NCBI GenBank assembly: GCA_036172245.1
Contig: JAYWIR010000035.1
Span: 1-64,000, forward strand
DNA: 64,000 bases
Reading direction: 5' to 3'
Origin: Raillietiella orientalis
Lineage: Eukaryota
The notes under the pieces are model-generated. The model did not search any database and had not been told where the DNA came from. It worked only from the letters and a program-made list of their open reading frames with translations. The position numbers were made by a program, and so were the translations under genes. The stretch's first letter is position 1; every line of letters begins with the position of its first letter. This document shows, piece after piece, positions 1 through 64,000 of this stretch.

Positions 1-1319
1 TGGAACTGTGACGTGCTCATTTACCAAATTTCAAAAACATTCATGAAAACTTGCAGATGCCGCATCTTTGGCAATGGCGTTTGGAGATTTATGCGCATCT
101 TTGAAGATGGCGACAACAGAGGCTGCATCTTGCGAAAGCGGATCGCGTTTTTAATTGAAAACAACTTTTGGATGCATGGAACTTCCCTGAAATAAAGCTC
201 AAGTGGAAAATCAATGTCGGCTCACGGATTGGAATTCCAAAGTCTTCAGCGGCACTCCCCTGTCCACCGTATCGAAAGCCTTCTCCGTGTCAGTAAAGCT
301 CATTAACAACTTCTCGCCGATATGTCGGCAGAGTCCAAACGTAGCTTATGCACACTTGACATTGTCCGCCATGCGGCGTTCCTGCATTAAACACGTGTGC
401 ACCGGAGAGAACAAATTCGGCATGATCTTCCCTAAGCGGATGGCACAGATCTTCGCAAACCACGTTGCATCCGTGTTGAGGATCGAGATTGGCTTCCATT
501 GGATGATCTGCGTTAGGTCACCTCCTTTTGCCAGCAATCTCATCCTTCTTTCGTAGAAAGATCGGTATAATCGAGTTTGAGAAAACTATTTTGGTAGGAG
601 TTGCCCAGATGTGTGCGTCGGAAGTGCTCTACGTATTGAATTAGGAATACTTCCGTGATATCCTCCGACGTGTACTTGGCTCGAACTTCGTGCCGGATAC
701 AGGAAGTATCTGTTGCGAGATTCTTCTTCTTCAGCACGCCGACTTGTCTGTTGATGTTTTGGAAGACGTACCGACTCTCGTGCTGATGCCAGTACTTCGT
801 GAGGGAGCGATCTCAGATGAACAGCTCTTGTACGCTTCCTGCCTCAATCTCTCGTCAGCGAACTGCATGTTTCAGAAGTGGTGGACTCGCTGTTTCAAGC
901 TATCCCAGTCGGCGAATCAGCTGATGATGGTCCTGGGAAGAATGGCCTCCATAAGCTGATGGTGGTAGGGAAGCGTTGCGAACCAGGTGTGCATGCTGAT
1001 GAGCGCCTCCCTGCATAGCTTCTTTTGACGAGGGTTTCTCATCTTCGGGTGTTCGGACACAGGGTTGAGGCGAGTAGCAAAACCTGAGGATGCGGTTGCT
1101 TATGTCGGGGCTGTAGAGGACCTGGTCGATCGCCCTGTGGCTCTCTGTTTTCCACAGCATTCCGAAGTCTTCGAACAGCCGCCGATACGCCTCCCTGACT
1201 CTGGCGTCCCGGGAAGAGATAATTAAATCCGGGATGTTGAGATCCCCTACGATGTTTACGATGTCCTTCGGTGCGAAGTTCTGTGGGAGGGCTTCAGGAA
1301 GTGTCTCCTCGCAACGTTG
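1..1319. repeat. Direct segmental duplication of 15018-16338 (truncated by window start)
   Basis: Starts tggaactgtgacgtgctc at both 1 and 15018 and aligns with scattered substitutions up to gtgtctcctcgcaacgttg. ORF-track peptides are near-identical (203..556 vs 15220..15573). Confidence 0.95.
250..1319 (-). mobile_element. Decayed L1/Tx1-like non-LTR retrotransposon fragment (endonuclease end plus RT N-terminus)
   Basis: Minus-strand peptides IVGDLNIP...RAIDQVLYS (APE endonuclease GDFN/RID motifs) and KGGDLTQIIQWKPISILNTD...RLGKIMPNLFSPVHTCLMQERRMADNV...DTEKAFDTVD (L1-clade RT RPISLLN and DxxKAFD motifs). Broken by stops and frameshifts. Confidence 0.8.
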
Positions 1320-3260
1320 ATTGCGAAGAGTGAAGTTTATAATCAACCTCCTTTTGCTGAGATGTAAATAGGATTTATATACAACTGGATACATTAATAA
1401 CTCCGTAGAAATCAAGAATGCCTAGATAGCTCTACTGGACTCATCACAAGATAGTTTGCTAACTTTAGCAGGGCTTATATGCTTCACGAATAATTTTATT
1501 CTTTCGCAATTAATGCCCAATCCATGGGCAACTCAAATACATATGTGTTAAAGTCCGAGTTGGTTGAGAGTTGCCAATTTCAGAATTAATGCTAGTTTCT
1601 ATCTTTTGCTTTTTATATACAAAGTTCTTTCTTTCATGAGCTTTCAGATATAAACCCTAGCGGAAAAAAAATTAACATTAAACATGTTCATTATGTTATG
1701 CTCATGTAATATATTATTCCTATTTAATGCTTCTAAATATTGCTTATTCGTTAGGCAATAAGCTTTTTGACTTCAAGATACCATAAACCGATACTCGCTT
1801 TTAGTTTCAATGCAGTTTTTCGTTATATGAATGAAAGAATCGAAAACTTCAAATAATCAGTGATGAAAAGAAAACTGAAAAATGTTAAAGTGTTCCACCA
1901 ACTAGTCATCACTGCTTCTACCAAAAAAAAACTCGAACAGCGCTTATTTGATGAGAGTATTATTTCTTCATCACTTAATCAATCGAAAAGAAAGAATCTT
2001 TTCCAGTAGTTTCGGGAGCCTTTCTCACATTTTTAAACATTGAGATGTTTGATTCCATTTTCCAGATCGTTCGAAATTTTGCGGCGTTCTGAAGATTCTT
2101 TATCGCTGCTTGGATGCATCGTGTATTAATTACGAACCTCCACACTTTAGCAGTCAAATCTTGCAATCAAATCTCTATGAGCTTCCCTTGTGTTTGGTCG
2201 CATGTTTTGTTCAAATAAGGGTACCTAATGCCCAGATCTTCAAAACTTGGCTTTTCATCTGGAAATAATATTCCTCCTTACGGAAATTATTCCGAATATG
2301 AGTGCGCAAACTGTACTGAAAGCATCACGAGAAGCTGCTTTGGACATCTGGACTTTGATTCACTGAATCTAATCTCCCAGATTCAAGTACCAATAGACAT
2401 TAAATTGTGGAAGCGACCATCTGTGGCTTCGGGGACTTTGAAGACGTTTCGAAGTTCCGGAGCGCTTTCATGCTCACTCCAAAATGGACGGACCGATCCT
2501 TGCCCCACACCGAAAGTTCTTATACCATGGTCTGCACGTGGAAAACAGCTCATTACTTGACTTGCTGACATCAGCAGATCGATGTTCAATGTAGTTGTTT
2601 GATGGCCGCGCTTCTACGAGAACACAGAGTGTGAGACGTTTCTGCACAGATACTGTCAGTCCTTGTTGAAGCCACTATAAGCTGGTTCTTTACAAGAGTT
2701 GAAATATAATACAGATACTTGATTTCCTTCTCCGTGTGTTGGTTAGTTAGCCTTTCCCCTTTTAAAATCCGCTTTGTGATCTATCGTTCCTCGGTTGCGT
2801 CACTTCAAACACCTGCCTGAAACTTTGTGACTTTCCTCGTGGTACTCTTAGATGCGCGTGGTTCCGAGATCATTTATCATCACTGCTTTCCTGAATTCTT
2901 CGCTCGGATCACTCACAGTTCAGAGTTTTTAACCGGTCTTTTCATTTATTTCGTCTAATCCCATTTCCTGTTTCATCAAAGTAGAGTGTTGGGAGAGCAA
3001 TACTAATGCTGGCCCGTGAAGCCATTTTTCTTCGGTTCAGAACTAGACATCAGCTGATTGTCAAATTCCAGAATTCCAGTTATTTTCAAACTATTGCGGA
3101 TCCCGAAGTCGCTCAGTGCTTGGTTCATCCTCACCTCTTCTCCACTCTCTCAGCACATACCTAAATTGAAGATTGTTTTGCGAGGAGATGTGTACTTATG
3201 GAGTAACCTTCTTAAATGTTATTCTTATTCATATCCGAATGCCTTCTTAAATGAGTTCCC

Positions 3261-3293
3261 ATTATTATTATTATTATTATTATTATCATTATC
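3261..3293. repeat. (ATT)n microsatellite
   Basis: attattattattattattattattatcattatc. Confidence 0.9.
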
Positions 3294-3468
3294 CTTGATT
3301 TCATGTTACAGTGCCTTGCCTCCTAATTCATCTATTTAAATTAGCAATTCCTCCATTGGCCAAATTTCAATAATGTATTCCTAAATCAATGACATGTATT
3401 CGTTGATGACGTCCACCATCTCTCAAATACTACAAGTCCACAGGAATTATTATATAGTGAGGAAATTT

Positions 3469-3921
3469 AGTGTACATGGACGTCCACAATCGAAAGGCCT
3501 TCACTCATCCAACGATCTGTAGCTGGTCGTTCTCTTTCATTCAGATGATAATTGGGGTAGCACAGCAGTCAAAGGAAACATATTCCTCAGGAAGAAGGAA
3601 GTAGTCATATGTCCCAAACGGTAAGCATTCCCAGAAATTCTGATTGAAATGCAAATTCAGTCCGCATTTTCCTCAGAGAAGAAACACATATTCGAAAGAT
3701 TGAATCAATTACGGAAAAATAAAGGTGTGCATCGTCCTCGCACGTTTGGAATGTATTGCTTCTTAAACTGTGAACATTCATGAAAAGGAAGAACTTTATT
3801 CATAAACAGAAGGAAACATAGTATGGACGTGGAGACAAAGGTGAACCTCCAGGCAAATTAAGGGGAGAGCAAATGATGCTGTCTTCAGGACTGTCAGCGA
3901 CCGCTGCACCCATTAATTCGA
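3469..3921. repeat. ~450-bp module present three times (also 16841-17295 direct and ~13243-13692 inverted)
   Basis: Shared agtgtacatggacgtccacaat ... cccagaaattctgattgaaatgcaaattcagtccgcattt ... gcgaccgctgcacccattaattcga. Confidence 0.9.
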
Positions 3922-5269
3922 CACAATTGACTTACAAAGGTTAATGCTTCTGGTCTATATGAATAAAAGGAGAATTTACCTTCTGAATGCTCAAAATATT
4001 TCAAGGGTGGTACTCCTTGCATCCTTGGAAATTCTGGGAATTCTTGTTAAAGATCGATGTGCTAAAATCACACAGAGAAAAAAACTTGACGTGTATTTTT
4101 GAAAAGTGATTCCTTGGGAGGATTTTTGAGTTTTCACACCATTTCCACAGTGGGTATTTCCATTTGTCAAATACCAGAAAATCGCACATCTGTTTGGAGA
4201 AAATTCAATGTTTGAGAAAACTCATCTCTTAGACTGATCTTGCACAAAGCCATCACAACGATCAGCCACAGATGTGTGAATGATTTTCACAACGTGAGGT
4301 TTTCTTTGCTTCCCCATTTTGTATTCCGGGCGATGGCATCTCATGCCGTTGAACTGAGATGCTGACTCATGCAAAGGCGTGTCGATTGCATTTACTGTGG
4401 AAAATACACGAAACGGATGAAACGTATTTTACATTCCGAGTAAATACCACAATCCATTTGCATGATTACTACCCCTGCGCCACCGATAAATATCAAAACT
4501 GCAGCCAGCGAAAGCTCAATCCTTGCGAGAAATGACTTCTCAATCCACATCCGCTAAAGAAATAACATTCCTGCATTCACATGAACCTTGGAATTACTGT
4601 ATTTTCTGATATTTCATAGCATACACCAAAGTCTTCCTCAACTCTATGAATTCGGAGCCCTTCCTCATGCCCAGATTGCTATGCATTAGGAATAGCAAAA
4701 ACTTGATCACATAAATTGCTATCCGTTGGGGTTTGCTTCAAAGTGTAATGAGTCCGTGGAAGTGCAGTGACTGGAAAAGAGTGAATTTAAAGGAGAGTGT
4801 CGATTTCCCAGTGCCCTTTTCAGAAAGATAAGTAAATGCTTTCCGATATTTAATCATTACATTGATTTTCTCAGAAGGCTTCAATTCGCTGCCAATTTCT
4901 CTATGAGCTGCTGGAAGAGCAACGAAAGTCACGGAAGTTCTTTTGCACCCACGGTACTTAGCAGACTTCACGTTAGTTGAGTTCCAATGTGCCGCTCAGT
5001 GAAAAATGCCTTTCTTACCGAATTCGGAAACGAATGACTGTTTTCAACACAAACCTTTTCCTTTAGCAGTTTTCAAAACTTGCAACGTGATCCTCCTCGT
5101 TTCCAATAAATTCGTCATTCACCCATCAACCTGGTCTCGGTGGTAAGAGAATCGTGCGAAGCACCCTCTCGCTTTCCACAACCTCCCCTATTTTGCTTCA
5201 GTTTCTGCTATGCGGGTGAGGCAATCGGGACGCTTCGATTGAGCTTCTCGAAGGCTCACGAGTGGCCAG

Positions 5270-5960
5270 CATTCCAGTGGAAGTCTTTGGAATTCCGATC
5301 CGTGAGCCGACATTGATCTTCCACAAAAGCTTTACATTATGGCAGTTCCCTGTTTCGAAAACTTTGTTCAATTGGGAACGCGATCCGTTTTCGCAAGGTG
5401 CATCGTCTGGTGTTCCCATCTTCGAAGATGCGCAGACGGGTGCAAGCACTTTTCCGCAAGATGCGGCATCTGCAGGTTTACACAAATATTTATGAAATTT
5501 GGCAGCTGGGAACCTCCCATTTCCTGCAAGCAGCTTCTTGATTGAGCGCAGTAGCCGGTCGAAAAGCAGTTTCCTGTAACAGGCACGGGTTTTGTTCTGT
5601 AGAAAGAGCACTGTTTGGAACTCAAGAAAACATGGAAGGTTCGCAGGTACGTGTTTTCCTGGATGGTGATGCTCTTGGAATCTTTCGACCGGAGCTTCCG
5701 AAGTGCGCACAAACTGATAGTGGTAGAAGGACAAATCCCACAGATAAAGACGTTAAGCAATCAGTTGAGGTGCTCATCAAGTGAGTGTCTGTTTTGTGCC
5801 TATTTCGAGATATTCTGCAGGCATTATGCTGGGGATGTCACAAACAACATTCCAGGATCCCAAGACAAACACAAGTATATGCTGTTGCTTTTCATTTGAA
5901 AAGACTTTTGTACAACACTGAGAACTTGGTGTCATGTAGCCAGAAGGGGCCATGGAAAAA
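5270..5960 (+). pseudogene. Decayed intron-containing gene fragment; diverged paralog lies inverted at ~14540-15270 and 1-250
   Basis: Intron-like gtgagt...ctgcag at 5781-5820 is conserved in the paralog. The paralog reads ...LLIK|HYAGEVTCDITELVEKHKDVLFLV. Both copies carry stops and frameshifts. Product unknown. Confidence 0.5.
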
Positions 5961-8499
5961 TCCATGGACGAGATGGAAGAGGAGCAGGGAAAACGTAGTA
6001 AGGGAAAGGCAGCTAGATGGAAGGACGGTTGTCGCGCGAGGAGCACGACAGGTAGGAAGAGTAGCTGGAGAAAAAAAATATTCACATGAGCACAACAGGG
6101 AATCCAGGAGGGGTGAAGGCAAACGAGGAAACGAGCAAAATAGAATTGCAAAAGATTGCATTGTTCGGAGCTGTTTGCTTTTGTGGCTGTTGTGTTTGCT
6201 CTTGGGAACGCTGGGACTAGGTCAGCAACCTCGGTGCTGAGACGAGGCCACGCCTTCAATCTAAAAAACGACATCCGGCTGATTTGTGGTTCGTAGGGTG
6301 CGACGAATGTTCCCCTGAACACCCTCAAATTAAAGGAAAAACAGACGAAGAAAAGAAAGTTTCTTGCAGGGTCGATCGCTCCAGTCGTCTTGAGAAGCGC
6401 ACTGAAAGAATGCCATCGAAGAAAGCGCTTTTGCTGTGCGCGTTGGGAGCTGCAGCCTCGGGCTGGATGTGGCGCGAGCAGGTAGGAGACTTGCGAGGTG
6501 GGAGCGATGCTTTTCATGCCTTTCAAGATCGGGATGGCGGTTCATCAATGCTGGAGACGCATACGGCCGAATGATACGGAAAAGGACGTGGAGCACGGAT
6601 GCATGCTGTCGGGGGGCAGCAGAGTCCGCAATTCCAGAATCCCTGTACGAGTGGAACGCATTGGGACGCATCCACGTCCACGGCTGCTGCTCGTAAAGGT
6701 AAGCGGGAAGACGTGGGCAACACGCCATTCACTGCCGTTTTGTTTAAGAGGCTACGAGGCGCACTCCAGACGTCGGAGCGATAGGAGCTCCCAGGCAGGG
6801 CGGAAGGGCGGCCACTCAGCCTGGATAAAAAAAGACCTTCCTGCTACTTATGGTCTCTTTGGAAGTTTTCTGGAGGGAAAAGGGGGACGAGATGGAGAAA
6901 TTCTGGTTGTACCAGTGTAATGGGCACTGTTCCCGGAGAAGACCTCGGATAGTGTCCCTTGTCACTGATGGCCCTGCTTCCTCTCAATTCTGTGCTGCTT
7001 GTCCACCACATCCACCCGCGGGGCCTTTGAGGACGGCTTACATCTGCTGGCTCGCATAATGGGTAGGGGAGGTATTGTCATGGTTACAGATTATTGGAGT
7101 CTTCGAAGACTGGTGTCTGGACTCTTCAAACACGAGTGGCAGACGTTCCTAAAGAGTATGATTTTCCCCCTAGAGGAACTACACTCTGGGATACTTCATC
7201 CAGTAATCCAGTATCCAGGAGTCCCAGTGACACCAATATCTTAAAATTGGGTCGAGGTGCTGCTCTGGCACCGGAAAGAGATCAGTTTTCGGGATCAAAC
7301 TCCTTCGGGGAATAGAATTGTGTCTGCCCTCGAGCGAATCTCCTTCCGTGTATCTGTGAGGTTCGCTGGGCGATCCGCGGAGCTCTCCTGCCACCGACCA
7401 AACCTGGCGGCGTTCCATGCTGCCTTCCCACTCGCCTCTCCCTATTTCCGTGCCCGAGTTTCGTCCTCTTTTCATGTGCAGCAGCAGTGACATCAAGCGA
7501 ACCGCTTCATCAGTTGCTTGCGAGCTCCTCTGACCGCGGGAGAGCTTCCATGCGTTGTGGTGTCGTTTTCCGCCTCCTCATCTCTCTGGTTGCGCAGCGA
7601 ATCGCGTACTGCCCCTCCTGGAGCCACTGTTCGCCTCCCATAACTCGGCCTTCTTATTTTGTTGCTTGATTTGACATGTGGTTCTCTCCGTCGGTTTCCA
7701 CATGGCCTCTTCCGGCATTGCAACGAGAACGTTGTTGCGGTAGAGGGGTGCATTTTGCTTATTTCTTTTGCACTTTCTTTTGCACGACGCATTGGCCACA
7801 TTTTGTGCCATCTGGTCGTGCGTGCGTTGATCGGCCGTACGCTAGGTCTTACATGTGACGCAATGGGCATCACCAAAACTGGCAAACTGTCCACTGGGTG
7901 GTTTAGCGAATTCTGCGCAGAGGCACGGCTAGGGGAGGGTGGATGCCGTCGCGCTCCTCTTGTACCGCTTGTAAAAAGATGCCATTGCGGCGAGTGCAGT
8001 TTCCCTGAGAAGTGGGAGTATGTGGCGAATTGAGGCAGGTGGCAGCCGGCGTTCAGCCGCAGCGTCTCGTGCATCAACTAGCCATCGGAGGTCGGAAGGT
8101 TCCGCGCGAATTCTACTGAAGGATGCGGACGGAATCTTTTCTCCGTGAGCGCGGAGACATGCAGAATTCCGAAGGTCAACAGTTGGCCTTTTTATGCGTT
8201 GAGTTTGAAACCCGGACAGTTTTCCATGAACTGCTACATGTCCAGAATTTCTGGCCTTTTCCTCCTTCTCTTGAGGGAGAGGAAAGGATGGTCCTCATAT
8301 GAGAGATGGGGGAGTCCCTGGACATCGAAGTCGGTTCCTCGGAGATGTTCCTCCGCTTCTCTGGATGAAAGATGAGAGCTCTTCCAGCATCGGACTCAGA
8401 GCGCCGCCCATGTAGGACTCCCCGTTTCGTTCTCGTGGCTGCTGTATTCGCGCACTTTAATGTCGAAGTGTTGCTCCCGGGATAGTATCGTCACGATGT

Positions 8500-8700
8500 T
8501 GCCGAGGGCCGCGGTTTTGCCAACAACTTAAGCAGCATCTCAGTGGCGAGTGCCTACTTTCTGTCAGTGAAGCCCAGCACCCGGTTTTCGCGATTTGACG
8601 GTTGTAGTCGACGACGGCCTGAGCACGCTTGATATTGTCCGACATGCGGCGTCCGAGTCTGGTGGTAATGCGGACCGAACGCTGGCATGGTCGCACTCTG
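8500..8700 (-). mobile_element. L1/Tx1-like RT fragment
   Basis: GRRMSDNIKRAQAVVDYNRQIAKTGCWASL resembles the L1-clade GRxIxDNI...D segment and the copy near 300-400. Confidence 0.55.
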
Positions 8701-9639
8701 AAGGCTGTCACGGATCTGGGCCAACCACTGAGTTAAGCATCGAGATTGGCATGCACCGGGAAACCTTGGTCAGAACTCGCTTCTTTTGCCGACAGGCTCA
8801 TGACGCTCCCGTAGAGGGATCGGTGTAGTCGTCCTTATCCACGGATGCAGAGTGTCAGCTGGCGGAACGGTAGCAAGTACCACTCGCAGCGAGTGAATCA
8901 CATACTGTCAGGGCCTGAAGCACATCCTCGCCAAGTTGCGGGAAAGCAGTCTTCACTTCCTCCGTGGAGATTACATCGCCATGCATCCTCATTTGGGGTA
9001 CTTAAATTGTTTGATTTCGATCCCGCAACTGAACTTCATGCTGGCACAAAGACAGTTGTTGTCTGCGAAAGTGCTCGGTGCAATAGCCTGGCAACAACTT
9101 TACGATATGCTCCGACGACTTTGTCCGACTTTGGCCGTCGCGCTAGACCCACAAGCTGCTTGCAGCCAGATACTCCCTTTCCAGCTTGAGGACTCCCCTT
9201 TTTCCATTCGTCGAGACGTACCAACTCTAATGTTGTTCCTAGTATTAATGGTGGGAACCACCTCCGTAGTTCTGCCTTCGCTACGCTTTCTGCCTCATTC
9301 TCTCGTCCTTGCGCTTCATCTTGCTGAATAGATGAAGTCGATGGTTCAGGCTGTCCAAGCCCGGAACTCTGAAAACGATGGCGCTTTGCAGAATGGCCTC
9401 GATGACGGCCTCGACACAGGGGAGCGTCTCGAACCAGGCGGGCATGCGGATGAGCCTCGCCCCATTGCCTTTCTTTCGCCGAGGATCTTCCGTCTTCAGA
9501 ACTCTCCTTTCTCAACGATTTGCTTATTTTTTCAAAGGCCACCAGGCGTGACCGCGGTCCTGGCAGATCGCGAAAGTCTCCGGTGTATTGAACGACCTCG
9601 CTTGCCGGACCGTTAGTACCGAGATCAGGGACACACATC

Positions 9640-10900
9640 TTCCCGATGACCGTTTGTTTCCCATCCGGTGCAAAGATATCGGTTGTTGCCGACATTTCTC
9701 TAGAATGTGAATCGGTATGCACTTCTCCCAGCACTTTTGCCTCCTCCGTCCATCATATGTTCGCAAATCCTCTTCTGGAGAAGGGTTTGCCCAAAAAGTT
9801 TCCAAATTGCAGAGCTTCTCGGTACTGGACCAGCAATTGCCACACCGCTGGTTCGGTAGCACGGATGCCGATTTCGGCGAGCAATACCATCGAGGTGGAC
9901 CTCTCGCCGCATTCCCGGACCACACTTCCATTGACATTCACGCCCTATTGCAAAAAGACATCGATTATTGGTGAACAGTGAACTACCCGCTTGCGAATAT
10001 GGCAGTTCTTCCTAGAGACGGAAAAGTTCCAAACCGACCAAAAGTAAACCCACATTGAGGTGAAAAACGGGAACATCGCGTGCAATGTCCCATCAGACGC
10101 ATCCAGTTACTTGGGCAAACCCTTCGACGTCAAGGTATTTCACCGGCGTCCGTCCAAGGAGCACATTTGAAACATAGCGGGTGCCATCCCACATGGTGAG
10201 CTAACGGGATAGCAGAACGTGGATGCAAGCAAAACCGTCTCCTTGTGTTGGCTAGTTGTCTACAAGAGACTGGCAACTCTTCGGAAGGAAGTGAGGCACT
10301 ATGCAGATGGGCAAATCCGACGCAGGAACAACAAAGTCTTGTAATCCCCATCCTGGACAGCCAATGCATACCTCTACGTAGAATATCGGCACGCACGGTG
10401 AATCGTCTGCTCGATTCCGTTCTCGAATTTTCGAGAGGCCGCTATCCCGCCAGAAATCCCTATTACAGCATGCGGCAATTCTGGAATCTTTCTCTTCTTC
10501 CTGCTTATGATTTAAAACATTCCCACACCTATCAGAGTGGCCTGCTGCAAACTGCAGTTTCGACTTTCATCATCTTCCAGTGCAGATTTCCGGTTTCCCC
10601 ATTTACCAATTTCCTATTTCTATATGCATTTTCTAGTATTGCAGGATTTTTACATGCTGCGATACTGAAAGTGGAGTTGCGAGGGCTAGATTTGCACGCC
10701 AGTCACACAGTATGGAGCGGAGACCTACACGATAGATGGCAGCAAGAGGAGTGGGTGTTCTATGGAGGCACGAAACAGGCAGAAGCACATCGCAGAATGA
10801 ATGCATGCATAGCTGTCTTCTGAAGGCACGAAGCCCGACGAGAGCGCATGTGCTGCCGTTGTTACCGCCAGTGATCGAGAGCAGGTTCTTTTTCCTTTTA
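9640..10900 (+). mobile_element. Possible decayed C-terminal (post-RT, zf-RVT-like) region of an L1/Tx1 ORF2
   Basis: ORF 10245..10823 contains FWNLSLLPAYDLKHSHTYQSGLLQT, loosely like the WxLxxPPK...GxLPT pattern before zf-RVT. Lies near other L1 pieces. Confidence 0.3.
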
Positions 10901-11089
10901 TTAAGGACTAGCCTCACGAATGTCGCTTCGTGACGTCACATTCGGCAGTCCACTTGTTCCCGTGCTCCGGAGGCGACTCCAGAGTACTTCGTCGACCCAC
11001 TAGAAAGTAATAGACCCTCAATAAACTACCTGGTGTTATTTCACCTGGACTGACTCGGAAGGGAAGCGGAAAAAATGGAGATCACATTT

Positions 11090-11480
11090 CTTCATGACGT
11101 AGGTCAAAGAAGTACTTCCATGAAACTCGAATCCGTGCACCAAGCGATCCACGTACCAAGTTCATGCGGACGCGCTTCTTCTTCGCAGGCACGGCGACGC
11201 ACACACCAACTGCCTCAGGGAAGCGCATTCTGCCCGAACTGATGCTGTGCACGTCCGATTCACGCCAAAGTCACGCACTCGCGAATTCCGATTTCCTGAA
11301 GTGCGGTTGCCTTCGTGGCGGAGTGCGCGCTTTCCTTCGAACGGGCGCGAAAGCGTACACGCGTGCAACGTGCATGATGGTACACGAGGAAACGAGGAAC
11401 GCGCGCTTTCGATGTGGCGTCCGACGAGCTCCGTTCACAGCGCTCAGCGTATTCCTTGACGTCCAAGCTGCGCATTTACG
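11090..11480 (+). pseudogene. Possible decayed C2H2 zinc-finger gene fragment (partly mirrored at ~19080-19386)
   Basis: Frame-shifted peptides HQAIHVPSSCGRASSSQARRRTHQ and KAYTRATCMMVHEET...RFRCGV resemble C2H2 finger spacing. Confidence 0.3.
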
Positions 11481-14400
11481 CAACAAGGAAGGAGCAATTC
11501 AAAAACCAACGGGATTCCAAATCGTTGAGGGGAATTTTCGGGGAACACAAGAACTGCAGCATACTGATTGGAGAGAAGAAGAATGCTTCCGATAATCCGC
11601 ATGTCCTTTTGAGCATCACTTTGCAGAGCACAGGCAGGAAGTTGATCCATGCATGGCTTGAGACTCTCCTCAGTGCACTAGAAAGACTGAGTGACGTCAC
11701 GTCGGCAGCAGCGTATCTCCCCACAACGAATTCCGTAGCCTAGAAACTGAGATCCGTTTTCGCGAAAGGCCAGCTAACCTGTACAGGAACATCGCCAGGG
11801 ACCTCTGCTGGCGCAAACGAGAATCGCCCCGAGGGCGCTCCTGGATGCAGAAACGCGTCTCCCTTCCTTCAACTTCCTAATCCTGAGTGGCACTGTGCGT
11901 GCAAAGGGGAGCTGTGTGTGAAGTCGCTTCCCTCGCCTCCCAGACTTTGGAATCTTCCGTTTTCCGATGCGTCTCGGCGAACCCAACTCGCAACACTAAC
12001 TCAAAGAAGGAAATCTCAACTGCTTTGCATTGGGTCTTCTGCTCCATGTAAACAACACATACAAAGTTCCAAAATCCATTTGTCTCTTCACAAGAAAAAA
12101 AATAATACTTCCCGCTAAACCAGTGTCCCTCCCGAGATTGTTTCTATGAATACCATCACGGGATCCAGGGTACGGATAGCTTAGATAATTTTCAGTCATA
12201 GGCATGCATGCTGAGTGGCCGCTCAGTTTATCACTCGCAAGTGCACACGGAAAGTTTCTTGAAACTTTCCAGACGCTGAAGAATCTCTCACCTTGGGAAT
12301 CCACTGTCCACCTTCCATGTATACATAATCTACACATGAAAAAGAATAGCACAGATAAATACTTGCCATCTCGCATGTATATCTTCCAGCTTCATCTTTC
12401 ACCAAGGACAAAGGAGTGAAAAACGAACTTGGCAAATCCAATTACACAGATCATCTTTGGATTGATCTCTTCACTAGAGTTCTCAGCACTAGAGTCTGCA
12501 GGAGTTTTCCACATTCAGTTCTTCACTACCATGAGTCGAGTTTCCTGAGAGAGCTCGAAAGGAGAAGGTCAAGAAAGGTGAATGGTCTGAGGCGGTTATC
12601 TGCCAAAAAGCAATTTCTAGCTTTCAGAGGCTACAAAGTGGATAGTATTGATCCTGCGTCCACCTGTTTTGCTTCTCGTGTTTGTTGCGGAAGGCTCATC
12701 ATCACCTCTTGCCCATTGTTCTTGATAACCTTTTCAAAAATAACTGCTGAGTGCTCGGATGCTGGTGAACAGTGAATCGGCGCTGTGCCTTCATATCGCG
12801 TCTTCCTTTTGTCAAATCTTATTGATGAGCACTCCTCACTCAATGCATCAGCAGCTGCCACTGGACGCGAATCGCACTTTGTCGGTGCATTGCTGATGTC
12901 GTCGCATTTTTTGAAGGCGATTCTTCTATTGGTGACAGCTCCTTCCAGGGTAAGGTGATGCTTTCGAAAAAATTGTCACCACCACCGAGTTTCATTTCCA
13001 CAGACAGATAGGAATCGTCTCCTTCCATCAATGGCGTTTTTGCAAAACTTCTAACTATGATGCTTAATGAAAGAATGCTTTCTAAGCAGAAAATCTCACG
13101 AGAGTAATAGAAAGAGGAAGTAATCGACCGGATGGATAACGAAGATGCTCTTCAGAAATCGGAAACGCATTACAAAAATGAAAACAATGGCGGATTTCAT
13201 GGTCGTATGCTCCAAAGTGCCCTCAAATGGTAACGCAAAGTCGAATTAATGGGTGCAGCGGTCGCTGAAACTTCTGAAGAGAGCATCATTTCCTCTCCCC
13301 TCAATATGCCTGGAGGTTAACCTTTGTCACCACGTTTGAAATATTTTTCTTTCTGTTTATGAATAAAGTTCCTCATTTTCATCAATGTTCACAGTTTAAA
13401 AAGCAATACATTCCAAAGCGAGGACGATGCACACCTTATTTTTCCGTAATTGATTCAATGTTTGCAATATGTGTTTCTGCCCTGAGGCAAATGCGGACTG
13501 AATTTGCATTTCAATCAGAATTTCTGGGAGTGCTTTCGGTTTGGGAGTTCTGACTACTTCCTTCTTTTTGAGGAATATGCTTCCTTTGACTGCTATGCTA
13601 CCGCAGTTATCTTTATCCCGATAAAAGCTAACGACCATCTAAAGAAATTAGCATAAGCGCGAGCCTTTCTATTGTGGACGTCCATGTACACTCAATTTTA
13701 TCAACGTATAATAATCAGGTGATTGTGGACAGTCAAGCGACCGAAAATCCTTACGGGGAAGGTTTCCACTTCAATGGGCCAAGTTTATTCCACAGTGCGT
13801 GTCTTTTCCTTGTAAAAAAAATGTGGAATTGGATCTGGAATAGAGTGTTAATATCCATAAGGAGTATTGCGATCACAGTTGTTAAAATTCAAGTGTACGT
13901 GGCAGGGTGTCTTCTGAAGATGTTGCGTCTTTATTAAAACAGCAACATAAGGAAAAAATTGTAGATGAACTTCATTGCGAATTCATGGAAATCAGTGGAA
14001 AATTCCAAACTGTTTACCACGGAGGGACAGACGTACACCATGGGTGTGCCGATCTCAATCACGAACGAGCCCGTAAACACCATCCTGGAAACCTTCTGCC
14101 CCGTTCCTGGAAGAATTATCGTCGTAAGGTAGTCCTGGTCCGCGAACGTGAACGTGTCCCTGGTGGACGCTAACACGGAAACCACCAACACAACCAACGT
14201 TGCGAGGAGACACTACATGAAACCCTCCGACAGAAGTTCGCACCGAAGGACATCGTTAGCAACGTGGGGGATTTCAACATCCCGGAATTAATTATCTACT
14301 CCCGGGACGCCGGAGTCAGGGAGGCGTATCGGCGGCTGTTCGAAGACTTCGGACTGCTGTGGAAAACAGCCAGCCACAAGGCGATCGACCAGCTCCTCTA

Positions 14401-14508
14401 CAGCCTTGACATAGGCAACCGCATCCTTGGGTTTCGCTACACTCCCCAACCCTGTGTCCGACCACACGATGATGAGAAACCCTCGTCAAATGAAGCTATG
14501 CATGGAGG
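11172..14508. repeat. Left arm of ~8.2-kb palindrome
   Basis: Reverse complement of 16024-19386. Mirrored ORFs: 11260..11475(-) = 19083..19298(+) and 13934..14197(-) = 16335..16598(+). Confidence 0.95.
13905..14508 (+). mobile_element. L1/Tx1-like endonuclease fragment (palindrome copy)
   Basis: PGRIIVVR...NVSLVDAN and VGDFNIPEL...KAIDQLLYS motifs. Mirror of 16024-16630. Confidence 0.7.
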
Positions 14509-15266
14509 AATTTGGACCTTAGCAATTTGTCCCCTGATATTTCACCTCCGTGTTTTCCGTGGCCCCTTCTGGTTGCATGGCATTAAGTTCTGCATTCCCC
14601 GAGTTGTGCAAAGGTCGTTGAAATTTGAAACCAAAAACAGCACATCCTTGTGTTTTTCTACCAATTCTGTGATGTCGCACGTGACCTCGCCAGCATAATG
14701 CCTGCAGAAGATCTCTGAATAAGGATATCAATAAGCGCAAAACAGACACTCACTTGATGAGCAGCTCAGTAGAGTGCTTAAAGTTTTTATATGTGGCATT
14801 TGTCTTTCAACCACTGTCATTTTGTGGACACTTCGAATGTTTTCGTCCAAACACTCCCAATGCACCCTCATGTGGATATGCACGTACCTGCGAAAGTTCC
14901 ATCTTTTCTTAAGTTACAGGAAGTGGTATCTGTACGAAACAATTCCCGCACCTGTTACAGGAATCTGCTTTCAGCCCATCTGCTGGTCGCAATCAGGGAG
15001 AAACCGTGGCTGCTTGCTGGAACTGTGACGTGCTCATTTACCAAATTTCAAAAACATTCATGAAAACTTGCAGATGCCGCATCTTTGGCAATGGCGTTTG
15101 GAGATTTATGCGCATCTTTGAAGATGGCGACAACAGAGGTTGCATCTTGCGAAAGCGGATCGCGTTTTTAATTGAAAAAAACTTTTGGATGCAGGGAACT
15201 GCCCTGAAATAAAGCTCAAGTGGAAGATCAATGTCGGCTCACGGATTGGAATTCCAAAGTCTTCAG

Positions 15267-16630
15267 CGGCACTCCGTGGTCCACCGTATCGAAAGCCTTC
15301 TCCGTGTCAGTAAAGCTCATTAACAACTTCTCGCCGATATGTCGGCAGAGTCCAAACGTAGCTTATGCACACTTGACATTGTCCGCCATGCGGCGTTCCT
15401 GCACCAAACACGTGTGCACCGGAGAGAACAAATTCGGCATGATCTTCCCTAAGCGGATGGCACAGATCTTCGCAAACCACGTTGCCTCCGAGTTGAGGAT
15501 CGAGATTGGCTTCCATTGGATGATCTGCGTTAGGTCACCTCCTTTTGCCAGCAATCTCATCCTTCTTTCGTAGAAAGATCGGGATAATCGAGTTTGAGAA
15601 AACTATTTTGGTAGGAGTTGCCCAGATGTGTGCGTCGGAAGTGCTCTACGTAGTGAATTAGGAATACTTCCGTGATATCCTCCGACGTGTACTTGGCTCG
15701 AACTTCGTGCCGGATACAGGAAGTATCTGTTGCGAGATTCTTCTTCTTGAGCACGCCGACTTGTCTGTTGATGTTTTGGAAGACGTACCGACTCTCGTCT
15801 TGATGCCAGTACTTCGTGAGGGAGCGTTCTCAGATGTTCAGCTTCCTGTACGCTTCCTGCCTCAATCTCTCGTCAGCGAACTGCATGTTGCAGAAGAGGT
15901 GGACTCTCTGTTTCAAGCTATCCCAGTCGGCGAATCAGCTGATGATGGTCCTGGGAAGAATGGCCTCCATAAGCTGATGGTGGTAGGGAAGGGTTCCGAA
16001 CCAGGTGTGCATGCTGATAAGCGCCTCCATGCATAGCTTCATTTGACGAGGGTTTCTCATCATCGTGTGGTCGGACACAGGGTTGGGGAGTGTAGCGAAA
16101 CCCAAGGATGCGGTTGCCTATGTCAAGGCTGTAGAGGAGCTGGTCGATCGCCTTGTGGCTGGCTGTTTTCCACAGCAGTCCGAAGTCTTCGAACAGCCGC
16201 CGATACGCCTCCCTGACTCCGGCGTCCCGGGAGTAGATAATTAATTCCGGGATGTTGAAATCCCCCACGTTGCTAACGATGTCCTTCGGTGCGAACTTCT
16301 GTCGGAGGGTTTCATGTAGTGTCTCCTCGCAACGTTGGTTGTGTTGGTGGTTTCCGTGTTAGCGTCCACCAGGGACACGTTCACGTTCGCGGACCAGGAC
16401 TACCTTACGACGATAATTCTTCCAGGAACGGGGCAGAAGGTTTCCAGGATGGTGTTTACGGGCTCGTTCGTGATTGAGATCGGCACACCCATGGTGTACG
16501 TCTGTCCCTCGGTGGTAAACAGTTTGGAATTTTCCACTGATTTCCATGAATTCGCAATGAAGTTCATCTACAATTTTTTCCTTATGTTGCTGTTTTAATA
16601 AAGACGCAACATCTTCAGAAGACACCCTGC
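15267..16630 (-). mobile_element. Decayed L1/Tx1-like element (EN plus RT N-terminus), second copy
   Basis: Same GDFN, WKPISILN and EKAFDTVD motifs as 250-1319, extending further 5' into the endonuclease domain. Confidence 0.8.
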
Positions 16631-19386
16631 CACGTACACTTGAATTTTAACAACTGTGATCGCAATACTCCTTATGGATATTAACACTCTATTCCAGATC
16701 CAATTCCACATTTTCTTTTACAAGGAAAAGACACGCACTGTGGAATAAACTTGGCCCATTGAAGTGGAAACCTTCCCCGTAAGGATTTTCGGTCGCTTGA
16801 CTGTCCACAATCACCTGATTATTATACGTTGATAAAATTGAGTGTACATGGACGTCCACAATAGAAAGGCTCGCGCTTATGCTAATTTCTTTAGATGGTC
16901 GTTAGCTTTTATCGGGATAAAGATAACTGCGGTAGCATAGCAGTCAAAGGAAGCATATTCCTCAAAAAGAAGGAAGTAGTCAGAACTCCCAAACCGAAAG
17001 CACTCCCAGAAATTCTGATTGAAATGCAAATTCAGTCCGCATTTGCCTCAGGGCAGAAACACATATTGCAAACATTGAATCAATTACGGAAAAATAAAGG
17101 TGTGCATCGTCCTCGCACGTTTGGAATGTATTGCTTTTTAAACTGTGAACATTGATGAAAATGAGGAACTTTATTCATAAACAGAAAGAAAAATAGTTCG
17201 AACGTGGTGACAAAGGTTAACCTCCAGGCATTTTGAGGGGAGACGAAATGATGCTCTCTTCAGGAGTTTCAGCGACCGCTGCACCCATTAATTCGATTTT
17301 GCGTTACCATTTGAGGGCACTTTGGAGCATACGACCATGAAATCCGCCATTGTTTTCATTTTTGTAATGCGTTTCCGATTTCTGAAGAGCATCTTCGTTA
17401 TCCATCCGGTCGATTACTTCCTCTTTCTATTACTCTCGTGAGATTTTCAGCTCAGAGAGCATTCTATCATTAAGCATCACAGTTAGAAGTTTTGCAAGAA
17501 GCGCTATTGATGGAAGGAGACGATTTCTATCTGTCTGTGGAAATGTAACTCGGTGGTGGTGACAATTTTTTCGAAAGCACCACCTTCCCCTGGAAGGAGC
17601 TGTCCCCAATGGAAGAATCGCCTTCAAAAAATGCGACGACATCAGCAATGCACCGACAAAGTGCGATTCGCGTCCAGTTGCTGCTGCTGATGCATTGAGT
17701 GAGGAGTGCTCATCAATAAGATTTGCTACCTGCAGGGAGAAAGATGCATTCCATGAAAGCACCGTAGATTCCGCATTCGCAACATCCCAGCATCAGCGAT
17801 TTGGTATGCACAAAAAAGTTTGTATCAAGAACTCGATGACCCAGAAGTGGTGGTGAGCCTTCCATGGCTCCGACTTCCCGAAGAAGACGAACAGGTTGGA
17901 CGTGCCAAAGGATGTCTCTCCACTTTGAAGCCTCTGAAAGCTAGAAATTGCTTTTTGGCAGATAACCGCCTCAGACCATTCACCTTTCTTGACCTTCTCC
18001 TTCCGAGCTCTCTCAGGAAACTCGACTCATGGTAGTGAAGAACTGAATGTGGAAAACTCCTGCAGACTCTAGTGCTGAGAACTCTAGTGAAGAGATCAAT
18101 CCAAAGATGATCTGTGTAATTGGATTTGCCAAGTTCGTTTTTCACTCCTTTGTCCTTGGTGAAAGATGATGCTGTAAGATATACATGCGAGATAGCAAGT
18201 ATTTATCTGTGCTATTCTTTTTCATGTGTAGATTATGTATACATGGATGGTGGACAGTGGATTCCCAAGATGAGTGATTGTTCAGCGTCTGGAAAGTTTC
18301 AAGAAACTTTCCGTGTGCACTTGCGAGTGATAAACTGAGCGGCCACTCAGCATGCATGCCTATGACAGAAAATTATCTAAGCTATCCGTAACCTGGATCC
18401 CGTGATGGTATTCATAGAAGCAATCTCGGGAGGGACACTGGTTTAGCGGGAAGTATTATCTTTTTTCTTCTGAGGAGACAAATGGATTTTGTAACTTTGT
18501 GTGTGTTGTTTTCATGGAGCAGAAGACCCAATGCAAAGCAGTTGAGATTTCCTTCTTTGAGTTAGCGTTGCGAGTTGGGTTCGCCGAGACGCATTGGGAA
18601 ACGGAAGATTCCAAAGTCTGGGAGGCGAGGGAACCGACTTCACACACAGCTCCCCTTTGCACGCAGAGTGCCACTCAGGATTAGGGAGATGGAAGGAAGG
18701 GAGACGCGTTTCTGCATCCAGGAGCGCCCTCGGGGCGATTCTCGTTTGCGCCAGCAGAGGTCCCTGGCGATGTTCCTGTACAGGTTAGCTGGCCTTTCGC
18801 GAAAACGGATCTCAGTTTCTAGGCTACGGAATTCGTTGTAAGATACGCTGCTGCCGACGTGACGTCACTCAGTCTTTCTAGTGCACTGAGGAGAGTCTCC
18901 TGCCATGCATGGATCAACTTCCCTGCCTGTGCTCTGCAAAGTGATGCTCAAAAGGACATGCGGATTATCGGAAGCATTCTTCTTCTCTCCAATCAGTATG
19001 CTAAAGTTCTTGTGTTCCCGAAAATTCCCTCAACGATTTGGAATCCCGTTGGAGTTTGAATTGCTCCTTCCTTGTTGCGTAAATGCGCAGCTTGGACGTC
19101 AAGGAATACGCTGAGCGCTGTGAACGGAGCTCGTCGGACGCCACATCGAAAGCGCGCGTTCCTCGTTTCCTCGTGTACCATCATGCACGTTGCACGCGTG
19201 TACGCTTTCGCGCCCGTTCGAAGGAGTGCGCGCACTCCGCCACGAAGGCAACCGCACTTCAGGAAATCGGAATTCGCGAGTGCGTGACTTTGGCGTGAAT
19301 CGGACGTGCACAGCATCAGTTCGGGCAGAATGCGCTTCCCTGAGGCAGTTGGTGTGTGCGTCGCCCTGCCTGCGAAGAAGAAGCGC
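16024..19386. repeat. Right arm of ~8.2-kb palindrome
   Basis: Reverse complement of 11172-14508. The spacer is 14509-16023. Confidence 0.95.
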
Positions 19387-22300
19387 CGAAAGAATTCTAT
19401 TCCCTAAAAGATTTCTATCGCGAATATCGATCTCTTTCCGGTGCCGTTAGTCTGTTGAAATTGTTCGAATGGAAAAGCTGAACCGTAAGCTGACTTTCTA
19501 CCGTTTGAGTTGCATGGAAGAATTCACTTTTACACATGTTAAGGTTACTATGGCCTCTTTTTTCGACGAGCTTCTTGAAGATACGACCCGTCGAATCGGA
19601 AGTACTGAAACTTCAGAACACGAGCGCATGGGGTCACGACTTGGCCAGGAGCTGCAAAGTTTTGACATGCGTAATCAGCTAGAGTAAAAACTGCGTACTC
19701 TGTGCGAACGCGCATGGTTCTGATGGCTGCGAATTTACCTCCCTGGATAATGACTATCTGCTGCAACAGAAAAAAAACAGTGAGGGGGGCTGAGGCTGTG
19801 ACCTGAGAACTTGCGCAGGCGAGAACATTCGGGAAGGCACGATAAGATCCGTGCTGAACGGTTATCGTTGGATACCCAAGACGCAGCTGATACGTCGCAA
19901 CTTGCAAGGAAATGAGAAAACCAAAGAAAAGATTTGCTAGGAATCTCTGCTGTGTAGCCACTCCCCCTTTTTCTCCTATTGCTCGACAAAGTTTGATTCA
20001 TTCTCAAAATTGAACACCCTTCATGCACTGCTGAAGAGTAATTGGTTTCTGGTCAAACGGAAGGGATCTTGGAGAATTTCGAAAACGTAGACTGTTCGTT
20101 CAAATGGTCATATCGGTGGTCGTGAACTCTTGCAGAGCGGAAAGAGCCCAAAAACATCAAAACGAAGCATCACACAAATCGAAGACTTGTTCTGGTCCAT
20201 GTTACCAACGGGGAGCACAAAAACCTTGAGGGAACAGCGAGAGCGGCTTCAAGAGCGAGTCCCATGCGGACATGGGTTGCTTCTGCCACAGGTTGCGTTC
20301 CATGGCCTTTCTGGAATCTTTCGTGGAAATCTGGAAAACTGCAGTTCATTGTTTGTGATTCCGAGAGCACTGCAAGGTCAAAGTTCATAAGTTCCGGAAT
20401 CTTTGGTGATTCCCATTCTTCATACCAGTGAGAGAATGCGCTGAGCAACGATTCGTCTGGTTAGATCCTCGACGAAACTAGCGGCCTAGTTTCGGGCCGG
20501 CAGTTGCTCAGATCGCAGCTTATTCTGCAGATTTCCACTCGAACTCTGCCTTCGAGAGCTGTTACCGCCCCAGCGAGGACTTTTATCCTCAACAGTTTCC
20601 TTCTCACGCTAAGCAACGTGTTTTCGAAATGCTCCCTCAGCTTAGTGGAATCGAAACGCAGTTCGCACTGCTTCTTGAAAAAGGCGATGTCCCTTTGCTT
20701 TGATTTCTTCAGAATGCTTTCTTTTATTCTCAGATCGTCAGATAATGCATTCTTCAATTCTTTTAGGACGAAAGCATTGAGTTCTTGGGATCTGAAACAT
20801 TAGAAAATGTATAAGGACTCAGTGGTGTTCAACTCGATCTTGCAACGGAAGCTAAGACCGGAGTTAGCTTGTAAACTCAAAAGAGGTCAATCTTATTCAT
20901 TTTGGTGTAATTTTGAAGTGGGAAAACTTGGGAAGTCTTCCAGCATGTTGGATATTGACACTAAAACAACTCCTTGCTGAGCTGTATCTACGTAGGATGC
21001 GCAGGTAAGAAAAAAGAAAAAAAGGTGTGCTTTCTGTTTTTGAAAAAAAATACTAGAGTCCCTACAAATCAAGGTTGCAGACACCATAGGAATGATTCCT
21101 GGCATGCTGATTATCCCTATCCCCTCTTTGTTCAGGATTCGCTTTGTCCATTCTTCCTGGGTTCGATTCAAATTTGGATTCATGGAATCGAAATTTGAAT
21201 TTTCCTACTCTTGACATGCGGGCGATTAACAGACGAATGTGAGCTCCAGGAACATCTAATACGAAACGGGAGTGCTGGTCAGGAAGAAGTGGCTCCCGAA
21301 TAAAGAACTGCGGAACCTATTCCATTCCAGCAGAGAAGCAAAAGTCGGTCGATGCGAATGCTCAGGTAGGCAAAGGATATTCCACGAACATCCTATAGCG
21401 TAGATGGTGATGGTTTGTGGTTTGCAAGAAGAAACTCTACATCCCTTTCAGATTCCATATGAATGGTAGTAGCAATAACTATGCGTTTGAAACCAAAGCA
21501 AACATTGCATTCGATTTCCCTAACCCACGATGCTTCCACGCTGTTCCCCCCAGTTCCATCGTTCCAGATGAGCATTGCATGATCTGCCCTACTCTACAGC
21601 ACACTTACCTCCATTGGTCCAAATCAGCCTGTGAAACGAAACGAGCCATCACAACGCTGGCTTTGCATTTCTCTCAGCATGCACATGCAAGCGGAAACCA
21701 ATTCCCTACCATGGTTTCATGATGGCATCGAACGAAACTCTTTCCCGTTTGCCAACGAAACAAAGCACGGAAACGCATTCTTCCCGGTTTTTCCATCGAA
21801 TCAAATGTCCATATAATAATTCGGAGATCTAGCCAAACTCTGCTGTCCATCAACTACAACTTGCATGGGTCGGTTGCGGACCATGGAGGAATTCCCAAAC
21901 AAAGCAGCTTGGACCCACGGCGACGCCCATCAGCTGGACGACTTTCTTCTTTCAGCGACGAGTTCTGACTTCGAGACAAGACCTTACTTCTTGAGGTTTC
22001 AGGAACCTCCTTCACCCAATTGCAGATCTTTCTTCGATGCTCATGGATGAGATCGTGATTCTTGTACGGCAAGGAAAGAAGACATCACATGCATCGAAAA
22101 AAGGCTCCATTTCTGAAGAATATCACACATTTTCGCAGATTCCCTGATGGAACTGCAACCTTACGTCCGCACTCTGCTTTCACAGGATGAGCCTGGAAGC
22201 TAAATAGAAATCGATAGGATTTTCTAAGTAGATGTTTAAAAACAAGGTATGTGAAAATTCTGTATCGTATCCCTCCCTACTCTACACATCCAAAAAAGAA

Positions 22301-24513
22301 GCAATGCAAATGATTGTGTCCCCCTCTATGCATTTGAATCTTGGAATAACAAACATAAACAAAACCGGGAATATGGGAAGACAGTGACAGGAGAAAAAGC
22401 GTTGCAGCACAAATTCGGGGAAGGAGTGGCTGAAAAGAAGGCTACGAATGCATGCGGATCCCCAGCCCATCGCATGCCTCTCGTGCCTGGTGGCTTCATC
22501 CGCGAGCCCCCACCATGAACCAGAGGCTGTTTTGAGAAATGCCCGAATCGGGAGCAGTTTGCTACCGATGCAAGCTGGCTGACGGGCTCGGCAGTTTGCA
22601 CGCCTATCCGAAACGAACGCACAAACGCTCCTCAGAACTGGACGCGTTCAAAGACATCAGTGTGGGCATGTGCGGATGACATTCCCACGAGTCCCTAAGG
22701 TCACGCCTTCCACGAAAACATACGAAACCAGCAAACAAGAGAAATCAGAGAAAAACTGTACCAGAGAAAACGGGGGCAATTCAGGGTTACATTTGAGGAA
22801 AGAAAAGATGACCTTGGTCCGAGTTGACCGTACGGCACCCGCGCATCACGAGTACCTTGTGCCATGTGGTTTCCAGAATGATATGTATTATGGCAGACAG
22901 GGTTTCGATCGTCATGCCCCCACCCTATCACGCACACGATGAGTTTCTTCTTCTTTCATTTCGATGATTGAGGATTTGCATTGTCCCATGCGATGATGGA
23001 ACCGTCGTCGAGTGAAGGCAGCAGAAGAGCGCTTTACCGATCAAAAGGCCATGCTTAAGAGGGAATTCTCACTGCACGCTGTCCATTTCTTAAGGCGATG
23101 CCGTTTACGAAGCGTACGGGAAGTACGCAGGCAGCTTTCGCAGAGGTGGCTCTTTAACGGAGACGTGCCCGGCCACAAGTTTGACGAGATGTCCCAGGAT
23201 GGAAAGGCAGTTGAAAAGTGGCTGTGCTGCCATCTTATGAGAGTGGTGGAATTGGAAATTCCCCCGAATTTCACGCAGGAGTCAAAGAGGAAGAGCCAAG
23301 AGGCAAGCGCAAGAAGCCACATGAGCTCCTCGCTGCTTGCTCATCTGCGCAAAATGGGCGTTATCCGCGACGGTTTACGCTGGGACAAACACCACGCGGC
23401 CGGCCTGTGCAAACGACGGGCCTGACTTCACTTGCCTCCGCCGCGGGAGCAGCTGCAGGCCTCGTGTTGTGACCACGTACCATCTGACCGACGTTCTGTG
23501 TGCGGTACAATGACTGAGCCTTGAATTGGTTCAAGGAAAAGCTGCATTTTGTCTCTCAGCCCGGCTGTCCCTAATCCTTCCCACTCCTCAGACAGAATGG
23601 AAGCTCCGAATCACTCAACTGAGCCTGGAACGCGCATACAGATGGCGGATGATGTTTCGGAATTGGGAACTGCCTACACGAGTTTGATTCACATCGCCGC
23701 CGAACGCGACCAAAACTCTCGGCTGAAAATTCGGATGATTTCCTAGTTCCGCGCTGAGCTCGTTGGTCCCGTTGCGTCGCGATGTAACTGGAAGATGGAA
23801 AAGAGCACGCATGCATACATCACCTTTCCACACGTTTCGTCTTCAGGGCGCTTGCTGATAGGAGTATTTTTTTTTTCGTTTCCACATACACCTTCGTCTG
23901 CTCCTTATCGAACAGCGCATCATCTGTCGAGCAGGATGCATGAACAGTTTCTTGTACGAACCTGTCATATTTGCTCATGATCTCCTCTTCCAAACGCTAA
24001 AATGTCACAATTTTCATATTTATGGCCGTATTTCACATTCGGAAACGTAACACTAATACCTCCTTGGATTTATCTGAAAAAGTATAGATCAATTTGAAAA
24101 ACGTGCTGCTGTCGTTCCGGAATGTTTCGTGCAACCATTTTCGCTTATTGGCTCTGAAAGTTCTCATCTTCTGTCTACGAAGTTCTGGCAATCAGTCACT
24201 CATGCCACTACCCCTTTATCCTTTTACAAAAATTTCCTCATTCATGATCTTCCTGACGGTCCATAAGTCTCATGCTCAACGTGCGCGTGACGTAGGAGAC
24301 TTGGGAGCGACGTCGATGACATTGCTCGAACTCGGAATGTGTAAAGCGAAGTGTTGCAACACTTTCAAACAGTTCGGAAGTTTGCCTCGAATTTCCATTC
24401 GCCGAAAACTTCACGAAGAGCACAAGTGGAACACTTCTGTCTGTAAGTTCTCACAGAAGCAGCATGAGTCGCTCGCAATGCTATTATGTCGATCGAACAT
24501 GGGATGCTGGAAA

Positions 24514-25285
24514 TGTCTTCGCAGATCTTCGACACGTTTCCACGCCACCCGAGGGTGGGTATTTCTTCGAGATAGAGGGTACCCTGGAGGGGTCCACCCC
24601 ATGAATCCAGGAAGGACTCGGGAGTCCGCTCCTCTCACGCCTGGGGAGGGTCCCCGGAAATGGAGATCACGTTCACCCTGGTTCTCTCCGAATGAGAATC
24701 CCGAAAGGAATCTCCTTCCTTATTCTCTCCGGAGGACCCCCGGGGAGTCGACTCCATTATTTCTTCTCTGAAGGGAAACGGGAAAGGATCCACTAGTAGG
24801 AATTTCTTCTCCGGAGGGATCCCCCGCAAGAGATCCGCTCCTGTTTTTACTCCTCTGAAGAGATCCTCGAAGGGACGCTTCCGTAATTCAGAAGGACACA
24901 TCCCCGAAGGGATCGGCTCGCTTCTCTGCACTCTCTGGAGAGGTGGTGGAGACACAGCATCAGTACGACTCCATCAGTACGACTTGGAGGGTCCCCGAGG
25001 ATTGGGGAGGATCCGCCCCTTCATAACCGGAGGGGAGCTCCCACTCCGTGATTCCTGGAAGGACCCGGAGGTCGACTCCCGTTGGTTGCGGCGCTCATCG
25101 GGGTTATCCCGTTTGAGCACCTACCAGTGCCGCACCCGGATGAATGCAGGCCAAGCAGACTTATCTGGCGGGATGAACTCGGAACCCACGACGCACTTCG
25201 TGGATTCCTTTCGGAGTATTCGAACCCACGACGCATGGTGAAACGCGCGAATACCGCCGCAACCACACGATCTCCGACGCGGGCC
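24514..25285 (-). mobile_element. 772-bp solo-LTR-like element, copy A
   Basis: Near-identical inverted copy of 46400-47171. One terminus is TGTCTTCGCAG; the other is altered (GCGGGCC instead of GCGGACA). No TSD found. Confidence 0.7.
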
Positions 25286-28200
25286 TGTCGATCAGCGTTG
25301 CGAGCTACTGACGCTGGTGTTATGGCGATCAGGGTAGCACATCTTTCTTTACTGAAAGTCATCGTAATCGTTGACTGTGGATAAGCGTACAATGCAATCC
25401 TAGTGGCCACATGCGAAACTCGCGATTGGAGGACTCAATGCATCTGGAGAACAAAGAAGACGCAAGGTTGAACGAGACACTGACTGCCAATTTGATTGAT
25501 TGGAAAGGCGTCACCTTCGAAGGAAAAAATAAAGTGGAACTGGATAGTTGCAACTGAAAATTCACAATCGGCATGCCTAGCTGCGATATGCAAAAGATCC
25601 AAGAGGCATAAGTTTGTAACATGGGTTTGCATTAGAACATGGTATTAGAGAAACAGTGGTGGGCGACGCAATGAACGAGAGCTTTTGCTCGAGCGCCTGG
25701 AAGAATAAGAAGTCAGTGTGACCCCTTTTGAGACTTTTGCTACTTCTGACTTCAAGGAAGGACACAGACGGCTTAAATCCCAAAGAATTTCAATAAGAAC
25801 GATTGGAAACACACTCACCCAAAAGGGGTTTCCGTTTTGGAAACGGACACAGAAGTTTCCAAGGACGGAACACCCAATGCATGAGCACGCGATCACTCAG
25901 ATGCAAACTCGTCATCTCGAGGGAATCTCCTTTCTTGAATGCCTAAATGAAGAAACCTAAATAGAAAGGGGAGTTGAAATTGCTGTGATGATTGCTTTCC
26001 AGTTGTACACGTGAGGAAAACCCAATAAAGGCAACACATACTCTTCCAGCGACCTTCCTTTTTCGATCAGTTCCCCATCATCCTCTGAAAAATCTACTCT
26101 GGGCATTAGAAATTGTCCATAGCGGAACGTCGTTACAGATGGAGAAAAACACCGTAGGCAACGGGGAGACGTAGTTGAAACAGATGACGTCAATTCTTGA
26201 TAGAAAAGAACCAGAAAATGGATTGAGCCTTTCTCCCTGGACCCTTTTGCTGTTTTAACCCACCAACGTTGACAGTATTAAGGTCATTACGGATAAACTG
26301 ATTTCAAAGCATATGTGTAATATTTCTCGGATTCTCCACAACTTTTCCGTTACAACAGCTGTCAAAGAAGAAGGTGCAACACTGATGCCGTTTATGACTA
26401 TCGGTGGAATCACTAATACCAGCCGAATTGCAGCATCCGCACGTGAATCCGCTTCAAACGAAACTACCATGAGCGCAACCCATGGTAGTTCATCCGAAAT
26501 GTTTGTTGGCCTAACATTGCGAACTCTGCCATGTGAATTCGGACGTTTACGAGAATCGATCATCTCTTCTAGAGGTTGGAAAAGAATAAACGCATTCATT
26601 GGCAAATGCTACTTTTTTAACCATCAAAACGAGTACACAAATGTAATGATGCTCACTTTGGACCCGTACAGCAAAGCGTCTTGATCATTCCGTTTCGATT
26701 GAATTGAGTTGAGCTTCTCATTCAAGGATTTGCCTTTTCTATTGCTATCTTGATCCTGGGCAACTCCCAGATCAACACGGCATCCCATACAAAGAGGCTA
26801 TGGAGTAGATCCAGGAATGCCTACTTCTGAGATGAAAGCGCGAACGATTCGGAGATTTCCATACGTCACCAGAGTGATTCGGAAAATTTTGCAAAGAATA
26901 GGAAAAAAACAAACAAACCAACGGAATAACTTAAAAATGCAATTTCAGAAAGGCTGTCTTTACTGTGAAATCTTCATCAAGGCGTTTGTTAATTTTTCCC
27001 ATCTCATTTTCAATCCTTGTAAATGTCTCTTCACGTGATGTGTCCAGAGTTTCCCAACACTTTTTTAATTCTTCACTCCATACCATACTGCTCATTTCTT
27101 GATAATTATCCTGGATAGCCTCTCTAGCAGATCGTAATTTCTTCTCTCTAATTTCATCTCCAATATCTAAAATAAATGGCAAACGCTGAAGTAACTCTAA
27201 CGGCGATACCCAACGACATTGGTGTTGCATATTTGTGTGCTTTCGAAAATTTACGTAAGGCTCGACCATAGCTACGAATGCTGACAAATTCGTTTCATCT
27301 CTATCGCAGTTACGAACAGACAGATTTCTCTATATCTATTGAATCAACGTGAGTAACGCTTTCGGAAACACCATGAATTATAAGGTCTTTAAAGAGCTCG
27401 AAAGGAGAAACTTCTCTCCTCTCGATGTAAAGCAGCAGCACATGAATACTGTAGAAAAAAAGAGAAAAGACAATGCATATTCGCACCCAAGATCTGCTGA
27501 TGTGTGTCGCACCTCAGGACTTCACTGTACGTTCCCATCAAACGAAGAGTCCTCTGAATCTTGCAGCACCGCGATTCATTTCAGAACAGCAACAAAATGG
27601 CTGCAGGCAGCATCATTGAAACACATTCCGCGAGAGTTGACCTGGCAACAGTTTTTCCGGTGCAGATGGCGCACAGCAAGTTCGCTGTGATGGTTAGGCC
27701 TGCATTTTCCTTCTACTCGAAATTTTCGTATTGCCTCAAAGAGAATAAGTCGAGCTGCACACTTTCCAATAGAAGCAAAGCATTCTTCAGCCAGTTATTG
27801 TTGCATCAGTGTTCGTGTAAATAATGTATTTAACAGACTGTCATCAAGAATCCCCATCGAGTGCATGCAAAGCAAGAAAAAACCGAATTTGTGAACCCAA
27901 AAATTCTGAACAATCTTGCGGCAAGAGTAATTCTATAAAGCTGTGTTATAGAGAGTCTGAGCCAGCAACGCCCGGGATGTCCAGCAAGGATTCTTGAAGA
28001 AGGAAAAGTGGGCATTGAGGGGGGGTTCTTACCATCCTCGAACCTCCAGCACTGCCTAAGCATACTGCAGTGAGCGGACAGGACGGTGCAGTGACCTGCC
28101 GGCTAAGGCCGCGGTGACACGAACTGACGTAATCGTCAGAGTAACAGTGCTTGTTTGCATGTTGGTTTCTTGTTCGTTGAATAAATTCACCCCAACGCCG

Positions 28201-30813
28201 GTCGGACTGCGGAGGCGGTGTTACAGAGAGACTGGGTAGTTGGGAAAAACTGGGAAACTGATGCTGCAAAATATACACACAAGTGCCATCAAGATAAAAA
28301 CTGTTACTGCCTCTTCACCTCTTTAGTGAGAATTGCTGTCATATTGCCATGATGCAGATGGATAGCGTCTTGCTATGCCTTATATTATTGGGGATAATAT
28401 TATTACTGATCACAACTTCTCAAGTTTTATTGCGGACAAAGGACAATCGAAACGCATTCGGAAAGTATTTGGAGAGGGCTTCCCGAAGGAGAATGATGGG
28501 ACTGTCCATTTATAATCTTCCTTCTATTTTTGGTTGCACTCTGATTTTCACGGTGCCTCATGGATGCGAAACATGGAATGAAAATGCCTGAACCATTCTT
28601 CCCAATCGGTTGCCTTCAAAGAAGCACGAGAAAAAATTGCAACATATCCAAACTGCTAGCCAGTTCGCTTGAACATTGAACGAAGGCAATAGTTCTTCGA
28701 AGCCTTCTGAACTTCGAGTACAGGCAGCGTGGAATTTTCGATTTCGAAGGTAGAAAGATGTGAAGATACGTTTTTTTTGTCTTTCTTAGATCCTGTGAAA
28801 GGAGAAACGGACCTCTGCCTGAGGAGGGCTGCATTCTTAAAGAACCAGATTTTCCTGGAAAGCCGCAGTCCTCCAGGCACAGACTCAAACGAAAAGTGTT
28901 GCACACATATTGATCATGTAGGAGGCCAACGTTCGAATTTGATACAAGTCTTTCCTTTCGCTCTTTCGAAGTTGGAATTGGTTTCCAATTAATTAAAAGC
29001 GGAAACAGCTGTCATGATTGTGGTTGAGACATGCTTTCATAACCATGAAATACATTGAGTATTCAAGTTGATTTAAGCCTTGGTTTCTCCTTGGAAATTC
29101 AGGTCCCATCAATACAATGGTTCTTCTTGAATTTTTCAATTCTTTGACATTTCAAGTACCGTCAGTGCATTATCTTGATTCTGCCTGTAAGCTTTATTGA
29201 AAAGTGTTACCAAATCAAAGTTACTCCAGTTATGATGACGACGAAGTCACCTGATGTTATCATAAGGAGGCAATAAGAGGACGAACTAAAAGTATTGATC
29301 AGTCATAATGTGTAACGAATTTGATTCTTTCTTAAAACTTTGAAATATTTAAGATCTGTGTTATTTGTAAGAATGTTTACCAATGTGCCACCGAGTGCAA
29401 ATCAATAAAGGATGGCTGCATGAATTAGCAATAGGCATTATGTTGAGTTGCCTTTGGTATGTAGACAAAATGCTTGTTTTGGACAGAAAAAGGATGTGAC
29501 ACAGGTCGACAAGGCTTTCAAGCACCACTGAGAAAATCTATCCAAATTATAAGGCAATGATATGTAACAATGTTGTCAAGAAAGGAAAGGATACCAACAT
29601 CTCCCAGACAGTAAGCCAGATTACATTTGATGAAACGAAACAGCCTTTTGCAAGTGAGAAAGGATGTTTCGGCAATGTCTGGACGCATTGTCAGCTCTGC
29701 ATGCAAAACCCACGTTCTCCTGCCCTTCCGCAAAGTAGAACGTTCCTGAAGGAAGAGGGCAAACTTCCATTGCCGTTTCATCGAAGAAGATTGCTCCCCA
29801 AAGGCTGTAGCTGATCTCAGCAGCCATACAACAGAGCACTGATCTCAGTTCTGAACACCCATGCCCGGGATTCGACGAATTCACTCGAAATGGTCAAGTC
29901 CAGCACCGTCGTGGAAAAGACATCTCATACAGTCTACCGCGGAACGCTGAGCAGAATCCTGGATTTGGTTCAATTATCCTAGACAGTTCTGCAGCAACTT
30001 GAAGACCGTTGTGGAAGGAGCAAACGTCCAAGAACTGATGAGCCGTCTTCCACGTAGTTGCCCCAAGCCTCTTGCCTCCCGTATGTTGCATGGAAGCCCA
30101 CTGCGCTTGTTCTGACACACAGGTGGTTCGGGGAAAGCAAGATGAAGGAAAAATTCCTCACTCCTCAGGAGAACGTCGATGGATCTCGTCTTCATAAAGG
30201 AAGAGGCAGATCGGAACTGTAGCCACAACATCGCAGAGCTAACGAAAGGAGAGCTGGATTTACAAATCACTCTCGGAGATCAATAGTACTGCTGTCAAGC
30301 ATCCTCGTGCAGATGGTGCCGGGATTCCGAGTGGTCGATTCCATCAATTACCTGAAAGTCCGTCCACATTGGCTTTGCATCAGCAGTCCTGCAGAGGAAA
30401 CAGACCCTGGGACAGACGATGGAAGAAACGAGTAAGGTCAGTCGTTCCGACTTTAGCCTAAAGGAAAGGACAAATCTATGGAATCATGCAGATCCCAACA
30501 CCCTGTCTGGAACGATCTAATCCCACCTAGGACTTAGCAAGCAGCTGCAAAGCATCCAAAGTGATTCGATATTAAAGGAAGTCGAATCGTACGAACACCC
30601 ATCCTGCCGTCCAAGGGCAGAAGATAACAACGAGATGAAGAAACGGGAGAACGCGTAAAAGTTCTTAAACGCGGAGTGGCTGCAAAGGAGAAAGAGCACT
30701 CACTGCTGAAGAGTGCGAAAGGCTCGCTCAGAGTAACAAGGGTTCGTGCAAGAGGATCCACAGAATGAGCGGACGCTGGAAAACTCGGATGCCAGACGCC
30801 ATTCGCTTTAGAG

Positions 30814-30924
30814 CAGTGCTTCCCAAACTTCTTTGGACTACCGCCCCTTTTTCAGATAAAAAATTACTCAACCCCCCCTGAATCTTTCCAGCGCCCACCA
30901 GGGGGTGGTATCGCCCACTTTTAG
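30814..30924. mobile_element. hAT (Buster/Charlie-type) MITE with damaged right TIR
   Basis: Starts CAGTGCTTCCCAAAC. Flanked by the 8-bp direct repeat ctttagag (30806-30813 and 30925-30932) with central TA, typical of Buster-group targets. Confidence 0.75.
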
Positions 30925-32160
30925 CTTTAGAGCATGAAACGTACAGTCATGCACCGAGCAAATCAGGAAGCATCGGAGAAGACGAGGTCAACGCCGAGAA
31001 CGTCGACCTCCTGACCATTGGAACAACGCTGTGGAAGCTTCCTCTGAAGATCCAGGACTAGGTCTGCTTTACCAGGCAGCTCCTGTCGGAGCAAACGTGA
31101 AACGCTGGTCAGAACCCTCAAGAAGGGTTCAGCAAGTAATTTGTCAAGATTGTGAACTGAATCCGCATGCTCGCCTGCCGAATACTGCGGCTTGATTGAC
31201 AAGCGTGAAAGGCAACAAGCATGTCAAACAGGACCAACGTGGACCCTTTATGTGGACTCTTCCGGAGAGGGAACAGCCCCCTCGGGCAACCCAACTGTCG
31301 GGACAAGCATCGCCTTCCTTGTCAGAATCATCCTAATAAGGGGTACTATGCAGATGAGAGAACCTAACGGCACAGAACTAGCGACAGATCTACTACAGAA
31401 GGAAATCGTCAACAGTTTGATGAAGTTCTAAGTACGTAGACATACCCTATCCTCTGAAGGAAACGAGTTAGTGCACAATTGCTACAAACAAATTGGGAAC
31501 TGATCGATAATAGTGTATATGTAAGAAAACACATGTGATGAAAGTTAATTATGAACAAAAGTGCTCCACTGCTTGTCGGTTGCGAAAAACCCATGTTTTG
31601 GATAAATTGTCTTAAATCTGAGTTAACTCGACGTAAAATTGAAACGTTTCACTTTCCAGTTCCCCTTAATCGACATTTTCCAAGCTTTTACTTCATGTCA
31701 ATTAAAAAATTATCAAAATTTCGAGATGTCGAATAATTTCGAAGAATGATGAGTATCATTTGCTGAGATCATGTTTTACACTTAGTAATCCAAGGAGGGT
31801 CGTTTTCTCCTCATGCTGATTTCGCATCTTTTACATTGCATTGGCATAATTAACCTCACTTGAATAGAGAAAGATTCGTGATATAAATACTCTAATTACA
31901 TACTTTTCAAATGCATTTTTCCTGCATTGGATTTTCCAAGCTGATACTTATGGCAAAAAATCCATTTACGTTTTAATTTGCTTAGCAAAGAAATTCGTTA
32001 TTCTGAAGAAACAACTTAGTCATATACATTTTAAGACATCATATCAATATATAATTTATTTTTACTGCCTTACATATGAAACGCAACATTATTAGCAGAA
32101 TGAAATACATAAAACAGTCCAAATGCATAAATGAATCATAAAGTTGAATTCTTTTAAAAT

Positions 32161-35100
32161 CTATTTTTCATTCCATACACCAGTGCATTTGGATTTTTGT
32201 TGTTGATAAGCAATGGCCAAGTTTTCCAATGATGAACTGTTTCTCTACATTCATGAATTCAAAGGAGAAATTCAAGAGAAAATTCATTAGCAACTTACAT
32301 TTGTGAAGAGATGCTTAACTGGGTTAACATCAGCCAATGGGACTAGAGTAGGACGACCATGTGCACACTGAAAAGGCAAATGGCATTTGCCCAAATCTTG
32401 CACTAAACTTTCCATTTCTTCTGCTTTCAATGGTTGACCAAATTTTAGAGCACCTGAAAGTCCGGTTTGGAACATTGTAAATACCAACAGTTGCATTACC
32501 GCGGCATGCCTGTGTATTCAAGACGTTAACAAATGCCTGAGGTAATCTATTAAGGGAACACATTCTGGTATCAAAGCTTGAATGGAACAATTCTGAGAAA
32601 GCTGCAATTAAAATCTGTTGCAAACTAAACTATTCAAGTGTGAGCTTGGCAAGATATTGCATATGAACTTACTTTGCTTTTTGTATCTTTCCAAACCAAA
32701 AACACAGGAACATGCGTCACCAATACTTCACCAGCATTGAGAATGGAAATTCTGATTCCAAAAAACATTAGTACTTCTGGAATGCTTTTTAAGAATTCGA
32801 TTATATCTTCCGATAGCACAAGTTTTAATGGTGGATCAAGATATGCCATAGAAGTTTGTCCATCAGCAAATGCATCTAAAAAAAAAAAATTATATACACC
32901 ATTGTTTACGGAAAAGTAAAAAGTTTTGACAAATATTAGCAATGAGCTATGTAAAGCAGTTCTGGAGCATGTACATACCAGCATACAACTGTTCTAGGCA
33001 CACACGTTCATGAGCTGCATGCTGATCAATAAGTAACAATAATAGCTGCTGCTCCACCAAGCACTTAGTAACTATAAATTGATGTTGAAACTGTCCAATA
33101 ACCTAATGCAATGACTAGTTAATTAGAAGACATTTGACAGTATTACCTCCATTGAATCAAATATCTCAGAGTCAAACTTGAAGCTTTTGGTGAAGGATTG
33201 GGAAGTGAATATATCTTCCAATAATGGTTGAGACACAAAATCCCAAACAGGGTTTTTCCATTGCACTAAAAATGCACGTAATTTTGGATCTATGTCTTCA
33301 GCTTTCATAGACCCAGTAACAGGAATTCGATTTCTGGGATTTCTGGGAAAAAATGGGGTCATTTCATGAATAAGACTGTATGACTGAAATGCTGAGAATG
33401 CTACTTTCCAGGGAATGGAAATTTCATCTGATGTCTCATTAATCACCACTTGAGATTGCACTGCATTCATGGTTGTCAAAGAATCACTGTGATTAGTTTC
33501 CTTTTCAAGTAAAATCTCCTTTATTTGAGTGCTACTTAGTTTAGAACTTGTCTCATCTGGTAATGTAGCTTTTTTGATTTCATCTTCATCTTCACCTAAT
33601 GTTGTGATCATACTATGAGAAAGAACTGATTCGTCTTTCTTCCAGTAATCAAAATGATTTACTGACAAGGAATTCTCATTTGTCTCAACTGATGAAACAC
33701 CACAATTAGATAGTTCTTGTGACTGCTCTGATAATTCATTATTTGCTAACAGTGGCATTTCCATTTTCTGGATAGACCTTGTAGAACTCGAATTCACTGA
33801 GGATATTTCTTTTCCTGGGTTATATTTCTCACATGGAGTTTCACTGACTACACAGCAATAAGAATTTTGTCCAGGTTTTGAATAATCCAAGTACTTTGAA
33901 GTGGTATCCTTCAAATGAATATCATGTTCTTTCTTTTCTGTTACTTGGTTTTTCTGATGCTTAAAATACTTTAACTTTTCCGCAATTGAGGTGTGAAATC
34001 GGCTTTCTTTGGTTGATTCAGATTTCATTAGATGAACTTTGGTGGACAGTGGTAAAGCTACACTTCTGGTTCGTTTGGCACATAATCGCTGTTTGATTTC
34101 AATTTTGGGTAATTTTTTCCTGTATCTAGTAACAGTATGAAGTGTTGGAGTTGAATGCAACAGGTCCTTTCTCCCATAAAATACATTCTTGGACATAACT
34201 GATTGTGGGCTGTCATCTGGCATTGTGTTCCTTGGCAAATCACATGATTCAAAACCACTCTGAGCATCAGGATTACAATTATTCATATGAACAAATTCAG
34301 TATGTTTATCATACCAGGTGGATCTTTTCCCTATGTCCTTATAAGTTGGTTCTTTACCATCTTCTACATCGGTTTTAACATTCTTCCTTTTGAGGATAGT
34401 GTTTTCACGTTTTGCAACATTTCCCTCATGAGATTTCAAAAAATCGGAGGTCGAGATCGATTTTCCATAAGCTTGCAAGTTAATTTCCAAATCATGCTTA
34501 TTAATATTTCCTTCTGTTCCTACAGGATTTACTTCACTACTCATTGAAGTATACTTGCGTGCTTTGCATTGCAATTGCTTTAACCAGTTTGCAAAGCAAT
34601 CTTGCAAAGCATGAACTACTTGATCTTGTTCCTTAATTTCAAATGAGTTTCTTAAGTCTTGAAAACACAGTTGTGAATACTTCAAAGGCACAGAAATGTT
34701 CAGCACATAAACTCCCAACTTAGTATTTTCAAGGACAGAACATTGAAGAAGAGTATGAGTTTTTAAAACACATATGCATTTATTAAATAGTTCTTTTATC
34801 AACTTATTAAGAAAGGATTTCAGCAGACGCCTTCCATTAACAAATAAGAAATGAAAAGATTTAGTATTTACAGGTAGTCCTATGTATCCTTCAACAGAAA
34901 TCATGTCTTTCTTTGATGTGACTTCCACTAAATTCTTGGCTTGCTCTTTTCCAAAAAGCTGTATGATTCGATCAATCATGGACTGAACACCTTTTAAATT
35001 CAAAAATACTTTTCCTGTGATGGCATTTTTACAACAAAATGATATCTGAGGATGTGTAAGAGAAATTCCCTCAAGAATTCTTTTAATGTTTTCTATCTCC

Positions 35101-35711
35101 AAGGAAGAATTTATAGTTTTCCTCCTAACAGGCAGATTATACATGAAATCATGAACTATAATTGTAGTTCCAGAATGTTCTGCCTTTTTGTTTAACTTTT
35201 TTTGTGAGCAGAGTTTCCCTTGCACAAAAGTTTTATTCCAAATACCTTCTGTACCATTAGTACAGGTTATAACTTCGACAAAAGACGAAACTTGGATTAT
35301 GCTAACAAGTGCCTCTCCAGAGAAGCCATAGGATTTGACAGCTTGTTCTAAATCAGATGTGGACTGGCATTTGCTGCTATAATACCTACAAACAATTAAT
35401 AAATGTTTATCAAAGTATATTTAAATAAGCAATGTAGAATGAGGAGGGAACTGTTAATTGTGTATCTAATGAGATCAAATAGTGAAATCAGAATACCTTT
35501 CCCCCAAATGAAGTAATGAAGATGGTTCTATCCCACAGCCGTCATCGACAATTTCAACTTTAAAATAATGATCCAAATCTAGTGTGATGGCTACATCAGT
35601 GGCATTTGCATCAATCGAGTTGAATGTCAATTCCTCAATGCATTTGGAAGGGGTATGTATTTTAAAACTAGATCGTATGAATTCATTACACGCTTTTGGC
35701 AATTCTTTCAA
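32161..35711 (-). CDS. MLH3: DNA mismatch repair / meiotic crossover endonuclease MLH3
   Basis: Exons ~35711-35497, 35385-33147, 33102-32979, 32875-32673, 32629-32500, 32453-32299, 32244-32161, all GT-AG and frame-consistent. GHKL motifs EELTFNSIDA, DDGCGI, YGFSGEAL, FMYNLPVRRK. Endonuclease motif DQHAAHERVCLE, plus ACRGALKFG and PFQCAHGRPT. True start lies upstream and is uncertain (candidate ATG exon near 35969). Confidence 0.93.
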
Positions 35712-36599
35712 GTTCGAATGCTTGTCCAGATTGGTAATTAAAAGACCCTTTATAACTACATTGAGAAAAATTCGTTCTTGATAAATGCCATTACTATTAA
35801 TATATTAACCACTGTGACTAGTTCCTTAAGTTTGATCAATAAGACCACATTGATTTGAACAGAATACAAAAGTGTTCCACGGATTCTTGAAGTTACACAC
35901 GCACGCTTAATAAATTATACAATCTGTAGTGCGTGATTTCAATTACTTTTCCCGGGGCACCGACTTCATCTCCAGATTTTCAAATTCCACACCGGACTCC
36001 GGGATGCAGATTTAGGCTGAAAAAAATTCGAGAACACAAAAAAAAGAGGGAGGGGGAGTTTGAGCGAAGTTTTACTAAACATCCATGATCCTTAGTACAT
36101 GGTAATTTTTTTCTACAAATAAAAAGCTTGCTAAAATAACTGAAAATTAGTAGAGGCATGATTTTGAGATGAATTCACAGAATAACTTTAAGAAATATTA
36201 TGAAGAAATCATCCTGAAATAATGCTTGAAATTTCCAAAGTTAAATTGAACGAAGCTCATACATTTGCAGATTGATACATCAATGTGTTGTAAGACTAAA
36301 ATTGACACAAAAAAGTATCCAAGCACCAGGAACGTTGAATGCTATTTTTCTTCCTATTTTCTGAGTTAATAAATTAATTATATAAATAAGTATTGCCATT
36401 TGGTGAACAAAATATCAGCGATAGCTGATATTTTCTTTACTAAAATATTAGTAATCATCAATAGCATTAATTTACTAAAAATATTAGGAAATCAATTCTC
36501 CCTTTTGGTCTCATTCTCTTCTTTTGAGTCTTCACCAGCAATAAACTTATTACACGGATTTTGAGTTATTAGCCATAGACTAGGAAAGCATTAACATGA

Positions 36600-37950
36600 G
36601 TATGAATCGAGATTTTCATATGTACATCCTTAAGGACTTAAGATGGGTTTCTGAGATACAAGTCATTCATGAGGTAACTCTGAGATGGTAGAAATATATG
36701 AAAGAAAAGCTAAAATCTTTTGATATTATGAGCGAGCAAGGTGATTGTACCGTAAGAATTCCTTATCACGTCTATGAATTGTACATTTACATTTCAGTTA
36801 CTTTTGAGCAGGAAAAACACATTTTCAGCTATCATTCGCGATTATTTATTCGTTGGAAAGAATAATGGGTTCATTAGCAAATATCAACATAATTAAGCAC
36901 TGATAATAACTTATATCTAGCATTATTGATTGTAATATTCTTGAGTATTCTTGAAATGAAGAAGAAATGGCTGTTCAAGACATCAAGATAGAGCATTTGG
37001 TTGAAATAATGGAGGTTCTGTTGTGTAACAGAAATTCACATTGAGGAAGACGAAAATTCACATTGAAATCCATGATATTTTGATAGTCATTGAAACCATG
37101 GCATCCTTTTATTTTCTAGTAATGAAATAACATAATGATAATTAATCAACAACATAATAATGATAATTAACTCTGCTCTTTCTTGAAGTACAAAAACGTA
37201 GTTGATGAACTTGAAATTACTTTTTTCAGTTCCTTGATCTATATTTCAGTTATTAAATCTTGATTACATGTTTTATACAATCATTTAAAAGACGTTGTTG
37301 AATTCTGTTGATTGTTTTAAATCTTTATATTTCAGCGCCTGTTGCCGACACTGTCATTGCTGAGTTTTGTCTTATCAATTTTCGTTTTTCTTAACTAATG
37401 AAAAAAATTGTTTATGCACATATATCTCTCGCTGATAATTTTTGACCTTATTGTGAAATCTACTTGCTTTCTAAATTGCTGACTAACTGTCAGTAGACTC
37501 AAAGGATTTTGAGATTCAAATGATTCAAATAGCATTTGATAATAGAATGGAACCCAAATCCCTAAGCTGATTGCATCCTTAGTTTTTTCATGGTAAATTG
37601 CAGCCGTTAGCGACGATTGGATTTTTTTCTCTTTGTCCTTGGCTTATTTCAAACAACTACTCTTCCTCCCATAACCCAACTGAAAGTCTAGAGATGCAAG
37701 ATACACAGGACCTAGAAACCTTGGATCATTAGATTTGCTATTCCAAAAACAAGATTCTTAGGCATCAGTTCTTAATTTCCGATAAAAATGACAGGTTACT
37801 TGGATCATAGTTTATTGCTAAATAGTCATGATTTTCTTATAACAAATAGTGCAGAAGACGCAATACAGTTCTAAATCCTTCCTTTAAAACAAGATCGCCA
37901 TCACTGTTCATCAGATATCTTTCTTAACCCCGTCTTTCTTACGTGATTTT
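36600..37950 (-). mobile_element. Highly decayed hAT (Buster/ZBED-like) transposase remnant
   Basis: Minus-strand fragments LYCVFCTIC, KLSNDSVGNR (cf. LSNDTVxRRI) and CTIHR (cf. HCxIHR) occur in the expected order. Many stops. Confidence 0.45.
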
Positions 37951-39788
37951 ATTAACAACGAGTTCATCAGTAGTGTGTGTGTAATTCTCTACTGTTATTA
38001 CCTAATGAAAGCAAATGCTAATTCGGTATTTGGCAAACGTTGCTGATTATTCTGATTGAAAATTCCAACATTTCCAAAAATGCCTACTGAACTGTGGAAA
38101 ATGCAAAAGATTTTTGAATGCCAACCTCGTTAAAAGCATGAACTCCTTAGGTTTCAATTAGATCAATCTGAAATTTCCTTTCAAAATCAAGAGGAAAATG
38201 AAAAGCAGGTAAGAAAAGCATCCTTCTTTCTTCATTAATGACAACTTGGTCCGAAGTCTTAAGCTAAATTTCAGTGTTTCGATTTTTGATAGAGCATCTC
38301 TCCAAACGCTTTCGAAATTTCGAACCTAAATCGACATCTTTGTGAGCAATCTAATTAAGATTCCCGTGCACATCATAGGGTGGGTGCTACTGTTACTACT
38401 TGATTTGTTGTTTATCCATGCTAGTTCAGTGCATCCAAATGCCCCATCATATCGATTATGAATGGTGAATCCTCTGGTCAATTCTCTTGTTTGTTTGTCT
38501 GTGTCTTCACTTCTAATCTTAAATGGCATGGGTTCACTTCACTACTCGAACTACATTTGCTGCATAACGGGGTACGTTAATGAATATTCATTGGGCAGCA
38601 TCTTTTGGTGTACTGAATCATCAATACTTGTTATACAGTCATTTCATTCATTCTCTAACAAGTTCTTATTACGAAATTCAAAACCATCCATGTCTAAAGC
38701 AAACAAGTACAGTCATCGAAAGGCTACATTTTATCTACTAGTTTAGTATGCATTCGTCGGATATATCTTAACTGGTTACAGTGTGAAAGAGTCCGAAAAC
38801 CCTTCAATAGCTTTCGAGTTTATGTTGCAGTGACGATTAGGACTATTTGGTGGTGTCGATTTCATCAGTCATGAGCAGCAACAGCTGAGACTGAGCCGAT
38901 TCCGACTTTAACAGATTTCCCGGATCAGTAATGGGAATGCTCCATTCTGGAGAGTATGTGGTAGAGATAACCACGTATTCAACGAAACTCGAACATCCTT
39001 TGGGATAAAATTCGCTCAGCTTTTCGAATACATCCCTCACTCAAACAAGGTTCCGTGAATGAATTCCTTGGTCACTGGTTCAGTAACACCAATGGCATCC
39101 ATATATGCAACATTCCTTTAGCCTCTTCAGCCCCATTTTCAAATAGTCTTTCGCGCACGCTGAGCCACGCGCACCCTTTTTGAAATCCCAGATCTTCAGT
39201 CTTTTCGATTTCGTAAAAAAAACACCCGGTTGTTTAGTACCATCCTTAGACGTCAGTACCCATCGCCTGTTACATGCTACCAAACAACCTATAAATTCAA
39301 ACATATTGTTCGTTTCATGGTACAGATGGAAAGCAGCTGTCATTCGTTTGTGAAGCGCGACGCTCAACGTGAATCTTTTTTGCGTTTCGGTTATGCTTAA
39401 TTCCACCATCGGCAACTGCGTACTTCAACATGGATGGTTTTTATGCCCTGTGGTGGAGTGAAGATCGAAGAGCGATGCGATCACGCTTCATGGCAATCAT
39501 ACCGAAACAGAACCATGAAGGAAGTTGAACCGTTAAAAAAATATGCCTCGAGATCTAGTAGAAATCTGTCTCTGCTGCCGGTACTGATTTCTGCCCGCAG
39601 AAAGTTCCGTAGATACCTGCACAGAATGTGGATATATGTGTTCATGAAGGATCATCATTATGAAGGAAAAACGGAAATAGAATGCCAATTTCATGCGACT
39701 GACTGCTCTAAACTTCACATAGAACAGAGCCATCAGGTTCGATGAAAAATGGCTTGAAATGGGAAAATTCTTCAGGGCACCAGATTTT

Positions 39789-39816
39789 GTACCTTATAAG
39801 GTACCTTATAAGGTAC
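39789..39816. repeat. Perfect 28-bp palindrome built from tandem 12-mers
   Basis: gtaccttataag gtaccttataag gtac equals its own reverse complement. Confidence 0.9.
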
Positions 39817-42800
39817 CATGAGAGCATGCTTCAAATGGGATTCGTCCCAGTATGAGAACACTTGGAGAAGACCACTGCTATCGTCTTTGTGTTGCATTGT
39901 TTGCAGTTGGCCAATACAGCATGGTCAGTGTTCCAGTGTGCGTAGTTTGTCTCACTTGTACTAGGACACTCCAGCATTATCCTTTTTTCTTTTTTTCGAG
40001 TGCAGTTATTTCGTCGGAAGCGCAGTCTCGTTTAGAAATGGCCGTTGCCCAAGGAAGTCCCGCATGATGGGAAGCTTCCAGACACTGGAATTCGGCATCG
40101 AGAGAGAAACCTGATTCAGGAGACATTCTTCTCCTTGGCTAAAGTCAAGGAGTTCAGTTCAGTTCAGAGGATGAGTAGAGAGTGCCAGGGGCGCTCTGCA
40201 GCATGGACTGCGGCGAAATCAAACCTGCTTGAAGCTAGGAACAGCGAGTAGCAGATTGCTTCTCAGTTGATCCAAGGATGGATAAACCTCCATCTCTTCC
40301 TCGTAACTGAAATTCTTCTCTTCTTTGCTTAGGGAAGAGATGACAACAATTTCCCGTCTCTCGTGTTGTTGCTTCTTCTTCGAAACATCTGCTGCATCCT
40401 GAGCGCTGAAACTTCAGCATAGCGATCTCTGAGAGTACCTTCCCCCGGAAAGTTCCCTCATAATCGTCTTTGCCTTCCAGGTGTGCGACTTCTACAAATT
40501 TATCTGAGATCTCCGTCTCCTCCACTGCTCCCGTTCGGAGAAGGAATGCAGTGTTCCTGCCGCATGTCTCGAATACCAGCACTCAGCTGCTCACTCTTCC
40601 CTCACTAACATCTCACCTCTTCCAAGGGCATCTTAACAGTCCTGCATTCGAAATCTTGTTTTGTAGGTTCTTGGTGCGCACCTGTCCATGGGAACACAAA
40701 GACATGGGACTTACTGTCCACCTTTTTTCCCTATTCAAAAGGAAGTGTGATCGAAATCGACTGTCCTTGTTTTTTTTTTTTTTGTTTTTTTTTATCACAA
40801 CTGTCTCCTTCGTCACGTATCGGCTTATGCTTGGGCTTCCTCAGGCTCAGTTTTCTGCTCTCAGGTTCACCATAACTTAGTGCCACCGTGGTATCCCATT
40901 AGAATGTCCCCTCTTTAGTTCCGTGGGTTTCTGATACCCTCGTGTATCCAGGTCATTCTGGATCTTCGCGGAGAAGGAGATCGAGTTCGGGATCTCAGTG
41001 CTTGAAACCGTCATGTTCAAATATGTTCCCCAACAGAATGATCGAACTCATTCCAGTTGTCGCAAGTGCCTCTGTTTCAAAGAAGGAACACTTCAGAGTA
41101 AGGCCATGACGGTGCTAAGTTACGGAAAACATGACAGCGGAAAACATGAATACATAAACTGCATTTTTTTCTTTGAACTCAAGTTCACAGGAAAGCTCTA
41201 ATTCGTGTTTTAGATCTCGAAATAAATGTGTTCGTTTACTGCAGTCTCAGCTTGAGGTCATGACTTGCTGAAGATCACTTGTCAGTTTTTGCTGATTGGG
41301 AAGAAACCTGCAGGCAGTCTCTTTTCTCACCTGTTCCTGTGCATCCTGAAGCACGCAAAAGCAAGGAATAAATGGATGATGCATTCAAAATCTGAGCTTA
41401 CTTGGAATTCCTCGAGATGCGTCAAGAGAGTCGGGACAGATACTATTTCGGCTTGTAGCTGATTTGGCTGGAGCTGGAAAATGCACATTCATTTTTTTTT
41501 TTTTTTTTTTCAAGTACGACTGGAATTTTTTTTTCAAATGGAAAAAAGTTCCATTCAGTCGAAGTAGACCGAGATAAGATCTTCGAAAATTGCGCCGCAC
41601 TTTGCGCGTTCACGGTCGCTCTTCGCCGCCGCAAGGTCGGCCGAGTCTTTGCTCCTCCGTACGTTCCCGTCGTAGTACACGCAGCTGCGGCGTCACGTCG
41701 ATCCCTGGGACTCGTTCGTGTACCCCCTCGTTGGGAAACTGTATTTCTGCTGATGCGGGGAAGAGTCACGGTTGCCGTTTCCGGACCGGACCTGCCTCTC
41801 TGGAACCGGTTGCTTATCCGGGCCCCACGGTCTCGAGCTTGGGGCTTCCACGGCGTGAGAGCTGCGTGACTCGGCGGCACAGTGGGAACTTTCTCGGTAC
41901 ACCCGCGCGTACTCGCAACGAGGTGCTGCGTGTCGTGGAGTGCACGTCGGCGGTCGCAGCAGGAACCGGAAGTTTCATCCACTGCCCTGGGTCGCACTCA
42001 CCCACCCCGATGGCCATACGACTATTCAAGTAAGAGGAACGAAACCCCGTGTAATTGGGCGTTTTAACAGCAAAGTGCATTGCACACGGGAAAAAAAACA
42101 AAGCGAAATTCCATACGGTACTCGGTCGCAAGAAGCAAAAGTGATTTCGAAATGGAAGCAAAGGAGTTTAAAAACTTCCTTTTGCAGGCTTGATCGTAGG
42201 AAGATGTGAGATTTGTAACCCATGCCTTCGGAATAACGGAAGGAGCGGTAGGCAAAATCACGCGTTTTTTTTTTTTTTTCTTCCGTAAACTTTTGCTGAT
42301 GCGCACCTACGTGTATGGAATGAATCCTTTTGTCGACCTGCGTAGCGCCCGCATCGTGGCCTCCGGCTCTTGCCGCACATCCGCAGCGGCTCGTCTCATT
42401 CCTGCCATGCTCTAATTTAGCATGCAAAATCCCTTACCGCTTTTCTAATGCGCTCGAAAGCTCCCTTACCTCGCATTCGCCAACCGTCACGATTTTTTAT
42501 TCCTTTCGAGTTTTTCGACAAAAAAGTGATGCACGTTTTCTCATCCTGACCCTTGCATGTGCTTCCTTTCGCATCTACTGATCCATCTACCGTTCTCTGC
42601 CCCTGCTTTCATAATTTCTGTGCGGTCGCGGTCACATTTGCGATCCCAGCGGAAAGATGTCATTCCGAGACTCAGAGCATTCAGTGCAGTTCAGTAATAG
42701 CTGGAAGGCAACCAACTGCGAAGAAACCTGGCATTTCGACCACATGGTACAACTAGGAAGCCGTTAAACGAAATGTTCGATGGTACGAGGAAGACTCAAT

Positions 42801-43508
42801 AATCCAGAGATCTCACCCGTAACGAACAGATGTGATCAGCTGCGTGAGGAAGGTGTTTTGGATTCAGCATACCTGGAACCGTGACGTCATGCCATGCACG
42901 AGAATGCAACGGGTGCCGGGAAGAGTCCAAGGGAACTGCAGCGGCATACCGTCGCAAGACAGAGTGGAGCAGATCTCAGGGAAGGGGGGAGAGAGGAGGA
43001 AGGGGATATTTGGAGATATTTAGATTTTTGGAGAATCAGGTCATCATGTTTGCAACCAAAGGTGATTCCGTTATTCATGACCCCGTCAGGCATGTGAGCA
43101 TAAGGGATCTCCGAGAAAATCACGTTTTTCCTTTTTTCCTCGCATGGAGGTTTTTTGCCGTTTGGATGGTCCATATTTCTGCACGTTTATGTAAGGCATC
43201 AGAAAGAGCTGCGAGCAAAAGGAAGCACAAAGTCTGGAAAGCAATCATCCGCATGAATCGGAAGAACATAGCAGCAGCAGACATGGGCCAGAAATGAAAT
43301 TCACCTGTAAAGTGAGTTTGAGTGACTTCTTTGGAGAACATGTCGGAAGTATTGTCCACCAAAGGAGTGTACTCTTTACTCTCCCCGTTGTTCCTTGGAC
43401 GTGTCGAACTCTACGAATACAATTGACAAAAACTGATCTATCCATCGGTAAACTTTTCTGCTGGCACGGATCTTGTTACTGGGCGCGTTGCATAAATAGG
43501 TATGAGCG

Positions 43509-46500
43509 ATGAAACGTGTTCACATGCGTGCTCAAACTAGGTCAGTGGTCTTTTTCTCTTGCGCGCTCGTTCGGATCACTTAACACCCTATGTTTTTGTC
43601 TGCTTTCGCGTCTTGTTTACCAGGTTAAAAATGAAAAAAAATCTGGTTTCATCGCACGCGTCTCGGAACCTCTTGCGAATGATTTTGTGGTCATGTTTTG
43701 AGATTGAAAGCATTCATTCCCTTTTAGTCAACTCTCACGAAGTGTCGGGACGATTCTGTTTGATGCACTGGTAGTGTTTCTGGTCATCTCATTCGTTCCC
43801 GGACTTCCTCCTGCAGTGGACTATCCTTATTACAGGTTATTTGAATTTTCTGCTTACACATCAGACGTTTCCCTGCCGGTGACTCCCACCCTCTCTAAGT
43901 TTTCACTGAACCTTTGCTCTTCAGATACGAAAACCCACGCGAATTTGAGGGCCATTTAGCTCCTAACGATGTGTTGAACGTTGGGAGGAAGCTGTTTGAG
44001 GATGAACTTTTTGGTCCGGAGTCTCTTGCCTACCATAATGGTTTTATGTACACCGGGACCGTTGACGGTAAAATTGTCAGGATCGATCCTTCCCGAGAAA
44101 AGTTCGAGGTCCTCGCAACGCTCAACGCCACATCCGGTAAGCATTTTTGTCGCTAAGCATGCGTCTGTTGTGCTTACGGTGAGTGCATCTTTGAATTCCA
44201 TTCCCAGGCTAATGGCTGTGCTCTTAGCCATCCTGAAGTTCAGGAGCCTCCGAAAAGCAAAGCGTGGGCAAATGCGATCGACAGCACCTGAAAGGATGCG
44301 AAAATCGCGTTGACCGGAGTCGCCTTTTACCATTCCAGAACCCCGCGGTCCTCCTTGTGATTGACACACCGCCGCCAAGAGTGTGCAGAAGCGATTGATA
44401 CGCGTGCCGTTGCGAGATCATTTTGAGTTGGAGTTTCCCAAGACAACGCATTCCTTGAGGCGGATCCAGTGCGAGAGCCTAGGATAGCAAAGAGAAAGTC
44501 GAACAGCGGTTTGGTGCTTGGGACGAAGAGCAGACGGGGATCAACGAACTAGATCGGAGCGGCTTTCGTTACCGGGTCAGCTCACAAAAGGAAAAAAAAA
44601 AAAATTGGGCTTGGGCATAACAACGAAGAAGATCGGGTCACTGCACCGGTTCGGCGAATTTCCGTCAGCAGCAATACGGAGTAGGGGGGTTCTACTGCAA
44701 GAAACGCGCCCTCTCAGCACCCAGCAAGCAACACGTGAAAGGGTAAGCTGAATGAATGGAAGGACGGAAGAAACATTCGCAAATATCAGGTATACCTTGG
44801 GAGTCGGCAGAGGCAGTCAGTGGATGGATCGAACTTCGTGGGAAGAGGACGCGATGCATTCGCGAAATCTTTCGCAGAAGATCGCAAGGTCGGGGGCTGA
44901 AAAGAATGGCTCAGCGCAAGAGACTTGTGAGTGGCGGAGTTTTCCCAGTGGAAATGGAAATGGAAGTGCAGCTGAGAACTGGGTGCGACGGGGAATGGAA
45001 GCAACGCATAGGGAGGGAGCTTGGGAACATGTTAATCCAGGGATGTTATCAAATCCCCTGGATGGTTTGACATCTTGAGTGATCTGGCAAGAACCCCGAT
45101 GCAAGAAGAGATTTCTGAAGAATAATTTCGTGTTTTCCTGTGGTGACGTGATAAAGAGGAGGAAATGGTTATTCCGTGGAAACTGCGCGCTGCGTTTTAA
45201 GTGGACACGAAAATTTTGATGAAGACATTCCTGCGTACGTTCATGTCCTCAATTCCCTTCGGTCATTCAAACCATTCCGATAATTTAAACAGCACGCTGA
45301 AAAAATCGGCTGGAAAAAAAAATGCAAAGTGGTGAAAATGGGAATCGACAGGAGCCAACGCTTTACTAAGTGCACCTGGTGGTGGTCAAGAAAGGTCACC
45401 AGGAAGCCGTGTCTCGGGAAACTGAGTTGTTAGTTGTGGAAGCAAACTTCTCTTAACAGCGCACTTCGCTTGCAAATGATGTTTAGTCCCGCTCGTGCTC
45501 TTATACTAATCTTTCGCGATTTTCTAGCTATTTCTTGGCTAAACCCTTTTCGTTCTCTCGCTCTCATTGCCTTGAAATTCGCGAGGTGACCAGCATACCG
45601 GAGCCTCGATGCAACGCGCAAAAGTTTCTGTACAGAAATGAAGCTGAAGGAACTGTAATGTCTCCTAACATCGAAACGGGTTCCATTCGAAAGATGCTTG
45701 AGAATGAAGCTTGTGAAACAAGGGAAGAGCAACAATTCAGATGCTGTACGCATATTTGTTCCTTACTTTTTTGCTTTTAATGGGAGCATATCAAAACCAA
45801 CTCACCAGTGTAGTGATGCTAATCGTATTAAGATTCATGTTGATCAGTTTGAGCAGAGCAAAGCAACTTCTCTGAAAACATCCAACCATTATAAGTGACT
45901 TGGTTAATTCATATGCCAATTGGTTAGCCATAATAAATCAGGTCAGAATGTGCACTAGATCCCGGAGCAGAATCCTCTGGACAAGATTTATGTACGGAAA
46001 TCCAAGTTGAATCCATTTTTTGAAAGCAGAGGAAGAGAAATGGAAAAGATAACAGAAAGACGAAAAGCACTGTCCCTCAAGCGTTCCAGTTATCCCTGCT
46101 GTCAATCATTGCACGAGGCTGACATCGGTGTTCCCTTTAAATGGGTGCCCACACACTCTAAATCCACCTAGCTAGTTAAATTTGTGCCTGTGCTTACGAC
46201 TTCTAACGATTGCAAATGATAGTGTCAGAGAAATCAAATAATACTTGACCATTCTTGACCACAGATATTGTGATTCTCTGAGATCCGTTCTAGTGAAATC
46301 AAAACTGCTCGAAGACGGCGGATGGCGGTGCAAATAGGAGTCCCGCGTAATCGGACCATAAAAGTGAGGGTCACCCTGGCATTGGAGATTCTTCAGTATT
46401 GTCCGCGTCGGAGGTCGTGCGGTTGCGGCGGTATCCGCGCGTTTCACCATGCGTCGTGGGTTCGAATACTCCGAAAGGAATCCACGAAGTGCGTCGTGGG

Positions 46501-49399
46501 TTCCGAGTTCATCCCGCCAGATAAGTCTGCTTGGCCTGCATTCATCCGGGTGCGGCACTGGTAGGTGCTCAAACGGGATAACCCCGATGAGCGCCGCAAC
46601 CAACGGGAGTCGACCTCCGGGTCCTTCCAGGAATCACGGAGTGGGAGCTCCCCTCCGGTTATGAAGGGGCGGATCCTCCCCAATCCTCGGGGACCCTCCA
46701 AGTCGTACTGATGGAGTCGTACTGATGCTGTGTCTCCACCACCTCTCCAGAGAGTGCAGAGAAGCGAGCCGATCCCTTCGGGGATGTGTCCTTCTGAATT
46801 ACGGAAGCGTCCCTTCGAGGATCTCTTCAGAGGAGTAAAAACAGGAGCGGATCTCTTGCGGGGGATCCCTCCGGAGAAGAAATTCCTACTAGTGGATCCT
46901 TTCCCGTTTCCCTTCAGAGAAGAAATAATGGAGTCGACTCCCCGGGGGTCCTCCGGAGAGAATAAGGAAGGAGATTCCTTTCGGGATTCTCATTCGGAGA
47001 GAACCAGGGTGAACGTGATCTCCATTTCCGGGGACCCTCCCCAGGCGTGAGAGGAGCGGACTCCCGAGTCCTTCCTGGATTCATGGGGTGGACCCCTCCA
47101 GGGTACCCCCTATCTCGAAGAAATACCCACCCTCGGGTGGCGTGGAAACGTGTCGAAGATCTGCGAAGACAGAAAAGGATTTCCATCATGAGACAGAGAG
47201 ATAGTGCGAACACTATTAAAGCTCTGGAAATGCCATCCACTTCAGCACTTATCTGTGAGGAAAATAACAGCCATTGCTTACTACATAAGCAAACAAGAGA
47301 GGATTTGCGAGCTGGAAACACGCGCTTCGAATCAGTGCGAAACAGGAGCACTCGTTGTTAGGCATATGTCAGACTCTTGCATCTCAGAATAGTTTTTCAG
47401 TTAGGCTAGCTTCAGAGTTTCCAAGGACTTAATGATGTCTTGTAGCGATGTACGATTCTAAGGCAAGAGGAGCGTTTCTCATTTTACAAGGAGTGCAAGA
47501 CATGATGTTTACTTAGAATACCATACACATCAGTGCTGCAGTGCCACGTACGGCACTGCAGCACTGATGTGGATCCAGCTCGTCTTACTCAGGATAAAGG
47601 GTCCAACAAATGCAAAAAGGTTTTGCTTGAAAATCTGTGCGGGATTCCCAGAGTGAAGAATTCAAGGTCACTTCTTCGAGGATCATAAGACAGTGTCTAC
47701 ATACGTGTTAGGTAGACGTGAAATGGGGAAGCTGCTGGCGTGGAGAATAAACTCAGAAAGCATCATGGCTTGCCATGGATTTTTCAAATGCTACCTCACT
47801 TTAGTCTCCTCCGAGAGATCATTTAGGATTCTTAGAGTGCCAATTAAACTCAAAGAAATTCTATAAATCTGTCAGTTCTGTACCAAGTTTGTCCGCATTG
47901 CCCACCCGCAAAGAACAGAACGTAATGTAGGATGACAAACGTGAGCTTTGTTCCCACAGCTCGACTGTGCTAACATTTCATCTATAACAGGTCACTTGCT
48001 ACCCGGTCGCCCTCTTGGCTTGAGGATGAGAGATGACGGTAAATTATTCATAGCTGACGCAAACTGGGGAATATATGTCCTCGATGTTCATGCACGTAAG
48101 TAGGCAAGGGTCTTCGAATAGCACGTTTCAATGTCGAATAGCAAAAGCTGAACTGGAGCTTTTAATCAGCACTGATGACGTGATAGCCGGTAAAAGACCA
48201 CGCATTCCCAATTCACTTGACATAGAAGGGGACGTGATATACTGGACGGATTCCAGCACCACTTCTATTCTAGATGAATCAGTGATTGAACTTCTGGGGC
48301 ATCCAAGTGGAAGGTCATCGTTCTCGTTTGAACCTTACCGTGGCTAAATGCATTGCAGGGTTTTGGCGTACGATTTCGTTAAAGATGAGCACACGGTTAT
48401 TGATGAAGGCTTGCATTTTCCCAATGGCCTCCAACTATCACCAAATAAAGGGTTTTTGGTCGTAACAGAGACATTTCCAAGACGTTTGTTGAAGTGAGTA
48501 TGATAGTTTCAGCTTATTATTAGAAAGGCTCGGAATGCAGATCACTCGTTTTGTCTTGAGGGATGCTAGAGTTCAGCTTCGAAAGAAGTCAGCAGTTAGA
48601 TTTTCATAAATTCAGGGAAAAACATTGTGCGGTATACAGAATAACGATTCATGTACTAATAATGCACACGTGTGTAAAGTTTTTAATGGCATTTATTTTA
48701 GGTCAGGTTAGAGTGCATAAATGCTGTTATAAGATTGATTTGCAATGCATTCACAGTACTTCTTGTTTCAATTGCCTAGATATACCCTAAATAAAGGAAA
48801 AGTTGGCCCCAGAGAAGTTTTTGTGGATACTCTTCCCGGCTATCCTGATAACGTAAAGTTAACACCTCGGAATACCTTCATGGTGGGAATAGTCGCAATA
48901 GGAATCTCAAATGCTACTAGCATCGTGGACCTCCTTGGACAGTTGCCGCTTCTTCGGCGTTTCGTTCTGCGTAGCCTGTGCCTGATAAAATATTTTTTTG
49001 ATTATCTAAACTGGGTGATACCAAGTCCATTTTTGAAAAGCTTATCTGAAATGGTATGATTTTATTTGGAAGTACATTTCTTTAGCACTCTTAAAGCCCC
49101 TGAATCTGAAAACATTGAGCAAGTACGGTGGCTTTAAGCGATATGGTCTCCTGATAGAAGTCGACGAAGAGGGAAAAATAATCAAAAGCTATCACAGCAC
49201 AAATGGTAAGGCATCATCTTTCTGTGAAGGCTTGGAAGTCGATGATAACTTGTACATTGGTTCACCCTACAATAACTACATCTGGATGGTTCCAAAAGGT
49301 GGGACTGCAAGTGATTCAGTATATTGGGTAGCGTTTTTTTTTGTGTGTTTTTCAGACAGAATCTCATCTCCGAACGCACAAAATTCATTCACTCAGTAA
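43509..49399 (+). CDS. APMAP: Adipocyte plasma membrane-associated protein / hemomucin-like (strictosidine synthase-like beta-propeller)
   Basis: Exons 43509-43540 (tentative), 43728-43835, 43925-44136, 47991-48095, 48142-48313, 48359-48493, 48780-49053, 49097-49399 (the last may contain an in-frame 57-nt intron). Motifs: TM segment plus VPGLPP, GPES, YTGTVDGKIV, GRPLGLR, IYWTDSS, LHFPNGLQLS, LPGYPDNV, LYIGSPYNNYI. Confidence 0.9.
44740..45000 (+). mobile_element. Possible LINE (RTE/L2-like) post-RT fragment inside APMAP intron
   Basis: Frame reading KYQVYLGS...GRGRDAFAK resembles the KYLG...A..AF.K segment of LINE RTs. Confidence 0.25.
46400..47171 (+). mobile_element. 772-bp solo-LTR-like element with tRNA-like head, copy B (in APMAP intron 3)
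   Basis: TGTC...GACA termini. B-box-like gtcgtgGGTTCGAAtac near the 5' end. Near-identical to copy A. Confidence 0.75.
47526..47571. repeat. Perfect 20-bp-stem hairpin
   Basis: cacatcagtgctgcagtgcc-acgtac-ggcactgcagcactgatgtg. Confidence 0.9.
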
Positions 49400-49648
49400 A
49401 GTTCCCATCTTCCATGAAAATTTGTTTTCTACATCCACTTAGCCTCTTTTCTAATTCAGGATAAAAATTTAAAAAGTTTGGGAAACTGATGTAACTTGTA
49501 AAAAGGGATGCAAATCGTGGAGAATGAGATTTCATATCACAATTTGCTCTTGTTTTGCGTTGTCTCCCATCCCACTAAGGCAAACAACTATTATACCGTT
49601 TTCATTATCAAAGTTTTGCTTGATGGTTTAAGATACTCCAATAAAATC

Positions 49649-52600
49649 CTAAATAAGGTTTTCATTCTTTTTCAAAGGCACATCATCAATTAATATTCCT
49701 TGTGACTTTGATGGCATGCTTCTTGCTCGTGTCTGTTGGCTTACAGAAAGTTTCACTTTCCCAGGAAAGTTTCTGGATAAATCTTGGTCTTTGGTGGATT
49801 TTAACAGATCCCGTTCTCGACTGGAAGTAGCACGGTCATTCACAAACATGTTCAAAGCAGTTTTAGCCGCCTTCCCACGGCGTGCATTTCCTGGAATCAT
49901 CTTCACTTTATACCTACAATAAAGATATTAGAACAAGGATAATGCTTTTATAACTCACTTGTAATTCAAAAGTACAGAATAGGGTGCACATACAGGAACA
50001 GCAAATAGAAGTTCATCTTCAGGTAGAGGCATTCCTGTTAATGTTTTTAGCAAATCATGATTTGCTGCAAACTGTTCCTCTGGTGCAGCAACATCTTCAT
50101 TCAGAGGGACCTCATGTTTTGCAGAGTGAATCTCATTAGGAGCATCCCTAGTCACATTTTGTGAAACTCCACTCTTCTTTACTGTTTGATTTGACTTTAC
50201 TGCTTTTTTGTTTTTCTTCTTTTCTTTTTTAGATGAGGAAGAATGCAGCAACGACATTCTCAGAAGACGCTCCTCTTCATCCTGGTGCCGATATTTCTCA
50301 CGAATCTTCTTCAACTTACTCTTCTGTCCTCTCTTCATTTCAGAGGACTGAGCATTCTCAGCACGTAACTGCTTATTCACATGGACGTGATCTTTCTTTT
50401 CCGTAACTTGTGCTTTTTGCGTTCTGGTTTGTGTCTTCTTTTTAGGTATTACGTTTTCTCCAATAATGGTAAATTCTTCTTCTTGACCTAAGTGCTCCGC
50501 TGCAATTTTCGAAAATCCTATGGAGATTTGTCCCGCGTCACCAATTTCAATTTTCATTTGGGTGTCAGGAAATGCTTCTGCAGTATCCTCTAATGATTCA
50601 TCACTGCTGGAACTAACTTCTACTTCTGCTTCTTCATGAATATCAGAGGTTTCGTGGTCATTGCTCAATTGCTGGTCTTTACATTGACGTTCTCCCTGAT
50701 GTCTGCAAATTGAAGATTCCTCTAACCTGAAGAGAAAACCAAATCCAAAAATCAACGGGCATGGTGGCAGGTAATTTTTGCGACCACGGATCATGAAACT
50801 GCCAGTAGTCAAATATTCTCCAGTAGGCGCACTTTTGGATACCTGATGAGCCAACACCCACCAAGCACTGGCAATGACTTTTGCTTCCCAAGCTGCACTG
50901 CATTCAAATGTGTACTCAGATAATATGCATTGAATTTACCTGTAGCAAAGTGCCATTACACCAGCCTCGTTCAAGGTTTTAGGGGGTACAGGTCCATCCA
51001 AATGATTTTTGATGATAATACTACTGCCACCATGCATATCAGCATGCACATAGATATCAGCCTGCTTCAGATACCGTCTGACCAGCATCTCGTTTTGCTG
51101 CTGATCCCTACCTCCAATAACTGCATCCCAGTTGCAATGCTATGTGGCTTCCCAGTGCTCACCCAGGTAATTCTCTGAACTGATGAACCAGTGGAATTTC
51201 TCAAACCAGAAAATCCGACGTGCTTTATGAATACTAGCAACAGTATGAACTTCTTTAACTGCCTTCCATATCTTTTGTTCTGCTGAATGCAAAGCTTTAG
51301 ATGATGCCTCTTTCGTTTTTTGCTCTTTAAGAGTTGCCTGACGGCGCATTTCATAGTAATGCTTGGCATTGGCATGTGCAGTAAGACTGAGATCTACATG
51401 GATCGACAAAGGTGCTGCTTCTTCATCATAAGGATTTCTACAAGTAGTAAAAAGTTAAAGAGTTTTGAAATGAGAATTTAACACCTTACTTGAGAAGCAT
51501 AACAACATGGTTGATATCTAGACGGAGTTCTTGAATAGACAAAGCTACTGCATCTTGCCGGGCTTGTGCTTCTGCTATAATATCCTGCACCTCTTGCCAG
51601 GCTAATTGATTAGCCAGAGCACTGTTAATTACTAAGCACGCTTTATCAACAACTGCCTGATTCATGATCACGTATTCAGCTTTCTGCAAGTACACCTCCT
51701 GAACTTCATGAAGTTGCTGTTGTCTCTGATTCTGATCCATCCGAATCTGATCCAGCTTACGAAGAAGTTCTTTTTCTTGATTTAGTGCTTGCAAGTCATG
51801 CTTTTGACTTTCTATACATGAAAAGAATTCATCAACTGCATGAAGGAAGGAAGGATGTTGACTAAAGGGGCATTGAGAGTGTTGCAGCAAAAGTATTGGA
51901 TGAAACTCTATAAAAGTAGTCAAGGTATCTGATGTGCCATCAGGCTTTGTTTGGTGATCCAATTTTTCCAAGATAAAACCCTACATGCATCCAAATATCT
52001 GTGTCTCTTTTCGTTACCTGGCAAGGTTCTTTTACTGCCTGATTAAGCAATGCATATGATTCTTGTAGACCACCAACAAGCTTTTGCACATCAGAATCAG
52101 TTAAACAGAAATCTTTGCCAATTTTAGCATTCTTGGAATACCCAGCACTAAGTAATGCATGTTCTATAAGAGCAGGCCCATAGTCTACAATTTGAATATA
52201 TAAATCAAATCAAAAAACAATAACATTACCTGTATTGGGAAGGAGACTTTTTTTCAATGGATCTCCTTCTTTGGCTTTGCATAAAATATCATATAATTCT
52301 GCACTACTTAAACATTTTTGTGCAGGTTTTATTTTCTCCAAAGGATACTTTTCACGCACAAGAAACTTCTGATCTTCTCCATGTTTCCTAGGTCTCAAAA
52401 CATTCAGTATAACATATTCGTGGTCAGTAAGAACGATATTTCCCCGATCATAGAGCTCTAGTACAACATGACAAGCAACGGGTCCTGATCCAAAAGTTAC
52501 ATCTATAATGCGATCGGTTCCGAGCTGATGTATTTGCTCCAAACGTTTGTTTTTCAAATGTTTTCTCATCTAGTAATGCTTGATACTAGTTAAGGTCCAA

Positions 52601-53157
52601 ACATATTTTCAAATTAAATAAACATCAAGCAAAATTATTAAGATCACAAAATTTAGTTAAAAACTTAATTTGCTATTTCTTTTTTACCTTCATTGTGAAG
52701 CTGGAAGGTGCAACATTTTTGGGCCATTCATAATGGGTCGTATGGATACGACTCCCCGATTCCAAAAGTATGACTACCTTTTCATTTTCTCGCCCCAATT
52801 TGAAAAGATAAATACGTTGATTAACATCGTATACTTGGACTACTCGCATTCCAAGGTATCTATGTTGAATTAAATAGAAGACATAAATTTCCCTTAAAAT
52901 GTATTTCTTTATTTTCATTAACATGCAATCTAAATCAACATTTATGTGCTCGTTCTCCACAAAGCATTTTTTATTTTCAAATTGCACTACACACGTAAGA
53001 AATTTGCCCAATCTATCTGCACCACCGGTCTAATGCAACACCAGATAATGTAATTTATCAATAAGATTAATTTGATCATAAAATCCATGGGTACCTACTT
53101 TGATCTTATCTCGCTTACAGCAGCAGCACAATCAAGAGAAGTAAATCTTGTCTTCAT
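49649..53157 (-). CDS. NEMF: Ribosome quality control complex subunit NEMF (Caliban/Rqc2)
   Basis: Exons 53157-53099, 52859-52688, 52569-52230, 52184-52018, 51980-51490, 51437-51163, 51120-50940, 50897-49959, 49913-49649. Motifs [80 protein letters not shown]...YKYKVK. Confidence 0.97.
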
Positions 53158-54249
53158 CTTCCAACAGAATTTAAACCAATCAAGCCCTTTTAAAGAGTCG
53201 AAAAATTTACACTTTCGGCAAATTTACTCCACAACTAGTTTCAATTCTTGGCAGCACTTCCTTCATCGGGCAGACGTTCTACGTACACTTGGATGCGAGC
53301 TTCTTGGATGTATTCAGGCATGCACTAAATTTTTTCAAATATACAGAAAGAAAACTTTTTCAAATCCAAAGCATTCAGGAATTTAAGAAGAATTGCAATG
53401 TTGCAACATGAAGCAATATTGGAACAGGAGAATTGTAACACAAGGGAATCGAAATTCTACAATTTATGATGAATTAATTAAAATGTGAAGGTAAATCAAC
53501 AGATTGGACCGATCAACGACGATAGCTTTAAGTTACGAAAGATGGTTTTGGTCCTATGTGATAATCATTTCTGAATATTGACGTACACAACTCAGCCACA
53601 ACTGTTTGCAAAAATTTCTCATCAATTTTCGTCGGAAATTTATAATTGAGATTTGACGCCTACATCGGAAAAAAAAAAAAAAAATTTCTTAATATTGACG
53701 AAAGAAGCAGGTGCTTAATGAGCTATGCAGTAGACTGAGAAAACGACAAGAAATGACTTTATTTTCTGAATCATCTAGAGCATCATCTAAAGATTCTCCA
53801 CAATAGTACATTAACAATCTAATGAAGCACAATAAGCTGAAGAGAAATATAGGAACCATAAACTCGAAATAAATTGATCTAGTCTGTGAACATTTTTCGA
53901 AATCTTTTGAATTTCAAGTCACTAAAAGAATAATTATTCGGGAACTTTATAACCTAAGCACATTAAAATAAAGTGATGTGAATACTATAAGGAAGTTACT
54001 GATTCTGGAAACTAGCCTCATGTTCTGCTGGGTTTTTAGTATGAATTGGTACATACTACTCAAGTTATTACATTTTGAAACCGTTCTCAATCATTGAGAA
54101 CTGCTTTTGTTGAACCATTAATCATAAAAAGTTAAATTTTGTGTAAGGGAATACTTTCATGTTATGATTGAATATCTTCCAACAGGTTCTTGGAGTAAAG
54201 ATGACTTATATTGATTTTGGATAAATGATTGAATGGAAAACTTTTGAGG

Positions 54250-55500
54250 ACGACAGTTGGCCATATACATTTCTCAAAGGTCACTCTTATGAGAACGAGA
54301 TCTTAAGATTTCACATGTATCTGAAGATTTCACACATTTCACACATGTTATTTGGGATGAAACTGCGTTCATGAACATATTTTTGAAAGAACCATGGAAA
54401 ATACTGCTTGAGAATTGCATTCCTTAGAATAAGGATAAAAACCTGTTAGAATTTTTCAAAATTTAGAGCTTCATTGAGTGAAGTGTATATTTTCTTTTTC
54501 GAGATTTTGCTTTCAAGGAACATTACAACTCGTTTTCCATCAGTCAGTTTTCTTGAATTAAAGTATTTAAATGAATTGACCAACAACTGAAGTTTTGAAT
54601 ACATTTTTTAAGACTTCCCAAATTAATTAGAATATGAATCCGGAAACGATTCTGTGATCAAACCCTTCTTTGGATCATATTTAGAAAATGATATATGTGC
54701 CTCTTCAAAATTAAAACACAACAAAATTCTTTATGCAAATAATGTCATACAATCAAGACGAATATTCAATATTTTCCAAATTATGCAATCAACTATTCGA
54801 TATAACTGAATTTTGACTACTTGCACACAACACTCAATCAATTCTAGATACATTAATATCTCCTCAGTGCAAGAAGACAACCATTTTCTTTCCTGTTCAA
54901 AAATATTTTTTATAATACATTAAATATAAGATCCTCGATGACGAAAATTTTTAAAACTTATTCATACTCGAATATCGCTGATAACATTTGAAAGAATGAA
55001 AAATGAGAATCTAAACATCTTACCAAAACCTGAATATCCGAGTTATCATTTTTCTCTTTCTTAGCTCTTAATATTCCATAATGCAAGTTCTATTTTCAAA
55101 TTCATTTGGTCCAGATTAGGCATTAAAGAAGCTTTACTTGCGAAATGAAATTTGTCACAAAACCTCGACTAAAGAAGGTAAACATTATTTTGTGGTTGAT
55201 TGCGAGAGTGCTAACTTATGGATTTTAGAGGGAGTTTGGAGCTGCATCCACTGATTCTGCATTTTTTCTTGTTATACATGCATCCCTCTTGGATGCTTGA
55301 TGAGATTTAAAGACATCTGGAGACACCGAGAAAAAAGAATCTACTATTTCGGATAGTGGTTCTGTTTTGAATTTATTTATCTTGAATTCTTAAAGACATC
55401 TTCTGTAAAACTTCGTGTTCTTCATTCTCCTCCAAAGTTTTCAAGGCTACAGTTTTTCATAAAATGGATGCAACGGTGAGGCTCCATCCTTTTGAGCATG
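54250..55500 (-). mobile_element. Decayed hAT transposase remnant
   Basis: Fragments EDVF, KIHKLAL (cf. HCxxHxLxL), YPYSK and KYVHERSF (cf. TYxCExxFS) occur in hAT order. No open frame. Confidence 0.4.
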
Positions 55501-56279
55501 CACGTTCCATTCTCAAGTTAGATAGAATGCAAGATGAATGTAAAGCGTTGGATTTCTTAAACAAGAACGAAAAAATAATGGAAAGAATATATTTCATTTC
55601 AGTTCCTTCATCTTCACAGATGGTTTGCTTTGGAAAGCAGTCGAAGTTGAATTTCAGAAGTCTGCATTCTTCTACATTTTTCGAAGCTTTTCAAAATTAA
55701 TTTGAAAAGCATTAATTTGCCGTACCCTTAATAAGGTGCTTCGAAAAGTAGAAAGTAGTCATATGCTACTAATAATGCTTGAATATGCAGAACCAGTTGA
55801 TGCTACCACGTTGATGGACAGAAATGTATGAAACGAAGAAGGAATTATCCAAGATGATTATTATTTACACTCATTGTCTTGCAAGCTACTTTGGAAAAGG
55901 AGAGAACCTTTTGCAAAAATGGAGAACATTTATTTCCCAGAAAGAAAGCAACCTGACGATATGTGAGTTTAATTTTGGTCTAAACCTCATTTCAGATCGA
56001 GGGCACGCGGAGCACTAGTCTTGCGTTCGGAACATAAACGATCCAAAAAGACGAAGAGAACTGCAGCAGAGAAGCACCATTCATTAAATGAAAACATTAG
56101 ATGCATTCTGATTGACCATCGGTCATTTCGAGGCTGAAGCACGAAAAGGAGCTAAAATCGCATTTTGAAACAGTTCCAAGTTCTAGTCCAGCCTGCAGAC
56201 GCTGAAATGGAAGGGAACTATCTTAGTAATAATGAACATGCCATGAAACCAAAAACTCTCAAAAGACTGAATGCAATCT

Positions 56280-58179
56280 TCAGTGTACTTAGGAAGCATT
56301 TATGACTGGTAATCAGCCGTAGTTTCGTTAACGCTGACTGGCATCACTTGAGTACATAAAATTTCATAACCACAGTGACAAGTCTCAAATGAGTTACTTG
56401 AATTGATGTCAAAACTTACTAGCTGAGAAACTGATAAACAGCCAACAGGAAAAAGGAAGGGAAAAAAGACTGCCTAAACATGCTAAGTAAAACGGAATTG
56501 TCTATTTTCATTCCCTTGTTAAAAACAGCATTTCTGATAGCAATAAATCTAAAAATTACAAAAGGATCTCTTGTGAGATATTTTTTCGGTTCACTTTGAG
56601 GTGTTCCAAAGCACGCTAATGTACCCTTAAAACTGTTATAAGTAGTGTTATAAGTACCACTGTTAGTGTTAAAGTACCACTGAAAACAATTGCATCCAAG
56701 GCGGTAAAAAAAAAATAAAATAAAACGCACAAAGCAAGGAGTACCGATTTTTATTTTCATCTTCAGATGTTTCGGTATCTTAGAAATTCGAAAAAATCGT
56801 TCAAGTATCCAATTAGAAAATTAAACCAGCGTAAAGAATGCTACACCGTTTCGTATAAAATCAGCTTCTATAGCTAAATATGGAGACACTTCGTTTACAT
56901 GCATAGATATACAATGCACACTAACATAAATAATTCATTCGTTCCATCATCTGGTGATTTATCGATCAAATATTAGTTGGACAAGGCTATTTATTTTGTA
57001 TTTAGAAAACCACAGTTCGTATATATTTTCATCCCACGAATGTTAATGGTCTGTAGCACTCTCAGGCCGATGATTACATACGTTATTACTGTCGCAGTAA
57101 AGGAAATGCAAGTCTGGTGTCATGAATTTTTTTATTTTGATTCCTGTCTTCCGGGAATTATGCTACATGTTTTACTTCTAATGAAATTCCAAACATTTTC
57201 ACCTGGCATTCCTTCGTGGTAAACTTGAGTTAAATTAGCATGAAAAAATTGAACACCAACTAGCATCTTTTACCTCCAAAAGTTATTGATTGTACATTGT
57301 CTTCCATGGAATTTCTCATCTATCTTTCTCATCTATTTCTCAACTATCTTGATTTGGAAACTATATGCATTTGCAGGTACAATATCACAAGACTAGTACA
57401 ATTCCTGTTTTAGGAACATTTGCATATTGTTCCAGCCTATAAAGGGATCAGCAAGCTTTTAAACTCTACCATGAATCATCTTTACTTAAAAAAAGCTTCA
57501 CATGCATTCAAAGTCTTCAATTAGCCAGGTAGAAAATTTAATAACAAATAAAGAAGTTATCATATTGTAGGATTCTTCCGGATTCTTTTTATCACTTAAC
57601 AAATAGCATCTCTGTGAACTGCTCTATCTCCAGTACAAACCAGTATCAATCATTGAACTGATCATCAATATCTTTAACAGAGCGAACACATATTGTTAAT
57701 TGGCAAATGGATGTGCACAATCAAATGAGAAGTCATTTGAGCTGATTCTGCATTACTCAGGCTTCCGATCTTCGTGTCTGATGTATGAAAACCTGATATA
57801 TACATGAACTCTAAACACAAGTTTCAATCAGAGCAAGTCTGTATCACTGATGCATGCATTAGGAGCAGAAGTTCCATACTTCTCAAAATTGAAAGGAGCC
57901 AAATGCCAGCTTTCAAATCCTTCAAGAATTCAGCAAATTTTATGTATGTTGAATATGTGTTCCTATGTAGAAACACTGGTATCACCAACCAATGAATGAA
58001 GACACCCATGAACCAGAGCAACCTTATAATCAATTCTCTAAATGGAGTAAGTTTTCCAGATGGTGCCTGATGGCTATCTAGGCACAAATATTCACATAAT
58101 TCAAAGATCACGCAGTAGTATTTGTTCTGAATAATTATGCTAACATTTCAGTATGGATCATGGAAAAATTCCCACACCT
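56280..58179 (-). pseudogene. ASNSD1: Decayed asparagine synthetase domain-containing protein 1
   Basis: Ordered remnants across frames: CGNFSM (cf. MCGI), EYLCLDSHQ (cf. RGPD/NS), LLWFMG (cf. VLHLRG), EFLKDLKAGIW (cf. GPWSF), IDTGLYW, NVPKTG (cf. PDRxTG), RQSFFPSF...VYQFL (cf. EARFPFLDExVVxFL), MLPK. Many stops and frameshifts. The SGGxDS and GADE motifs were not found. Confidence 0.7.
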
Positions 58180-58335
58180 GAAAGAGACAGCAAACTTCTT
58201 GATTCTCTTGTCTTCGGAAAGCCATCCATAATGTTTGCTACAAAATGATGATGAATCCATAACATCAATGATATGATTCTGTGTGATCAGAGCAATTGAA
58301 GCCTTTAAGCAAGGGAATCTAACATTCCAAAATGA

Positions 58336-58944
58336 TCATGTCTCTGTTTGCAACTGATTATAATTTTTGAGCTGTTTCTTTTTTTTTCTTATCTGTTCAT
58401 ATACTTGCTCTTTACTACTCAAGAAAAAAACTCCATTTTGTATATCTTGCTGATACACTTTCTGAATGAAAATAAAAATAGTTAGTATGTATTTTTAATT
58501 AATAACAACATTCTTAGCATTCCAGCAAAAATTTTTGTTGAAATTCAAATTAGCAAGCAAATAACAGAGAAAATTATATCATGTACTTAAAGTTTCAATA
58601 AAAACATGTATCTTGATATCAAAATACAAATAAAATAAAAAAACTTTCAAGTAACTAAAAATACCGCACGCATTCTGTTTCTTCAAATTACTTTCAAATC
58701 CTGGTGAGATTCATTAGACACTGGAAACACAATGTAATCAATGTATCACACCATAGGGGGGGCATCCATGGGGAAATCGAGATAAAAATATTTTCAAAAT
58801 TCAGTGAGGCGGGAGATACTTACGGAACCTTTTCGTAACGAATCCAATTCGGCTTCAGTAATCTCCAATTCCCTGAACTTCAAATCAAGATTAAAGCGCG
58901 GATTCCACTTTGTTCTTGATGCTCACCTTAACCTGGTTCTCCAT
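58336..58944 (-). CDS. ASDURF: ASNSD1 upstream ORF protein (prefoldin-like PAQosome subunit), 65 aa
   Basis: Exons 58944-58927, 58877-58824, 58461-58336, with two phase-0 GT-AG introns. Spliced protein MENQVK|FRELEITEAELDSLRKGS|KVYQQDIQNGVFFLSSKEQVYEQIRKKKKQLKNYNQLQTET* matches the ASDURF pattern ELxxLKKxxKVYxQxxNxxxFFL. Lies directly upstream of ASNSD1 remnants. Confidence 0.85.
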
Positions 58945-59689
58945 CACTCAGAAAAACGTGCTGCCGGCCAATATCATTCCTGAACCTCGTGGGTGTGAAC
59001 GGGAAACTGATACGACATAATTCCAAAGTCACGAAAGCTTGTAGTTGTACGAACGAGCAAAAACAATTTCGATGAAACGATCCTATTTTTCCTTACGAAA
59101 CACTTTTTGCCTTAAAACTGATTGACCACTAACATTTACAACCCACGGCATGCACACAACCGCACCTCACTCACGGTGTGGGAAGCTGGTCGAGCGCCTA
59201 CGAGAGGCGCGTCACGCTGTAGTGAGTTACGAATGGTACACGAGCAGTAGTGTACATGTACTAGGTGAAGATGGAGAACTATCATCGTAACGCTCTACGA
59301 GCAGAGTGAAGAAATGGGTAATCAACACTTTATTACAAACAAGTTAGCAGATTTATGGAATGCACCACCATGTGTATAAAACTACAACACGTATGAGAAC
59401 ACGAAATTAGGAATGCTATTGATGAAAAGCAATCTGATGATATATGCAGTAAAGCTCTCGAAAACCACTGTACTTTCAAGATGCCAAATTCCCGAGCTAG
59501 AAAGGGATCAGCTGGTGATATGTTGCGATTTGAACCTATCAGTGCACGAACGTAGCCAGCTAACCTAAACCTAGCATTTGGCTAGCGTGCACCAAGTCGC
59601 ACAAACGTCTCCCTACATGTTCCATAAACAAAGTAAGTGGTAAGGAGTAGGCTGTGTTCATTGCAACACTGTTTGACATTATATTGTCA

Positions 59690-61450
59690 GTTACTTCTAA
59701 TTATTGTACAATACACTTGCTGTGCATTTTCTGGAAACTTCTGTGAAAAGCCCCATTCATTCAACCTGTCTGAAATAGGAAAGATCAGTAGTGAACTCTC
59801 TTTTAGCAAAAGTGAAAAGAAAGGCTCTAGATGATCGGTCAAATACCGAAATACATTGTAAACATCTTTGCATGCTCGAATCTGCAACTCTTAAAGACAG
59901 CACTCCGATTTTTAATCACGAGTTAGGGGATCTGTGTCCATGAAGACAAAGACAACTAAAAGTTCCATTGTGCTCACTTAAGGAATCTGGAAAGCACAAT
60001 CAGGCTATTGTGTTCACTGTAACTCCAGCGTGGAGTCCTACTAGTTTAGATATATCAAAAAATATCTTTTCGAGAATGTAAAAAAGTGTTTGGTAAGAAA
60101 AGGGGGTGTTTTGTAGTTTAACGATGCAACTGAGTTTACATGACACTGAGCGTACATATAATGCTTTAGATGCTGGTGAAGTGGAAGCTACTAACTGAGC
60201 AGAACAGTAGGATTGTTCACATCGCAAAGAATAGTTTCAGGCAAATGTTTAGTGCAGGTGAACTAGACTGTACTGAAAGGGAACAACGCAATCTAGTTGT
60301 GTAAAAAAAGGTTTGGACATCAGCAGGATGAATTCCTGAAAATACAAACGGTTAAAAAATGCTTAATTTTGGGAACTAAAAAAAATATAGCTCATTGTCA
60401 GTGATTCCATCAGGGGGTAAGATGCATTCGTTTAATTTGGAATAGTGTTCTAATAATGTTGTTGTTTAGAAACATGATTCATACATTTTCCTCTAGTCGT
60501 GTTCCTCTGCATTTTTCATTCTTTGGAGGCATGTATTATTTTTTTGAGTTTGCTAGAGAAATGCTTTCCTGCTTTTACCTATGAAACTTTTCATCACGAA
60601 GTTTTCCTCTTTGGCACTACATTAATGCTTGCCACATGCTTCATCCAATCTAGTATTTTAAAAGAAATTGCACAAACTTCGAGTTTTGTTTAGGTTTGTT
60701 TTCTATTACTAATCTTGAGTATTTGGTCAATTTCCAAGGATTTCTCATTCTTGACGATTTCCAATTTTAGTATGTAGTTATACTTTCGCACATAGTTGCT
60801 ACATCAATTTCAAAGTAACTTCGTCATGTTTTAAAGGATCCGCAATGTCAGGGGATAAGTCTCCCATGAACTGTAATAATTCCTGCCAAGGTACAAACAT
60901 AGGCGAGTAATTTTTACTGTTCACATACTACTAATTGTTTGAAGGTTGTTTAGGTTTTCAAAAGTGTCGCGTAATTTTATTTGCCATGTTTCCACATTAT
61001 CACCTAGGCATGTAAAATATTTTGCAAGCTGAGAAACTTTCATCAGCTTCTTCTGGTAACTGGGAAAAGATTTTGTGTGTGTGTGTCATGAGCATATTAA
61101 GAAAAAAGAAAAATCTAATGAATTCGTTTTTTGAAAAAGAACCAATTTCGTGTTACAAAGTAGTCAGCTGCACAAAATAGTGCACAAATATTTGAATGTT
61201 TTTCGAATCCTCGATTTCGAAAGTTTGAAGTTTGTACAGACAGCCAATGTTTCTGCCTGGGAAAACATCACAGTAAGTGAAGCAGGATTTAGGATGCCTT
61301 TTTAAAAATGCAGATAAATCACTGCTGTAAAAGGAAAGTATATTTGGTATTACAAGGTATACTGGAATTATAATGATGGTGGTGTTAACGTCTCAAGTCC
61401 CGCATCTGAAGAAATGCTTAGTAATAAAATCTTATAACTTGTGCATAGAA
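59690..61450 (-). pseudogene. Possible decayed multi-exon gene of unknown identity
   Basis: Several good acceptors and donors on the minus strand (tattttcag|GA near 60335, AA|gtgagc...acacag near 59977-59932, ttggcag near 60886, ttttcccag near 61060) bound exon-like stretches that contain stops. Confidence 0.3.
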
Positions 61451-62408
61451 TAATTCATTTCATAGTTAGTGACTGAACTAAGATGCATTGCATGAATTTG
61501 CTGTCTAACGTCTGTTACGTGTTCAGCGCATTGATAGTTAAATAATATTTCAAGATTGCTATCGTATATATGCAGAGATTCTTAATTATAAATCTGTTGA
61601 TACAAACACACACTCACACACCAAAAAGATTAACAAATGTACGTCTTCCAACTGAATGAAACATGTTTTTTACACTTTTCACGTTCGAGTATTCAACGAT
61701 CTACGTTACAGCTATGCAGTAGGCCTTGCGAAGAATAAAGACGTGCGGTAAAGACGGATCCAATATGCACGTATAGCCTTAGCGTATGGATTGCTGCTTC
61801 TGCGAGGTACCGTTGTAACGTCCACAAAAGTTAGCACTAAGCACTAAGGAAAAATATTAACTAACGTGAAATCGATTGTTCCCGTCCATCAAGCTTCATT
61901 TGAAATCGTTAAAAGTGTTGAAGAGCAATGGAAACTTGTGTAATCTGTGTTCAAGCATTGATTTTTCTTTGTAAATTGTGCATCTCGTAAGTTTTTTCAT
62001 GCGAATGGAAAAGTTTACGAAATTCAATTGTTTTGCACAACATACGTGTTTTAAGATATATGTTTGTTTGTTTGTTTTCATTTGTAGGTGGCTATATGAT
62101 AATGTGTGCGTGGCTTTTTCTTTTCTTTTCTGTCAAGTGGTGGAACTTATAGGTAGCACTGACTTGGAAGAACTCAAAGATGATGCTTGCTTTAATGTTT
62201 TTAGAATTTTGAATCCGTAATGTAAATGTAGTTTTTGGCCATCAAAGTCAGTGAGCTTTTGGCTGCTTTTATTAGAAATACACAACAACGGATCATCATG
62301 AAGTTTTCACGCATTCGTAATGTGTGTTTAGTGCTTATCAGTTTGAGTTCCTTTGAATAGTGAAAGTTTTGTGTGGAAAAACTTACGTGCATTTATAAGC
62401 AGTTGCAT

Positions 62409-63305
62409 ATGGCTGATCTAATTGGTCATAATAATGCAACCAGACAAGAGAAGTCATTAGGATTATTGACGACAAAATTTGTAAACTTGCTACAACAAGC
62501 TGAGGATGGCATTTTAGATCTCAAAGATGTAAGTAAATGTTTCTAATGCATCAAAGTGCAAGTGCACTATGATAATTTTCAGTTGTGTTAGAACCGCGAT
62601 TAATCTTTTTCCTAATAAAGATCAACTAAAATATACCGAGATTTTAGTACAGTACATTTGAAAACTTGCCGACGTAAATACTTTACAGGCTGCTGACAAG
62701 TTGGCAGTGAGGCAGAAAAGAAGAATATACGATATTACAAACGTCCTTGAAGGAATAGGATTAATTGAGAAGAGAACAAAAAATAGTATTCAGTGGAAAG
62801 GAGGGAATCCCGGTTCAAACAATCAGAAGTATTCAGAAAGAGTATTTCATTTAAAAAAAGATATTAGTGAATTAGAATCTAAAGAAATGGAACTTGAAAT
62901 ATATCATAAGGTTTTATTCAATTTTTCAAGCGACAATAGCAAAATGGCTTACTTACTATCTAGTGGATGCAACAATCATATCGCAACACCATTGAGGATT
63001 CCAGTAATGTGCCTCATGCATATATGCGCTATGAAGCTTTGAGTGAGTGTTATCCTCAACGGACCTTGTTGGCAGTGCGTGCAGCAGAAGGAACTCAAAT
63101 GGAGGTTCCTTATAATAGCAAGGCAAGACTAGATTGCTGCTAAACTTAGTATTCAGTGTAGGATAAAGTTGAGAAGTTTCAGTTACATATAAAGAGTACT
63201 CATCATCCCATTTATGTGCTGTGTATAAATCATGACAATGAAGAATCTTCTCCAGTTGTTTTACCTGTACCTCCTCCAGATGAATTACTGAATAATTTTT
63301 CTTCA
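62409..63305 (+). CDS. E2F4: Transcription factor E2F4/5-like (5' exons; 3' exons not resolved in this window)
   Basis: Exons 62409-62528, 62689-62910, 62964-63122, 63162-63305. [57 protein letters not shown], marked-box LLAVRA..GTQMEVP, and PVVLPVPPP typical of E2F4/5. Confidence 0.93.
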
Positions 63306-64000
63306 GTAAGTATCTTATTGCACCTTAACTTATAAGTTACATAATAAGGCAAAATGAAGAAAAGATTTAACATAAAACAGAGTATGAGTTTCTACATAAT
63401 TTTTCATGGCCTTTCGGAATTTTAGTTTTTCTCTTTTTCCCTCCCCTCATTTTCTCTCTGTTCTATGTAGCTTTTACGAGAAGGCTAGTTTCGTAAAATA
63501 ATTGTTATTCCATTAATGATAATTAGATCATATTTCATAGGCAAACTGTTTGCACTTTTCATTTTGATATCTCTTTTCGAGGGTGTCAGCCTTTATGTTT
63601 CAAGATTTGAAGGATAATTGGAACACATCAGTTTTGTGTCAAAAAATGTTCATTTTTATCCCTGTATATATATTTTTTCTTTGTATTTTTGCATGGTGTA
63701 CAGAGAGAAATATAGTGCTTCAGGAAATGCATTTAAGAACATAAAAAATTCTAGAATCACCTGATCTCATACTCTCCACTGGAGAGTATCAGATCAGCAT
63801 GCTTACATTTGATCAAATAATTGCAAAAAACTCAAAAGTTCTCTTAAACTTCATTTGCATTGGACATACAGTTTGAAATTTCTAAAAATCAAAGTCCACT
63901 TCCTCATTGTGTTGCAATTATGGTGATTTCGTATTTCTTGCAAAAGAGATTGTGATTGTAGGATCACAATGATTTTAATAAGTTTTGAGGTATTTTGTGA

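Follow-up and report, generated by a model that had tools for sequence, protein, structure and literature searches.

The spliced 65-codon ORF and its surroundings

The window analysed here, that is, the whole 64-kb stretch of DNA, carries on its minus strand a spliced ORF of 65 codons (198 nt in total). As read directly from the sequence, its three coding exons lie at 58944-58927, 58877-58824, and 58461-58336, and they contain neither internal stop codons nor other disruptions. A spliced 65-aa ORF of three exons had been claimed in the initial annotation of this DNA and was recovered here with exact coordinates, both introns having GT-AG boundaries and lying in phase 0. The proposed first coding exon (58927-58944) comprises six codons from the ATG at 58944, in the start context GTGATGG, and ends in the donor AAG/GTGAGC (the slash marks the splice boundary); it is the least certain of the three exons. 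Within 2.6 kb upstream, three ATG-started frames had a phase-0 donor agreeing with the consensus at seven or more of nine positions, and the donor of the proposed exon, at 8/9, was the best among these candidate first exons. The ATG at 58944 is in frame with the second exon only via removal of the predicted intron 1, which occupies 58878-58926 (49 nt, GT-AG, phase 0) and closes with the acceptor ...TTGAAG/T.

The second coding exon (58824-58877) contributes 18 codons, which would form the N-terminal helix of a prefoldin-like fold, and ends in the donor TCC/GTAAGT. Intron 2 (58462-58823; 362 nt, GT-AG, phase 0) is AT-rich, with a GC content of 0.24-0.28, and has a strong acceptor, TTTTCATTCAG/A. 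The third coding exon (58336-58461) supplies the remaining 41 codons, corresponding to the hairpin and C-terminal helix, and the TGA stop codon at 58338-58336. No second copy of the 65-codon gene was found within the 64-kb window. The gene was missed by the ORF track and by large protein searches, and was recognised via one published sequence only.

The 5' end of the gene coincides with a CpG-rich and GC-richer block at 58750-59250, which likely contains the promoter and 5' leader. In this block, the CpG observed/expected ratio (o/e) was 0.90 and 1.42 and the GC content 0.44-0.46, compared with 0.0-0.3 and 0.26-0.37, respectively, at 57500-58500. The CpG-depleted stretch (o/e 0.0-0.49) extends from approximately 58750 down to 57200, and beyond it the ratio is back to approximately 1. 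Across the whole window CpG o/e was 0.86 and depletion was patchy, a pattern unlike that of vertebrates, from which we infer an invertebrate source. Neither AATAAA nor ATTAAA occurs within 794 nt after the stop codon of the gene; poly(A) signals first appear with ATTAAA at 57542, followed by AATAAA at 57136, and the putative 3' UTR, with a predicted transcript end, occupies 57131-58335 on the minus strand.

Resemblance to ASDURF

ASDURF is a small beta-type subunit of the PAQosome prefoldin-like module, together with URI1, UXT, PDRG1, PFDN2, and PFDN6, and in vertebrates it is encoded in the 5' leader of the ASNSD1 mRNA. The founding ASDURF paper is reportedly that of Cloutier et al. 2020. The encoded peptide had been described as ASDURF-like, and a hand-made alignment to mouse ASDURF, as printed in the supplement of PMC11781309, bears this description out, with 16 identities over 55 positions and no gaps. 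In this alignment, residue i of the window peptide pairs with mouse residue i+24 over window residues 6-60, covering helix, hairpin, and helix. The BLOSUM62 sum, also obtained by hand, was 84, and the composition-matched binomial P was 7.8e-6, or 1.3e-3 once corrected for 163 diagonals. The ungapped core common to the two proteins consists of the end of the N-terminal helix, the hairpin, and the C-terminal helix. By hand count, the second exon shares seven identities with mouse residues 31-48 and the third exon eight with mouse residues 49-84, among them V-Y, Q, and F-F-L in the hairpin. At 65 aa, the window peptide differs from mouse ASDURF in having approximately 24 fewer N-terminal and approximately 10 fewer C-terminal residues. 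Human ASDURF, as far as the available description of it goes, likewise has several small coding exons. On these grounds we accept the 65-codon ORF as a predicted intact ASDURF orthologue.

An AlphaFold2 model of exon 3 alone placed a helix at residues 16-40 (pLDDT 81-96; mean pLDDT of the model 79), and the hairpin part was unstructured in isolation. This confidently modelled C-terminal helix would fit the helix/beta-hairpin/helix layout expected of beta-type prefoldins (PFDN1, PFDN4, and PDRG1). No significant sequence match to these proteins was obtained, and the arms are much shorter here than in canonical subunits.

Exon 3 matched no Pfam family. Two word-indexed searches with exon 3 against a 5.8-billion-protein collection, covering longer and near lengths, gave no match, such searches needing enough 5-residue words in common with exon 3 to score. 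A phmmer search against 1.84 billion representatives returned one match, a repetitive 856-aa protein with no aligned stretch, which we regard as spurious. In the PDB, phmmer returned 10 matches to exon 3, all with E-values of 0.09 or worse; PFDN4 chains appeared at E-values of 1.4 and 2.2 with the wrong helix aligned and were set aside. The ESM Atlas gave no usable match with exon 3. When the 52-aa frame that contains exon 3 was scanned against metagenomes, one locus was retrieved, on a GC-rich contig, through an exact 8-residue pattern seed. It has no V-Y and no upstream helix, its contig stops 255 nt further on, and the match is probably due to chance.

Possible traces of ASNSD1 in the downstream DNA

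No intact ASNSD1 frame follows the gene: from 58335 down to 53030, open frames on the minus strand reach 133 aa at most. Among 90 minus-strand pieces of the DNA from the gene down to NEMF, none matched the GATase or Asn_synthase families of Pfam, and the same piecewise scan does detect exons of the neighbouring genes (Str_synth, NFACT, and E2F matches among 125 pieces). The initial annotation was therefore right that no working ASNSD1 lies behind the ORF. This sets the locus apart from vertebrate ASDURF and, because no intact ASNSD1 frame follows, the predicted ASDURF here is not a uORF of ASNSD1.

More had been claimed for this DNA, namely that it holds ASNSD1-like peptides that are ordered but shattered. 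The order and the shattering were found again at the level of short motifs. A stretch at 57828-58181 on the minus strand, possibly a remnant of the N-terminal glutamine-amidotransferase domain of ASNSD1, contains Arg-Cys-Gly-Asn-Phe (Cys codon at 58176), Asn-Phe-Glu-Lys-Tyr (57890), and Ser-Asp-Thr-Asp (57848) in this order and in three frames, broken by four stop codons (58137-58135, 57965-57963, 57932-57930, and 57830-57828) and two frame changes. The chain begins approximately 155-160 nt past the ASDURF stop codon, which is where the vertebrate arrangement puts the start of the second cistron. In the N-terminal class-II amidotransferase domain of ASNSD1, the Cys comes directly after the initiator Met; in the window, the codon before the Cys of the first motif is AGG, not ATG. 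The motif types are common to class-II (Ntn) glutamine amidotransferases (Cys-Gly/Ser-x-Phe, Asn-x-Glu-x-Tyr, and Ser-Asp-x-acidic), and their order and spacing resemble those of the N-terminal motifs of E. coli AsnB (MCSIF, NGEIY, and SDCE). No other such three-motif chain exists in the 64-kb window, whichever strand is read. In shuffle controls of the 5.3-kb region, a chain of this kind arose in none of 2000 shuffles with tuned patterns and in 5 of 3000 with AsnB-derived patterns allowing mismatches. These counts overstate its significance, because the motifs, the mismatches allowed, and the spacings were all set once the sequence had been seen.

This likeness was not picked up by any of the profile or alignment methods applied. 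Pfam found neither GATase nor Asn_synthase in the three read-through frames, and TBLASTN of E. coli AsnB against the window, with E-values up to 100, gave noise and left 57800-58200 empty. A position-specific score matrix was built on 79 AsnB sequences, and frameshift-aware local alignment with it scored 29.8 on the real sequence, compared with 31.1 +/- 2.9 on shuffles (197 of the 300 shuffles reached or exceeded the real score) and 2367 on an asnB positive control. The read-through N-terminal remnant had no match in a word-indexed search. A genome-contig scan meant to reach archaeal ASNSD1-like genes returned 80 loci, all bacterial AsnB, and no eukaryotic ASNSD1 sequence came out of the protein searches or the contig scans. 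No asparagine synthetase was among the PDB phmmer results for three downstream stretches, and neither a PP-loop nor a GxGxDE pattern turned up in 53000-58400 when one mismatch was allowed; nothing similar to the synthetase half of ASNSD1 was found downstream by any search. Self-BLASTN and a tandem-repeat search of 53000-59600 disclosed no repeat that would account for the missing middle part. Since AsnB is only distantly related to ASNSD1, the negative results on the remnant have limited power.

Two further candidates were considered downstream. A Gly-Arg-Asp-type motif near 57600, read by eye, was dropped after a pattern search gave it no support. Minus-strand positions 56186-56473, which form one frame with a single stop, may resemble the C-terminal end of ASNSD1 and, taken with the N-terminal motifs, would span approximately 640 codons. 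This stretch had no Pfam match and no asparagine synthetase among its three PDB matches, and the ESM Atlas was blank for a 57-aa piece of it (56303-56473). Overall, the downstream DNA differs from the ASNSD1/AsnB family in having no start codon, no profile similarity, and no synthetase domain, and its ASNSD1-likeness is a motif-level resemblance only; its reading as a shattered ASNSD1 is weakly supported.

Origin of the locus and its meaning

We assign a probability of roughly 45% to the reading that the window holds an intact, monocistronic ASDURF orthologue whose ancestrally linked ASNSD1 decayed in place; decay of ASNSD1 in place, taken by itself, has about even odds. Transcription would proceed from the CpG-rich block at 58750-59250 and yield a monocistronic mRNA with a 3' UTR of approximately 0.8-1.2 kb, whose end would fall near 57540 or 57130. 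Like its human and Arabidopsis counterparts, the protein would occupy one of the four beta positions in a prefoldin-like hexamer. The ancestral mRNA would also have borne ASNSD1, starting approximately 155 nt past the ASDURF stop codon as in vertebrates. After the loss of its start codon, this second cistron would have decayed where it stood, leaving just faint N-terminal amidotransferase motifs inside the present 3' UTR. ASNSD1 may then be lost from the genome or duplicated within it, the two outcomes raised in the initial annotation. The broader proposition, that the ASDURF-ASNSD1 two-cistron gene predates vertebrates and that here the main frame died in place while the uORF stayed under selection as the only product, is tentative, and our judgement leans slightly against it.

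Published examples provide both arrangements. ASDURF-ASNSD1 is counted among bicistronic human transcripts in the portion of PMC13303939 available to us, and Arabidopsis AT1G49245 is presented as a stand-alone ASDURF gene whose product is found by AP-MS with URI, UXT, PDRG1, PFD2, and PFD6 (PMC10893143; 10.1101/2023.12.13.571423, both as far as their available text goes). The window gene, likened to AT1G49245 by description, would share with it the stand-alone organization and the identity as the same prefoldin-like subunit; AT1G49245 differs in being a plant gene, and the available text of these two sources mentions no adjoining ASNSD1 remnant. Because Arabidopsis ASDURF also lies outside an ASNSD1 leader, that location does not define the ASDURF family. 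The gene in the window may likewise be a real ASDURF orthologue that is independent as in Arabidopsis, the motif chain having arisen by chance and ASNSD1 lying elsewhere, having been lost by deletion or rearrangement, or never having been linked. We consider this a serious possibility, appreciably below an even chance: no alignment- or profile-based test gave a positive result on the downstream DNA, the motif test was post hoc, and AT1G49245 shows that a stand-alone ASDURF exists, but the motif chain is unique in the 64-kb window, sits at the predicted place, and was matched in only 5 of 3000 shuffles, and the negative tests, relying on a bacterial relative and on speed-filtered searches with general Pfam models, had low power against an old remnant.

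The remaining explanations are less probable. That the 65-codon frame does not function, whether because the frame and its splice sites arose by chance or because it is a silent ASDURF remnant, is unlikely: the ungapped match to mouse ASDURF extends over exon 2 and exon 3, with order and phase correct, the donors and acceptor are near consensus, the 5' end has a CpG-rich block, and 198 nt are undisrupted as against four stops and two frame changes in the adjacent ~350 nt. Consistent with a non-functional frame are the shortness of intron 1 (49 nt), the want of any scoring relative of exon 3 in the 5.8-billion-protein collection, and the 740 stop-to-stop frames of at least 45 aa in the window, among which an open frame of 52 codons is nothing unusual. 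A role for ASDURF as the upstream cistron of another main gene, through a transcript that splices into NEMF, is highly improbable. NEMF does lie on the common strand, with its ATG at 53157, 5.2 kb downstream, and no other recognisable gene is found in between. Nevertheless, directly ahead of the NEMF ATG, at 53200-53800, CpG o/e climbs back to 0.8-1.2, a sign that NEMF probably has its own promoter; poly(A) signals intervene at 57542 and 57136, and no observation connects the two genes. Barely credible is an intact ASNSD1 truly present here and hidden by indel errors in the assembly, since four of the breaks are stop codons of the substitution type and the Cys is preceded by AGG rather than ATG, the neighbouring genes can be read without disruption (in NEMF, for instance, an open exon of 326 aa has NFACT matches), and the signal of the synthetase domain is absent.

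Decay in place of a linked ASNSD1 stays our preferred reading. The locus bears on a microprotein that, as sixth subunit of the PAQosome prefoldin-like module, is among the few encoded by uORFs to have a defined job. In human cancer cells, the ASDURF uORF was identified as a genetic dependency itself and was set against the parental ASNSD1 coding sequence, according to the part of that report available to us (10.1101/2023.05.04.539399). Among the literature matches listed, as far as their available text goes, none concerned invertebrate ASDURF or the loss of ASNSD1 behind ASDURF. A stand-alone ASDURF in an animal-type genome would mean that ASDURF can persist unlinked from ASNSD1. Should the remnant prove real, the locus would document the passage from a bicistronic gene to a single-product gene, and which cistron selection kept. 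If the two-cistron gene did decay in this way, the locus would be a natural knockout in which the microprotein, and not ASNSD1, is the indispensable cistron.

Structure and identity of the 65-codon gene

The spliced minus-strand frame of 65 amino acids proposed in the initial annotation was reproduced exactly by scripted joining of its three exons, which yields 198 nt, 65 codons and no internal stops across two phase-0 introns. Exon 1 comprises six codons from the ATG at 58944 to the donor AAG/GTGAGC and is followed by intron 1 (49 nt), exon 2 (58877-58824, 18 codons, donor TCC/GTAAGT), intron 2 (362 nt, acceptor TTTTCATTCAG), and exon 3, whose 41 codons run to the TGA at 58338-58336 and whose translation is stored as protein P0001. 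Exon 1 is predicted only and is the weakest part of the gene model. Three ATG-started frames with a phase-0 donor matching at least 7/9 consensus positions occur in the 2.6 kb upstream; the annotated exon 1 has the best donor of the three (8/9), no other feature favours it, and exon 2 lacks an in-frame ATG if the 49-nt intron is kept.

We assign the 65-codon product to ASDURF, the identity first proposed for it, with a probability of about 0.85; our assignment is based on an ungapped alignment to the 99-aa mouse protein (sequence as printed in the supplement of PMC11781309). In this alignment, made by hand and not by program, window residue i pairs with mouse residue i+24 with zero gaps, and window residues 6-60 include 16 identities (K6, E9, I12, E16, L17, L20, K22, V26, Y27, Q29, F36, F37, L38, L55, K56 and Q60), which lie where the first helix ends, within the hairpin and along the second helix, on both sides of the exon 2/3 junction. 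With a per-position match probability of 0.084, taken from the compositions of both sequences, the binomial tail for 16 identities is 7.8e-6, or 1.3e-3 corrected for all 163 diagonals; the BLOSUM62 sum, also by hand, is 84 (~37-41 bits). The two proteins share a common core, although the window protein is without ~24 N-terminal and ~10 C-terminal residues of mouse ASDURF. When exon 3 is modelled by itself with AlphaFold2, residues 16-40 form a confident helix and the hairpin part is unstructured, which fits the expected layout without establishing a helix-hairpin-helix.

Library searches used the 41-residue exon 3 as query and not the spliced product, giving low power in libraries so large: there was no Pfam family, no match in two word-indexed searches of a 5.8-billion-protein collection, no match in the Atlas search, and only PDB matches with E of 0.09 or worse. 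Among the latter, PFDN4 structures (E 1.4 and 2.2) were rejected because the wrong helix was aligned. The sole phmmer match among 1.84 billion representatives, an 856-aa repeat protein, was spurious, with no aligned stretch. A metagenome-contig locus (L002, 4817-4888, plus strand of the locus) shares eight identical residues with the window hairpin turn and then continues into a run of lysines, on a GC-rich contig that ends 255 nt later; it has no upstream helix or in-frame start codon and was probably picked up by chance in the pattern scan. No second ASDURF copy was found within the window.

Predicted transcription unit and neighbouring genes

A CpG-rich block (58750-59250; CpG observed/expected 0.9-1.42, GC 0.44-0.46) covers the ASDURF 5' end. 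The CpG ratio is 0.0-0.5 from 58750 down to ~57200, about 1 or more on the flanks (56600-57200 and 58750-59250), and 0.86 for the whole window. This sharp change is the kind of patchiness that gene-body methylation would be expected to leave in the genome of a non-vertebrate, but CpG counts per bin are small. Past the ASDURF stop, poly(A) signals first occur at 57542 (ATTAAA) and 57136 (AATAAA); together, the CpG block, the CpG-poor stretch and the signal positions suggest a predicted transcription unit of ~1.5-2 kb whose 3' untranslated region would be long.

Neighbours were named by Pfam on 125 stop-to-stop pieces. These are a strictosidine-synthase-like (APMAP-like) gene on the plus strand (43899-48494; SSL_N on 43899-44153, Str_synth on 48348-48494), NEMF of the NFACT family on the minus strand (49652-53157), and an E2F-type transcription factor on the plus strand (62409-63140). 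The first coding exon of NEMF extends from ATG 53157 to a GTAGGT donor near 53100, and NFACT_N, NFACT-R_1 and NFACT-C fall on later exons (domains 49652-53029), which include one open 326-aa exon. The first coding exon of E2F runs from ATG 62409 to ~62528, followed by GTAAGT, with E2F_TDP and E2F_CC-MB on later pieces; ASDURF and E2F lie head-to-head with 3.5 kb between their ATGs.

A 39-aa open piece (57046-57162, minus strand) resembles the cysteine-rich motif conserved in the NC1 domain of collagen IV. Its E value is 0.13-0.14 for single NC1 chains and 0.00089 for a tandem NC1 fusion, in which two weak stretches are summed, and Pfam had no match for it; this sequence likeness is probably due to chance. 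Noise matches from a TBLASTN search with AsnB came in near-identical pairs (618-770 and 15635-15787; 13665-13772 and 16868-16761; 12521-12655 and 18040-17918; 24748-25283 and 46937-46402), and GC-rich parts of the window therefore contain large repeated blocks, some inverted, which are presumably mobile-element copies.

The region behind ASDURF

The absence of a working ASNSD1 behind ASDURF, as initially annotated, was borne out: there is no intact ASNSD1 between the ASDURF stop and NEMF, where no open frame on the minus strand exceeds 133 aa, the length of the longest one, and neither amidotransferase nor asparagine-synthase families were detected in any of three read-through frames or in the 90 pieces between stops (0/90). 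Asn_synthase likewise matched none of the 125 pieces (minimum length 45 aa) scanned on both strands of 47462-64000, and the same piecewise scan recovered neighbour exons from pieces down to 49 aa.

Whether shattered ASNSD1 peptides persist here, as also proposed, is about an even bet. In favour of decay in place, three amidotransferase-type motifs lie in order on the minus strand from 160 nt 3' of the ASDURF stop: Arg-Cys-Gly-Asn-Phe (Cys codon 58176, with TAA 14 codons later), Asn-Phe-Glu-Lys-Tyr (57890, in a different frame) and Ser-Asp-Thr-Asp (57848). Around the last two, stops fall at 57965, 57932 and 57830. E. coli AsnB has MCSIF, NGEIY and SDCE in the same order at similar spacing. Patterns tuned to the window located a single chain when both of its strands were scanned, against 0/2000 in dinucleotide shuffles of the 5.3-kb region, and AsnB-derived patterns with mismatches still found it as the sole site, with 5/3000 shuffles yielding a chain; both tests were designed after viewing the sequence and overstate the case. 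Bits in one frame at 56473-56186 (minus strand), which no tool supported and which we do not count as evidence, may look C-terminal ASNSD1-like, and with the N-terminal motifs they would span ~640 codons, the length of ASNSD1.

Against decay in place, the AsnB TBLASTN gave nothing at the putative remnant at E up to 100, and a frameshift-aware local alignment with a matrix built from 79 AsnB sequences scored 29.8 compared with 31.1 +/- 2.9 for shuffles, 197/300 of which scored at least as high (control on asnB, 2367). PDB searches of three stretches did not find asparagine synthetase, and a pattern search behind ASDURF found neither PP-loop nor GxGxDE. These AsnB, PDB and pattern tests are the sole unbiased ones run on the putative remnant, yet as negatives they are weak because AsnB and ASNSD1 are only distantly related. 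The resemblance stays at the level of motifs, and homology searches, Pfam included, did not bear out the shattered peptides.

Stand-alone and bicistronic ASDURF

ASDURF has been described as one beta-type subunit of the PAQosome's prefoldin-like hexamer in human and Arabidopsis (PMC10893143; 10.1101/2023.12.13.571423; 10.1101/2023.05.04.539399), and by homology the 65-residue protein would supply one such subunit. The vertebrate arrangement is reported as bicistronic, with ASDURF followed by ASNSD1 (PMC13303939; 10.1101/2023.05.04.539399), whereas the Arabidopsis gene is reported as stand-alone (PMC10893143; 10.1101/2023.12.13.571423). The window locus, probably in an animal genome, is of the same kind as the latter and differs from the former in having no intact ASNSD1 behind ASDURF. 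The portions of the literature available to us contained no description of an invertebrate stand-alone ASDURF or of an ASNSD1 remnant behind ASDURF. That the two-cistron gene predates vertebrates, with the ASNSD1 frame having died in place and ASDURF kept as the sole product, is a tentative reading that we consider somewhat less probable than its opposite. If the remnant is real, the locus would be a transitional form between bicistronic and stand-alone ASDURF.
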